Shown: positions 1-64,000, counted from the stretch's first letter. The stretch: 64,000 bases of DNA from an uncultured Methanosarcinales archaeon (GCA_964587045.1 CAZPJY010000001.1:1-64000), one strand, 5' to 3'. Notes: a model not told the origin generated them from the letters alone. A program made the numbers and translations.

Positions 1-3000
1 TACTTCCCCCTCGTAGACACTTATGTTGTCGCGGTCTCCGGCACCCCCCAGACCTATACCCAGGACTATGCGTTGATCCAGGTCGCTGCGAACGCCGGTT
101 CCGTACACGGCGTGGTGAGAAGGCCTCCGCGTCCTGGAGAAATCGACCCAGTCGACTTAGAGGATGTCGTGGTCAGAATAGGAGACAAATCGTACCGCAC
201 TTCATATGGCGGGTACTACGAGATCACTGGATTGGACACCGACCCTGAGCAGACCGGGCAGACCCAGAGGGATTTCGTCCTCTCGGCGACCAAGCCGGGC
301 TACACTTCCAGGTCCATGGTCGTGACTGTCATCGACAGCACATGGGTGGAGCAGAACATCCTGCTGGTGCCTGACGATTACCAGTTCGTGGTCACTGTCG
401 AGAACGGCGTCGCCCAGCCGATAGGGGGTGCGCTGGTATGCATAGATACCGTCGGATGCCAGGAAACAACATCCACCGGCACCGTGACCTTCTCCAACGT
501 TCCCGGTACTGACCTGATTATCACTGCCGTCGCTGCAGGCTACGACCCGAAGACTGAGACCGTGAACGTCGCTGTTGGAGCGCACACGATAGTGCTCACA
601 TTCCTTACTGGGGCGAACATCTGCCCTGACGGGACGGTAGCGCAGTCGTGCTCGGTTGCCAACAAGCCGCTTTACTGCGACGCTTCTGGAAACTTCGAAT
701 TCGTCGACTGCGCGGAGCAGTATGTTACCCAGGCAGGCGACCCCAACCAAGGCGCGCCGTGGTGCTCTTGCCCCATCAACTACGTCTGCGAATGCCAAGA
801 CGACCCCACCACGCCTTACGTCGATGACTGCCTCACTGACGATACTGTCAGCAGCTGCAGGCTGGAGCTGGACTACACCTGCAACCCTGACTGCACCATA
901 TCGTACCTCAACGTAATGTCTGACAACATCTGCCACGCGGAATGCGGCAGCCAGAACGGATGCGACTACGCGACGCATTCAGTGCCGGGTCTGGACATAC
1001 CTGTAGAATGCGACGGCCTGCCCCGAGGCACTGTCCTGAGCTACACGGACACGAACGGCGACAGCTGGATCTTCGAGTGCTGCGAGGGCGGCCCGACCAG
1101 CGGCGTGGCTGAGATTTGCGACGATGCCCTCATGTCCGATGAGGACAACGACGGAGAGGCGAACTGTGCAGATTCAGACTGCTGGGGAAGGACCTGCGAC
1201 CAGAACTACCCAGACAAGGTCTGCAACGCCCTGACTGGCAGATGCACCTACCTGTGCCCAAACCCGTGCGATTCTGCAGGCCTCTTGTCTTATCTCAGCG
1301 GACACCCGGCCGGGCAGCAGAACTGCGAGTGCGGGAACAAGCGGGTGACCTACGATTCAGCAAGCGGAGAGATAACGGTGATGAACGGGACAGGAAGCAT
1401 AACTGTCTCACCCGACCCGAATGTCGCTGATGATGATGGGTACTGCCTGATGGTGCCAGAATACCCCTACGGCATCGTCTTCCCGACCCGCCTGGAATGT
1501 GAGAACACCTGGACCGGGACAGTCCTTCCTCCTATAGTTGGATCTGGCTGCGTCCAGCAGCAGGCGGTTGATGAATATGGGAATCTTAGGTTCCAAGCGG
1601 GTCATCCTGTGTACAAGCAGTGCACGACCTTCGGATGCGACCAGACCCAGGGAGGCGGTCCGTACAACGACCTCATCGTCGAGCGGGATTCCCTCCCGGA
1701 TTCGTGGAAGAATTACCTGTGCACGAATCAGGGATCTGATCCGAACAATTATGTCTCTTACCCGGAATCTCCGGAGCTCTACGCATGCTGCGACGTTCCT
1801 GCCACCACTTTTTGCTACGGGTGTGTGAATGGTGATGCTTACCGCTGTCCTTATACTGGGTACTCCTACCAACAGCAGAGCTGCCCAGCAGGTGAGCATT
1901 GCTGCAACGAGCCGATGTTCGAGGTGCCGCCCTGCTGGGAGTATGCAGAGAGGCCTGGCGATGCCATGCGGATAGGCGGAGATTACACATACTGGTATCT
2001 TAACACCTATCTCGCTGTCAACTATCCTTCCTACAGCGGAAGTCTGATGGGTGATGTGACCCAATGCGTGTGCGGAAGCCATGTCGAGGATTTTGTGGAC
2101 GGATACAACCATTACTGCTGCAACGGCGAGTTCGAGAGCGAAGACCAAAACGGACCGAACAGTGGTGTATCACAGATATGCGCGCTTGGCGATGTCTACC
2201 TCTACGTTAACATTCGGGGCAGCATATTACAAGGCTCAGCTGCCGAAGGAGCCAACGTCGAGCTGAAGGATGATATTAATCGGAACGGCTCTGACGGCTC
2301 TGACCCCAACTTCAGGACAGACCCTACCGCCGAGGTTGACCGCAACGGCGAGTTCGAGATGCAGAACGTTCCTGTCAGGGGCTCCCACGCGGTGTTCGTG
2401 GAGGTCAACCACGCTGCCTATGAGGTCGAGCGCTTCCCTGCCACGGCGATACCATTCGACAACGATCCGAGACATTATCCTAATCTTTCCGTACCATGCT
2501 TACCACACGGTGGATACTGCATGTATAGGGATACTGGAAACGGACAATACTATCTCGTGCTTGCCGCAATAAACCTTCAAGAGCTTCCGACTCACGAGGT
2601 GGGGGGGACTGTCGAGAGCTCCGAGGACTTAAGCCCGGTGGGCGATGCCAGCGTTGCTCTGATCTCAGGCAACCAGAGGTATGAGGCGCTGACAGAACCA
2701 ATTTCTGGCACCTTCCAGATCATGGAAGTACCTGAAGGGACATACACTCTGCAGATAACCAAGTCCGGCTACGTGCCCTACTCTCACCCGACAGACATAG
2801 TTGTCGGCGACAACATACCTGGGGTGACCTCACCTCCTTATAACCATTACCAGATAGAACCTGCGGACTGCGACCCAATAGAGAAGAGCATCCCGCAGAT
2901 AATGACATTCTCCTACGAGCTGGTCGGCGGCACGCCCACGGCAACTATGACATGGATAAACGACTGCGAAGTAGACAAGTTCTACATCATGAAATGCGTG

Positions 3001-6000
3001 ACAGAAGATCCGATAGACCCTTGCTTAGATTTTATCCCCTTGTACGAGACAGACCAGACAAGGTATGTGGATACTGATATCGAACCAGGTATGTACTATC
3101 GGTACATGGTCGCGGCAGTCTACGACTTCCCAACCGTCGGCATAGGGATCCTGCCAGAGGACCAGTGGGAGGCGCAGACGCAGCTCACCTACTTCTACTC
3201 CGGCGACAGCAAGTGCTTCAGCGGCAACCTGGTGGAATGGTGTGAGGTGCAGCCTGACGGAAGCTCGGACGTCTACATATGCAACTATGACGAGACCAGC
3301 CCCTCATACCTGCAGGCAAGAATCGATGACGACTGCGGGCAGGGCCAGTGCGTGATGTCCGGGGGGAGCGCTTCATGCGTAAGCGACAACGCGCTGATGA
3401 ACTGCGAGAGATGCGGGTTGCCTCTGGGTGTGTTCAGCTTCGCGGACGGGGTGCCGGCTGTCATCAATGGAGACAATTGCCTGAATCAAGACTTCTGCTA
3501 CTTCGACGTAACCTCTACAGCAGCCGACAGCTTCATGAACTGCACCGATGTGCGCGACTGCTACGACCTGCACTCGGAGAATGCGTGCAGCGATTTCCAG
3601 CAGTGCCTGCCATCAGAATACGGCTGCCAGTGGGACGACACCATGACCATCAGCTCGAAAGAATACCTGCTGCTCTCAGAGCTGGGCATGGGGGTGTGCC
3701 ACCCGACTGACGCGACATACCAGCGGTGCTCTGCTTGCACAGATAACTACAACTCAGCCTACCAGACCTGCACCTACACAACGTGCAAGATGTACGGCGA
3801 CTGCTTCTGCGCCCACCAGAACCCGACGACGCAGGAGTGCGACCTTTGCGTCCCGGGCGACGAGGTGGCTTGCAGCGACTACAAGACCCAGACGGACTGC
3901 GAAGGTGGGACAGGTGTCCTGATGGATGTGCAATGGCTGCCGGGCTACAGCGCAAAGCAGGACGGCACGAACGACTACATCCACATGAGCAACGACGACC
4001 TAGGCATTCACAAATGCAAGTGGGTCGTGCCTACTGGACAATACGGCCACTGCATCAAGGACGCGGACAACAACCCGGAGAACGGCAACCCATCTCAGGC
4101 TGACGACGACTGCGACAGGGGGTCGCTCATCCCAGGGATGGAATGCGTTGACGGGGACAGCCTGAACCCTTTCACAGGAATGCTCCTGCTGTCCACCTAC
4201 GGCCCGGAGCTCGACGACTCTTACCTCAGGGTGTACAAGAGCGACAACGTCTACGGGCCCGACGGTATCAAGACATGGTTTGACGTTTTCAATAACAACG
4301 CGAACGATAACTACCCAACGACTCTGCTGGACTACGGGGAGGACGTGATGCCTGCCACAATCTTTCCCACTGCTACCTACGGCGGCACTTACTACCTGTA
4401 CTACTTCTCAGAGGATTACTCCAAGAACCTGGAGGTGCTGCCTGATAGCCCCGCAGGATACCACCAGTTCTACTGGGACCCGGAGCCGCCTCAGATGGAC
4501 ATGTTCAGGGTATCGAGGGATGTCTATGAGGAAGGGGGAGCATGGTTCACGGACATCACCTACAACTTCAGGCCCACCAACCAGGAGGACTGGCTGATAT
4601 GCGAAGGCATGATGCTGGATTCCTCTGACAATGAGTGGGTGCCGCTCGAAAACGAGCTGACCTTCTTCGACCACAGGTGCAGGTACGGCCTGGCGACGCT
4701 GCCAACGCTCCCTGACGGGTGCGATGCGCTGCACACGACAGCAACCCTTTTACACCCCTACGATCTGAACTGGACGCTCACATTCCAGCACCTGCCTGAC
4801 AACAGCTACAGGTGGGTGTACACATGCTATGACAGGGCCAGGAACATGGTTGAGGGTGTGGAGCCACTGACCATCTCCGCCAACCTGGAGATGTTCTATC
4901 TGCTCCCTACAGTCCTTCCGAACAACCCATCCATCATCACAGGAACAGTAAACAACACCTGGACCGGCCTGGTCGACTCAGGCATTGTCAACATGACGAT
5001 GCGGACCATCGAGGAGGCCACCTGCAGGCTGGACCTGCGCAACCTGGTGAGGAACGGTGACTTCGAGGACTGGTCTTCACCTACGTCAGCCACTCATTGG
5101 TCTGGAATCTCTACAGGAGCGACAGTTAGCCGTGTGACAGACACCATGCAGGGTGGGAGCTACTCGCTGAGGTTCCACCCATCCGGCATGGACACGGGTG
5201 TGGAGGCATGGATAGGCACTTACAACGGGTGGGGATCTGACATGATACCCGGAGCCAATTACACGTTGAGGTTCAAGGCGAAGGCTTCGGTGGATGGCGC
5301 GCCCCTCGACGTCATAGTGCAGGGAGCTGCAGCACCCCAGACCTTCTCATACGTGCTTGAGGACCACTGGAAGCAGTTCACCGTGTCGTTCCTCGGCAAC
5401 TCCGGAGAGGCGTTCGTGCTGAGATTCTTCTCCGCGGATGGCGTAAGCGACATAACACTAGACGGCGTGGAGCTCCGCCTCACCGAAGGCATACCGTACA
5501 GCGACATGGCCGTCACATTCCCGGTGAGAAGGGAGATAGCGCAAGGCACGCACATAGAGCCGGACTGCGAGTTCTGCGACCAGCAGCACTGGTACTACCA
5601 GTACGACTTCGACGCTGCGGACTTCCTGTCTGACATGGGACTGCACAACGTGCAGTGGGACCACTACCACTACTACTTCGACATCAAGTGCGAGATGGCC
5701 GAAACGGGCGACATCATGGAGAACGTCCAGACCAACTACTACGATTTCACGATCGACGCCCGCCCGCCCAGGACCACCCTGCTCAACTACGACCTAACTC
5801 CATTCGACCTTTCGGAATGGAGACGGCCGACGTCCCTGACCTTCTACCTCACCTGCGACGAGGACAAGATAAGGACGCACGACCTGGTCACAGACGACGG
5901 ACAGATCATACCAGACCCTCTCGCAGACGAGTTCGGCTGCAAGGGGATCTACTCCTGCGAAGGGCTGGGCTGCCAGGTGGACCTGTCAGCAACTCCGTGC

Positions 6001-9000
6001 CAGCCCAGGCTGTACGGCCCCAACTCCTCGGGACATTACATCGTTGGTGGGAGAAACCAGGTGAACGGAGGCGCCTGCGCATTCATCCCTAACCCGAACT
6101 ACCCTTCATACATCTCTTGGAGGGTGCTGGACTACGGCAACAATGTCGGCGGGACAGACATGAACAACATACTGTTCAAGATCGACAGCACGCCGCCGGT
6201 CATAGTTTACCCATCAGTGGCATGGGGGCCCAACCTGACTTCAGCCAGGTACGTCGACATACAGGGCAGCGTAGTCGACTACCCTTACTACAGCGATTTC
6301 AATGCTCCGGCGAGATCTGAGGAATCGATAGAGTTCCTGCCGCCGAGGTTCCTGCTCAGGTTCTGGATGACGTACGAGCACACAGGCATGCAGAACAGCT
6401 TCGCTTTCACCTTCAGGGGAGATGACCAGCAGGACCCGGACTACCTGGGCCTGCGCTTCTTCCCGGAAAGCAACACCATACACCTGTTCAACAGCCAGGC
6501 CACGCCGCTCGCCAACATTGGTTACCCGCTTGCTGACAACGGAGCCTACTGGGTGGAGATAGGGTTCGACAACGACACAGGGGTCTACACCCTCAGGCTT
6601 AACAGCACCGAGGTCCTCACCTGGACAGACACTCCAGGAACATATGACTACCTGAAGCTCAACGCGCCCGGAGGAGTTTACGATGTCGACGGCATCGAGA
6701 GCTACACTGTCACCAGGAGCTACCTGACGGTCGACGTGCCTGGAGAGCAGATGGCGTCAGGCCCTGACATGGTCTGGGCTATATCAGGCGCGACCAGGAC
6801 GTACGCGGACGTGAGGCCTGACGGGACCTTCACAATCATAGGTGTCCCTCTGACTAACGAGGGGGACAACATCCTACACCTCGAGGCCAACGACACCGTC
6901 CGGCCCAGCGGCAACATATTCTACGACTACCCACAGATCGTGATCAGGAGGGACACCACGCCTCCGACATACGGCACCAACGGGAACCTCCTCACAGGCG
7001 TGTACGGCCTCTACGTCGGGACCGACGGGACCTTCGCCCACCAGGAGCAGTACCCCTTCAGCGGCACCGGCACTATCCAGCTAGAGTACGGCAATGACAC
7101 GACTTTCAATGTTACGATAAACGACGAGGCCTTCACAGCGGCATCGCCTGAAGGCCAGGTGAACAACGTGTGGATGGAGCTCAGGAGCGAGCATGGGGGG
7201 ACGACCAATCTGCTCCGCAATCCCGACTTCGAGCTTTACGACCCGACCAGGAATTCGTTCTTCGGCTGGTCTGTAGAGCTGGTGCAGGACGCCGCCAACG
7301 CCGGCAACGAGCTGTCCTACAGCCAATCCCCTGTCTTCTACACCATGGGGCACTCTCTCGGATTCACAGGGTTTGCCAACGACCAGGTCTTCCTCAAGAC
7401 CGGATCAGAGCCGGTGCAGAACAGCCTGAGGTACTTCATCCCGGTAGATGACACCATGAACTACAACTTCAGCCTGCTCGCCATGGCAGCGTCGGGAAGC
7501 GCTGATGTGAACGTCGGAGTGACCTTCCTGGACGGTAGCTTCCAGGAGCTCGCCCTGCCATACATCTATACGGGCCAGACCGGGGCGTACGGAACAGACC
7601 ACACCCATTACTTCTTCCCGTCAGAGGCTGTCACACCAGCATGGGGCCTGCACGACTTCATCATATACGCGTCGCCCACGGCTGTCGCGACCAACCAGCT
7701 CAAGTTCCCTGACAACACCCAGTACGTGACGTTCATCATAAGGTTCGATATAAGAACTAACGATACGGTCGGACACCTGGACACGGTCTCGCTGAGCCCG
7801 ATGGTCGGACTGTTGCCATACTACTCCTACAACGGCATCTTCAACATGCAAAGGACCGTCATCGACGGCACGGAGATCCAGACCAACTTCTACTACAACC
7901 AGTCCCTGACCCCAGACCCCGACCCGCCGTTCTTCTTCGAGAACCTGGCTGTCGGGACGTACAGCCTGGACATCTACGCAACAGACAGGCTGGGCAATGT
8001 GGGTTCGGTAACCAAGGCGGTCGAGGTCGTAGACACCAGGCCGCCGGTCGCAACTTCGACATTGACCTTCCCAGGAGGATATCCGCAGAGCCTGATAGAC
8101 GAGCGCGTGCTGGTGAGGCAGAACAACGGCCAGAACATGTCATACGGCCTCGCTCTCGACTTCGACGAGCCGATGCTGCACGAGCCCATAAGCATAAGGC
8201 TCACCAAGGTTGGCAGGGGCGCCCTGACCACGTACATGAACGGCACCGGCGCGACCATCAACACCCCTCCGGACAACACAGCCAAGTACAGCTCGTTCGA
8301 CCGGACGTTCACCCTGGTCGACGGGGACATCGCAAGCTTCTTCGCAGAGTTTGAGGGCAACGTGACGCTCCACACAGCCGAGCCCGACTTCAACAGCGTG
8401 GCGCACCCATCATCACAGGTAATCGGCTGGTTCTACATAGATGCCCTCGCTCCCGCCGCACCGGACCTTTTCTCTCCTGTCGAGAAGATAGGGGGCAAGA
8501 GACGAGCCGGCACAGGGTCCCAAGTCATATACACGAGGAACGCGGACCTGAGCATCTACGGCTTCGAGCAGAGGGACACATCACCAACCCCCTATGAGGA
8601 CACTATCCTCCTGAAGGTCACAGATGAGAGCATCAACAGCATGTTCGAGGCAGGAGAAATGACTGCAGTGGAGCTCATGCAGTACAATTCCTGGAGCCTC
8701 GAGGAGTCTGCCATCTCCTCCCCTGCCCCTATCGAGGATCCGGTGCCCGGAGTGATATTCGACCAGATGCAGGCCATGGCCTACAACGGCTCCACATCGG
8801 TCTACATACAGAACATGGACCCGAACGTGTTCTCAGACCTGTCAGGATACGTACGCTTCGGGGGTCACGAGCGTGAGAACGGCGCGTATTACAGGCTGTC
8901 AGACTGGAGCGAGAGCCTGGCAGGAAACCCTGTTTACGAGACGGTCTCCTTCGAGCCCGGACTCGAGGACAACCTGGAAGCGGGTACCGACCTGTACTGG

Positions 9001-12000
9001 GTGAGCGGGCCGACACCGGGCGGCTGGTTCAGCATCAACCTGACCATGCCCAGCACGGGGATACACTATATCTACCTGTATGCCCAGGACGACCATTTCA
9101 ACATCAACAGGCTTTGGTTTAACGAGATCAAGGTGGTTTACGACACCACACCTCCCGAGACCATCACCGAACGCACCCCGGGGGACAGGCAGGTCGTAAC
9201 GTCGCTTCCGCCGGTGTCCTTCCTGGTGAACGACTCCGAGTCTGGGATAGACATGGGAAGCCTGAGGCTCGTCGTGGACTACCCCAACGGTTTGCGCGTC
9301 GGCTTCCAGGGCAGCAACCTTTCCTGCACCGCTTTCGGAGAGAACGCATGCAGGGTGACCAAGGCCCTCCCAAGCCCGGTCTTCGGGACATATGCGATGT
9401 GGCTCAACGTTTCCGACAGGGCGGGCAACTACAGGATATTCACATGGGACTTCGGGTACAGCACGAACACGGTCGGGAGCGCGGTGATAAGGACGCCCGT
9501 TAGCTATTCCACCGGCAGCTGCGGTGACGGCCAGAAGCACTATTTCGACAGCACGGACTTCACCTTCAATCTGGTGTTCAACAGCACTGCCGACAACGAC
9601 GACCGCGTCAACATCATGCCCTCAAGCCACGTCGAGAACGCTTCGGTGCCGGATCTGGGACGCACCCTGACCTTCACCCCCGACGGCGGGGACGGCAACC
9701 ACACCTTCGCGGTGACCTCGAATAGGGATTGGCTCTCAGAGTACGACAGCTACATGCTCATAGTGTGGGCCAACAAGACCTATTACAACGGCAGCTTCTC
9801 CCTGGCGACCTATTACAGGTACTGCCTCGAGGCTGACGTGGACGAGCCCACCATAACCTTCGATGCCTGGCCCTACTCCAACAGGACCCTGATCGAGCTG
9901 GAGGGCAACGTGGAAGACGGCGGCTACGGCAGCTCCAGCAACATTGACAACATGACCCTGTACAACTACGACCAGGCAGGCATGCGGCTACGCATTATGT
10001 CGTTCGACCGTGGCGACCTGGCAGCACACGGCGACTTCAGAGAAGAGGTGAACATCACCCCGTTGACATGGCTCGAAGAGGGCCCGAGGACGATAACCGC
10101 GGTGGCGTACGACCAGGCAGGCAACAGCAACGAAACAGATATCACCATATTGTACGATTACACGCAGCCGCAGGCGAGCCACTCATCGGTGCCGCTCTTC
10201 TGGATCGACTCCAGCTGGGGCATCGACGAGGAGAACCCCTTCGTCGTCACGTTCGGGTTCAACGACTCAGACACCAACCCCGCAAACGGCCTGGCGGAAT
10301 CTGGAATCAACATGTCATGGTACTGCGAATCCGACGGTTGCGACCCAGCGCGCGGGGATGAGTTCGAGCCCATACCGATAGTGGTGGGCCAGAGCTACTC
10401 CGACCAGACCGCAACATACAGTCTGCCTCTGGATTGGAGCACGCTGAACAACAGGCAGTACTACAACATCGACCTGACAGCAAGCCCGATAGCTCTCAGG
10501 GACACCGCGCTTACAGGATACATCCGCTTCGACATCCCGATGGCAGACGTCGAGGATTACCATTCAGTATCCTTCAACTCCCAGGCGAACGGCGGCTCCC
10601 TAGCGTACAGATACTGGGACGGCAGCAGCTTCGTTGACATGACAGACATGGGAGGGGGCGTGTACGCGCTATCAGGCCAGACCGCGCGCATAGAGGTGGC
10701 ATTCAGCAGAGTTAACCTGACTGATATAAGCCCCACCCTGACATCTTTCACGGTCGACGCGAACGTCACGACGTACCAGTACCAGTACGACTACGCGCTC
10801 GAGTTCCCGTCGGACACCGACACGCTGATAAGGTACAGGACTATGGACAACGCCGGGAACCTCAACCCCATCCAGGAGTTCAGGGTTATGATAGACCTGA
10901 CCCCTCCTGTGTTCACGTACAGCCTTAACACCGGAACTGGTTCGTACGCCAACGGCAGCTGGACCAACCAAAACGTCTCGATAACTTTGGGGACCTCAAA
11001 CGATCCTCCTGTCGGCGGCGTGGCTTCGGGCATGAGCTGGCTGAACTACTGTCTCGGAGCAGGATGCGACGTATCATCAGGCACGCCTTTCACCAGTCCG
11101 ATCGTCTTGGACACGGCAGGTACGGATACGGTCACCATCCAGGCACAGGACGAGGCCGGAAACCCGAGCGCCCCGGTGGTGATAGTGGTAAGGCAGGACT
11201 TCTCCCAGCCTTCATCGGGGACGGTGACTGTGACGACGCAGAGCGGCACCGGCGTCATCAACCGCATCGGCGCCCTGGATTACTGGATATCGTCCGAAGG
11301 CGAAGTCAGGTTCGTCGGAGACTACACCGAAAGCAACGTCGATGACATAACCCTGTCAGGAATCAGCGGTGGCGAGATCGACCATGACGCTTCCCAGTTC
11401 TTCGGCAACTTCACGGCAAGGGGAGGGAACAACACATTCACCATCACCATAACCGACCTGGCTGGGAACAGCTACAGCGGCGACTACACCGTCTATTTCG
11501 ACGATTATGATCCTGTGATCAACTTTACCGGCATCAGCCCGGGCAGCCTGGAGGGCACTTGGGCCTTCACAAGCGACCCGCAGGCGACAGTGACCCTGAC
11601 GACCGACGAGGACACCTGGTGCGAAATATACAACAGCGTAACGCCTATCGAGAGGTCGGACATGACCGGTGACGGCTCAAGGACGCACTCGTTCACATTC
11701 GGTGCCGCTACGCCACTCGGAGCGCTTAACGAGGAGAGGACCGTGTCTAGCGAGAGGTACACTTTCGAATGCGCAGACGGGTACGAGAACGTCGCCACGA
11801 TGCAGTTCTCGGTGACTGTCGACGTGACAGACCCGCTCGTCTCCCTGGACCTCACCAACCCGTCCAACTATCCGGCCCAGACCGAGATACAGTACATACA
11901 GTCGGACAACCTGCTGACCATAGTGGAGGTCGAGACCTCCAACCCCCCGCTTTACACTATTGATGACACATCAGAGACCGAATGCAAGATATTCATCGAC

Positions 12001-15000
12001 AACTCCGCCGGAGCAGCGTCGCCGGCAGGATGGGACGATACATCCTACCTTATGATAGGGGACGGATTCGACACGTCCCATTCATTCATGGTCAACCTGA
12101 CCTGGATGGGCGACATGTGGGGGACCGACCTGGACGGAAACTACACGGCTTGGGTGCTGTGCAGGGACCGCGCAGGCAACGAGGCCAACGCCACTCCGAT
12201 GCAGTTCTCGGCCGACCTGTCGATGCTGGTGGTATGGCCTGACTTCAACAACGGCTCGATATTCTATGACAACAGATCGGTGACGCTCACAGTCAACACC
12301 AACAAGGTCTCGACCTGCAGGCTGGAATGCGTGACGTGCTACGGCGTGCAGATGCCTAACGTGGCAGGCGGCACAACGGCGCACGACTTCGACATGGTTC
12401 CGATGCCTGACGGGACCTACACGCTGAGGGCGGTCTGCACGACCGATCAGCCTCCTGCCCTCGCCAACATGACCGTCTTCAGCTTCATAGTCGACGATAC
12501 CCCTCCAACCAGGATAACGCTGACATCATCTACTTCCAGGAACGGCTGGAACACCACAGGGGACGAACCGACATTCAACTGGGACTACCAGGACAACACG
12601 TGGGTGGAGGAGTTCAGGTACAGCCTGAGGGACTCGAGCGGGAACTTCGTGACTTCGACAGGCTCAATCAACGACTCGATACCCTATTATTATCAGGGCA
12701 CAACCTCAACGCCTGACGAGACAGGGGCCCAGGACTACACAGGCCTGGCAGACGGGTCGTACATGTTCACCATAGAGGCCCGGGACGGCAATGGTCAAGA
12801 CGAGTGGAGTGTCGCGGAGAACTACGACTTCGGGATCGACCAGACGCCTCTCGACATAACCATCACCTATCCCGAAGACGGCATGAGGTACCAGACAGTG
12901 GAGTACATCGAGGCCGAGGTATCGGACCCCAACCTGCCGGGAACAGTCTCTTCAGTGAATGTCTGGTACGACAGCCAGTGGCATGCCATGACCAGCACAG
13001 GAGGCAACAGGTACAGGTGGGAAAACAACTTCACAAGCAACGTGGACTTCAACCTGCAGGTGAACGCAGAGGACCTGGCGGGTCACATATCGACTGCCAA
13101 TGTGTCCTTCGGCACTGACACGGCCAGCCCGGCCTTCACGTTCTCAAGCCCGGCAGCGCTGACCATAGCCCATCCAAGGGATGTGATGACGATAACAGCG
13201 CAGGAGCAGCTGAGCAGGCCTGCCACCATACGCCTGGATGGCGGGTGCGCCACGCTCACCCTCTTTGACGTCACAGGCGAGGTTTACACCTACAACATCA
13301 CGGCGCGCGCCAACACGGACTACTGCGAATACACGGTCACTGCTACCGGAATCGACCTGGCAGGCAACACAGGAACGTCAACCTCTGGCGTATTGGCTGT
13401 GGACACTAGGCCTCCGTCAGAGCCTGAGCTTTGGACCCCGCACAACCTGTATTCGGATTCGGCTTCATACATAATATACGGGCGCCATGAAGATGAGGGC
13501 GGACTCGCCTACACGATACGCATAGCAAACGAGACCAGCCCGGTCTTCGCCTACCAGACAGCCGCAGGAGGTCCGGCGACCGCACCTGCGCAGGCGCAGT
13601 ACAACATGCTGGTATCCTCGAATGCAGGGACAGGCACCATATACCTGTCCGGAGCGGCCCCGGTAACCACTGCCCAGTACGCGGGCTTCAACCACGATCC
13701 CGACTACTTCAGGCGGTATAGTGTGACAGGGGTCTCAATGACAGGCCCAGACACTGTTGTGACCATAAACCCATCCCTTGTGGAAGACGAGTCAGGACCT
13801 CTCTACGTTTACGCTGACCAGTACCCGACAGGGTGGTTCGACACCACGCTTGCCCTATCTGAAGGTGTCAACAGGATATATGTTCGGTCCACAGACTCGT
13901 ACGGGAACCTGGGGGTGGAGCCATCCAGTCCGCAGCTCACCATCACCGTTGATACTGGAGATCCACAAATCAGCGGAACCCAGCCTTCAGGGGTGCTGAA
14001 CGACAACATGACAGATGTCTCTGCAGTGCTGCTCGACAACGTCGGAGGAGTCGGGATCGAACCGAGCACCATCAGGATGGACATAGCAAGCTCAGGTGCC
14101 GACGACATGAACAACCTGACGATTGCCGGAGGCCAGCTGACCTACAGCGCCCCATCAGGGCTGGTGAGATTCGACATCAGCAGCATGGCTGGGGCCTACC
14201 AAGACGGCAACACCTACAGCGTGACCCTGACAGGGGAGGACAGGGCGGGCAACGGTGTCAATGCCGACTGGCAGTTCAGCATCGACCTGAACGTCCCCGC
14301 CTACCCTGACGCCGCTATCACAAACCAGGTATCAGTGGATACCTCAGTCGTAAACGACTACAGATACTTCACCGACACGAACGAGACGGAGGTGACGTTC
14401 ACCTTCCCGGATCCAAACGACCAGCTCTTCAGGGTGGACGTCGACGGCTCTGAGGAAGCTTCGGCTCTCGCGGACATACTGGCGGATGGCACTTATTCGT
14501 CATCATGGGGCTACGGGTCGCACACGCTGCTGCTGCACATGAACAAGAGGCTTGACGCCGCTCACAATTCGTCTGATGTGGCCTACAGGTACACGGTAGT
14601 CATCGACGACATAGCTCCGTCTGGCATAACAGTAACGTCGGTGGCGTACACTCCTGAGAGTGAGATACTCGTGACAGGCAGCTTCGTCGAGGACAACGTC
14701 CAGGATATCACCATATCAGGAATGGTGGACTCAAGCCCCATCGATCTCGGGCCGACGCAGTTCAACGGCAACGCCTTCAGCCTCCACCTGAACCTATCGA
14801 CCGCAAACGCAAACAACACCTTCACAGCCACGGTGACCGACTGGGTTGGCCACTCCAGCCAGGCGTCGGGCTGGACGGTATATGACACGACTCCGCCGAG
14901 CATCGATATAACTTCGGTGGTATCGACCGACGGCGCTGATACTGACATGCTGTCTGATGACGTGTACGCGACTGCTGCGGGTCAGGTGAACGTGTCTGGC

Positions 15001-18000
15001 ACTTTCTCGGAAGCCAACTTCGCTGGCATCAGCGGAGCTTCTGGCATCCACATCTCGGGCAGCAGCTTCTGGTTCGCCGCGCGGCCGCCTGCCCAGATAA
15101 ACCTGACCGTCACCGACCGCGTCGGCCTGACGGGCTGGGACGCAGTCTCGGTGTCGCACGACGACGAAGGGCCCGTCATAGCCCTCCATAACATATCTGA
15201 TGGGATGATACTATCAGAGACAGGAGCAGTCACGAGGAACAACCAGCCGACACTGACAGTTCAGACTGATGAGGATTCGACATGCACGCTGACCAGGACC
15301 TACCCAGCAGACTTCAACCCACTCACGATGTCAGGCACCGCAACCACGCACACCTACACGTTCGATGCGGCGAACGAGCTAGAGGTTGAGAATGCGCTCG
15401 CGCTGTACGGCAACAGGAACAGGTTCACGGTGAACTGCACGGACTCGCTCGAGAACGCCGGCTCAGAGGAGATATTCGTCGCGTACGACAACTCTACGCC
15501 GACGATGGTGTTCGGGGTGACCAACCCCGAGGCAGGGGACACTATCGAATCCCCTGAGGGGACAGGGTTCTACCTCACAACGCTCACTGTTGAAGCCGCG
15601 GAGGTGTACACCTGGCCCGCCAGCCTGAACCGCGCAGAGGATGTTCGCTGCAGGTACGCAGGAGGCAAGGATTATGTGCTACCGCCGCTTGCCCTGTCAG
15701 ACCCGGCCACGTTCTACACCACCATGACCCCGTTCCCCGAGGACTGGGATTCTACCCACGCCCAAGCCCTCCAGATGGTCACCCTGGTCGCGCTGTACAG
15801 CAGCCTCAGCGGGAACTGGACCTACTACGCCAACTGCGTCGACCAGGCGGGAAACCTTGGCGACCTGCAACGCCTCGACTTCATTGTAGACTTCGACAAC
15901 CTCGTGGTCACCATCACAAGGCCGGAATATAATATATATTACACACAGACAGTCCAGCTGGCATCCGTCTCCCAGCAGGAGGCGACTTGCGGGTACAGCG
16001 TCGGTACGGCCATCCCCTACACCGACTTCCCGAGCAACCCCGCCTATTCCCATTCCGTGATGCTGACCCTGCCCCAAGGTTCGTACACAGCGACTGTCGA
16101 GTGCTCCAGGCAGACAACCACCCTGCTGCTCGCACAGGACAGCGAGGATTTCATAATCGACCTGACGCCGCCGAGCTTCTCATCCAAGACCGCTGACGTG
16201 CCGGAAGGGGAATGGGAGACTGCTGACAACAACCTGAGCTTCACATTCACGTTCAGCGATGCCAACGCGGTCAACCGTATCGAGATAGGGATATACGACG
16301 AACAGGGTAGGGCGCTGGGCAGCCCGACAATCTACGTCTCGCCGGACAACGCGTCCACGATGAGCGCCACGCTCAGCCTGACCTCATGGCCAGACGGCTG
16401 GTACACAGTCCGCGCGAGGGCCGCGGACGGCGCAGGGTGGTCGGACTTCCACAACCACTCTTTCGGGGTCGACCTCAACGGGCCGAGCATCGTGATAAAC
16501 GACCCTGCCAACATGGGTTCATTCGCTTCTGTCAGCAGGCTAGATGTGGACGCATTCGACTCTGAGGGTGTGGCTAGGGTGTGGGTCACCGACGACCTCA
16601 CAGCAAACTTCACCTACGTCTCGGGCACCACTTGGGAGCTGCTGCATGACTTCATGACAGATGGCACAAGGAGGCTGCTCGTCCACGCCGTCGACACAGC
16701 TGGGAACGAGGCCACGGCCGACTGGGAGTTCAGCATCGACGCGACTCCGCCCAGCTTCCAGTTCACGACCATCCCAACCCTGAACATAGCAAGCCCCATG
16801 AGCTCCCTAACGGTCACTGCAAACGAGCCCTTGGTCTCCCCTGCCATCATTTCGGCAAGCGGATGCGTGAGGCTTGGCAGCCCCTCCGTGTCTTCAGGCA
16901 ACACCGTGTACGTTTACAACGTGACTGCGAACTCCAACACCGACAACTGCCAGTACACCATCACTGCCTCGGGAACCGACCTGGCAGGCAACCAGGGCCA
17001 GAGTACCAGCAGTGCTTTTATGGTTGACACGAGGGCTCCGGTGCCGCCCACCCTTTGGGGATCAGGCACTGTCTATTCATCTTCCAGGACATTCACCCTT
17101 TACGGAATGCATACGGCTGAGGGAGGTCTCGACTACACCTTCAGGATGAGCAACCGCTCAGGCATAGGGTTCACTTACCAGACTGCCTCCGGCCACGCCG
17201 AGGCTACGCCCATTGACGTGATAACGACATTAGGGGTATCACCCGCAGGAGCCAGCAGGTTGTTCTTCGTGGGGAACGTAAACGGCACAGTCACCAATTC
17301 GACATACCTCTCATTCAACCACAACCCTCCGCAGTACAGGCACTACGCGGTCACATCAGTCGCCTTCGATGGGTTCAACTCTGTTGTGGACATCTCTCCC
17401 GCCCTGATGGCGAGCGTGCCTGACGGCATGCAGTCCGAGGTCTACGGCACAGAGTACATGACCGGATGGTTCGCAACTAGTCTGACGCTCTCTGAGGGAC
17501 TCAACGACATATACTCGTACTCGACCGACGCTGCGGGCAATGCGGGCTCTGAGAACGGGGTCCAGCTGGTGGTCAATGTGGACACCGGCCACCCGACCAT
17601 CTTGAGGAACCAGCCGCAAGGAGTCCTAAACGACGACCAGGTGATCGTCTCTGCGGATCTCACCGACAACCCGGGAGGGGTGGGCATCGACACGTCGTCC
17701 ATCAGGATGGACCTCGAAGTGGCAGGCCTCATGAACCTGACCTTCTCATCCCGGAACCTCACATATTCAGGGGGTGTGGTGTCCTTCGACATAAGCAGTC
17801 TTGGCAGGTCGTACGCAGACCAGACCCAGCAGACGGTGCGCCTGTACGGCGAGGACCTCGCGGGCAACCCTGCAGAACTGTCGTGGAACTTCACTGTTGA
17901 CCTATCGATTCCGGACTACCCATCAGCCCAGATAACCAACCAGCTGTCTGTCGACCAGAGCGTTGAGAACGATTATGCGTACTTCACCGACACGAACGAG

Positions 18001-21000
18001 ACGGAGGTGACGTTCACCTTCCCGGATCCGAACGACCAGCTCTTCAGGGTGGACGTCGACGGCTCTGAGGAAGCTTCGGCTCTCGCGGACATACTGGCGG
18101 ATGGCACTTATTCGTCATCATGGGGCTACGGGTCGCACACGCTGCTGCTGCACATGAACAAGAGGCTTGACGCCGCTCACAATTCGTCTGATGTGGCCTA
18201 CAGGTACACGGTAGTCATCGACGACATAGCGCCTACAGGTATCACTGTCACAAATCCGAGGTTTGTTTCCGGATACGGAATTGTGGTTTCAGGAGGCTTC
18301 ATTGAAGAGAACGTCCGTAACATCACCATTTCCGGCGCGTCTGTCCAGGGAAGCCCACTGACGCTTGGCAATGCAGACTACGACAGCGACAGCTACTCAC
18401 GGGCCATAAACCTGACCGGAGCCGACGGCAACAAGACGTTCACGGTCCAGGTCGGCGACTGGGCGGGCCACACCGCGAGCGCCTCAGGATGGGTGGTGCT
18501 CGACACGACGCCGCCGAGCATCGATATAACTTCGGTGGTATCGACCGACGGCGCTGGTACTGACATGCTGTCTGATGACGTGTACGCGACTGCTGCGGGT
18601 CAGGTGAACGTGTCTGGCACTTTCTCGGAAGCCAACTTCGCTGGCATCAGCGGAGCTTCTGGCATCCACATCTCGGGCAGCAGCTTCTGGTTCGCCGCGC
18701 GGCCGCCTGCCCAGATAAACCTGACCGTCACCGACCGCGTCGGCCTGACGGGCTGGGACGCAGTCTCGGTGTCGCACGACGACGAAGGGCCGGTCATCCA
18801 GATAACCGGATTCGAACCCGGAAGGGTCATATCGGAAGATGAGGCCGTAACCACCGGCCCGACTCCCACACTAACGGTTACCACAGACGAGGACGCGGTG
18901 TGCACCCTGACAGACAATGAGCTGAGCTTTGTCACCTACCAGTTCACGAACACAGGCGCCACGTCCCACACCTTCACCTTCAACACCACCAATGCGCCTG
19001 TGATAGAGAACATGCTCCCGCAGAACCACCACAGGTATGAGGTGGCATGCGTCGACAGCCTGGACAACACAGGCTCCCAGCAGTTATACCTTACTTACGA
19101 CAACACGACCCCTGACACCCACTTCGCCCTCTCCAACCTCGTTGCGGGTGTGATCGAGTCTCCAGAAGGCATATACCTGACGACTCTCGAGGTATCGACT
19201 TTCGAGAACTACACCGGGATAGCGCCGATGGACAGGCCTGAGGAGACCAGGTGCAAGTTCGTCGGAGGCAAGGACTACACGCTTCCGGCGATATCTGACC
19301 TGCAGGGCTTCTACGACGGAAGCATGGCATATTTCACTGACGGATGGCAGGATGAGCACTCAGAACGGCTGCTCATGGCGCCGCTGGTGGCCATGTACAG
19401 CCAGCTTTCCGGCAACTGGTCCTACCATGTCGCATGCGAAGACCGCGCCGGCAACCTGGGAAGCTTGGAAAGCGTCGACTTCGAGGTCGACTTCGTGAGT
19501 CTCGAGGTAACGATAACAGCGCCGTCAGCGGATGACACGGTCTATGATGGGGATGTAACCCTCCATGCCTACGCCCAGCAGAGCGCTGACTGCTGGTACC
19601 AGGTGACTGGGCCGGACAACGTGCCAAGGACGCAGTTCCCAGACAATCCAGGATATGATCACAGCGCTTCCCTGTCCCTGCTCAATGACGGGTCGTACAC
19701 GGCGACAGTCGACTGCATGAGGCTGTCCTCCATCACCGATTCGGACAGCATAGCCTTCTCGCTGGACACGTCACCACCAGAATTCTTCAGCATAACAGCA
19801 GACATAAGCAGGGACACTTGGTCCACGGCTTCAAACTCGTTCAATTTCAGCGCGGTATATGACGATGACACGTCAGTCGTTGGTTTCGAGTACTGGCTTG
19901 GGAGTGGCGGCACCACCTATGCGCATGACGGGACTTCCCCTGGCGCACACTACTTCACAACGACCGCGAACGCGAGCAGGGAGACCCTGTCGTCGGGCTA
20001 CTATAACCTGCCTGACGGGTGGTACACCCTGTATGTCTACGCATCGGACGCTGCGAGGACATCGGCGCTCTACTCCTACAGCTTCGGGGTCGACCGGGGA
20101 GTGCCGGCAATAACCCTCGACTGGCCTGCCAACAACACCATGCACCAGACGCTATCGACATTCCAGGTCTACGCCTCTGACTCCGAAGGGGTGGAGGCTG
20201 TCTGGCTCACGGGCACGGTAAGCCTGGACCTCACGAACATAGGTGGGGACAGGTGGGGAATCACCTACGACTTCCCCGATGACACGAATTACGGCCTCAC
20301 AGTCCACGCAAACGACAGCGCTGGCCATGAGACCACCGCTTACCTCAGCTTCGGCACTGACTCGACAGACCCGTACTTCACGTTCAGCGTGGCCCCTGAC
20401 CCTGCAACGGCAGACCAGCGCCAGGTCAGGCTCGCAATCACAGCGAGCGAGGCTTTGTCGGGCGTGCCCAGAAACCCGGTGATTGACGGATGCTCACGCT
20501 CTCTGGGTCCGACTCTGGACAGCCAGACCGGCCTCACTTACTACTACAACGTCACCTTCAGGACGAATCAGGACTGCGCTTACACCGTGACAGTGGGGGG
20601 AACTGATGGCGCCGGCAACACTGGAGAGAGCGTGAGCGGGGAATACCACGTGGACACCCTGCCACCATCAGCCATGGTGCTCTGGCCACGGACGATGCCC
20701 TCTGTTATATACACCAACCGCTCGCAGTTCCCTGTCGTAGGCTACAACCCTGATGAGGGTCTGCTCACCGTGATGGTAGACCTGTGGAACGGCACGGCAG
20801 GAGTGTCCAGCAACGTCACAGGTACCTCCCGGTCTGCGCTGCTCAACACAGCAGGCCTGACCCAGCCGAGCCTCACAGGCGCGGTCATAATATACATAGA
20901 ACCGGCGTACGAGGCCGGTTTCGTGGCAGGCAACCATGTGACCTTCCCGGGAGCTGATAAGGACCACTTCCTCAGATACCCGATAATCTCAGCGCAGGGA

Positions 21001-24000
21001 CAGGCCGGATCCCTCCCGACCATAGTGACACTTGGATACGGCCTGCAGCATGACGTGAGCGGCAGCGCGAACGTCTATGCGGAAAGTCTTCCCTCCAGCT
21101 GGTTCAACGAGACGGTCAGCCTGTATCCGGGCACGAACACCATAACCGTGACCCCTGTCGATGCCGGGAACAACGTCGGGCCTGCCAGGAGCATACCTTC
21201 AGTGATGCTGGACCAGAACGCGCCGTCAATCGGGACGCGCTCTCCGACAACCACCGTAAACGACAACAGGACAGACATCGTGGCTGCCATCTCAGACGGG
21301 CAGAGCGGGATTGACGTGAGCAGGACGGAGCTCGTTATCGACGGGCTGGCTCTCAGCTGCGACAGCCCGGCAGTCACCTGCACCCAGACGGAGGTAAGAT
21401 ACGTCCCGCCAGCAGCCATGAACCCCGGCGAGCATGATGTCTCCCTGCTGATATATGACCGGGCAGGCAACAGGGACAATGCCAGCTGGACCTTCCAAAT
21501 CGACCTGAACGTGCCTGACTACCCATCGATAGTTGTCTCCAGCTTCGTCGAGGCTGCCGGGGAGCCCGGAGTCCACGAGGAGTATTACACTGTGGGTGGA
21601 AACCTGGCCATAGGCTTTGCCTATTCAGATGATGTGGTCATAACCGGGTTCACCGAACCGTCCATCACTATCAACAATGACAACAGGACCGCCAACTACA
21701 CGACCACCCTGAGCGTTGACGGGGACTACCTGTATGAGATATCCAGCGAGAAGATCATCGACCCGAGCACTGGCCAGACCAGCGCAGAGGTGCACCACCC
21801 ATTCACTCTCATTGTTGACGGGACGTCTCCGGTGCTGAATGTGGACCGACCATCCCTCTTTACAACCTCGACTAGCCTGACGGTTAGCGGGACCTTCACT
21901 GAAGGGCATGTAAAGAACATCAGCATACTCGGAGGCGTCCCCTCAACATCCGCCCTCACAGAGGGAGAATACGCAGTCAACAGGGGAAGGGGAACCTTCA
22001 GCAAGACTGTGGTCCTACCAGCCGGCGACGGGCTAAAGACGCTAACTGTCGTGATCTATGACTACACGGGACATTCCGACACAGAACAGGTTTCCACGAC
22101 CCTGGACAGGACCGCGCCCACCCTCACAATACAGGGGGTCAGGCCTTACGGTGAGGGAGGCATCATCGGCACTTACACGGTATCGTCCGACTACATCGAG
22201 ATATACGGAACCTACACCGAGACAAACGTGGCTGACTTCACTGTCCTCGAGACAGGCGATGAAGTGACCTATAATCCGGACGGGACCTTCAGCATAGTGG
22301 AGCCGGCCGGGGGAGACCAGACCTTCACCCTCATGCTCGAGGATGCTGTCGGCCACACCGCGAACGCGTCAGTCCATGTCAGCGTCGACCAGGCAGGTCC
22401 GCGGATAACCCTGACACAGCCCTGGACCAACTACACCCGGACCGAGGACGTCACGGTGGTCATCGCCACGGACGAGGCCGCCACGTGCCTCATCAACCCG
22501 GAAGCCCAAAACTACGAATTCGTGCTGTACATGGCAACGTCTGACAACAGGACCCACACTTTCTCATACGACGGCGTGGAGGCCAACATAACCAACATCG
22601 TCAACCCGTACCGCGTGTGGTGCTACGACCAACTGGCAAACAACAACTCCGTTGACCTGCAGGTTACCCTGGATTCGGTGGCGCCGAGGCTTTCCGTGAC
22701 CTACTCACCTGACCTAATAATCGACCTGGGGACGCCGCTGACGGTCCGGACTGTGACCAGGGACCAAAACAACGCTCTGGAGCCGACGTACTGCAGGTAC
22801 TCGATGTACAACTTCGACAACACCGTCAATCCGGGCTGGTACGGAATCACCCCGCCCGTGGCGTACACGAGCTCCCACACCCTAGAGCAGTACATACCGT
22901 ACGAGGAGTTCGGCGGCGGCAACGGCCACTACTCCATGAACATGACATGCTGGGACCGTGCCGGCAACGCGGACAACTACAGCTTCCAGTTCGACGTCGA
23001 CACCGAATGGCCTCTTGCGGTCTTCCTTGACTACCCGCGCTTAGGGGCGGCGTCGGGAAGCGAACTCGTGATACGCGTCAACGTGTCAAAGGAGCCTGAG
23101 AACTGCGAATATTCCGAGAGGAGAGGCCTGGTGCCCGGAGGAGACCTGGGATCGGACTCGGTGATCGGGACCTTCGGCACCTACGGAGAGATACGCGAGA
23201 CCAGCCTTGCAGGCCTCGGGACAGAGAACTACACCTTCGACGTGAGGTGCTACATAGGGACTGCTGAGGAGGACTCGGTGACGTTCAGCGTCGTTTTCGA
23301 CAACCAGGGACCGGCCCCGCCGGTGATTGTCAACCCTGCGAACAACACCAGGACAGCATCACAGTACGTCACGCTGACCGGGACCGCGGAGAGGGAGGCC
23401 CAGCTAAGGATACTGCGCGGGACTTACCTGGCCAACCTCACGACCGCCACAGGAGCCTACTCACCGCTGAATCCGGCAAACGACGGCACCTTCACGACGA
23501 CGGTCTACCTGCCGTCCGACGGCCTGTACGCCATTACGGTCGAGGCCAGGGACGCCATAGGGAACGGTCCGAACTCCACCACCATATTCGTAGAGCTCGA
23601 CAGGTCAGGGCCGACTATACACCTCTACGATCCGGCCGTCCCCGAGGTTGCCGCTTCGCCGACCACCATGTCGGGCATTGTTGACGGAAGCCCGACCCTT
23701 ATACAGGTCGCGACCATGAACTGCACATCACTGGAGGAGAGATACCTCACCAACGTGCCGACCAGCACACTGGAGACAGGAGACCAGCTGCTCGACTGGT
23801 CTAGGCTGGCGCTGCGCGCGGACAGGAACGCCCAGGCAATATCGCTTGAGGGCAACAGGTGCGGGATCTCGAGCTTCTCGGTCGGAAACTTTGCAGAGAT
23901 CGGCGGCCGCAGGTACGCTGTGACCAGCTGCTCCTACCAGACAATATTCAGCCGGACGAACGTGGGGCTGGACGGCCGCCTGCCACAGACTTTCAACGCG

Positions 24001-25524
24001 TGGGTGACCAACGTCACATCCCACAACAAGCTGAGGCCTGACGGTTACTTCCAGGCCAACGTGCAGCTGGACGAGGGGTGCAACATGATCCAGGCGGTCG
24101 CTGAGGACTCGCTTGGCAACAGGAACCCGAGCAACACGATCACGCTGGACCTGGACACCACCCTTGACCTTACCATATCAATCATCTATCCGAGCGATGA
24201 CTTCGGGAAGCCTTACCTTGGAGTCAACCAGGAGCAGTTCGTATCCAACGGCAACAGCATCCCGATAGAGGTGCAGACCAACTTCCCGTCAAACTGCATG
24301 ATATCGCACACGCAGGACCCTGTCGCTCTCGACTTCTCCGGAGAGCCAATGGACACTGTCAACGGAGGTTACAACCACCTCTACGTGCTCGACCAGAGCA
24401 TATGCTACAACGTTGGCGACTACTGCAACATAGGAGGGAACGCATGGCACTCGTACTCGGTTTACTGCTATTCGGCCATGATGAACCTGAGCGAGGCCAC
24501 CGATGTGGACTTCAAGATGTGCTATGACTTCAACTGCATCGACCCGAGCATTGGCAACATCTGCCCCAACCAGTACTACTGCTCCTGCGATGACGCTGAC
24601 CTCGACGGCATCTGCGACACCGACGACAACTGCGCTGACTTGTACAACCCGAACCAGGAAGATTCGGAACCGCTGCCGGAGGCGCCTGACGGGGTCGGAG
24701 ACGTCTGCGACAACTGCCCGCTGGTCTACAACCCGAACCAGGAGAATTCAGACGCCGACCCGGAGGGCGATGCGTGTGACGTTGACGACGACAACGACGG
24801 CGTGCTTGACGGCGACGACAACTGCCCGACGGTGGCGAACCCTGCCCAGTCGGACATCGATGCGGACGGTCTCGGTGACGTTTGCGACTCGTGCCCGGGA
24901 GATGCGGACAACGACCGCGATGGCGATTTGGTATGCGAGGGAACGGGATACTCGTCGCCGATGATTGGCGACAACGACCAGTGTCCTGACGAGAACGCAT
25001 TAGGATATGACCAGTACACAGGAGTCGGCACCTCGAACCCGACGCCTGACGGATGCATCGACGACAGCGACAGCGACGGCGTCCTTGACAATTCAGACAA
25101 CTGCAGGATGGTTCCAAATGCGGACCAGGCCAACAGCGACACGGACACGTACGGAGATGCTTGCGACAACTGCCCGACCGTGTCCAACCAGGATCAGCTT
25201 GATACAGATGGCGACGGCTTAGGCAACGCCTGCGATTCAGACGACGACGATGACGGAGTGCAGGACGGGGACGACAACTGCCAGCTTGTGCCCAATCCGG
25301 GTCAGGAGAACGCGGACTACGACCAGTGGGGTGACGCGTGCGACAACTGCCCGGCCACATGGCAGGAAGACCAGGCCAATCCGGACGGCGACGCTTACGG
25401 AAGCGCCTGCGACAACTGCCCGGACGTCGCAAACGACGGGCAGGAAGACACCAATTTCAACGGCGTTGGAGACGCCTGCGAAGGGCCGATCAACGCTTGG
25501 ATATATGGATCAGGATTCGTGTAA
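1..25524 (+). CDS. Giant surface/secreted multi-domain protein A (5'-truncated, at least 8507 aa): carboxypeptidase-regulatory-like, Cys-rich, FN3, CBM-like, many Ig-like repeats, C-terminal TSP3 repeats
   Basis: Frame 1 is open from base 1 (YFPLVDTYVVAVSG...) to TAA at 25522-25524, so the TTG at 73 is not a real start. It contains repeated D-x-T-P-P / D-x-A-G-N Ig-like motifs, abundant Cys and N-x-S/T sequons, and no C-terminal hydrophobic helix. Confidence 0.93.
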   Translation, partial: YFPLVDTYVVAVSGTPQTYTQDYALIQVAANAGSVHGVVRRPPRPGEIDPVDLEDVVVRIGDKSYRTSYGGYYEITGLDTDPEQTGQTQRDFVLSATKPGYTSRSMVVTVIDSTWVEQNILLVPDDYQFVVTVENGVAQPIGGALVCIDTVGCQETTSTGTVTFSNVPGTDLIITAVAAGYDPKTETVNVAVGAHTIVLTFLTGANICPDGTVAQSCSVANKPLYCDASGNFEFVDCAEQYVTQAGDPNQGAPWCSCPINYVCECQDDPTTPYVDDCLTDDTVSSCRLELDYTCNPDCTISYLNVMSDNICHAECGSQNGCDYATHSVPGLDIPVECDGLPRGTVLSYTDTNGDSWIFECCEGGPTSGVAEICDDALMSDEDNDGEANCADSDCWGRTCDQNYPDKVCNALTGRCTYLCPNPCDSAGLLSYLSGHPAGQQNCECGNKRVTYDSASGEITVMNGTGSITVSPDPNVADDDGYCLMVPEYPYGIVFPTRLECENTWTGTVLPPIVGSGCVQQQAVDEYGNLRFQAGHPVYKQCTTFGCDQTQGGGPYNDLIVERDSLPDSWKNYLCTNQGSDPNNYVSYPESPELYACCDVPATTFCYGCVNGDAYRCPYTGYSYQQQSCPAGEHCCNEPMFEVPPCWEYAERPGDAMRIGGDYTYWYLNTYLAVNYPSYSGSLMGDVTQCVCGSHVEDFVDGYNHYCCNGEFESEDQNGPNSGVSQICALGDVYLYVNIRGSILQGSAAEGANVELKDDINRNGSDGSDPNFRTDPTAEVDRNGEFEMQNVPVRGSHAVFVEVNHAAYEVERFPATAIPFDNDPRHYPNLSVPCLPHGGYCMYRDTGNGQYYLVLAAINLQELPTHEVGGTVESSEDLSPVGDASVALISGNQRYEALTEPISGTFQIMEVPEGTYTLQITKSGYVPYSHPTDIVVGDNIPGVTSPPYNHYQIEPADCDPIEKSIPQIMTFSYELVGGTPTATMTWINDCEVDKFYIMKCVTEDPIDPCLDFIPLYETDQTRYVDTDIEPGMYYRYMVAAVYDFPTVGIGILPEDQWEAQTQLTYFYSGDSKCFSGNLVEWCEVQPDGSSDVYICNYDETSPSYLQARIDDDCGQGQCVMSGGSASCVSDNALMNCERCGLPLGVFSFADGVPAVINGDNCLNQDFCYFDVTSTAADSFMNCTDVRDCYDLHSENACSDFQQCLPSEYGCQWDDTMTISSKEYLLLSELGMGVCHPTDATYQRCSACTDNYNSAYQTCTYTTCKMYGDCFCAHQNPTTQECDLCVPGDEVACSDYKTQTDCEGGTGVLMDVQWLPGYSAKQDGTNDYIHMSNDDLGIHKCKWVVPTGQYGHCIKDADNNPENGNPSQADDDCDRGSLIPGMECVDGDSLNPFTGMLLLSTYGPELDDSYLRVYKSDNVYGPDGIKTWFDVFNNNANDNYPTTLLDYGEDVMPATIFPTATYGGTYYLYYFSEDYSKNLEVLPDSPAGYHQFYWDPEPPQMDMFRVSRDVYEEGGAWFTDITYNFRPTNQEDWLICEGMMLDSSDNEWVPLENELTFFDHRCRYGLATLPTLPDGCDALHTTATLLHPYDLNWTLTFQHLPDNSYRWVYTCYDRARNMVEGVEPLTISANLEMFYLLPTVLPNNPSIITGTVNNTWTGLVDSGIVNMTMRTIEEATCRLDLRNLVRNGDFEDWSSPTSATHWSGISTGATVSRVTDTMQGGSYSLRFHPSGMDTGVEAWIGTYNGWGSDMIPGANYTLRFKAKASVDGAPLDVIVQGAAAPQTFSYVLEDHWKQFTVSFLGNSGEAFVLRFFSADGVSDITLDGVELRLTEGIPYSDMAVTFPVRREIAQGTHIEPDCEFCDQQHWYYQYDFDAADFLSDMGLHNVQWDHYHYYFDIKCEMAETGDIMENVQTNYYDFTIDARPPRTTLLNYDLTPFDLSEWRRPTSLTFYLTCDEDKIRTHDLVTDDGQIIPDPLADEFGCKGIYSCEGLGCQVDLSATPCQPRLYGPNSSGHYIVGGRNQVNGGACAFIPNPNYPSYISWRVLDYGNNVGGTDMNNILFKIDSTPPVIVYPSVAWGPNLTSARYVDIQGSVVDYPYYSDFNAPARSEESIEFLPPRFLLRFWMTYEHTGMQNSFAFTFRGDDQQDPDYLGLRFFPESNTIHLFNSQATPLANIGYPLADNGAYWVEIGFDNDTGVYTLRLNSTEVLTWTDTPGTYDYLKLNAPGGVYDVDGIESYTVTRSYLTVDVPGEQMASGPDMVWAISGATRTYADVRPDGTFTIIGVPLTNEGDNILHLEANDTVRPSGNIFYDYPQIVIRRDTTPPTYGTNGNLLTGVYGLYVGTDGTFAHQEQYPFSGTGTIQLEYGNDTTFNVTINDEAFTAASPEGQVNNVWMELRSEHGGTTNLLRNPDFELYDPTRNSFFGWSVELVQDAANAGNELSYSQSPVFYTMGHSLGFTGFANDQVFLKTGSEPVQNSLRYFIPVDDTMNYNFSLLAMAASGSADVNVGVTFLDGSFQELALPYIYTGQTGAYGTDHTHYFFPSEAVTPAWGLHDFIIYASPTAVATNQLKFPDNTQYVTFIIRFDIRTNDTVGHLDTVSLSPMVGLLPYYSYNGIFNMQRTVIDGTEIQTNFYYNQSLTPDPDPPFFFENLAVGTYSLDIYATDRLGNVGSVTKAVEVVDTRPPVATSTLTFPGGYPQSLIDERVLVRQNNGQNMSYGLALDFDEPMLHEPISIRLTKVGRGALTTYMNGTGATINTPPDNTAKYSSFDRTFTLVDGDIASFFAEFEGNVTLHTAEPDFNSVAHPSSQVIGWFYIDALAPAAPDLFSPVEKIGGKRRAGTGSQVIYTRNADLSIYGFEQRDTSPTPYEDTILLKVTDESINSMFEAGEMTAVELMQYNSWSLEESAISSPAPIEDPVPGVIFDQMQAMAYNGSTSVYIQNMDPNVFSDLSGYVRFGGHERENGAYYRLSDWSESLAGNPVYETVSFEPGLEDNLEAGTDLYWVSGPTPGGWFSINLTMPSTGIHYIYLYAQDDHFNINRLWFNEIKVVYDTTPPETITERTPGDRQVVTSLPPVSFLVNDSESGIDMGSLRLVVDYPNGLRVGFQGSNLSCTAFGENACRVTKALPSPVFGTYAMWLNVSDRAGNYRIFTWDFGYSTNTVGSAVIRTPVSYSTGSCGDGQKHYFDSTDFTFNLVFNSTADNDDRVNIMPSSHVENASVPDLGRTLTFTPDGGDGNHTFAVTSNRDWLSEYDSYMLIVWANKTYYNGSFSLATYYRYCLEADVDEPTITFDAWPYSNRTLIELEGNVEDGGYGSSSNIDNMTLYNYDQAGMRLRIMSFDRGDLAAHGDFREEVNITPLTWLEEGPRTITAVAYDQAGNSNETDITILYDYTQPQASHSSVPLFWIDSSWGIDEENPFVVTFGFNDSDTNPANGLAESGINMSWYCESDGCDPARGDEFEPIPIVVGQSYSDQTATYSLPLDWSTLNNRQYYNIDLTASPIALRDTALTGYIRFDIPMADVEDYHSVSFNSQANGGSLAYRYWDGSSFVDMTDMGGGVYALSGQTARIEVAFSRVNLTDISPTLTSFTVDANVTTYQYQYDYALEFPSDTDTLIRYRTMDNAGNLNPIQEFRVMIDLTPPVFTYSLNTGTGSYANGSWTNQNVSITLGTSNDPPVGGVASGMSWLNYCLGAGCDVSSGTPFTSPIVLDTAGTDTVTIQAQDEAGNPSAPVVIVVRQDFSQPSSGTVTVTTQSGTGVINRIGALDYWISSEGEVRFVGDYTESNVDDITLSGISGGEIDHDASQFFGNFTARGGNNTFTITITDLAGNSYSGDYTVYFDDYDPVINFTGISPGSLEGTWAFTSDPQATVTLTTDEDTWCEIYNSVTPIERSDMTGDGSRTHSFTFGAATPLGALNEERTVSSERYTFECADGYENVATMQFSVTVDVTDPLVSLDLTNPSNYPAQTEIQYIQSDNLLTIVEVETSNPPLYTIDDTSETECKIFIDNSAGAASPAGWDDTSYLMIGDGFDTSHSFMVNLTWMGDMWGTDLDGNYTAWVLCRDRAGNEANATPMQFSADLSMLVVWPDFNNGSIFYDNRSVTLTVNTNKVSTCRLECVTCYGVQMPNVAGGTTAHDFDMVPMPDGTYTLRAVCTTDQPPALANMTVFSFIVDDTPPTRITLTSSTSRNGWNTTGDEPTFNWDYQDNTWVEEFRYSLRDSSGNFVTSTGSINDSIPYYYQGTTSTPDETGAQDYTGLADGSYMFTIEARDGNGQDEWSVAENYDFGIDQTPLDITITYPEDGMRYQTVEYIEAEVSDPNLPGTVSSVNVWYDSQWHAMTSTGGNRYRWENNFTSNVDFNLQVNAEDLAGHISTANVSFGTDTASPAFTFSSPAALTIAHPRDVMTITAQEQLSRPATIRLDGGCATLTLFDVTGEVYTYNITARANTDYCEYTVTATGIDLAGNTGTSTSGVLAVDTRPPSEPELWTPHNLYSDSASYIIYGRHEDEGGLAYTIRIANETSPVFAYQTAAGGPATAPAQAQYNMLVSSNAGTGTIYLSGAAPVTTAQYAGFNHDPDYFRRYSVTGVSMTGPDTVVTINPSLVEDESGPLYVYADQYPTGWFDTTLALSEGVNRIYVRSTDSYGNLGVEPSSPQLTITVDTGDPQISGTQPSGVLNDNMTDVSAVLLDNVGGVGIEPSTIRMDIASSGADDMNNLTIAGGQLTYSAPSGLVRFDISSMAGAYQDGNTYSVTLTGEDRAGNGVNADWQFSIDLNVPAYPDAAITNQVSVDTSVVNDYRYFTDTNETEVTFTFPDPNDQLFRVDVDGSEEASALADILADGTYSSSWGYGSHTLLLHMNKRLDAAHNSSDVAYRYTVVIDDIAPSGITVTSVAYTPESEILVTGSFVEDNVQDITISGMVDSSPIDLGPTQFNGNAFSLHLNLSTANANNTFTATVTDWVGHSSQASGWTVYDTTPPSIDITSVVSTDGADTDMLSDDVYATAAGQVNVSGTFSEANFAGISGASGIHISGSSFWFAARPPAQINLTVTDRVGLTGWDAVSVSHDDEGPVIALHNISDGMILSETGAVTRNNQPTLTVQTDEDSTCTLTRTYPADFNPLTMSGTATTHTYTFDAANELEVENALALYGNRNRFTVNCTDSLENAGSEEIFVAYDNSTPTMVFGVTNPEAGDTIESPEGTGFYLTTLTVEAAEVYTWPASLNRAEDVRCRYAGGKDYVLPPLALSDPATFYTTMTPFPEDWDSTHAQALQMVTLVALYSSLSGNWTYYANCVDQAGNLGDLQRLDFIVDFDNLVVTITRPEYNIYYTQTVQLASVSQQEATCGYSVGTAIPYTDFPSNPAYSHSVMLTLPQGSYTATVECSRQTTTLLLAQDSEDFIIDLTPPSFSSKTADVPEGEWETADNNLSFTFTFSDANAVNRIEIGIYDEQGRALGSPTIYVSPDNASTMSATLSLTSWPDGWYTVRARAADGAGWSDFHNHSFGVDLNGPSIVINDPANMGSFASVSRLDVDAFDSEGVARVWVTDDLTANFTYVSGTTWELLHDFMTDGTRRLLVHAVDTAGNEATADWEFSIDATPPSFQFTTIPTLNIASPMSSLTVTANEPLVSPAIISASGCVRLGSPSVSSGNTVYVYNVTANSNTDNCQYTITASGTDLAGNQGQSTSSAFMVDTRAPVPPTLWGSGTVYSSSRTFTLYGMHTAEGGLDYTFRMSNRSGIGFTYQTASGHAEATPIDVITTLGVSPAGASRLFFVGNVNGTVTNSTYLSFNHNPPQYRHYAVTSVAFDGFNSVVDISPALMASVPDGMQSEVYGTEYMTGWFATSLTLSEGLNDIYSYSTDAAGNAGSENGVQLVVNVDTGHPTILRNQPQGVLNDDQVIVSADLTDNPGGVGIDTSSIRMDLEVAGLMNLTFSSRNLTYSGGVVSFDISSLGRSYADQTQQTVRLYGEDLAGNPAELSWNFTVDLSIPDYPSAQITNQLSVDQSVENDYAYFTDTNETEVTFTFPDPNDQLFRVDVDGSEEASALADILADGTYSSSWGYGSHTLLLHMNKRLDAAHNSSDVAYRYTVVIDDIAPTGITVTNPRFVSGYGIVVSGGFIEENVRNITISGASVQGSPLTLGNADYDSDSYSRAINLTGADGNKTFTVQVGDWAGHTASASGWVVLDTTPPSIDITSVVSTDGAGTDMLSDDVYATAAGQVNVSGTFSEANFAGISGASGIHISGSSFWFAARPPAQINLTVTDRVGLTGWDAVSVSHDDEGPVIQITGFEPGRVISEDEAVTTGPTPTLTVTTDEDAVCTLTDNELSFVTYQFTNTGATSHTFTFNTTNAPVIENMLPQNHHRYEVACVDSLDNTGSQQLYLTYDNTTPDTHFALSNLVAGVIESPEGIYLTTLEVSTFENYTGIAPMDRPEETRCKFVGGKDYTLPAISDLQGFYDGSMAYFTDGWQDEHSERLLMAPLVAMYSQLSGNWSYHVACEDRAGNLGSLESVDFEVDFVSLEVTITAPSADDTVYDGDVTLHAYAQQSADCWYQVTGPDNVPRTQFPDNPGYDHSASLSLLNDGSYTATVDCMRLSSITDSDSIAFSLDTSPPEFFSITADISRDTWSTASNSFNFSAVYDDDTSVVGFEYWLGSGGTTYAHDGTSPGAHYFTTTANASRETLSSGYYNLPDGWYTLYVYASDAARTSALYSYSFGVDRGVPAITLDWPANNTMHQTLSTFQVYASDSEGVEAVWLTGTVSLDLTNIGGDRWGITYDFPDDTNYGLTVHANDSAGHETTAYLSFGTDSTDPYFTFSVAPDPATADQRQVRLAITASEALSGVPRNPVIDGCSRSLGPTLDSQTGLTYYYNVTFRTNQDCAYTVTVGGTDGAGNTGESVSGEYHVDTLPPSAMVLWPRTMPSVIYTNRSQFPVVGYNPDEGLLTVMVDLWNGTAGVSSNVTGTSRSALLNTAGLTQPSLTGAVIIYIEPAYEAGFVAGNHVTFPGADKDHFLRYPIISAQGQAGSLPTIVTLGYGLQHDVSGSANVYAESLPSSWFNETVSLYPGTNTITVTPVDAGNNVGPARSIPSVMLDQNAPSIGTRSPTTTVNDNRTDIVAAISDGQSGIDVSRTELVIDGLALSCDSPAVTCTQTEVRYVPPAAMNPGEHDVSLLIYDRAGNRDNASWTFQIDLNVPDYPSIVVSSFVEAAGEPGVHEEYYTVGGNLAIGFAYSDDVVITGFTEPSITINNDNRTANYTTTLSVDGDYLYEISSEKIIDPSTGQTSAEVHHPFTLIVDGTSPVLNVDRPSLFTTSTSLTVSGTFTEGHVKNISILGGVPSTSALTEGEYAVNRGRGTFSKTVVLPAGDGLKTLTVVIYDYTGHSDTEQVSTTLDRTAPTLTIQGVRPYGEGGIIGTYTVSSDYIEIYGTYTETNVADFTVLETGDEVTYNPDGTFSIVEPAGGDQTFTLMLEDAVGHTANASVHVSVDQAGPRITLTQPWTNYTRTEDVTVVIATDEAATCLINPEAQNYEFVLYMATSDNRTHTFSYDGVEANITNIVNPYRVWCYDQLANNNSVDLQVTLDSVAPRLSVTYSPDLIIDLGTPLTVRTVTRDQNNALEPTYCRYSMYNFDNTVNPGWYGITPPVAYTSSHTLEQYIPYEEFGGGNGHYSMNMTCWDRAGNADNYSFQFDVDTEWPLAVFLDYPRLGAASGSELVIRVNVSKEPENCEYSERRGLVPGGDLGSDSVIGTFGTYGEIRETSLAGLGTENYTFDVRCYIGTAEEDSVTFSVVFDNQGPAPPVIVNPANNTRTASQYVTLTGTAEREAQLRILRGTYLANLTTATGAYSPLNPANDGTFTTTVYLPSDGLYAITVEARDAIGNGPNSTTIFVELDRSGPTIHLYDPAVPEVAASPTTMSGIVDGSPTLIQVATMNCTSLEERYLTNVPTSTLETGDQLLDWSRLALRADRNAQAISLEGNRCGISSFSVGNFAEIGGRRYAVTSCSYQTIFSRTNVGLDGRLPQTFNAWVTNVTSHNKLRPDGYFQANVQLDEGCNMIQAVAEDSLGNRNPSNTITLDLDTTLDLTISIIYPSDDFGKPYLGVNQEQFVSNGNSIPIEVQTNFPSNCMISHTQDPVALDFSGEPMDTVNGGYNHLYVLDQSICYNVGDYCNIGGNAWHSYSVYCYSAMMNLSEATDVDFKMCYDFNCIDPSIGNICPNQYYCSCDDADLDGICDTDDNCADLYNPNQEDSEPLPEAPDGVGDVCDNCPLVYNPNQENSDADPEGDACDVDDDNDGVLDGDDNCPTVANPAQSDIDADGLGDVCDSCPGDADNDRDGDLVCEGTGYSSPMIGDNDQCPDENALGYDQYTGVGTSNPTPDGCIDDSDSDGVLDNSDNCRMVPNADQANSDTDTYGDACDNCPTVSNQDQLDTDGDGLGNACDSDDDDDGVQDGDDNCQLVPNPGQENADYDQWGDACDNCPATWQEDQANPDGDAYGSACDNCPDVANDGQEDTNFNGVGDACEGPINAWIYGSGFV
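97..610 (+). other. Carboxypeptidase-regulatory-like (transthyretin-like beta-sandwich) domains in protein A; further copies at about 2194-2860
   Basis: Motifs GSVHGVV...GGYYEITGL...LSATKPGY, QPIGGALV...GTVTFSNVP...AAGYDP and SPVGDASVAL...GTFQIMEVPEGTYTLQITKSGY. Confidence 0.7.
619..2190 (+). other. Cysteine-rich region 1 of protein A, including an EICDD...DEDNDGEANCADSDC Ca/disulfide motif (1111-1185)
   Basis: Dense Cys spacing (CC, CxC, CxCG) with acidic loops, seen in the translation. Confidence 0.75.
3200..4160 (+). other. Cysteine-rich region 2 of protein A, preceded by an FN3-like domain (about 2890-3130)
   Basis: CERCGLPLG...CSDYKTQTDCEG...CIKDADNN Cys array. Upstream is MTWINDCEVDKFYI...YVDTDIEPGMYYRYMVAAV, a typical FN3 signature. 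Confidence 0.65.
5041..5481 (+). other. Carbohydrate-binding module (CBM4/9-like jelly-roll), copy 1
   Basis: Starts NLVRNGDFE, contains PGANYTLRFKAKA and WKQFTVSF, and ends LDGVEL. Confidence 0.75.
7207..7800 (+). other. Carbohydrate-binding module (CBM4/9-like), copy 2
   Basis: Starts NLLRNPDFE, contains YNFSLLA and FPDNTQYVTFII, and ends LDTVSL. Confidence 0.65.
14365..14615 (+). repeat. 251-bp near-identical direct repeat, copy 1 (copy 2 at 17980-18230)
   Basis: Read by eye, the copies are identical apart from one synonymous change (CCA/CCG). Offset 3615 nt, in frame. Confidence 0.92.
14893..15173 (+). repeat. About 281-bp near-identical direct repeat, copy 1 (copy 2 at 18511-18791)
   Basis: Identical apart from GAT/GGT (D/G). 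Offset 3618 nt, in frame. Confidence 0.92.
17980..18230 (+). repeat. 251-bp direct repeat, copy 2 of 14365-14615
   Basis: Encodes YFTDTNETEVTFTFPDPNDQ...YRYTVVIDDIA a second time. Confidence 0.92.
18511..18791 (+). repeat. About 281-bp direct repeat, copy 2 of 14893-15173
   Basis: Encodes PPSIDITSVVSTDG...VSHDDEGP a second time. Confidence 0.92.
24589..25482 (+). repeat. Thrombospondin type 3 (Ca-binding) repeat array at the C-terminus of protein A
   Basis: Repeated DxDxDG[VI]xDxCDNCPxxxNPxQxDxD units. Confidence 0.9.
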
Positions 25525-25525
25525 A

Positions 25526-25822
25526 ATGGACAAAGGAATAATACTGGCGCTGCTCTTGATCGCAGCGGGGATGCAATTCGACCTATGGGTGCACACGTAC
25601 ACGCCGGTACAGCAGCAGGTCAGGGCATGCCTCGTGGACTCTGACGGCGACGGGTTTTACGACGTCGACGACAACTGCGACTTCGCCCCGAACCACGACC
25701 AGCTCGACGGCGATCGGGACGGCGTCGGCGACCTGTGCGACATTTGCCCACACTGGTACAACCCTGACCAGGGCAGCTGCAGGATGAGCGGCGGATGGGT
25801 AGGCAAGGTGGGAATGGTATGA
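25526..25822 (+). CDS. Small (98 aa) protein with N-terminal signal peptide or signal anchor and TSP3 repeats
   Basis: ATG lies 1 nt after the stop of protein A. MDKGIILALLLIAAG is a hydrophobic stretch, followed by DSDGDGFYDVDDNCDFAPNHDQLDGDRDGVGDLCDICP. Its TGA overlaps the next ATG (ATGA). Confidence 0.85.
   Translation: MDKGIILALLLIAAGMQFDLWVHTYTPVQQQVRACLVDSDGDGFYDVDDNCDFAPNHDQLDGDRDGVGDLCDICPHWYNPDQGSCRMSGGWVGKVGMV
25805..25812 (+). promoter_or_regulatory. Putative Shine-Dalgarno-like site for protein B
   Basis: AAGGTGGG lies a few nt upstream of the ATG at 25819. A GGTG core is typical of archaeal SD sites. Confidence 0.45.
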
Positions 25823-28800
25823 GAACGACAGGATTCATGGGACGTGCAGCGGCTTTGCTAGCTGTGCTCCTGCTCGCGCTCCCGATCACGGCTTCGTACC
25901 TCTTCGTCGAGCGTGACGGGATCGTTTACACAAACGACCCTGCTCCCACCATATACATAGAGTTCATCCCAGACTACGTCTCAGGGCTGGAAGGCTGGGT
26001 CTATGAGCGCGGGAACAGGAACAGGATAATCCTGAGACCCAACCAGTTCGCTCCCTGGCCGGCGCCTAGCAGGCCTTTCAACCTGTGGTACATGAACTAC
26101 ACCAACCCGGCGACCATGCTGCCTGAGGGTGAGTTCACCTTCGAGCTCCGCAACGCAAGCTCAGGAGGCAACTACATGGACGTTCCTTACATGGTGTTCT
26201 TCACAGTCGACACTGTAGGTCCGCCTCCGCCGTCGATAGTCCACCCCGCAGACGGAGAATTCATAACAGACAGCGAGGTGCTGGTCTACGGAACATCCGA
26301 ACCGTACTCAAACGTCACCGTAAGACTGTACAACGCGACCGTGTTCACTCCGGACAACCTCAGGCGCGAAGTGCAGGTGGCTTCGTACGGGACGTTCCAG
26401 CCATTCAACACCAACATATACGCCCTGAAGGAGATACTCGGGCCGCAGCAGATAAGGGTATCTGGCGACCTGTCGGCCTACGCGGGCTTGCAGGTGGAGT
26501 TCATGACCCATCCGGCGCCCCACTACAGGATAGAAAGCGCGTCGGGTTATGACGTCGTCAACGATGAGACCATAGTGAACCTGGTGACAGAGCTCTCAGG
26601 CCCCGTACGCGTGAACGACCAGATCAGGCTTTACACGTCGCCTTACCCGAGCGGGTATTTCGAGGCTACAATGCCGCTACCGCTGGGGGACTCGTACCTT
26701 ACCTCGAGGGCTACTGACCTGCTGGCCAACTCGAGCGGGTACTCGATGCCGGTGCACGTGGTTCGCGACCTCGGCGGTCCGAACATGACCGTCCTCTCTC
26801 CGCTGAGCGGAGCCGTGACCGGGGACGAGCTAGTCCAGGTCAGGATCATCATGACAGACGACACTTCTGTAGCCCTCAGCACCCTGTCGCTGACTACGGA
26901 TTTCGGAGTCTTCGGCTGCTCCAGCAGTGAAGTTGTGTGTACGCCTTCTACTGATGCGCAGTCTATAACCTTCAACTTCACGCCGACCTCTGAGTGGAGC
27001 TATGACACCCACACCGTGACCTTCGTAGGTGCCGACCTCGGCGGCGCGTCCACCCAGGACTCATGGTCCTTCGAGGTCAGGAGCGACGTTCCCTCCGACC
27101 CGCAGATAATCGTGCCGGGATCCCAATTGCACAACGGCATAATCTACACCACAGACGCGACACCTGAGTTCTACATCAACTTCACTAGGGATTCGGACGT
27201 CAGGCTGACACGCCTGTACCTCAACTTCGCGCTTGAGGACGTGCTCGGGGATTCCGAGGACCTCGGAAACGACGTCTTCAGGCTGATCCTGCCCGACCCG
27301 GTTGTAGAGCACGGAATGGGGGACTACGAGATACTGCAGATGAGCGCGCAGAAGATGCTCGGCGACTTCACCTTCGGACCAAATGGCACATTCTCTCAAT
27401 ACTTCGTCGTTGACACTACAAATCCGGTTATACACCTTGATAGTTCGTACGCGACGGTCACAGAGGACTTCATGCTGCAAGGTACGTTCACCGACAACCA
27501 TCTCGACCCGACAGGAGGTAACATAACCTTCTCGTTTAACGATGTCGTCTCAGGAATGCGGACGTTCGCTGCCGAGATAACCAGCTCTGACGAATGGAGG
27601 GTGTCTGTGGACCTCGACCCTGGAGGGTCTAGGACTGTGCCCATCACCGCTGCCATATGCGACAAGGCGGGCAACTGCGGAAGCGCCACGAGCTCTCTGG
27701 TCATCGACACAGGAGGACCGACCCTGACTGTGGATGACAGCCAGGCCCAAGGGTGGACCAACAGTCCGCCATTGGACGTGCTCCTGACCGCCACCGATGA
27801 GAGTGCGGGATCAGGCGTCTCATACATCCGGGTCTGCGAAACTTCCTGCCAGGATTATCCGTACTCAGGTCCGCTTCAGATGACATACTCCTCTGACAGG
27901 GATGTTACCGTAACGGCCACGGCTTATGATTTCGCAGGCAACCCATCAGGTCCTGTCACGTACAACGTGCAGATAGACACAACCCGGCCCGTGACGGGCG
28001 TCGTCGCAGAAGAGGCTGACCTGACGCCCTACAGCTCCGGAGCCTGGGCTGACCAGGACATCTATGTGATGTTCGATGCTGTGGACTCAGGCATAAGCGT
28101 TTCAGGCATCAACGACACGCGTTACTGCATCGATGCGGACAACACATGCGTTCCTGACGCATCAGCGCCTGCTGTCTTGGTGCTCAACGATTCATCACTG
28201 CATTACGTCAGGTACAGGTCAAGCGACAACGCAGGCAATGTCGAGGACGTACGATCCTTCAATTTCAACATAGACAGCATCTCACCTGTCCTGGAAGGTT
28301 ACCAGCTCACTCCTTCGGACATACTCATTCCGATAACTGAGAGGAATGGAGTATATTATTCAGGTGATCCGCGCATATTGCTCACCGGCTCTGTGACCGA
28401 GGCCCACCTGGAAAGCGTCACCGTAGAGCTGAATGGCGGATCTTCGCGCTCAGCCACAATCGTAGGCTCTGACTACCTGTCCCAGCTGAACCTGCCTGAA
28501 GGGCCTTCAACAGTCGTCGTTCGGGCGAGGGACCTGGCAGGCAACTTGGACAGCTACACCCTCAGCTTCATGGTAGACTCAACTCCTCCGGGAATGCAGC
28601 TGGTGAGCCCGAGGCAGCGGGTCAACACGACTGAACTGACCATGATCATCAGCACGACCAGGGACGCATGGTGCGAGGCATCATACGGCGCGACCGTAAG
28701 GAACATGTCATCATCGGACAACACAACGCATTCCTACAGTCTGACCATCCCGCCGTCTTCATACGACGTCGACGTCATATGCAGGGATGTGACATACGGG

Positions 28801-31800
28801 ACCTACTCTTCTGACACTTATACCTTCATCTACGACGTGACGCCACCCACCCTGACCCTGGACCTCTCCAACCCGTACTATCCGGGATCAATAGTCGCGC
28901 TTGAAGCAGGCGGAACGATAACCGACCTCCTCGTCAGCGCTGACGAGCCTGTGGTGTGCTCCTACGAGGGAGGGATGGACTACGTGATTCCGGGCGACAC
29001 CAACAACAGATCATACTACTACGGCATGACCCGCTTCACAGACCGCAGCTTTGCGAGGAACCACGCGCAGGACCTAACCATCCCAATAAATGACGACGGC
29101 ACTGACGGGACCTTTACCTACGTGGTCAACTGCGAGGACGAGGCCGGCAACTTCAGGAGTGGGGTCTACTTCCCGCCGTCCATAACCTTCATTGTCGAGC
29201 TAAACGAGCTGTACATATATGATGCGAGGCCCCAGGCGGCCGTGGACTCCCTCAACGTGCCGATCTCGTTCAGGACCAACAAGCTAGCGACCTGCACGGA
29301 GGACTCGAGCGGAGCCAACGCCCCCATAGGCGAGGGCACTCTGTTGCACTCAAAGACAATAACCTACTCAAGCGACGGGCAGAAGGACATCAACATCCAA
29401 TGCGTCGCGACAGAGGGTCCGCTACTGTCAGCCCAGGACCAGATCAGCTTCGTAATCGACACCTCACCGCCGACCGGGCTTTCCATCAGCATACCAGGGT
29501 CAGTCGATATCGGAGGCGTATGGAACGTATCAGGGTCGTTCACGCTGACGATGGGCGCCACTGACAGCCAGACCAACGTATCATCCTACACATACCAGCT
29601 CGCTGGCGTTGATTCCAGGCAGATGACGACCTCCCTCAGCTCTGTCAACTATTCCGGGCTTGCTGACGGGACATACATCTTCACCTTCTCGGCCTCGGAC
29701 TTCTTCGGGCACGAGAGCGCGGATGCAAGCTTCACCCTGCTCAGGGACAGCGAAGGCCCGCAGGTGGACATCACAAGTCCCGCCAACACATCGCTCCAGG
29801 ACGTGCAGGACGTCGCCATAACAGTGAGCGCGTCCGACACGGTCGGGCTGCACACGGTATGGTCAAATGACCTGGTCGTGTCCCACCAGTCGGGCAGCCT
29901 GTACGCTGGCACCTTCGCAGGCGCCGACGGGCAGCACACCGTCACGGTCTACGCCAACGACACCGCTGGCCACATGGCGAGCGACTCGGTCACCTTCACA
30001 ATCGACACGACGCCTCCCGAACCTGTGCATTTGGTCTCCCCCGATGACGGGGCCTACCTCAGAGGCAATGTCGTACTGAGATGGCAGGACCTCAGTGCCG
30101 ACGAGGCAAGCTACGTGGCTGAATACAGCACAAGCAATGATTTCAGCTCAGGCGTGGTCTCTCACACTTTGGGGCGCGACGCGACCAACATCTCCATACC
30201 TTCTCTGCTGACAGGCACAACGTACTACTGGAGGGTATATGCCTACGATGAGGCAGGCAATTCCGATTCGGCTTCAGCGGAGATAAGGTCATTTATCTAT
30301 GACAACGTCGCAGGGCCTGTCGTAATCGTCAGTCCGAGGGAAGATGCAATATTCAACACCACATCCCTCCTTGTAGAAGGCTTTGCGGAACCGGGCGCAA
30401 GCGTTGAGATAGTTGTGTACGACGAGGACCTCAACAGCGACAGCGCAACGGTCAGCGCCCAGGGGGTCGTAGCCCCGACAGCCCTCACTACAGTCGTCGC
30501 GACGGCCCGCGCAGGAGCAACCAACATAATGCTTGACGGCGACATGGCAAGCTACTCGTATGTCCAGTTCGCTGACCTTACTAATTATTATGGCATACGG
30601 AACAGCACGAGGATGGGTCCCTTCACCATCTTGACCCTGGATAAGCCGCTTGAGGAGTCTCCGAGGCAGTATGATACCGCTTTTGCGTACGCCACCAAAT
30701 CATTCACCGGGTTCTTCAGCTCGGACATGCCCTTCTCTGAGGGGTACAGCACGGTCTATGCGCGGGCGACTGACAATGCCGGCAACTGGGGCGATGACGA
30801 GGTGGCCGGTATCCTCGTGGACCTCCAGCCGCCAACGGTGAGCGAACCATCGCCCTCGCAGACCCTGGCCTCGGCAGGCACAGTATCTGCGATGCTCGCA
30901 GACACTGGAGGCTCAGGCATAGGCAGGTACGCCATGTACATCAACGGGACGCCCGTGGGCTCGACGCTGAGGGGAGGCCTTCTGGAGCACAGGGATGCTT
31001 TGGGTGACGGCAGCTACCAGGTCCAGGTATTCGTGTGGGATGCTGCAGGCAACATGGGTCAACTTGGATGGTCCTTCACGCTGGATTCCAGCCTGCCGAC
31101 CGCTACTGTTTCTGTCGAAGACGCGGTCGTGGATACGGATTACGATCCGGACAGGTACTATGTTGGCTCTGACTCTGCCACTGCGACCTACGTGTTCGGC
31201 TCTGATGTTGTGGTGGAGTCCGCGACGGTCTCTAGCGGCTCGCTTGTGCAGAGCCAGGTGTCTGCCAGGGAGTACGCCTTCGAGCTGTCAGGCCTCAGGG
31301 AAGGGTCGAGCACACTGACAGTGAGGGCGAGAAACGACATCAGCGGCAGCACGGCAATACCCTTCCAGGCAGAGATAATATCGGACACGACCAATCCCTA
31401 CGGCTTGAGGTTCACATCCATACCGGCAATCGCAAACCACGCGGCTGCAATCCCGGTGTCCGGCGCTTTCACCGAAACCAACCCATCATCAGCAACGCTC
31501 TCAGGCGACATAGACCCTGTTGCGCTGGAGACATCCTCACCCTTCACCGCCACCATCAACCTGCTGGGAAGCGACGGAGTAAAAGAGGTCATACTTACGG
31601 TGACAGACGTACTCGGCCATGAGGCCCAGGTTTCGAGGAACATAACCCTCGACACCACCCAGCCGGACGTGACCGTTACTTCAGCAGATCTCGTTGAGAT
31701 AGGTGGCAGGTGGTTCGCAATAGATGGGACCATGGACCTGCTCGTGGCCACTGAGCCTTCAACCATGATCAGCATCTACGCCAACGGCACCCTGGTCAGG

Positions 31801-34800
31801 AACGCGGTAACCGACTATGCGGGCCACTACAGCTACACGTTAAACAGCTTGTTCGAAAACTACAATGAGCTCTACGTGACTGCGACTGACGCCGCCGGCA
31901 ACACGGGGACGTCGAACACGGTTGAGGTATACGTGGACAACACCGAACCCCAGGTGACCTTCCTGAGCCCAGAGGAGGGGGAAGTGGCTGATGACATGGC
32001 GCGGTCGGTACAGATAGATGTAGAAGACGCTCTCTCAGGCGTGGACCCAGCAAGCGTCAGGCTGATAATCACCAACTCACAGAATGGAGCCACAGACGTT
32101 ACGGGCTGGCTGCAGTTCTCCTACGCAGATGGCAGGATGACGTTCTCGCCGCTCCCGTTCCCGGTATCGGAAGGAGAGAACACCCTAACTGTTAGGCTTA
32201 GCGACATGGCGGGAGTGCCCGGAGGGGACTCCATCACCTTCAGGGTGGACACCCAAGCGCCGGCAGAGCCCATGTTCACCCTGCTCAGCAACAACGATGT
32301 TCCTGTGGCGATACAGGACAGCAGCCTGCACAATCTGCCTGAAGACTACAACATATTCAGGTTCGATTTCGAGGAGCAGGTGGACGTAAGCTCCTTGTCG
32401 GTCTCGAGAGACGGTTCCCCGGCTGGCTTCTCCTACCTTGTGGCATCAGACACTAACCGCCTGGAGCTGATCCTCTCAGGATTGCTTTCTGAAGGCGAAT
32501 GGGCGGTGTCCTTCAACTTCGTTGCGACAGACAACGGACATGCCAACAGCCTCGACTTATCTTTTACCATAGACAGGACAGCGCCGGGCCAGGTATCCCA
32601 GACCTTGCCGGCTAACGGAGCCTTTACGCCATCCCCTGTAACACTGTCATGGTCAGAACTCGGGAGCGACGAGGCGGCCTACAACATCGAGGTTTTCAGG
32701 GACGCTTCCCTGACCGACCGCGTGACAGGCCTGCAGTCCAGCGTCGGCCCAGACACGACAAGCATTAGCTACGACAGGCTGAGCGACGGACAGGTCTACT
32801 ACTGGCGCGTATACGCAGTCGACGCGGCTGGAAACTCGCAGCCAACCGCTGCGAGTGTCAGGTCCTTTACTCCGGACAGCAGCGCAGGACCCTTGGTGCT
32901 GCTCTACCCAAGAACCGGTCTGGAGACCAACGCCTCTGAAATAGAGGCAGAAGGCTTCGCCGAGCCGGGCTCGCAGGTAACACTGAGCATGGGCACTGAG
33001 TCCGACACGGTCACGGCGTCAGGCATAGTATCTCCCGATCTGACAGTGGCGGTCTACGAGCCGGCAGTACCAGGAAGCAATGTGGTGAGGCTTTCAGGAG
33101 AGCTGGACGCCTACAATGGGTACTTCCTCCAGTTTGACGACCTGCACTATTACCACATAGTCGGCGTGCAGGTGCAGCCGTCCCTCTTCACGCAGATGAT
33201 CCTCGACCGCCCGCTGGCAACCGGCAGCTCGCCAAACGCGCGACTCTACGCGGCAAAGGACTTCACAGGATTCTTCTCCACCCAGATGGCCCTCGATCAG
33301 GGGTATAACAACATCTTCGTGCAGGCTGTCGACAGGGCCGGAAACCCCGCGCAGGCGTCGGCGCAAAACATCCTTTACGACCCCTCTGCGCCTGAGGCGG
33401 TGAGCTGGAGCCCGCAGGACACGCTGGCGGATTTCAGCAGGATAGAGCTGATAATATCAGACGGCCCGCTGGGCGCCTACTCTGGCATATCATATGTGGA
33501 GATGTACCTGGACGGGACGCAGGTCACCCCGACCCGCTCCCCGAGGCCGCTGGGAGAGGAGCTGGTCTATTACAGGCCCGGCGACCTTGAGGACGCAACC
33601 CACGAGGTGGAAGTGTACATGGGGGACGAGGCCGGGAACTACGGCTACTACTCGTGGTCCTTCACGCTGGATTCCAGCCTGCCGACCGCTACTGTTTCTG
33701 TCGAAGACGCGGTCGTGGATACGGATTACGATCCGGACAGGTACTATGTTGGCTCTGACTCTGCCACTGCGACCTACGTGTTCGGCTCTGATGTTGTGGT
33801 GGAGTCCGCGACGGTCTCTAGCGGCTCGCTTGTGCAGAGCCAGGTGTCTGCCAGGGAGTACGCCTTCGAGCTGTCAGGCCTCAGGGAAGGGTCGAGCACA
33901 CTGACAGTGAGGGCGAGAAACGACCTTCCGGGAAGCAGCTCCTTACCCTTCTATGCGGATTTGATGGTAGACACCCTGCCCCCAGACAGGCTAAGGATGA
34001 GCAGCCTGCCAGGCCTCGTTAACTACTTCAGCCTGCCTGTTACAGGCACCTTCACCGAGCCGAACCCGCAGTCGGTCGAGCTCTCAGGCGACTTGGACTC
34101 CGCGAGCGCCAGCCTGGCACCAGGAGGCTTCTCAGGTCAGGTCCAGCTCGCTTCTGGCGACGGCGAAAAGGAGGTCACCGTGACAGTCGAAGACGTCCTA
34201 TCCCATTCCTCAACTGCCTCGGCCCATGTGGTGCTTGATACCCAGGCGCCACCCATCACCATATCCACCAATGACGTGATCGATGTGTCCGGGGACACGT
34301 ACGGCACATCAGACAGGATAACCGTGCTGGCGCAGTGCGAGACCAACTCGCTGCTTGACCTGACCGTAAACTCGGTCACGACTCAGTCTGACAGGAGGTG
34401 CGCTGAAGGGTCCTACACGTTCTCCAACATCCCGCTGGTGGAAGGCTCAAACGAGATATCGGTCGATGCCACGGACGCGGCCGGCAACTCCCAGGAATCC
34501 AACACCCTGTCAGTATATGGGGACAGCACCCCTCCGACGGTAGGGTTCGGCAACCCGCTCGACGGGCAGGTCCTGACATCTTCGGCGGTGACTGTTAGCG
34601 CAACAGCGACTGATTCGGGATCTGGCGTGGAGGACTTGAGGATGTGGTTCAACGGCATTGAGGTCACGACTTGGCCCCAGTACTCGGTCTCGGGAAGCGA
34701 AATCACTTTCGATGTGCCCGTAGCGTTGATTGTGCCGGGAATGGTTAACACGGTAGAACTATTTGCCGTTGACAGCGTCGGAAACGGCGCCTCGTCCCAG

Positions 34801-37800
34801 CTCACCTTCAGGTACGACCCAGACGCGCCTTCAGAGCCGGTCATGAACCTGGTGCACCTTGCAGGGACCAGCAGCCTGGAGATAGAGAGGGGCGATTACA
34901 TCAATGCCATATCATCCTACAACATATTCAGGTTCGAGTTCGACGAGACGGTCGACGTGACCGGCTACACGGTCACCCTTGGCGGATCCAACGTCGCGGG
35001 AATATCGACCTCTGCTGCTTCGTCGACAGACCTGTTCGAGATATTCCTTACTGGAGCCGAAGCCCTTTCTGAGGGCAACTGGTCGGTCTCCCTCAACTTC
35101 GAGGCGAATGACAATCATGACACAAACAGCTTTACCACCTGGTTCGTGGTAGACAGGAGCCCCCCATCCGCGGTCTCGCTCACATTAGATGGAGGTGCCA
35201 CCTATACGAATTCGAGGCAAGTCACGGTAAGCGGAAGCGCGAGCGATTCGCAGAGTGCCATCCAGACCATCGAGCTCTCCAACAACGGGGCCACCTTCAC
35301 CCCGTTCCCTTACGATGAGCCGCCTGGAGCGTGGACCCTTGCGGGAGAAGGTTTGATGACTGTACATGCAAGGTTCAGGAGCCTGGCGGGGCTGCTATCC
35401 AACGTCATAACATCGCAGATAACGGTCGACACGACGCCTCCGCCTGTCCCCAAGCTCTACTCCCCGCCCGCCGGAGAGTCTTGCACGTCCCAATCAGAAT
35501 ACCAGGTCATAGGATATGTCGGAGAGTCCGACGTGACTGTCCTTATCATGGACGAACGGGGCAACAACTACTCAAGCCAGGTCGTAACGTACGGATCGCT
35601 TTGCTCAGGAGACCTGCCAGTCACGCGGGCGTCAGGAAATCTGGTCTACGTTTCGGATGCGGTCTCGCCCTTCTTCAGCGCTGGCAACTATATTCAGTTC
35701 AGCGGCCATTCCAGGGACAACTTCGAGAGGTATTACATAACCAGCGTCAACGCGATACCAGGCGACGACGAGGTCGTACTCCAGACACCATTGGAAGGTT
35801 CTGTCCGCAACGGCGAGCTCGTGAGGGTGTGCGATTCAATGTACCCCTCAGGATGGTTCAACATCACCATAGGACTGGACGCGACCAACAGCATACGGGC
35901 AGTTGCATACGACCACCTGGGGCTCATCGGCCCACTGACGGCAGAACGCATCCTGAGGGTGGACAGCGAACCGCCCGTCGCTTCTGACGGCTCTCCCTCA
36001 GGTCTGACAGGCGACTCATCCCCGACGATATCCGCAAGGGTGGTGGAATACCCAGCAATTGGGGGCTCAGGATTCGGCACTATTGAGATGAGGATCAACG
36101 GGACAGCGGTGCCGCTGCTGCGCGTCGGCGATGTCATAAGCTACGTCCCCGGCGTTCTGGCCGACGGGCTGTATTACGTCGACGTCTACGTCAGCGACAA
36201 TGCAGGCGGCTCGGACACGCTTTCCTGGAACTTCACCATAGACTCCAACGTCCCCCAAATCAACATAACGGTCGATGACTCAACCCCCTATCCGGGCTTC
36301 GAGCCCATGAGATATTACATCGATTTGACGAATGCTTCAGTCATGACCACATTCAGCGAAGAGTCCAGGGTCACAGAGATAGGAATAGTCGGTCTGAGCA
36401 TGACCTATGACGTACCCGGAACAGGATCAGAGATCCGCACCGACATAACAGGCCTCTCAGAAGGGCCCAACACTTTCACCGTAACAGCCGAGAAGCTGCT
36501 CTCAGGAGTGGCCTTCGGGCCGCCCGGAGACGCGCAGGCCCAGATATGGGTCGACACCATGGCGCCCAGGGATGTGGCGTTCAGCCTCTCGCCCACCCAG
36601 GTTAACAGCCGCTACATGGTCCCCCTGCAGGGATCGTTTTCTGAAGAGAACGTCCTCAGGGTGGAGCTTGACGGTGATGTGGAGAACGGGCCGGTCACAG
36701 CACTCAACGGCGCCAGCCTGTTCTCAGGAACTGTCAACCTGACATCAGGCGACGGCCTCAAGACGGTGAACGCCGTTGTGATCGACATGGTCGGGCACAG
36801 GACCACAGCATCGACGCAGATAAACCTTGACACGAACATGCCCAACGCGACCATCGTGGCTGTCGGAGCTGTCGATGTGTCGGGCCAACTGTATACCGCG
36901 TCAAGGTCAGTCGAGATAGGTGTCACATCAGACCCCCTAGCAAGCCTGGAGCTGATAGTCGACGGTGTCACCAGGTCGTCCGGCGCCTCGGACGCTTCAG
37001 GGCAGTACATGTTCACATTCTATACAGAGGAGGGTCCGCATGTCATCCAAGTGAATGCGACAGACTCTGCGGGGAACACCGGCGAGTCGAACACAGTCTA
37101 CCTGCAGGTGGACCTGACAGGACCGCGAATCGAATTTGTGAGCCCGGATGACGGCCAAGTTGTCATATCGCCCAATACAACCTTGAGGATGCACGTTAGC
37201 GACGCGGATGCCGGACCGCTGCCTCAAAGCATCAGCCTGCTGGTCAACAGCGTCGAGGTGGCTGGAGGAGCGGGATACAACTACTCTGACGGCACTGTGA
37301 CGTTCAGGCCTGAACCCTACCCAGTTGCCGAAGGTTTCAACACTGTCGAGTTGAGTATGACAGACGTCTTGGGCAATCCCAGCTCGGGCTCGATCGAGTA
37401 CAGGGTCGATCCGAACGCTCCGGAACTCCCGATCCTGTTCCTGACGAGCGCGGACCTCGGGCAGGTCGGAGTCGCGAGGGGGAGCTACCTGGCAACGCCC
37501 TCAGAATATGACATCTTCAGGTTCATCTTCTCAGAGGAGGTGACATTGACCGGAGAATCAATCCTCCTGGACGGTTCGCCTTCCGCGCACACCTCTTGGT
37601 CGACCACCAACACGCTGCAAAGCGACCTTGTCATCGGTTCAGGCCTGTCAGAGGGCAACTGGTCAGTGTCCTTGGATTTCGAGGCATCTGACAACGCCCA
37701 GTCGAGTAGCTACACCACTTGGTTCGTGGTCGACAGGACGCCGCCCGGAGTGGTGAGCCTTGCCTCGCCCGCTTCTGGCTCCATTCACAACGGCAACGTG

Positions 37801-40800
37801 ATGCTCGCATGGGAAGACCTTGGAGAGGACGAGGTCGGCTACAAAGTCGAACTATCCACCGAACCGGAATTCGCATCTCTGATGACCGGAAGCCCGCACG
37901 AGCTCGAGGACGGCGTGACCAGCCTCGGCATACCGGCATCCCAGTTCACCAGCGGCAGGACGTATTACTGGAGAGTGTATGCGCACGACCTCGCAGGCAA
38001 CGAGGATGCCTATTCGGCGACAGTATGGAGCTTCACATTTGACGACACCATAGCTCCCGTGCTGATAATCTCGCCTCCGGCCAATACTTTTACAAACGAC
38101 AGCGCAGCTCAGGTTGAGGGCTTTGCTGACCCCCTGTCAGCTATGGAGATCGTGCTGACCAGTTCACAGGTCACGACCGCAGAGAGCTCGGCAGAGGGCT
38201 TCGTCGCTCCGATGGGAACTGCGGCAGTTCTCGAGACGGCACGTTCAGGGGAGAGCGCCGTCCGCATAGCAGGCGACGTTTCAGCATACCAGTTCGTGCA
38301 GTTCAGCGACCGCAACTACTATGAGATCGTCGCAGCGCCCATATTCGGACCTTATACAGAGATAACCCTCGAGAAGCCGCTTGATGAGACCGCAGCTGCA
38401 GGTTCGGAGGCGAGATTCTACACATCAAGGATGTTCACAGGATTCTTCTCCGAGCCCATGACCTTGGGCGAAGGCTCAAACACGGTGTTTGCAATGAGCA
38501 CGGACGCCGCAGGCAACACGGCCCACGATGAGGTTCTCAACGTCATGCTCGACACATCGGGTCCGCAGATAACAGACATGAGCCCGACTGCAACCTTAGC
38601 AAGGGTCAGTTCGGTCTCAGCCCTCGTGTCAGACGACTCAAGCGGCGTCGCCGCTGCCACCATGTACGTCAACGGTGAGCAGGTGGCCGCAACCCTTAGG
38701 AGTGGCCTGGTAGAATACAGGTCAAGCCTGGCGGACGGGTCCTATTCTGTGCTGCTCGTTGTACGCGACCTGGCAGGCAACTACAATACGGCCACTTGGG
38801 GATTCACTGTGGATTCCGACCTCCCAGGCGCAACCATAACAGTCGACGATTCCATCGAGATGCCCGATTACAGCCCGGACCGCTACTACATTAACTCAAG
38901 CTCCCCGACTGTGAACGTTGAGTTCGACGCTGATGTTGTCGTAGAATCAGTAGGGGTGGCAGGAGGCACACTCACTGAGACCCAGATGTCAGCGGGCAAT
39001 TACGTCTACGAAGTCTCAGGACTCAGCGAGGGACAGCACCTGTTCAGCATGACCGCGAGGAAAGACATCGATGGTAGCAGCGCAGCTCCGTTCTCTGCCA
39101 ACATCGTCGTCGACATCTCGGCTCCTGACACCCTCGTACTGAGCCTGACCCCGCTCACAGCTGACAGCGAAGTTGAGATAACAGGATCGTTCAGGGAGAC
39201 CAACTTCGACAGGATGACAATTACAGGCGACATAACTACCTCAGATGTACATCTTGAGGGCAACAGGTTCGCAGGCACAGTCACACTCTCCCCAGGAGAC
39301 GGGCCAAAGACGGTAAGGCTTGATGTCTACGACCTGGTCGGCCACCGCTCACATATGGAGTCCACGACAGTAGCTGACACTCAGGCCCCAAGCCTCACTG
39401 CTGAGGTGTTGGGCGTGGTGGGTGTTGGTGGTAGGGATTATGTTGCTGATTCGCGTGTTGATGTGGGTGTGGTTTGCGAGTCTGGTCTTGTTTTGACGCT
39501 TATGGGTGGTGATAGGGTCAGGTCTGGTGTTTGTTCTGGTGGCTCGTTTGTTTTTGCTGGTGTTGGTATTGCTGAGGAGTTTAATGAGTTGTGGGTTGAG
39601 TCTGTTGATTTGGCTGGTAATGTTGGAGTGTCGAATCATGTTGTGGTGTATGGTGATGTGACTGGTCCGTCTGTTGTGTTTGTGCGTCCGCTTGATGGTG
39701 ATGTTGTGACTGATCCTGAGGGTGTTATTGAGGTTGCTGTTGGTGATGGCGGTGCTGGTGTTGATGGTGCGAGTGTGCGTTTGGTGGTTAATGATTGGGA
39801 TGTTACTGGCTGGCCCGGCTACACATACACATCCGGAATAATCTCATTTTCCCCAGCGCCTTTCCCGGTCCAAAACCATTCCAACGAGGTGGTCGTGTAC
39901 GTAGAAGACCAGCTTGGCAACCCTGCTGAGCAAAGGATGATATTCATAGTAGACCAGGACGCGCCGGCAAGGCCATCAATAACCCTGACCGACCCGACTC
40001 TTCCGCCGATAGCTCTATCTGACGGTAGCCATTTGAGCATAGAGTCATCCTACAATGTGTTCGAGCTCTCATTCGCAGAGGCCGTGAACGTGACAGGATA
40101 CTCATTGAGGCTGGGAGGCGTCGATGTCACGGATGTCAGAGCATCCCCGACGCAAGCAATCACGGATTTCAGCCTGGGCATGCTTGGTGCAGAACCCCTC
40201 GAGGAAGGCGGATGGGAGCTGACAGTCAACTTCGTCGCGGTGGACAATGCCCACACGAACAGCATCACCATCGGTTTCAACGTGGACAGGACAGCCCCCT
40301 CGACAGTCGCGCAACAGTCGCCCCAGGACTCATCGATTCTCGGTGGGGACATAGAGTTCTCATGGGACCATTTGGGTGATGATGAGGAGTATTACATCCT
40401 TGAAATCTCGACAGACCAGTCATTCTCAGGATTGGTTTACGAGACACGGGTTGCGAGCGAGGTGAGCAGCGTCGGAGTTTCCGATCGTGAGTTCGTACAG
40501 GGGCAGGCCTACTACTGGAGGGTATACGCCGGGGATGGCGCTGGCAATGAGGAGCCTGACACAGCAGACCAAAGAAGCTTCACATACGATGCGGCTGCAG
40601 GGCCTGTCATCATCTACAGGCCAATAACAGGCTATGACACTAACGAGAGCGCGATCGCTGTCGAGGGCTTCGCTGAGCCTTATTCACACATAGACCTGGC
40701 TGCGGTCGACTACCTGGGGACATACAATGACACCACCACAGCGTCAGCATCTGCGCCCGGAGCGCCAGACGCAACCCTGCAGATAGTCGATTCGGCACTT

Positions 40801-43800
40801 TCAGGATCCGAAATCGTAAACCTTGACGGCGATCTGCGGGCTTATGAGGGACAGTACCTGCAGTTCTCCAACCCAAGAGAATATTATATTATAACAGGAG
40901 TCAATTACATTCCCCTGCAGTACTCGGAAGTCGAGCTGGACCGGCCGCTAACTTCGAGCTTCTCAGGATCAGCATACCTGTATTCGGCCAAGACTTTTGC
41001 AGGCTACTACTCGGCATCGCTCACCCTGACAGATGGCTCCAACCGCATCCTTGCAAGGGCGACAGACAGGGCGGGCAACTGGGCAAGCGCCTCGGCTGGG
41101 GACATCACATATGACACCTCTCCACCTTCAATTTCAGAAGAGACACCCAAGTACACGACCGGAGAGACCTCACTAAGGGTGTCTGCTCTACTATCAGAAG
41201 ACGGGTCAGGACTGTCCTACGCGGCCATGGATCTGGACGGCGTCCCCATGGCGGTGACTCTTGCCTCATCGGGAGGGGACACACTCGCGTACTACCAGGC
41301 CAGGAACCTGGGCGACGGGACGCACCACGCGAGCATCACTGCCTGGGACAGGGCCGGCAACTCCGCATCATCATCCTGGGAGTTTGTGGTCGACACCCAG
41401 TTCCCGACGGCGACCATCACAGTGCAAGGGGCAGTGGTTAGGGAAGCGTACGACCCGGACAGGCACTATCTCGAGTCCAGCACGCCAAGCATACGCGTTT
41501 CCTTCGACAGCGGCGTCGTGGTCGACTCGGCGGGCATGTCAGGAGGCACTCTGACCCAATACCAGGTATCGTCCAGCGTTTACACCTACAATTCCTCAGA
41601 GCTTACCGAGGGCATACACAGGTTCACGATACGCGCAAGGAAGGACCTGCCCGGAAGCAGCCCGATCCCGTTCTACGCAGATGTGATAATCGACAACTCC
41701 GCGCCTTCCAACCTTGCCATAACGACCCTGCCATCCCCTGTGCAGGACCCGGTCGGAGTGCCTTTGGCAGGCTCATTCACAGAGACCAACTTCGAAGGCC
41801 TGACGGTCGGAGGCGACATATCAGGATATGATGTCGGGACTTCCGCCAACAGGTTCTCAGGAGATGTGGACCTCGAAGCCGCAGACGGCATGAAAGCAGT
41901 CGTCGTCACCGTCTCGGACATCCTGGGCCACAACTCCTCAGTTGAGGGCGAGGTGGAAGTGGATAGCGAGGAGCCACAACTCACTGCTGAGGTGTTGGGC
42001 GTGGTGGGTGTTGGTGGTAGGGATTATGTTGCTGATTCGCGTGTTGATGTGGGTGTGGTTTGCGAGTCTGGTCTTGTTTTGACGCTTATGGGTGGTGATA
42101 GGGTCAGGTCTGGTGTTTGTTCTGGTGGCTCGTTTGTTTTTGCTGGTGTTGGTATTGCTGAGGAGTTTAATGAGTTGTGGGTTGAGTCTGTTGATTTGGC
42201 TGGTAATGTTGGAGTGTCGAATCATGTTGTGGTGTATGGTGATGTGACTGGTCCGTCTGTTGTGTTTGTGCGTCCGCTTGATGGTGATGTTGTGACTGAT
42301 CCTGAGGGTGTTATTGAGGTTGCTGTTGGTGATGGCGGTGCTGGTGTTGATGGTGCGAGTGTGCGTTTGGTGGTTAATGATTGGGATGTTACTGGCTGGC
42401 CCGGCTACACATACACATCCGGCGTCATAAGCTTCGATCCCGAACCGTTCCCTGTAAGGGAAGGCCCCAACTCGGTCACGCTTTACTCATCAGATTTGCT
42501 TGGCAATCCTGGAAGGGGTTCCATCTCCTTCGTCGTCGACACCCTGGCGCCGAACGCTCCGGCTCTGAGTCTGAGTCACGACGCCGGCACTTTCCCACCG
42601 CTTGAGCTGTCAACCCTCATGACGGCTGACGCCGCCTACAACCAGCTGTCATTCGAGTTTGACGAGCTGGTCAACATAACAGGGTACTCGGTCGAGTACG
42701 GCGGTGTGGAATACACCAACATCAGGACTTCAGCCACCAGTTCAGTCGACGTGTTCAACATAGGGCTGCTGGGCACCGACCCCCTCAGTGAGGGAGAATG
42801 GGAAGTCAGCGTGAATTTCGTTGCCGTTGACAACGCTCACGCAAACAGCTACTCGGCGTCATTCACAGTGGACAGGACTCCACCAGTTGCGGGATCACTT
42901 CTGCTCAACGGCGGAGACGAGTACTCGACCACGTCGGGCCTGCAGGTCCAGGGATCAGCGAGCGATGCGGTCACGTCGGTTGAGGTGATCGAGCTCTCGA
43001 ACGATGGCAGAAGGTTCACGCCCTTTGCCTATACCGACCAGCCCATCCTGTGGGACGTCGCCGGAGAGGGCTTCCACAGGGTCTACGCCAGGTTCTCAGA
43101 CATGGGAGGGCTGCTCTCAGCAACTATAAACTCCTCAATAACCGTCGACACCATCGGTCCTGCCGCCCCAGTAATATACTCGCCCCCAGCAGGCGAGAGC
43201 TGGACATCGCTCTCCTCATACAACGTGATAGGGTACGTCGGCGAGTCAGATGTTGATATCGTGCTGTTCGACGAATCCGGCCAAAACCTATCGGTGCAGC
43301 ATGTGGCATACGACTCAGTATGCTCGGGGACTATCAACATAGCAACCGCAAGCGGAACCACAATACTCGTTCCGGACGCGGCAGTCCCGTATTTCATGGA
43401 AGATAGCTTCGTCGAGTTCAGCGGCCACAAGAGAGCCAACTTCGAGAGGTACATGATAACCTCTGTCAGGAGCATGCCAGGCTATGACGAGGTCACCCTC
43501 GAAGAACCTCTCGAAGGCGTGGTCAGGAGCAATGAGGGAGTCGTCATATGCGACACCCGCTACCCGGCAGGATGGTTCAACATATCCGTGCCGTTGGTAG
43601 ACAGGACATCTATCAGGGCTGTTGCCTACGATCGCCTGGGGATAGAGGGCGGCGTATCGGACGCCCGAGTACTCGTGAGAGATGTCACCGCTCCCACGCT
43701 GACGTACCTGCAGCCTGCAGCAGACACAGTCACCGCACAGGCAGTGCCGTCGGTAATATTGAGGGTCTCGGACACCCAGAGCGGGGTAGCAGATGCGCAG

Positions 43801-46800
43801 CTGACAGTCGATTCCGTAGGGTACAGCTGCGGAGACCTGAGATGCACCAGCCTCGGACAGACTATGGAGATCGAGTTCAACGCCGTATCGCTGCTGGGCT
43901 CAGCATTGGGCTACGGGACGCACTCATTCGACCTGACAGTGACTGACGCCGCCGGCAATCCGCTGAACTTCAGCTGGAGCCTGGAGATAAGCTCGAATGT
44001 CACTCACGAGCCGACCCTGCATGTATTAGGCGGAACCGCGCATGAGGGAGTATGGTACGTCGACAACATGGACCCGGCAATAACGGCAGCCTATGAGGAT
44101 GACGCGCCCTCGCTCGTCCACCTCGAGCATGCCGGTTTGGGATTCGAAGGTATGGGACTGGACACGGACCAGCCGGTGAACTACGCGAGGGCGGACAATA
44201 TCACTTTCGGAATCATATTGCAAACGCCGGCCCTGCAGGAAGATGCGACCTACCAGCTCAACCTCGTATCATACAAGGATGTCACGACAGGGGAGTCGGC
44301 CAGGGGATACCATTACTTCCCAATGCGCTTCGATACAATCGGGCCCTTCGTCAACTTCTCGAGCTCCCCCCTGCCCAGCACTCTGACCACCTCAGACGTC
44401 TCGGTGTCCGGATGGTGCAGGGATTACAACATGGACTACATCGAGCTAACCGGGGACGTATCACCGACAGTCACGCTATGCGGATCCAACGGGAGGTGGG
44501 CAGCATCGGTCGACCTGGTCGGGATAGAGCAGGGCGCCAGGACCATCACCGTCACTGCCTACGACATGGTAGGGCATACCTCATCGGCGACTTCGACCAT
44601 CCTGTTCGACTTCCAGCCGCCAACAGTCCAGGTTGCTGCGATATCAGACGACAACGACACCACCGAGGACGCCATCGATGATGACGGCCTGGTCTACCTA
44701 ACAGGCCTGAACAACTCGGGAGGCGCGCAGTGGTGCATCATCAACTGGGGCGACGGCAGCCCGTCACCGGAGTTTGCGGCATCCGTGACCTCCAGAATGC
44801 ATTCGTACGCGGAAGGGACCTGGACAGCGAGCTATTCCTGCAGGGACGCTGCCGGCAACTGGGCTGTCCCGGTCACGAAGACCATCGACGTCGACATGAA
44901 CGGCCCCAGCATAACGATATCCAGCGTGGTGCCTGCAACAACTAACAGGTTCGCCAATGCAACCATAATACTGGATGAGACGCCTGCAACCATGTCAGTG
45001 AGTGTCATAGCTGCTGACGACAGCTGCGACAGGACGAGCATGCAGGGCACCACCTACAGGTACGCCTGCGATGTCTCTAACGTATCCATGGAGGGCACGC
45101 TAACCCTGAGGGTGATGGCGGCTGACGCGCACGGCCACCAGACCACTGCCCAGAGGCAGGTCGGTGTGGATACCTTGCCGCCCACAATATCCGTGCCTGA
45201 CACGGAGTTCGTGACAGCAGACACGACGCAGAGGGTGAGCATCCAGACCAATGAGAACGCCCACTGCAGGTGGTCCACCGACCAGGAGAGCTACTGGGCA
45301 ATGCTCGAGCAATTCACAACGGGTGAGGGGACGCGCAACCACGCGACAGACCTGGCGTTGGAGCCGGGCCTGACCACCTACTACTTCGCATGCGCAGACG
45401 CCTACGGAAACGCGAACTCCGCCGGGCAGCTGGCCTCCCTTACAGTAGACTTCAGGAACGAGCCGCCAAGCCTTGACAACATCACCATCTCACCGATCGC
45501 CTACAGCGACCTGGTGGCGTACTACACTGACACGATGGACATCACGGTGTCAGGCACGTCCGATGTCGGTGCGCAGATACGCCTGCTCGTGGACGGGACC
45601 CTGCGTCCAGGCTCGATAACTGTTGCCGAGCCGGAATACCTCAACGTCCCAGTCTCACTCGCCGGGTTCGGCGCGGCAGACCCGTCTCTGGTGGAAGGCT
45701 CGACCATCAGGTTTACAAGCGGCATGGACCTCGACGTCGTCTTGGTTGGCGGCGCCGAGAACTACACCTTGCCCAACAGGAACAGCATCGAAGTGGACTT
45801 CCCAACACCCGGGACCTACACTTTCGGCCTGACCGTACCGCCAGCGACAGCCGTGCTGGACACACTCACAGTCACGGTCTACCAGGCCGACACAAGGTTC
45901 AGCTACGACGCCAGCGTCTCGGAGGGCCGGCACTTCATAATGGTGCGCGCGACCGACGAGTGGGGACACACAACTGATTCCGACCTCTACCAGCTCTATG
46001 TGGATACGCTGGATCCTGTGATCACCTTGCAGTCTCCGATATCGATAACCGGCGACACCTCGCCTGACATTGTGCTAACCTTAAGCGATGCGGTCTCGGG
46101 CCTGGACATGGGCTGGACCTCACTGACCGTGATAGCCAACGAGACCTACGAGTGCACCAATGTGGACTTGGGAAGCAACGCGTGCACCCCGGCGAGCGCC
46201 GAGGTCATATGGGACGGCGAGGAGCTCACCTTCACGACCGGCGACCAGCTGACGTTCCAGGACACAGGTGAGGTCTCTCTGATAGCTGCTGCCACGGATA
46301 ACGTCGGGCATGCCGCATCTGAGCAGTTCAGCTTCGCTGTCGACACCTCAGCCCCGACTGTACAGTCGATTAGCATATCAGAGGCGTTTGATAGGGGCAG
46401 CGTGTGGTACTCCAGGAGCGCACAGCCGCTCGCTACGATAGGCTTCGACAGCCCGGTGGTGGTTGAAGGCGCTTCCATGGGAGGGGCTGCCAACACTTCA
46501 GAGTCAGGCCTGCTAACCCGGTTGGTGTGGCCATACAGGGCGTTGGCTGAAGGCGAATACTCGCTGGCTGTGAACGCAAGCCGCATCGGCGGAGGCACCA
46601 TGGGTTCTTGGACCTGGAGCTTCGTGGTTGACCTCAACGACCCGCAGGTGGACATCAGCCCGGACGTTCCGACGCTTGTCGGCGGCAGCCAGCTGGAGGT
46701 GTACGGAAGCTGCTACGACGCCAACATGGACCGTATCGAGATAGAGACCCCGTCCAACAGCTTCGTGGCGGACTGCGAGCAGGGGACCTACAACGCATCG

Positions 46801-49137
46801 GGCATATACCTCGGGAGCAGGTCGGGGACGTACGAAGTCGAGGTCAGGGCGTATGACCTCTCAGGCAGGCAGAGCTCGGCAGCGATCAACGTGACCTACG
46901 ACAATGTGGGACCTGCCTCGATGTACCTGTATCCGCTCGCTGACGCAACCGCGAGGCCGTGGATCACGGTCAGGGGCACCACCGACCCAGACGTCAGGTA
47001 CGTGGTGCTGACAGCGCTGGACACCTTCTCGCAGGCCGTGGATTCAGTGAGGATTGATGGGGTCTCCGGCGAGAATCCGATGATCTCAGCTGCGAGGCTG
47101 GAGGAGATGGCGTATCCTGGATCGGTGCTGCTGCTCGAGGGCGACGTGTGCGCAGGCTTCTCTTCCGGCAGGTTCCTGCAGTTCGCAAACGGCTATGCCC
47201 GCTACCCAATTGAGTCGTGCACATCGTACTGGGACGTAGTCGACAACAACATAGAATACTACTCAAACGTCCGCCTGGCCGAGGCCATCAGCGGCTCGTA
47301 CAGCCCGAGGACAGAAGTGAGCGTCTACGAGTACAGGATGCCTGAAGGTTACTTCGAGGCCAACATCTCCCTGACAGAAGGCTACAACCTGGTAAGGGCT
47401 GAGGCCTTCGACGAGGCAGGAAACTCGGCCGCAGCGTCCGACATAGTGCGCTTCGACCCAGATCTCGGGCTGGACATAGAGATCGTGACACCCCTGGTGT
47501 ACAACAACCACTATTACATAGACTATTCGACCTACGCCGCGAACGGCAACGCTATGGTCATACACGCGCGGACCGCGACGCATCAGGCCTCCTGCACCTT
47601 AACCCACGCTCATGACGAGGTGGCCGGCATGTTCTCCCAGGCCATGTCGAGCGCTGACGGTGTCGACCACTTCTTCATAGTCGACGCCAGCTCGTGCAGG
47701 CCGCAGGGCGATTACTGCATGGTCATGGGGGGAGGGGATGTGGTGTACCACGACTACACCATAACCTGCACTGTGCCAGACATCGGCCTTACTGATTCGG
47801 TGTCCTTGCTGGTGTACGCATACAACAAGATAAGCCCGACCCAGAACGGCCCATTCACATGCGAAGAGGAGGTAAGGGGCCAGTGCGCCTTGGGAGACAT
47901 CCAGGGCACCATAACCTCTGCTATGTCCGGGGCAGCGCTGCAGGGCGCCCTGGTGTCAGCCGGGGGCTCGAGCGCATATTCGGACCCATCAGGCAGCTAT
48001 TCCATCCAGGGGATTCCGTCAGGCTCGCAGACCTTCACGGTGGAAATGGATGGTTACGTGCCGCATTCCAGGGACATCAGCGTGGCCGCAGGCACGGCAA
48101 CGACGCATGACGCCTCGCTCACGCCTGTCGGCGCGGTCAGCGGCTACATCAGGTCGTCCCTGGGCGGACCGATATCAGGGGCCCAGGTCGAGGCAGGCAC
48201 CGGCTATGACATAACCGACTCCCAGGGTCACTACCTCATCGAAAACATCGCGTCGAACGCTAACCTAATAGTGTACGCGAGCGCCGCAGGATTCGCCTCA
48301 GACCAGTTCAATGTTTTCATACCAGAAGGGCAGCTCGTGGCAGGCATCAACCTGAGCCTGCTGCCTCTGGGAAACGTTTCAGGCACTGTGACAAATACTG
48401 AGGGTGTTGGCATCAACGGGGCGACCGTCACCGCTTCCTCAGTCTCCGCCAGGACCGACATCAACGGAGACTTCCTGCTCACCAACATCATGCCTGGGGC
48501 GCACAACGTCCGGGCAGAAGCGAGAGGCTACTGGCCTGAGAGCGTGCTCGCGGTGGTCGCAGCCGGGCAGACCACGGCGAACGTCGACCTCCAGCTGAGC
48601 GAGAGGGGCAAGGGCAACGTGACTGGATACGTAAAAGAGGCCAGCGGAGCGCCCATACCCGGAACCCTGGTCGAGGTGCCGGCAGGAGAAGCCGCTCTGC
48701 CCTTCGCGACATCGGTCGTCGACGGCTACTACATAATACTAGAGGTGTTTGAGGGATCGCAGAGGGTCACCGCGTCACATCTCGGTTACGATACCATCAC
48801 GAGGAGCCTCTATGTGCTGCCTGAGAGGAACAACAGGCTCAACATCACAATGACCCAGCCCGCAGACCTGTACGGCACTGTGATGCTTGTGGGCCAGAGC
48901 ATGCCCTTCAGCGGCATAACTGTGACTCTCGACTCCGGAGCTAGGACAGCAACCGCAGCTTCGGACGGAACATATATATTCACCGAGGTCTCTGCTGGAA
49001 CCCATATTGTGGGCGTGGCAAAGGAGGGCTTCGGCGAGGATGAGGCCACGGTGACGATGCCGGGAGGCGTCGACACCCAGCTCAACTTCATACTCCATAA
49101 TCAGGAGGGATACATAGTGGACAGCGGGTGGAACTAG
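25819..49137 (+). CDS. Giant secreted protein B (7772 aa): signal peptide, Ig-like/FN3 super-repeats, C-terminal carboxypeptidase-regulatory-like domains
   Basis: Uninterrupted ORF. Start placed at the ATGA overlap, which gives the signal peptide MRTTGFMGRAAALLAVLLLALPITA. Ends with TAG at 49135-49137 and has no C-terminal transmembrane helix. Confidence 0.93.
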   Translation: MRTTGFMGRAAALLAVLLLALPITASYLFVERDGIVYTNDPAPTIYIEFIPDYVSGLEGWVYERGNRNRIILRPNQFAPWPAPSRPFNLWYMNYTNPATMLPEGEFTFELRNASSGGNYMDVPYMVFFTVDTVGPPPPSIVHPADGEFITDSEVLVYGTSEPYSNVTVRLYNATVFTPDNLRREVQVASYGTFQPFNTNIYALKEILGPQQIRVSGDLSAYAGLQVEFMTHPAPHYRIESASGYDVVNDETIVNLVTELSGPVRVNDQIRLYTSPYPSGYFEATMPLPLGDSYLTSRATDLLANSSGYSMPVHVVRDLGGPNMTVLSPLSGAVTGDELVQVRIIMTDDTSVALSTLSLTTDFGVFGCSSSEVVCTPSTDAQSITFNFTPTSEWSYDTHTVTFVGADLGGASTQDSWSFEVRSDVPSDPQIIVPGSQLHNGIIYTTDATPEFYINFTRDSDVRLTRLYLNFALEDVLGDSEDLGNDVFRLILPDPVVEHGMGDYEILQMSAQKMLGDFTFGPNGTFSQYFVVDTTNPVIHLDSSYATVTEDFMLQGTFTDNHLDPTGGNITFSFNDVVSGMRTFAAEITSSDEWRVSVDLDPGGSRTVPITAAICDKAGNCGSATSSLVIDTGGPTLTVDDSQAQGWTNSPPLDVLLTATDESAGSGVSYIRVCETSCQDYPYSGPLQMTYSSDRDVTVTATAYDFAGNPSGPVTYNVQIDTTRPVTGVVAEEADLTPYSSGAWADQDIYVMFDAVDSGISVSGINDTRYCIDADNTCVPDASAPAVLVLNDSSLHYVRYRSSDNAGNVEDVRSFNFNIDSISPVLEGYQLTPSDILIPITERNGVYYSGDPRILLTGSVTEAHLESVTVELNGGSSRSATIVGSDYLSQLNLPEGPSTVVVRARDLAGNLDSYTLSFMVDSTPPGMQLVSPRQRVNTTELTMIISTTRDAWCEASYGATVRNMSSSDNTTHSYSLTIPPSSYDVDVICRDVTYGTYSSDTYTFIYDVTPPTLTLDLSNPYYPGSIVALEAGGTITDLLVSADEPVVCSYEGGMDYVIPGDTNNRSYYYGMTRFTDRSFARNHAQDLTIPINDDGTDGTFTYVVNCEDEAGNFRSGVYFPPSITFIVELNELYIYDARPQAAVDSLNVPISFRTNKLATCTEDSSGANAPIGEGTLLHSKTITYSSDGQKDINIQCVATEGPLLSAQDQISFVIDTSPPTGLSISIPGSVDIGGVWNVSGSFTLTMGATDSQTNVSSYTYQLAGVDSRQMTTSLSSVNYSGLADGTYIFTFSASDFFGHESADASFTLLRDSEGPQVDITSPANTSLQDVQDVAITVSASDTVGLHTVWSNDLVVSHQSGSLYAGTFAGADGQHTVTVYANDTAGHMASDSVTFTIDTTPPEPVHLVSPDDGAYLRGNVVLRWQDLSADEASYVAEYSTSNDFSSGVVSHTLGRDATNISIPSLLTGTTYYWRVYAYDEAGNSDSASAEIRSFIYDNVAGPVVIVSPREDAIFNTTSLLVEGFAEPGASVEIVVYDEDLNSDSATVSAQGVVAPTALTTVVATARAGATNIMLDGDMASYSYVQFADLTNYYGIRNSTRMGPFTILTLDKPLEESPRQYDTAFAYATKSFTGFFSSDMPFSEGYSTVYARATDNAGNWGDDEVAGILVDLQPPTVSEPSPSQTLASAGTVSAMLADTGGSGIGRYAMYINGTPVGSTLRGGLLEHRDALGDGSYQVQVFVWDAAGNMGQLGWSFTLDSSLPTATVSVEDAVVDTDYDPDRYYVGSDSATATYVFGSDVVVESATVSSGSLVQSQVSAREYAFELSGLREGSSTLTVRARNDISGSTAIPFQAEIISDTTNPYGLRFTSIPAIANHAAAIPVSGAFTETNPSSATLSGDIDPVALETSSPFTATINLLGSDGVKEVILTVTDVLGHEAQVSRNITLDTTQPDVTVTSADLVEIGGRWFAIDGTMDLLVATEPSTMISIYANGTLVRNAVTDYAGHYSYTLNSLFENYNELYVTATDAAGNTGTSNTVEVYVDNTEPQVTFLSPEEGEVADDMARSVQIDVEDALSGVDPASVRLIITNSQNGATDVTGWLQFSYADGRMTFSPLPFPVSEGENTLTVRLSDMAGVPGGDSITFRVDTQAPAEPMFTLLSNNDVPVAIQDSSLHNLPEDYNIFRFDFEEQVDVSSLSVSRDGSPAGFSYLVASDTNRLELILSGLLSEGEWAVSFNFVATDNGHANSLDLSFTIDRTAPGQVSQTLPANGAFTPSPVTLSWSELGSDEAAYNIEVFRDASLTDRVTGLQSSVGPDTTSISYDRLSDGQVYYWRVYAVDAAGNSQPTAASVRSFTPDSSAGPLVLLYPRTGLETNASEIEAEGFAEPGSQVTLSMGTESDTVTASGIVSPDLTVAVYEPAVPGSNVVRLSGELDAYNGYFLQFDDLHYYHIVGVQVQPSLFTQMILDRPLATGSSPNARLYAAKDFTGFFSTQMALDQGYNNIFVQAVDRAGNPAQASAQNILYDPSAPEAVSWSPQDTLADFSRIELIISDGPLGAYSGISYVEMYLDGTQVTPTRSPRPLGEELVYYRPGDLEDATHEVEVYMGDEAGNYGYYSWSFTLDSSLPTATVSVEDAVVDTDYDPDRYYVGSDSATATYVFGSDVVVESATVSSGSLVQSQVSAREYAFELSGLREGSSTLTVRARNDLPGSSSLPFYADLMVDTLPPDRLRMSSLPGLVNYFSLPVTGTFTEPNPQSVELSGDLDSASASLAPGGFSGQVQLASGDGEKEVTVTVEDVLSHSSTASAHVVLDTQAPPITISTNDVIDVSGDTYGTSDRITVLAQCETNSLLDLTVNSVTTQSDRRCAEGSYTFSNIPLVEGSNEISVDATDAAGNSQESNTLSVYGDSTPPTVGFGNPLDGQVLTSSAVTVSATATDSGSGVEDLRMWFNGIEVTTWPQYSVSGSEITFDVPVALIVPGMVNTVELFAVDSVGNGASSQLTFRYDPDAPSEPVMNLVHLAGTSSLEIERGDYINAISSYNIFRFEFDETVDVTGYTVTLGGSNVAGISTSAASSTDLFEIFLTGAEALSEGNWSVSLNFEANDNHDTNSFTTWFVVDRSPPSAVSLTLDGGATYTNSRQVTVSGSASDSQSAIQTIELSNNGATFTPFPYDEPPGAWTLAGEGLMTVHARFRSLAGLLSNVITSQITVDTTPPPVPKLYSPPAGESCTSQSEYQVIGYVGESDVTVLIMDERGNNYSSQVVTYGSLCSGDLPVTRASGNLVYVSDAVSPFFSAGNYIQFSGHSRDNFERYYITSVNAIPGDDEVVLQTPLEGSVRNGELVRVCDSMYPSGWFNITIGLDATNSIRAVAYDHLGLIGPLTAERILRVDSEPPVASDGSPSGLTGDSSPTISARVVEYPAIGGSGFGTIEMRINGTAVPLLRVGDVISYVPGVLADGLYYVDVYVSDNAGGSDTLSWNFTIDSNVPQINITVDDSTPYPGFEPMRYYIDLTNASVMTTFSEESRVTEIGIVGLSMTYDVPGTGSEIRTDITGLSEGPNTFTVTAEKLLSGVAFGPPGDAQAQIWVDTMAPRDVAFSLSPTQVNSRYMVPLQGSFSEENVLRVELDGDVENGPVTALNGASLFSGTVNLTSGDGLKTVNAVVIDMVGHRTTASTQINLDTNMPNATIVAVGAVDVSGQLYTASRSVEIGVTSDPLASLELIVDGVTRSSGASDASGQYMFTFYTEEGPHVIQVNATDSAGNTGESNTVYLQVDLTGPRIEFVSPDDGQVVISPNTTLRMHVSDADAGPLPQSISLLVNSVEVAGGAGYNYSDGTVTFRPEPYPVAEGFNTVELSMTDVLGNPSSGSIEYRVDPNAPELPILFLTSADLGQVGVARGSYLATPSEYDIFRFIFSEEVTLTGESILLDGSPSAHTSWSTTNTLQSDLVIGSGLSEGNWSVSLDFEASDNAQSSSYTTWFVVDRTPPGVVSLASPASGSIHNGNVMLAWEDLGEDEVGYKVELSTEPEFASLMTGSPHELEDGVTSLGIPASQFTSGRTYYWRVYAHDLAGNEDAYSATVWSFTFDDTIAPVLIISPPANTFTNDSAAQVEGFADPLSAMEIVLTSSQVTTAESSAEGFVAPMGTAAVLETARSGESAVRIAGDVSAYQFVQFSDRNYYEIVAAPIFGPYTEITLEKPLDETAAAGSEARFYTSRMFTGFFSEPMTLGEGSNTVFAMSTDAAGNTAHDEVLNVMLDTSGPQITDMSPTATLARVSSVSALVSDDSSGVAAATMYVNGEQVAATLRSGLVEYRSSLADGSYSVLLVVRDLAGNYNTATWGFTVDSDLPGATITVDDSIEMPDYSPDRYYINSSSPTVNVEFDADVVVESVGVAGGTLTETQMSAGNYVYEVSGLSEGQHLFSMTARKDIDGSSAAPFSANIVVDISAPDTLVLSLTPLTADSEVEITGSFRETNFDRMTITGDITTSDVHLEGNRFAGTVTLSPGDGPKTVRLDVYDLVGHRSHMESTTVADTQAPSLTAEVLGVVGVGGRDYVADSRVDVGVVCESGLVLTLMGGDRVRSGVCSGGSFVFAGVGIAEEFNELWVESVDLAGNVGVSNHVVVYGDVTGPSVVFVRPLDGDVVTDPEGVIEVAVGDGGAGVDGASVRLVVNDWDVTGWPGYTYTSGIISFSPAPFPVQNHSNEVVVYVEDQLGNPAEQRMIFIVDQDAPARPSITLTDPTLPPIALSDGSHLSIESSYNVFELSFAEAVNVTGYSLRLGGVDVTDVRASPTQAITDFSLGMLGAEPLEEGGWELTVNFVAVDNAHTNSITIGFNVDRTAPSTVAQQSPQDSSILGGDIEFSWDHLGDDEEYYILEISTDQSFSGLVYETRVASEVSSVGVSDREFVQGQAYYWRVYAGDGAGNEEPDTADQRSFTYDAAAGPVIIYRPITGYDTNESAIAVEGFAEPYSHIDLAAVDYLGTYNDTTTASASAPGAPDATLQIVDSALSGSEIVNLDGDLRAYEGQYLQFSNPREYYIITGVNYIPLQYSEVELDRPLTSSFSGSAYLYSAKTFAGYYSASLTLTDGSNRILARATDRAGNWASASAGDITYDTSPPSISEETPKYTTGETSLRVSALLSEDGSGLSYAAMDLDGVPMAVTLASSGGDTLAYYQARNLGDGTHHASITAWDRAGNSASSSWEFVVDTQFPTATITVQGAVVREAYDPDRHYLESSTPSIRVSFDSGVVVDSAGMSGGTLTQYQVSSSVYTYNSSELTEGIHRFTIRARKDLPGSSPIPFYADVIIDNSAPSNLAITTLPSPVQDPVGVPLAGSFTETNFEGLTVGGDISGYDVGTSANRFSGDVDLEAADGMKAVVVTVSDILGHNSSVEGEVEVDSEEPQLTAEVLGVVGVGGRDYVADSRVDVGVVCESGLVLTLMGGDRVRSGVCSGGSFVFAGVGIAEEFNELWVESVDLAGNVGVSNHVVVYGDVTGPSVVFVRPLDGDVVTDPEGVIEVAVGDGGAGVDGASVRLVVNDWDVTGWPGYTYTSGVISFDPEPFPVREGPNSVTLYSSDLLGNPGRGSISFVVDTLAPNAPALSLSHDAGTFPPLELSTLMTADAAYNQLSFEFDELVNITGYSVEYGGVEYTNIRTSATSSVDVFNIGLLGTDPLSEGEWEVSVNFVAVDNAHANSYSASFTVDRTPPVAGSLLLNGGDEYSTTSGLQVQGSASDAVTSVEVIELSNDGRRFTPFAYTDQPILWDVAGEGFHRVYARFSDMGGLLSATINSSITVDTIGPAAPVIYSPPAGESWTSLSSYNVIGYVGESDVDIVLFDESGQNLSVQHVAYDSVCSGTINIATASGTTILVPDAAVPYFMEDSFVEFSGHKRANFERYMITSVRSMPGYDEVTLEEPLEGVVRSNEGVVICDTRYPAGWFNISVPLVDRTSIRAVAYDRLGIEGGVSDARVLVRDVTAPTLTYLQPAADTVTAQAVPSVILRVSDTQSGVADAQLTVDSVGYSCGDLRCTSLGQTMEIEFNAVSLLGSALGYGTHSFDLTVTDAAGNPLNFSWSLEISSNVTHEPTLHVLGGTAHEGVWYVDNMDPAITAAYEDDAPSLVHLEHAGLGFEGMGLDTDQPVNYARADNITFGIILQTPALQEDATYQLNLVSYKDVTTGESARGYHYFPMRFDTIGPFVNFSSSPLPSTLTTSDVSVSGWCRDYNMDYIELTGDVSPTVTLCGSNGRWAASVDLVGIEQGARTITVTAYDMVGHTSSATSTILFDFQPPTVQVAAISDDNDTTEDAIDDDGLVYLTGLNNSGGAQWCIINWGDGSPSPEFAASVTSRMHSYAEGTWTASYSCRDAAGNWAVPVTKTIDVDMNGPSITISSVVPATTNRFANATIILDETPATMSVSVIAADDSCDRTSMQGTTYRYACDVSNVSMEGTLTLRVMAADAHGHQTTAQRQVGVDTLPPTISVPDTEFVTADTTQRVSIQTNENAHCRWSTDQESYWAMLEQFTTGEGTRNHATDLALEPGLTTYYFACADAYGNANSAGQLASLTVDFRNEPPSLDNITISPIAYSDLVAYYTDTMDITVSGTSDVGAQIRLLVDGTLRPGSITVAEPEYLNVPVSLAGFGAADPSLVEGSTIRFTSGMDLDVVLVGGAENYTLPNRNSIEVDFPTPGTYTFGLTVPPATAVLDTLTVTVYQADTRFSYDASVSEGRHFIMVRATDEWGHTTDSDLYQLYVDTLDPVITLQSPISITGDTSPDIVLTLSDAVSGLDMGWTSLTVIANETYECTNVDLGSNACTPASAEVIWDGEELTFTTGDQLTFQDTGEVSLIAAATDNVGHAASEQFSFAVDTSAPTVQSISISEAFDRGSVWYSRSAQPLATIGFDSPVVVEGASMGGAANTSESGLLTRLVWPYRALAEGEYSLAVNASRIGGGTMGSWTWSFVVDLNDPQVDISPDVPTLVGGSQLEVYGSCYDANMDRIEIETPSNSFVADCEQGTYNASGIYLGSRSGTYEVEVRAYDLSGRQSSAAINVTYDNVGPASMYLYPLADATARPWITVRGTTDPDVRYVVLTALDTFSQAVDSVRIDGVSGENPMISAARLEEMAYPGSVLLLEGDVCAGFSSGRFLQFANGYARYPIESCTSYWDVVDNNIEYYSNVRLAEAISGSYSPRTEVSVYEYRMPEGYFEANISLTEGYNLVRAEAFDEAGNSAAASDIVRFDPDLGLDIEIVTPLVYNNHYYIDYSTYAANGNAMVIHARTATHQASCTLTHAHDEVAGMFSQAMSSADGVDHFFIVDASSCRPQGDYCMVMGGGDVVYHDYTITCTVPDIGLTDSVSLLVYAYNKISPTQNGPFTCEEEVRGQCALGDIQGTITSAMSGAALQGALVSAGGSSAYSDPSGSYSIQGIPSGSQTFTVEMDGYVPHSRDISVAAGTATTHDASLTPVGAVSGYIRSSLGGPISGAQVEAGTGYDITDSQGHYLIENIASNANLIVYASAAGFASDQFNVFIPEGQLVAGINLSLLPLGNVSGTVTNTEGVGINGATVTASSVSARTDINGDFLLTNIMPGAHNVRAEARGYWPESVLAVVAAGQTTANVDLQLSERGKGNVTGYVKEASGAPIPGTLVEVPAGEAALPFATSVVDGYYIILEVFEGSQRVTASHLGYDTITRSLYVLPERNNRLNITMTQPADLYGTVMLVGQSMPFSGITVTLDSGARTATAASDGTYIFTEVSAGTHIVGVAKEGFGEDEATVTMPGGVDTQLNFILHNQEGYIVDSGWN
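31069..31338 (+). repeat. 270-bp identical direct repeat, copy 1 (copy 2 at 33655-33924)
   Basis: WSFTLDSSLPTATVSVEDAVV...TLTVRARND is encoded twice with the same DNA. Offset 2586 nt. Confidence 0.92.
33655..33924 (+). repeat. 270-bp identical direct repeat, copy 2
   Basis: Matches 31069-31338. Confidence 0.92.
39394..39836 (+). repeat. 443-bp identical, G+T-rich in-frame direct repeat, copy 1 (copy 2 at 41980-42422)
   Basis: The same sequence occurs twice at offset 2586. A hand count over 39401-39800 gives about 43 A and 37 C per 400 nt, so about 80% G+T. Confidence 0.95.
41980..42422 (+). repeat. 443-bp G+T-rich direct repeat, copy 2
   Basis: Matches 39394-39836. Confidence 0.95.
47890..49100 (+). 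other. Five tandem carboxypeptidase-regulatory-like domains at the C-terminus of protein B
   Basis: Repeated G[DAN][IV]xG[TY][IV]...GxP[IL]xGA.V...DxxGxY.I..I..G...V...GY pattern. Confidence 0.8.
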
Positions 49138-52100
49138 ATGATAGCGACTAGGACGCGGAACGCGTACATCTTCGCCCTGTTAGTGGTACTACTGGCTGTC
49201 AGCGCGTACGGCTTCGACGACTGCGCCAGGTACGGCAACCACGTGTACTGCGACTTCATAAGGGTAATCAGCCAGCCCACCCCGATACCATTCATAGAGT
49301 TCGCTGACGACAAGTTCACGCCTCTCGATCCTGAGATACTGCGCGCTAACGGCCAGCCGGCAGTTCCGCTGAGCGATATTTCGATCGATACGGCAGACAA
49401 CGTTACGTGGGTATTCCCGCACACGAGGGTCCTGCCTACAGGCCTCTACTACTTCGAGCTCGAGGACGTGTACAATCCGATCGCACCCATCATGTTCGCT
49501 GAGCCGTACCAGCTGTACGTGGTCGTGGACGTGACGCGCCCGAGACCGCCTGCGGCCACCTTCTCGCCGTCCTTTGAAAGCGAAGGGATAGTGTATGTCA
49601 GCCAGAACCCTGTCGAATTCACGCTCACCGCGGAGACGCAGTCAGATGTCCTCGCTTCTGTAGGAGGGTTTGAGCAGCAGCACCTGACTATGGGGGGCGT
49701 CTACGACCCGCTCTCTGATTCGGCGGTGACCAACGCACAGATGAGCCTCGGGCTGACCGAAGGCATATCGAACGTCGTCACGTTTGACGTAACGGACATG
49801 ATAGGGAACGCAAACTCCGCCACCTACTATGTCTATGTTGACGACGAGCCTCCAAGGGTCACTGGCGCCTTCCCCGGGGCCAACGACACCATAGCAGAGC
49901 AGGACGCAGGCGTGAGGTTCACCCTCACCGACGAGGGGTCGGGCGTCGACAGGGACAGCGTCTCGTTCACCCTGAACGGCGCCACCATTGGCTGCGGCGG
50001 GCGCATAGGATCATCGGCGCTGGCGTGCAACGGCGATTCCCAGTCGCTTACGGTCACGCTGTCGGGCACCCTGGATTTCGGCGACTACACTGTAGGGGTC
50101 AGCGCCAGCGACAGGGCTGGCAACCCCATGGTATCCGTCTGGTCCTTCAGGCTGATGACAGAGGTGGCCGGCGAGCCGGACATGACCTTCCTGGACTACG
50201 CGGCTGAGTACGACGGCATATACTACACCAACGCGACCAGCCCCGTAATAACGCTGACCTACACCGGAGAGGAGAACGTCAACATAACCGACCTCTTCTT
50301 GTCCTACAACCCGCAGAGCATGCTCGACCTGTACCGCGTAAGCCCGATATCGTTCAGGATGGAGTTCTTCGGCAACCTCGAACCCGGGCCTGAGATATTC
50401 AGGATACACTCGGTCAAGGAGCTCGCGCCAGGTGACTGGAGCGCCGAGCTGGGGAGGCATTCCAAATACATAGTAGTGGATCCGGACCCTCCGGTAGTCA
50501 TCGTAGATGAGGAGATAAGCGCGAACCGCTTCAACCCCAGGATTTCCGGCACGGTCGAGGATGACAACCTGGACTCGAGCGGCGGAAGCGTTGACATCTG
50601 GTGGTTCGACCCGCTGTACAACGGTTGGCAGACCGTCCCGGCGAGCGTCTCGTCAGGCTCGTTCTCCGCTACAGTATCCTTGCTGGAGGGCGGCGAGCGC
50701 GATGTCGACAGCTACCTGGTGGCCTGCGACAAGGCTGGCAACTGCGTCCAGAAGAACTTCACGATAAGCTACGACGCGACTCCCCCGACCGTCAGCCACA
50801 ACTACACGCAAAGCGGCATCTGGCAGAGGTCGCATCAGTCCGTGCTCGTCTCTGCAGACGACGGCTCCGGCAGCGGGATCGCCGAGATAAGGGGTTGTGA
50901 AGGCATCGGTTGCTCTCCTGCCTACCTGACCGGCATGGACAGCTATTTCATGCAGTTCCTCGACGACCAGAGCACACTGGTCAGGATACAGTCTGTGGAC
51001 AACGCAGGCACCTCGTCATTCATCCAGCAGTTCACGGTGCTCCTGGACTCGCAGGCGCCTGCCACGAGCACCAACCTGCTGAACAACTCATGGGCGACCA
51101 TGCCGACAGCAGTCGAGCTGCAGGCCGCGGACCCCACGGCAGGCGACGGCTCGAGCAGCGGGCTGCAGGCCACGTACTACTGCATCGGTGAGGGCTGCGA
51201 CATCACCACGAGGTACAACGGCCAGTTCGCGCTGATAGGCGAAGGCAGGAAGGTGGTAAGGTACTATTCGGTGGACGTCGCGGGCAATGCCGAGCAGGCC
51301 AGGGCGACGATTCTGAACATCGACTCGACACCGCCGACGATATCCATATCATCAGTCACCACAGTAGACCCTCAGAGGACCATCGTCCTTGAGGGCACGC
51401 ACTACCTGACAGGCTCCACGCAAGTCAGGATATCAGGCAGCTATGAAGAGGAAAACGTGGCTTACGTGTGCTTGGCGTCAGACTGCGAGGACACATCGAT
51501 AGTGCCTGAAGGCGGGCATTGGGAGCTGGTCACCAGCCTGGACTTCGGGAGCAACACCTTGAGTGTCATGATCGCGGACATGGCAGGGAACACTGACACT
51601 TCGAGCGTCGAGGTCATCGTCGACGACCAGCCGCCTGCCGTTACCCTCGAGGAGCCTGTGACGGGCTTCACGTCGGCATTTGTCCAGGAGCTGAGGGTGA
51701 ACACGACAGAGTGGGCGACCTGCGTGATAGACCCTGGCTTCTACATGCCCAGCCAGGACATGTCCGCGGACGCGACATCGACGCACCATTCCTTCGTGTA
51801 CAATAACCTCGCGACCAACCAGTACTACACCATCACCTGCACCGACCGCTTCGGCAATACGGGGCGCCTGGAAGGCTCGCTCATGGTGGACAGGAGGCCG
51901 CCCGTCATATCACTCGCGGTTTTCCCGAACCCCATGACCAGCCTGCCGGCCATAGTGAACGTGACGGTCATGGCCATCGAGGAGTACACCTACAACCAGG
52001 AGGTCGTGCGGTGCGACTACACCTTCACCAACCTCGACGAGCAGGAGGCGGGCGTTTCCTTCAGCGCGAGCGACCCGGGCTTCATAACGGGAAGGCACGT

Positions 52101-55100
52101 CTACTCGACAGACCTTGTCAACGAGGCAGGAGTGCCGGTGGAGAGGATAGGCGGCAACTGGACGGTGGGTGCCCAGTGCTGGGACCGGGCCTTCAACTCG
52201 GACACTGCGCATGCTGAGTTCCGTGTCATGACCGACTTCCCCTACGGCCTGGAGGTAATAAGCCCGGCGGCTGGCGTATACAACAGCGCGATGTCGCTTG
52301 AGGTCAGGACCAACAAGCAGACCCTTTCATGCAACTACTACGACGACACCACAGCCTATTCAGGGACCATGACCGGAATGTCTGACTACTACGGCGGCAC
52401 GTACACGGCGACCGTCACCGGGCTCGCCAACCTGGACTACACATTCCACTTCGCATGCGGCTCGGACTACGGGGAGACCGCGCAGGGAGAGGTCTCGTTC
52501 ACCTACGACGGCGAGGCCCCGGCAGCGCCGCTCATCGTTTCGCCCACGAACGATTCCCTTGTCACCGACAGGATATTGGTGGAAGGATTCGCAGAGCCAG
52601 GGGCAACTATGGGGGTCTACTTGGGCAGCCTCCTGCTGGATACGATCGGCATCGCAGGGGAATATCAGCCGCTCGACCCGTCCAATGATGAGTACTTCTC
52701 ATTGGACATACCGATACCGGGCAACTACCCGGACCAGGAGTACACCCTCAGGCTCCAGGTCTATGACGGCGTGGGGAACGGGCCGTCGAGCGGTGCGCTG
52801 CTCTTTACCACGGACAGGACAGGTCCTGAGGCTCCGGAGTTGTGGCCGTTCCCTGAATACACCAACCAGCGGGATTTCAGCGTGTACGGCTACACCGGCG
52901 AGACGGCGACCAACATCAGCGTCGTGAACGCGGACGCCGACATCGTCGCTACCGCGATATCCAATGTCGAGTCATCATGCGAGCTTAGGGATGTGGTCCC
53001 AGGCTCAGGGGTCGAAGGGTCGAACGAGTTCCTGTCAGACGAGATGATAGGCGGGTACTATATCCAGCTGACGACTCCGCTCTACGGGTTCGCGAGGTAC
53101 CATATAGAATACTTAAACCCAATACTCTTTGGGGAGGACGGCGTCGTGGTGTCGCCGGCGCTTCAGGAGGACATCACGTCCAGGCGGGTACTCATGTGCG
53201 ATGGCCGCTACCCAACGGGGTGGTTCAACCTGACAGTTGGCCTGCATGAGGGCCTCAACAGGTTCAGGGCTGCCGCCTTCGACAGGGTGGGCAACATGGG
53301 CGACCTCTCTGACTTCGAGTCGGTCATTCTCGATACGGTGCCGCCTGTCATCGACCAGGTCAGCCCGGGCGACGGTGACATGGTCAACACCTTCACTGAG
53401 CCCATCCTGGCACGGGTGACGGACATCGGAGTGGGGATAGAGAACGCGACCATGACTGTCAATACGGTCGGTTACACCTGCGATGATCCGGAGCTCGACT
53501 GCCACAGGGTGGATGACGGGCTGATGCTGCTCACCTTCACGCCGTACCAGCTGCAATCAGGGCCTAACCAGGTCCTGGTCAGCACGCTGGACAAGGCGGG
53601 CAACCCCGCAGCCGTGACTTGGAACTTCACGGTCGACACGAGGATACCATCCAGGCCCGGGTTCGAGGTTGCGGGAGGCGTGAGAGGGCTCGCCAGCAAC
53701 TGGTACACAGAGGACACCACCCCCAGAATCATATTCAGGACCAACGCATCAGAGGAAATAAATGTCGTGTCGACGCTGCTGCAGAGCTCAGCAGGACAGC
53801 TGCAGGGCGTGAACTGCGTGGAGACGCAGGCGTCAGTGTTCGAGTGCGACACTTCGCCACTGCAGGAGGGGAGCTACACGTTCACAGTCGAGATGAACAA
53901 GGTGCTCGATGCAGTGACCACCAGCTCGACCGTGCCGTACTGGATAACCGTAAACGTCGACGCTAGCCCGCCCCTCGTTAGCATAACCGCCCCGTCGGTA
54001 TCGCAGACCGCCTCGGTGCAGGTGGAGGTCTCGTACAACGATCCCAACATCGCAAACGTGACTGTGAGCGCCTCGAATGTCGAGGTGCTCCACCCGGCGG
54101 AGGCCTCAGGCACTGAGCAGGTGGCAATGACGCTGTTCCCGGGTGACGGCCAGAAGATCATAACCGCGCTGGCAGTCGACTGGCTGGGCCATCCTAACCT
54201 GGCGACAGCCCATGTGTTCCTGGACACGCGCGCTCCGATAATCCATATAAGCTCTGTCGGAGGCGCCATCCTCACGGCCCAGGGAGATTACCTCATCGGA
54301 GCATCCAGCGTCCTGATCACCGGCAACTTCACCGATGACAACCTCAATGAGATATACATGGAGTCCGACCCGAGCGTCAGGGCCATAACCAGCGGGAACG
54401 ATTTCGAGATAACGGTCCCGCTTGACGAGGGACCCAATTATGTTAACCTGATCGCCGAGGACTTCAACGGGCAGAACGGAACGGCGCACGTTACGGTCAC
54501 GAGGGACACGACACCTCCGAACATAACGGTCGTAGGTCTGCAGGAAGGCGACCTGTACTCGCCGGCGAACAGGCCCACGATCGAGGTTACCACGTCTGAC
54601 AGGGCGGTGTGCACCGCATCGATATCCCTCATCGCGGACCAGCCGATGAGCACGAGCACCGACGGGTTGGCCCACACCTACGAGCACGCCCTTTCAGCGC
54701 TCGGCGACGGGACCTTCCCGGCTTCAGTCGCGTGCCGTGACGTCCCCATAGGTAACATGGATGTCGCGCATTTCAGCCTCGTGGTCGATACAGAACCCCC
54801 GGATGTCGTGCTCTCATCAAGCGAGGGCGAGCTCAACACCGAAGTTGAGGAAGGCATCTTCGAGTACGAGATGAACTACGTCGACATGCAGCTGGGCATA
54901 CCCATCACGGCGCTAAGCGCGCACGACGGCAACGGCGACCAGGTCGCATGCACGTACAACTGCTCAGGCCTCAAGTGCGCAAGCTCGCATGTCTGCGGGA
55001 CCTCACAGGCAGCCACAGGCGGCACCTTCGGGCTGCCCGGATTCACAAGGGATAAGCAGATGCAGATCTGCTACGACTCCCCAGACCCGAACGGGAACTA

Positions 55101-58100
55101 CCTTTACGAGGTGTCCTGCGAGGACAGAGCAGGCAATGAGGACACGTCGGAGATAAGGATCTACGTCAACGTGGACGTCGACCTGGTGGTATCCGACACG
55201 GAGCCTTCGGGAATCACAACCTCGCGGTCCTTCCTCGTCCGGGCGCAGACCAACCTGGCCGCCGAGTGCGAGTTCGAAAGCGACATCGGGGTCTGGACGC
55301 TCATGTGGTCGGATGACTACATTCACCACCAGGCCATGCACTCTGTGGAGAGCGACGGCGATCACTCAGTCAACATAAGGTGCAGGCGGAGCGACGGCAG
55401 GTCCGGCTACCACAGCGGCACCGCGCAGTTCACAGTGGACACTGTGCCGCCTGAGATAACCGATGTGGATTCTCTCACTCACCCGTCTCCCGCGTCGCAG
55501 TATAGGGATGACAGCCCTGTCTTCTCCTGGACGTCATACGACGAGACGACCGGAGTGGCCGGCTACAGCTATGAACTCAACGCGATGGCATCGTCCATCC
55601 CGGACACCACTGCCGACACGGAGAGCACCAACGTCTCGTTCGAGGGCCTCGATTCTGGGACATACCACTTCCATGTCAGGGCGCAGGACAACGCAGGGCT
55701 GTGGGGCGAGGCCGAGCATTTCACGATAAACATCGACGATTCCGCACCGGAAGAGGTCGTGATAAACCCGCTCCCTACCGCCACGACGCAGCAGATGGTT
55801 ACGGTGACCGGAAGGGTCATCTCCGGTTCAGGAGAAGCCTTCGCAAGGGTCATCCTGTACGCAAACAACATCCCAGTCGATGACCAGATCGTCACGAACA
55901 CCGACGGGACCTTCTCCTACGACCTGATACTCGCCGCGCCGTCCACGGTGATATACGCTGAGGCCTATGATTCCCTGGGCAACGGCCCCAGCCCGCCCTC
56001 CGGGGCGCAGACCGTGAACCTGGTGACATCAGCCCCTGAGCTTTACTCGTCTCACCCCTTCCACAACTCGCGCATATGCGAGCTGGAGCAGTTCACCGTG
56101 ACGCTGAAGAGGGTTGACGGAGTGGCCATAGACACTTCAGAGTCCGCCATAAGCCAGGTCGAGGACTCCATTGGAGGTATCGTCCAGGGAACAGTGTCAT
56201 ACCACCTGCGTGACCAGGGAGAGTTCCTGGACATGACCCTCACTCCCCAGGCGGGATTCGATGACGGCAACTACACCGCATCGATAGTATCGACAGACCT
56301 GCTTGGCAACACAGCCACCTATTCCATTTACTTCGAGGTCAACCAGTACGGCCCATGCGTGGCGACCAACCTCACTCCGGACCTGAGCCCGCTGGGCAGG
56401 CCTGAGCTTGACGGCCTGCAGAGCCCGACTAGGGCGAACACGGTCCAGGTTGGCGGATCCCTGTCCTACGCAGACGGATCCATCGCAGCAGGGGCGACTG
56501 TGATCATATCCAGGTCGATCGGCGCCGGCCCGTACGATGAGGCTGCCTCTGTGCAGACAGACTCCTTGGGCAGGTTCTCTTCTCCGGTTCCGCTGCCCCA
56601 GGACGGGAGGTACAGGATACGGGCGTACGCCTACGACGCGATGGGCAACGGACCCTCAGACTACTCGGAGACCCTGCAGGTGGACAGGGTCACTTCAGCC
56701 CCGGAGCTGCTGTCATCGCAGCCCGCCGACGGCTCAATCCTGAGGACAGTGAACATGGTCGCAGTGAGGCTTGGCCAGGTCGACACGGCCTTGATATCCG
56801 ATCAGTCGACCGTATCAGTCAGGAGGAGCGGTTCCCCTGTGGCCGGATCGATCAGGCAGGATGCGGGCGATGGGTGGCTGGACCTTTCAATGGTTTTCCC
56901 ATCCCCGCTCAGCTCGGGAGCCTACACCATAAGGATTACATCCCTCGACGTCCTGGGCAACACCAGGACTGACACCATCATGTTCGATGTGGACCAGGCC
57001 GCTCCTTCGATAGTGCTGACCAGCCCCTCGACGTTATCACCCTATTACACGGCAGGCCAGAACCTGAGACTGGAGGGGTACATAAGCTCTGCCAACCCTC
57101 CTGTGACCTCTTACGTCCTGCTCGGCGGGCAGCGCACAGACCTGGCATTGGTCGATGACGGCTTCGCGGACCCGGACCATGACGGCCTGGACAACTTCGG
57201 TGAGGCTGAGCAGGGCACCAGCCCCACTGATGATGACACCGACGGGGACGGATTCCCTGACGGCGCTGAGGCATCGAGCAGGGCCATTGGGTCTGCAGCA
57301 GACCCGACGACGCCGCTCCTCAGGCCCACAGACAGCGACGGCGACGGGATCGGCGACGAGTGGGAGGCCTTCTATTCTGTCGGCGACCCGTTCGGGGACC
57401 CTGACGGCGACGGCCTGAACAATTACTGGGAGTACCTGACAGGCCAGTCCCCCCTTGACTACGACACCGACGATGACGGCCAGGCTGACGCCATGCCTTC
57501 AGGAACCGGCAGGGACAACGAGTTCGTCTTGGACCTTGCCCTTGAAGGCGGCGAGCAGCCCATAGGCATACACGCCACCGACAGCCTGGGCAACGAGGCA
57601 GTGCTGGTTGGCACCGTGGTTATGAAACCAGCCACCACGAGCATAACCATATCATCCCCTGAGGACTCATCAACCCTGTACGTGCCGCTCGTGACGGTGT
57701 CAGGGGAGTATTTTGACGATTACATCGACAGGATAGAGCTGTACGACGACTCCGAAGCACCTGTGGTGATGAGGAGCCCGGAGTTCGGAAGGTTCGCCTT
57801 CGAGAACGTGTTGCTGGAGGAAGGCCAAAACGTTCTGCGCGTAGTGGCCTACGACCTGTTCGGCGACTCCTACGAGGACTCGGTGGCTGTGGACTTCGAC
57901 CCGCTGTCGATACCGCTCCAGGTGACGCTGGACACTCCCCCATCTCCCGTTAGGGACCCATCGGTGACGGTCACCGGAAGCGTGCAGTTAACGGACGGCA
58001 CGGCCCTATCCTCAGGTACTGCGGAGGTCTTCGTCAACGGCGGGTACGCGAGGACTGTGGGGGTATCTGACGGTGTGTTCTCAGCAGGGCTGAACCTCAG

Positions 58101-61100
58101 GGAGTCATCCATCATAAGGGCACGCGCATACGACGCTGACGGCAACGGGCCCAGCCCGATGTCGAACTCGCAGGAGATAGTCCTGGTGAGGGACGGGCCC
58201 ATCCTCAGCTCGCTTAGTCCGGCTGACGGGACCGTGCTGAGCTACATAGCCAGCGTGAGGGCAAGGATTGAGCCGCGGGACGGGGCATCGATCGATGTGG
58301 ACGCCACCAGCCTGCTGATCCGCGACTCTTCGAACTCCGTGGTGACGGGCTTCACATCGCCGACAGTGGACACCGACGGCAACCTGCTCCTCGTTTTCAC
58401 CCCCCAGACATCATTCGACGGCAGTCACAGGATAACCCTGACCGCGGCCGACAGCTTGGGGAACACCGCTGTCTACACCTCTCGATTCGAGGTTGACACC
58501 GCCGCTCCTCTGATAATCATGGATTCTCCTGCCATCAACAGGTTCCCTTACTACACCACCGATGAGATGCTGGAACTGGCAGGCCATCTCGTCAGCCCGT
58601 ACGAGCTCAACGCGAGCGTCACCATCAACGGGATATCATACAGCATGCCAGTGCTCGACGACATCGACGCGGACTCTGATGCCGACGGCCTGAGCAACTA
58701 CCAGGAGGCACTCCGCGGCACGGACCCGGATGTCGCAGATACCGACGGCGACGGTTTCGCTGACGGCGGCGAGGTCATCAGCGGCACCAACCCGCTCGAC
58801 CCGCTGAGCAGGCCCGCTGATGCGAACTCCAACCTGATCGGCGACGAATGGGAGGCTGTGTACGGGGTCATGGCCCCCGGAGCCGACGCTGACGGGGATG
58901 GGCTTACCACCCTCTACGAATACTTCAGCGGGAACGACCCGCGCAACCCTGACACCGACGGCGACGGCGTGCCGGACAGCATATCCTCAGGCACCGGCCG
59001 CGACGACGAGTTCAGGTACTCTGCTCCGCTGCGAAGCGGGGAGAACACGATTGAGATAGTCGCCTACGACTCCCTGGACCATATGGCGCGCCTTGTCCTG
59101 ACCGCATACCAAAAGCCGGACGATTCTGAGATAAGCATACTCTCGCCCGAGGGCGGGGAGACGATATTCTGGAGGGTGCTTGGGGTGTACGGCGAGTACC
59201 TGAACGACTATGTCGACTATATAGATATACTTCACAACGGCGTGCGGGCCGCAAGGATTGACCAGCCCGCTTTCGGGCATTTCTCCCTCGGCTCCTTAGA
59301 GCTTGAGGAGGGCCCGAACACGATCACCGCGGAGCTGCACGACCTGTTCGACACGGTCAGCAGGGACTCTGTAACTGTCAACTACGACCCCATGTCCATC
59401 CCGATTCTTCCGGAACTGGATCCGGTCCAGTCGCCCAGGAACAGGAGGGACATCGTGCTGACGGGCAGGGTTCGCAACTTCAACGGAACGCTCGTCCGGG
59501 GAGGCCACGTAGACATATTCGTGAACGGAGCGGAATACGGCTCGGCAAATGTCGGGATGGACGGGGAGTTCACCGCTTCTGTAAGCATATCCCAGTCATC
59601 CCAGATGAGGGTCCGCGCGTACGACGCAGAAGGGAACGGGCCCAGCCAGTTCTCCAACACGGTGGGCGCGGAGCTGGTCACAGAAGGTCCGAGCCTGGTA
59701 TCGGTGAGCCCTGCCGGAGGTGCGGTCCTGCCGTCCCTCAACGGGATCGAGGTGACCCTTGAGGAGCAGGACGGGGCAGGCCTAAACCAGTCCGCCACGG
59801 CGATGACCCTTCTCGGAAACGGGTTCGTTGTGCTGAGCACGAGCTTCTCCAGCTGCGGAGCGGGGTGCGTGCGGATGACCGCATCGCCCTCGGTTGGCAC
59901 CGGGCAGTACGAGCTGGGCATAACCGCCACTGACAACCTGGGCAACTCGGAGTTCTATTCCTCTTTGTTCGAGATAAACGAGGACAGCCCGGAGATAACC
60001 CTCATCGAGCCTGCCCTGCAGACAATATACACTGTCGAAGAGGAGATCCAGCTGCGCGGCTTCGTGACCGTCGCAGCCAATGCGCTGCCCCTCACCGGCA
60101 CGGTGGCTGCCGGGGGGTCACAGACTCCGCTGGCGTTCCAGGACGGGGTGTTCGAAAACGAGTTCAGCCAGGTGCTTGCCCTGCAGCCTGGCGAGAACGC
60201 TGTCACCGTCAGCGTCTCCGACAGCCTGGGCCATGAGGGCGTGACCGGCTTCACAGCGATAAGGAAGCCCGGCCAGAACACGGTGTCCATAACCTACCCA
60301 AGCGACGGCGAGACGGTCTACACCAGGGTGACTTCCATCGAGGGCGAATACTCGGACGACTATGCAGAATCTATTGAGGTTTACGTAAACGACGTCCTGA
60401 CTGACACCATCGGCAACCCCTATGATGGCACCTTCTCATCGGACGTGACGCTTGCAGACGGAATGAATTCCATAAGGGTCGTCGAGAGCGACGTCTTCGG
60501 CGAGGAGGCGGCCGATGAGATCGAGCTCATATACGACCACCTCGCGGTCCCAATCGTCCCGCAGCTGTACAGCAGCGCGATAATAAGCCCCACCGCGACC
60601 CCGGTGATCCTCGTCTCGGGCGAGGTCAACTACCTCGACGGCAGGCCCCTCGTAGNNNNNNNNNNACTGTGGAGATATTCATCAATGACGAGTCGTACGG
60701 CCTGGCTGACATCAGCACTTCCGGCTCCGGGGCGTTCTCTAGGAACGTGCGCCTTGAGAGCCCTTTCAACTTCATAAGGGTGCGCGCGTACGACCCGGAC
60801 GGCAACGGGCCGAGCATCTTCTCCAACGGAAAGGAAGTGCTCTACATCACTGAGGGGCCGGAGCTGACTTATCTCAACCCGGCTGACGGCGACATATTGA
60901 GCTCCGCATCGCAGGTGACGGCCACGCTGACCCAGATCGACAGCGCCCAGGTCTCCTCAGGATCCACGATTGAGGTGCTCAACTACTTGGGAAGCCCTGT
61001 CGCAGGCACGCAGCAGCTCATCTCGACCACGCAGGACTCCAAGACCTTCAGGTACTCTTTCAGCCCGCCTGGCGACGGGACGTACCTGGTCAGGGTTACT

Positions 61101-64000
61101 GGAGAGGACCAGCTGAGCCCGCAGAACGCCAAGGAGTACGAGTCCTACTTCACACTCAACTCAAACGCTCCGGTCATCACAGTTACATCGCCAAATGCCT
61201 ATCCGTACTACGCGGTGGAGAGCCAGGTCGGGATGGTCGGGCACATATCATCGGCAAACGAGCCGATAGACGCAAGGCTGTCCGTGGGAGGCGAGCAGGT
61301 CCAGCTGGAGCTGGTCGATGACGGCTTCGCGGACCCGGACCATGACGGCCTGGACAACTTCGACGAGGCGAGGTACGGAACGGACCCGGCGCTGGCCGAC
61401 ACTGACGGGGACGGCTTCCTCGACGGCGGTGAGATAACCAGCAGCACCAACCCGACAGACCCCGGATCGCAGCCGGTGGACAGGAACGGGGATTCTGTCG
61501 ACGACTTCTGGGAGGCCCTGTACGTGATAAGCAACCTCAACGCCAACCCCGACGGGGACGGGCTCTCCAATAGGCAGGAGTACCTGTACAACACCAACCC
61601 GCTCGATCCCGACACGGACGGTGACGGGGCTAACGACGCGCCCCACTCCGGCACCGGGGTCTCCAACCAGTTCATGGCTTCAGTCCCGCTGTCAGGCGGA
61701 CGCAACCTCGTCGTGGTGGAGGCGACAGACTCCCTAGGAAACGAGGCCTCTTCATCTTATACAATAATAGTCAAGCCTGCATCGTCAGGCATCACCATCC
61801 AGTCGCCCGAGGAGGGTGACGTGTTCTACACGCGGTCCATAAGCGTGGACGGCAATTACCATGACGACTACCTGGACAGGATAGAGATCTGGCGCAACGG
61901 GGAGCTTGTCGACACGGTCGACTCACCCTACGACGACCAGTTCACCTCGGAGGTTCAGCTGGCCGACGGTTCCAACACGATAACCGCGATAAAGCACGAC
62001 CTGTTCGGGGAGAGCGCCACAGATTCTGTGACGGTCTCGTACGATCCGCTGTCCCTCCCCATCATCCCTCTGCTGAATGCGGTCCAGAGCCCTGTCCCAG
62101 ACCCCCACGTGTTCGTGTCTGGCATGGTGACATATGTAGGGGGCGCGCCGGTCGCGGGAGGCGAGGTGGAGGTTTTCCTGAACGGCAGGTCAGCGGGCCG
62201 CGCCTCGCTGGCTGATGACGGCAGCTTCTTTGCCCAGGTCACCTTGCGGGCCGACTACAACCTGGTGGAGGTCAGCGCGTACGACGCAGATGGGAACGGG
62301 CCCAGCCAGATGTCACAGGCAAGGGAGATCCTCTGGGTGCAGGACGCGCCGAGGCTGGCTGAGCTATCGCCAGAAGAGGGCGCAGTGCTGAGGACGCTGA
62401 CCGAGGCCACGGCAGTCCTGACTGAGGTGGACAGCGCCGGCATCAACCAGGCACTCTCGATACTTTCGGTTATAGATTCGGCCGGCAACTACGTCGGAAG
62501 CCTGATGAACAGCATCGCCTCGGGTGAGAACGTGACCCTCGAGCTGCCGCTGTGGGAGGTGCTCGACGACGGGGTGTACACGGTCGAGGTCATGGCGGCA
62601 GACAACATACAAAACATCAGGAGATATGTGTCTACTTTCAGGATTGACACCTCAGCGCCCGTCATACATCTCAACTACCCGTCAGAGGCCGTCGTTTACA
62701 CCACCACCCCCTCCCTCGACGTCTACGGCAGGGTCGAGACAGACTACCCGCCGGTAGAGGTATACCTGGGCAGGGAAGGCGCGCTCGAGCCGGCGGTCGT
62801 CATGGACAACGCCTTCGGCGACACCGACAACGACGGACTCACCAACTACAGGGAGAGCGTCCTTGGCACCAACCCTGCGCTGGCGGACTCAGACGGGGAC
62901 GGCTTCCTCGACGCGGGAGAGCTGACCTCGGGGACGGATCCTCTGAACCCGTCATCCTCTCCTGCGGATGCGGACGGCGACGGGATGGACGACGAGTGGG
63001 AAGCACTGCACGACGCTTACGACCCTGTCGCTGACCAGGACGGCGACGGACTGCTCAACCGCGGTGAGTACGGCTACGGATTCGATCCCAACGACCCGAC
63101 GTCGTATCGCGAGTCGAAGGGTAGCGGCATGCCGAACGAATTCGCCTCGACCGTACAGCTTGAGGAGGGTGAAAACACGGTGGTGATCCGCGGAGTTGAC
63201 GGTCTGGCCAACAGCGGGGAGAGGAGGCTCACTGTCATACTGAAGCCTCAAGGAAGCTCGATGAGAATCATCAGCCCGTCGCAGGGCTATGTGAGCGTCT
63301 ACCCCGATATCACCGTTGAGGGGGTCTACGATGACGATTTCATCGACCGCATAGAGCTGTTCAGGGACGGCGAGCTCCTGGCGACGGCTTTGCCGTACGA
63401 CGGAAGCTTCGTGTTCGGCGTCAGACTGGACGCTGGGGAGAACCACCTGACCGTCAGGGAGCGCGACCTGTTCGGTGAGACGCTTGAGGACAGCGTTACC
63501 GTATTCTACGACGACACCCCGACTGAGGCTGAGCTGGTAGGCGACAACCCCTACTTCACGCGCGCCTCCAATATCGAGATATCAGGCGCGATAACGAGCG
63601 TGCGCGAGTACTACGCATGGGTGCGCCACACCTACCTGGGGCAGTCAGGCCTGACCACGTCGTACTATCCGATCCAGACCTCCGGCCAGTTCGCGGTTGA
63701 AGTGCCGTTGTACGAAGGAGAGAACCTGGTGGAGGTCAGGGTAAACGACTCCCTCGAGATAACCTCATCTGGGGTCCTGCACATAGTCCGCGACACCACG
63801 CAGCCCGAAGTGAGGGTCACGGCGCCGGAGGACGGCGACATAGCATCGGTCTCGACCAGCTCGCAGTTGGGAGGTGTGGCAGGGACCTATGAGGACTACT
63901 TCCAGAGCCTGACTGACTTCGACCAGGTCGACACTATAGAGAGGATCCAGTTCTTCAGGAACTCCGAGCTCATCGCGACAGAGCTTTCGCCATACAACAA
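49138..64000 (+). CDS. Giant secreted protein C (3'-truncated, about 4950 aa or more), spanning an assembly gap; Ig-like repeats with Ca-binding DxDxDG inserts
   Basis: ATG directly follows the TAG of protein B, with signal peptide MIATRTRNAYIFALLVVLLAVSAYG. After the N run the same repeat pattern resumes at 60666 (TVEIFINDESYG...RVRAYDPDGNGPS) in another frame. That frame reads as the same module type in the stretches I translated, including the last codons at the window end. Confidence 0.88.
57149..57199 (+). repeat. 51-bp identical repeat (second copy at 61312-61362)
   Basis: Encodes (L)VDDGFADPDHDGLDNF at the start of two Ca-binding inserts. Confidence 0.88.
57151..57525 (+). repeat. Bacterial-TSP3-like DxDxDG Ca-binding insert; further copies at about 58654-59010, 61315-61675 and 62800-63145
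   Basis: DPDHDGLDN..E...GT.P...DTDGDGF.DG.E...T.P.DP...DGDG.GDEWE...D.DGDGL.N..EY pattern, four copies. Confidence 0.85.
60656..60665. other. Scaffold gap (10 N placeholder)
   Basis: A run of 10 N that causes an apparent frameshift in protein C. Confidence 0.98.

What the first reader, a model, noticed from the sequence alone, without database searches (positions are those of the whole stretch)
39394..42422. Duplicated coding segment rewritten toward G and T (apparent A->G / C->T hypermutation) inside a giant gene
Seen: two identical 443-bp copies (39394-39836 and 41980-42422) are about 80% G+T by hand count, with nearly all third codon positions T or G. The surrounding 64 kb is C-rich and prefers C-ending codons. 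The segment is not foreign DNA: it is clearly homologous to normal-composition sister modules in the same protein (about 31650-32130, 34240-34700, 36830-37310). The amino-acid differences run the way A->G and C->T would push them: DVIDVSG->GVVGVGG, TDAAGNTGTSN->VDLAGNVGVSN, ASVRLII->ASVRLVV. The frame and the structural motifs (C...C, DxAGN, YGD.T.P) survive. The last 25-30 nt of the identical tract are not skewed. Established: C->T and A->G on one strand is the signature of deamination of single-stranded nucleic acid. Inference: this tract is repeatedly copied between repeats through a mutagenic, strand-asymmetric route (ssDNA or RNA intermediate, deaminase or error-prone polymerase), which would be a repeat-coupled diversification process distinct from DGRs.
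Basis: partly seen in the sequence, partly recalled or inferred. Interest (0 to 1): 0.85.

Follow-up and report, generated by a model that had tools for sequence, protein, structure and literature searches.

The report
G/T-recoded identical repeat in archaeal gene
A giant surface-protein gene of a tiny uncultured archaeon holds two letter-identical stretches whose silent positions are almost all G or T, a pattern like the unexplained bacterial "GRINS" repeats, and among related genomes such stretches go with the repair enzyme NucS, which may be what causes them.

Summary
Real. 39394-39836 and 41980-42422 are identical (443 bp, 77% G+T; 415-bp core 80%; third codon positions 95% G/T against 42% in the rest of the gene). 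They lie in register in two of five tandem Ig-like units of a 7,780-aa ORF, and a separately assembled contig spans copy 2. This works like GRINS (Nivina 2021). The skew and identity tests are met; the >500 bp test is borderline. The scan has found GRINS-like repeats on other DNA many times, archaea included, and one note proposed NucS.

A->G/C->T-only hypermutation by a deaminase, RT or Y-family polymerase is not supported. Silent sites carry excess T that transitions cannot give, and no RT or Y-polymerase was found.

Best reading: copies overwrite each other, and NucS, which rejects only G/T, G/G and T/T mismatches, makes this a one-way ratchet to G/T on one strand. In 156 Woesearchaeota-order genomes NucS and MutS never co-occur. 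Strong skew tracts occur in 26 of 62 NucS, 1 of 53 MutS and 3 of 41 other genomes. Weak points: the tree-corrected test is underpowered, and the T-over-G excess is unexplained.

The parts
25795..49137 (+). Giant ORF, 7,780 aa, with a hydrophobic N-terminus and tandem bacterial-Ig-like domains; five tandem units about 2.58 kb apart
   Evidence: Pfam Big_13, Big_3_3 and Glucodextran_B on 37000-44499; unit spacing
39394..39836 (+). Copy 1 of the identical 443-bp tract (unit 4); codes most of one Ig-like domain and part of the next
   Evidence: model of 39376-39900 has pLDDT 80.5, nearly all beta strand, best solved matches SiiE and other adhesins
39399..39813 (+). G/T-recoded core of copy 1 (80% G+T; third positions 95% G/T)
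39814..39836 (+). Identical but A/C-leaning tail of copy 1 (7 of 7 silent positions A/C)
41980..42422 (+). Copy 2 of the identical tract (unit 5); core 41985-42399
   Evidence: spanned with both flanks by a contig of run X1
31654..32196 (+). Sister module, unit 1, normal composition, 38% protein identity to the tract
34237..34761 (+). Sister module, unit 2, normal composition, 35-36% protein identity
36823..37353 (+). Sister module, unit 3, normal composition, 35-36% protein identity
31069..31338 (+). Second identical repeat in the same gene (270 bp, partner 33655-33924), weakly G/T-shifted on the same strand; possibly an early stage
   Evidence: residual +0.15, z 3.0
33655..33924 (+). Partner of 31069-31338
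14365..15173 (+). Two near-identical blocks (14365-14615, 14893-15173) in the upstream giant ORF, weakly G/T-shifted on the same strand
   Evidence: residual +0.10 and +0.11, z 1.9 and 2.1
17980..18791 (+). Partners of those blocks (17980-18230, 18511-18791)
   Evidence: residual +0.12 and +0.11

Best explanation
A GRINS-like gene-conversion repeat whose skew comes from a NucS mismatch filter. (1) Shown: two tandem Ig-like units share one 443-bp block to the letter while their flanks are only 43% identical in protein. Inferred: the block is copied between the units again and again (gene conversion). (2) Shown: the genome has an intact NucS/EndoMS and RadA, and no MutS or MutL match. [quoted passage not shown] (4) Inferred: when a strand from one copy anneals to the other copy's lagging-strand template, any variant that would replace a G or T of that template by A or C forms a G/T, G/G or T/T pair and is rejected, and every other variant passes. 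The template strand (the leading-strand sequence, + here) can gain G/T but not lose it. Over many rounds silent sites go to G/T and tolerated residues drift to Val and Gly, while selection keeps the frame and the fold. The skew is a by-product of homogenisation, not a diversity generator. That it is a conversion-linked GRINS-type repeat: about 0.9. That NucS filtering is the cause: about 0.55.
For: Identity and skew share their boundaries to within 5 nt at the left end and 23 nt at the right. The skew is graded by codon degeneracy, and amino-acid shifts match the GRINS description: V 35 vs 16, G 25 vs 12, T 4 vs 15, Q 0 vs 4 against the mean of the sisters. Other intragenic repeats are skewed too: C7 and C20 with A/C on the coding strand, C10 and C13 with G/T on it, so transcription does not set the side. 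All four repeat pairs in the window are G/T-shifted on +. In 12 of 13 chosen tracts on 9 contigs the G/T strand matches the sign of the contig's weak background skew. NucS scores above the NF003270 cut-off; RadA is present; MutS_V and MutL give no match in a genome rated 100% complete. Order survey of 156 genomes: none has both strong NucS and MutS_I. Six or more hits of an anchored 25-codon G/T pattern occur in 26 of 62 NucS, 1 of 53 MutS and 3 of 41 other genomes; by family 23 of 44, 1 of 36 and 1 of 23. A second pattern agrees: 800 or more hits per Mb in 15 of 62, 0 of 53 and 2 of 41. The contrast holds in three GC bins (6/13 vs 0/20, 12/22 vs 0/14, 8/22 vs 0/8), and NucS and MutS genomes are interleaved on an RpoB tree (21 changes, 6 forced by well-supported branches). 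UDG makes no difference within NucS genomes (12 of 30 with, 14 of 32 without). NucS specificity: PMC4838380, PMC6159521, PMC11109965 (passages). In vivo filter of more than 500-fold on annealed oligos: PMC11551767 (section 14). nucS deletion impairs gene conversion in Haloferax: PMC11276520 (passages).
Against: The filter alone does not explain T 62: G 21 at four-fold sites. In a toy equilibrium built on the gene's GC-rich background, both the filter and deamination give G at least as common as T, so an extra G->T flux is needed. The independent-pairs test has only 6 supported pairs (median p 0.5; at the six-hit threshold none goes the wrong way, but the MutS exception G138 was not on the tree). 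36 of 62 NucS genomes have fewer than six hits; G138 (MutS) and G009, G133, G170 (no strong NucS match) have many. The patterns count overlapping matches and detect skew, not repeats. In several NucS genomes the skew lies in loci with no repeat inside the fetched stretch. The GRINS paper reports GRINS in 53-90% of genomes of five bacterial phyla, most of which use MutS (own knowledge), though at a far lower skew threshold. A 99.6% tandem duplicate on C3 is unskewed. The leading strand is inferred from weak skew: only 4 contigs exceed 2 SE, one C20 tract disagrees, and the tracts were picked after looking. No unskewed orthologue was found to read the substitution spectrum. A 2026 preprint suggests NucS repair is reduced during recombination in mycobacteria (PMC13061034, passage).
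Confidence: 0.55

Rival explanations
1. Damage to single-stranded DNA. Repeats spend more time single-stranded during resection or slippage; C->U, A->hypoxanthine, oxidised G and base loss on the exposed strand push it to T and G; conversion copies the result. NucS could still matter by making the breaks.
For: Predicts T over G, as seen (62:21). No UDG match in this genome. The three young repeats on this contig are compatible with transitions only (p 0.63). The side agrees with the contig's background skew.
Against: A is depleted more than C in young repeats. UDG presence does not lower tract counts. On its own it does not predict the NucS/MutS contrast.
Confidence: 0.2
2. Error-prone repair synthesis. 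Conversion copies one strand with G:T wobble or tautomer errors (A->G and C->T on the new strand) that escape correction where MutS is absent. This is close to a mechanism proposed in the GRINS paper.
For: Polymerases make G/T mismatches more often than C/A (PMC6159521, passage). Tautomer model in PMC8256042. Reduced NucS repair during recombination suggested in PMC13061034.
Against: Transitions only cannot give the T excess. Genomes with neither MutS nor strong NucS have few tracts (3 of 41). No Y-family polymerase match.
Confidence: 0.13
3. Skew first, conversion second: a locally skewed, low-complexity stretch arises for another reason and then recombines more readily (second hypothesis of the GRINS paper).
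For: Skewed tracts without an assembled partner exist in this genome (C20 start, C27) and in relatives.
Against: Identical repeats with weak skew exist in the same gene and lean the same way, which suggests identity comes first. The C20 tract abuts a contig end, where a partner could be unassembled.
Confidence: 0.07
4. Import from a donor with G/T-rich codon use, then duplication.
For: Some genomes of the order have broad G/T skew.
Against: The closest relatives of the tract are its in-gene sisters. Other genomes give 35% identity or less in short or weak matches and metagenomes one 44-residue match at 45%. The tract is in register with both flanks. Unrelated repeats of the same genome are skewed as well.
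Confidence: 0.03
5. Sequencing or assembly artefact.
For: Short-read assembly of a 443-bp exact repeat; copy 1 is not covered in run X1.
Against: The skew follows codon degeneracy and keeps a 7,780-aa frame. A separately assembled contig carries copy 2 with both flanks. There is no N near the tract. Each of the two units needs this segment.
Confidence: 0.02

Closest known systems
[quoted passage not shown]
   Same: Near-identical duplicated coding region in a modular giant gene; intense, correlated GC and TA skews, strongest at third positions; Gly and Val enriched, Thr and Gln depleted; abrupt edges; opposite skews can sit side by side; attributed to gene conversion; mechanism unknown.
   Different: Host is a DPANN archaeon (the paper covers bacteria, amoebae and choanoflagellates). 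The gene is an Ig-like surface protein, not a PKS. The identical block is 443 bp, at or under the 500-bp limit. Skews (about 0.5) and identity (100%) are far above the thresholds. The parts I read link GRINS number to ruvA, and a library search for GRINS with NucS found no paper.
EndoMS/NucS non-canonical mismatch repair (PMC4838380, PMC6159521, PMC11109965, PMC8228993: passages; PMC11551767: abstract, passages and section 14)
   Same: The genome encodes a full-length NucS above the NCBIfam cut-off. The enzyme's substrates (G/T, G/G, T/T; not A/C, A/A, C/C) split bases exactly into the G/T and A/C classes seen in the tract.
   Different: In the passages I saw, these papers treat replication errors, oligo recombineering and homeologous recombination; none ties NucS to skewed repeats.
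Diversity-generating retroelements and deaminase hypermutation (APOBEC, ADAR type); features recalled, not read
   Same: Repeat pair inside a surface-protein gene; apparent A and C loss on one strand.
   Different: Copies are identical rather than template and variable; no RT match; changes include transversions and fall mostly on silent sites.

Membership tests
GRINS | Duplicated region with more than 80% DNA identity to another region of the same cluster or genome | tested here: met
   100% over 443 bp
GRINS | [quoted passage not shown] | tested here: met
   0.50/0.51 and 0.53/0.51; gene-wide mean 0.09/0.13
GRINS | Length above 500 bp | tested here: inconclusive
   The identical block is 443 bp. 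My ungapped re-implementation of the paper's window rule gives 540 nt counted to window ends and 390 nt counted by window starts. The authors' code was not run.
GRINS | GC and TA skews correlated, strongest at third codon positions, coding function kept (descriptive) | tested here: met
   r 0.91 and 0.88; 0.95 at position 3; open frame and Ig-like model
GRINS | Gene conversion: paralogous copies closer to each other than to orthologues | tested here: inconclusive
   Tract 100% identical inside units whose flanks are 43% identical in protein; no orthologue found
Diversity-generating retroelement | Reverse transcriptase gene | tested here: not met
   PF00078: no match in a genome rated 100% complete
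Diversity-generating retroelement | Template and variable repeat differing at adenines | tested here: not met
   No differences between the copies
Deaminase hypermutation (APOBEC/ADAR-like) | Transitions only | tested here: not met
   67 of 89 four-fold sites pyrimidine, 45 expected; the three young repeats alone are compatible with transitions
Deaminase hypermutation (APOBEC/ADAR-like) | A polynucleotide DNA deaminase in the genome | tested here: inconclusive
   PF00383 finds three genes: TadA/nucleoside-like (below cut-off), ComEB/dCMP-like (below cut-off) and cytidine deaminase (above one cut-off). APOBEC-type families were not searched.
EndoMS/NucS repair host | Full-length NucS, with MutS and MutL lacking | tested here: met
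   NF003270 248 bits, cut-off 216; PF00488, PF01624 and PF01119 no match
EndoMS/NucS repair host | This NucS cleaves G/T, G/G and T/T but not A/C, A/A or C/C | not testable with these tools
   Shown for Thermococcus, Corynebacterium, Streptomyces and Mycobacterium enzymes

The most novel reading that the evidence does not exclude
GRINS in general are the footprint of NucS. Because NucS rejects only G/T, G/G and T/T pairs, any sequence that is often converted through a strand annealed in a fixed replication orientation is ratcheted to G/T on one strand. This would be a strand-polar kind of biased gene conversion, distinct from GC-biased conversion. It would explain why GRINS are commonest in Streptomyces, why they turn up in archaea, and why in this DPANN order, where NucS and MutS replace each other, the tracts follow NucS. 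Some NucS genomes may carry the same bias across much of the chromosome.
Probability: 0.45. Interest if true: 0.85.

Novelty: new variant of a known kind. Interest (0 to 1): 0.58.

Why it matters
The GRINS paper left the cause of the skew open. This locus is an extreme case outside bacteria, and its order offers a natural experiment, because NucS and MutS did not co-occur in 156 genomes and are interleaved on the tree. If NucS filtering is the cause, the question becomes testable with one knockout and a two-repeat reporter. Skew intensity would then also flag which gene segments are being homogenised and in which direction they are replicated. The repeat itself is not a new kind of element, and the scan has met many like it.

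Tried and rejected
Substitution spectrum against the three sisters: silent sites look saturated, so directions cannot be read. Close orthologue: 23 of 60 other genomes of the order gave only weak matches. The metagenome scan gave two loci with one 44-residue match, and an exact DNA pattern scan of genome contigs gave none (the window's own genome may be left out there). Reads: only one run held the stretch, as low-depth contigs; zero cover over copy 1 proves nothing.

First survey pattern (51 positions, up to 3 mismatches): confounded by low-complexity linkers. By my reading of the frames, of its 30 sampled loci 11 of 15 from NucS genomes were third-position skews in ordinary proteins, and 7 of 7 from MutS genomes were low-complexity K/E/P-type stretches. 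I therefore added an anchored pattern. UDG loss as the driver: rejected within repair groups; over all 156 genomes UDG-positive ones have slightly more hits (p 0.04). GC content as the driver: the contrast holds in three GC bins.

A G/T-then-A/C polarity inside repeats: only suggestive (window tail p about 0.04; halves of other repeats mixed). Transcription as the side-setter: rejected, both coding-strand signs occur. Toy equilibrium: does not separate filter from deamination and fits neither T excess.

Paper searches: 'keto skew'+repeats+archaea and a six-term DPANN search gave nothing relevant. GRINS+NucS gave 0 papers. 'genetic repeats of intense'+archaea gave one NRPS-engineering preprint, seen as a listing only. 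PMC12999951 on archaeal skews has no occurrence of GRINS or repeat. The library lacks most subscription journals, and the GRINS supplements, which I did not read, may list more hosts or associated genes.
Full report
OBSERVATION. The two stretches 39394-39836 and 41980-42422 are identical over 443 bp, 2,586 bp apart, 76.7% G+T. The core 39399-39813 is 80% G+T, and GC and TA skews over the block are 0.53 and 0.54. Both lie in frame in ORF 25795-49137, 7,780 aa, built of bacterial Ig-like domains. G/T share by codon position is 0.82, 0.63 and 0.95 in the 138 core codons against 0.57, 0.43 and 0.42 in the rest of the gene. No other of 1,274 crude gene calls exceeds 0.75 over such a window. The last 23 nt are identical but lean to A/C. 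A contig of public run X1 spans copy 2 and both flanks with one difference outside the tract; copy 1 is not covered at that low depth, and the run may be the source sample. Grading by codon degeneracy and an intact frame argue strongly against a sequencing artefact.

ANATOMY. The gene holds five tandem units about 2.58 kb apart. The tract occupies the same place in units 4 and 5, whose flanks are only 43% identical in protein; the matching segments of units 1-3 are 35-38% identical to it and of normal composition. A model of the recoded region, built on a four-row alignment, is nearly all beta strand with mean pLDDT 80.5 and its best solved matches are Ig-like adhesins such as SiiE (E 6e-5). 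Residues drift to Val (35 vs 16) and Gly (25 vs 12) and away from Thr (4 vs 15) and Gln (0 vs 4). The host is a 1.6-Mb archaeal genome in 50 contigs. Its RpoB has Woesearchaeota/Nanoarchaeota records among its closest named relatives, at up to 81% identity; many other hits carry a generic 'uncultured Methanosarcinales' label.

IT IS A PROPERTY OF REPEATS IN THIS GENOME. The strongest G/T or A/C tracts genome-wide are direct repeats or a contig end: this pair, a pair on C7, a pair on C20, the start of C20, and Cys-rich repeats on C10. On C7 and C20 the coding strand is A/C-rich, here and on C10 and C13 it is G/T-rich, so transcription does not set the side. All four repeat pairs in this window are shifted to G/T on the + strand: +0.10, +0.11, +0.15 and +0.48. 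In 12 of 13 tracts on 9 contigs the G/T strand matches the sign of the contig's background third-position skew, averaged over genes of both orientations. That suggests replication direction, but only four contigs have a background beyond two standard errors, tracts on one contig are not independent, and I chose them after looking. Not every repeat is skewed: a 99.6% duplicate on C3 is not.

Transitions keep the purine share of four-fold sites. The tract has 67 pyrimidines of 89 where 45 are expected (z 4.7); T 62, G 21, C 5, A 1. In the three weak repeats of this contig A falls to 10 of an expected 29 and C only to 45 of 54; their purine share alone is compatible with transitions (p 0.63), while pooling with the C13 repeat rejects it (p 0.003). 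No RT or Y-family polymerase matched. Three deaminase-domain genes resemble nucleoside, dCMP and cytidine deaminases. There is no UDG match, which keeps single-strand damage alive as a rival.

WHAT IT IS. An earlier scan note named GRINS, and I read parts 1-4 of 5 of that paper, PMC8256042. Identity, skew, correlation and amino-acid shifts match. The length rule (above 500 bp) is borderline: 443 bp exact, 540 or 390 nt by my version of the window rule. I therefore call it GRINS-like rather than a strict member. The scan index holds 102 findings in at least 84 genomes with that word, several archaeal. I found no paper on archaeal GRINS or on GRINS with NucS in the searched library.

HOW IT MOST LIKELY WORKS. 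The lead to NucS came from note e1-6986045 on bacteria; I tested it on other genomes. This genome has full-length NucS and RadA, and no MutS or MutL match. NucS cleaves G/T, G/G and T/T best and hardly A/C, A/A or C/C (passages of PMC4838380, PMC6159521, PMC11109965). It interferes with homeologous recombination (PMC8228993, passages), and its loss impairs gene conversion in Haloferax (PMC11276520, passages). [quoted passage not shown] Inference: if conversion between the repeats goes through such an annealed strand, a resident G or T on the template can never be replaced by A or C, while the reverse passes. The leading-strand sequence is ratcheted to G/T, which is the side seen if + is the leading strand here.

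SURVEY. I searched 161 genomes of the order (the window's own and 160 drawn at 90% completeness or more), then dropped the own genome and four flagged unpublished, leaving 156. NucS was counted at E below 1e-25; 12 genomes with weaker matches were not counted as NucS. No genome has both NucS and MutS_I. An anchored pattern of 25 codon-spaced G/T positions hits six or more times in 26 of 62 NucS, 1 of 53 MutS and 3 of 41 other genomes; by family 23 of 44, 1 of 36 and 1 of 23. A longer unanchored pattern gives medians of 174, 55 and 32 hits per Mb. UDG does not matter within groups. On an RpoB tree of 108 genomes (58 NucS, 42 MutS, 8 other; all 26 high NucS genomes included on purpose; G138 absent) the two systems need 21 changes, 6 forced by well-supported branches, and the contrast holds in three GC bins. 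Fetched examples in NucS genomes include skewed repeats 87-100% identical (G079) and more diverged ones (G030, G142, G152).

AGAINST. The independent-pairs test has six pairs and is not significant. More than half of NucS genomes have few hits, and four genomes without strong NucS have many. The patterns measure skew, not repetition, and in some NucS genomes skew covers loci with no repeat in the fetched stretch. Neither the filter nor deamination yields T three times G in a toy model. GRINS are also reported in phyla that mostly use MutS (the MutS point is my own knowledge). One preprint argues for reduced NucS repair in recombination (PMC13061034, passage). No orthologue was found to polarise changes.

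VERDICT. A real, extreme GRINS-like conversion repeat in a DPANN archaeon; not a deaminase or retroelement diversifier. The element is a variant of a known kind that the scan has seen often. The added value is the NucS/MutS contrast within one order and a per-base ratchet that one knockout can test.

Noticed in passing
window 60656-60665: A 10-N scaffold gap lies where ORF 49138-60777 (3,879 aa) overlaps ORF 60669-66291 of the contig (1,874 aa) in another frame; they are probably one gene of about 5,700 aa.
   Followed up: partly
window 1-64000: The window is almost wholly giant Ig-like genes on one strand: at least 8,507 aa (open at the contig start), 7,780 aa and the split gene above, about 4% of a 1.6-Mb genome.
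   Followed up: no
window about 25526-25822: A short reading frame between the first two giants starts with a hydrophobic stretch and carries Asp/Cys-rich repeats like those at the end of the upstream giant.
   Followed up: no
G000 whole genome: No match to UDG, MutS, MutL, RT or Y-family polymerase in a genome rated 100% complete; NucS at C8:47449-48207 ends in a clamp-box-like motif (motif form recalled).
   Followed up: partly
156 genomes of the order: NucS and MutS1 never co-occur and are interleaved on the RpoB tree, which suggests repeated replacement of one mismatch-repair system by the other; 41 genomes have neither at these thresholds.
   Followed up: partly
RpoB fragments of 108 genomes (L093-L202): Of the 14 lowest G/T shares at four-fold sites of the RpoB coding strand, 13 are NucS genomes and none MutS; NucS genomes also have higher four-fold GC (median 0.33 vs 0.22).
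   Followed up: no
G138 (one contig; L088), G079, G143: Pattern hits fall on one strand only or nearly so: G138 528 vs 0 with broad G/T skew over its first 20 kb although it has MutS; G079 39 vs 0; G143 47 vs 0. Unusual for bidirectional replication.
   Followed up: no
G000:C10:33800-34700: Cys-rich 79-aa repeats in which the inner copies are G/T-recoded over part of the unit while outer copies keep normal codons; silent differences include A->T and G->T as well as C->T, in small numbers.
   Followed up: partly
G000:C20:23461-24294: An A/C-skewed identical pair inside a 340-aa protein that looks cytoplasmic and basic, so the effect is not limited to surface proteins; family not searched.
   Followed up: no
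G000:C3:55351-56315: A 99.6% identical tandem duplication with no skew, a possible recent duplicate.
   Followed up: no
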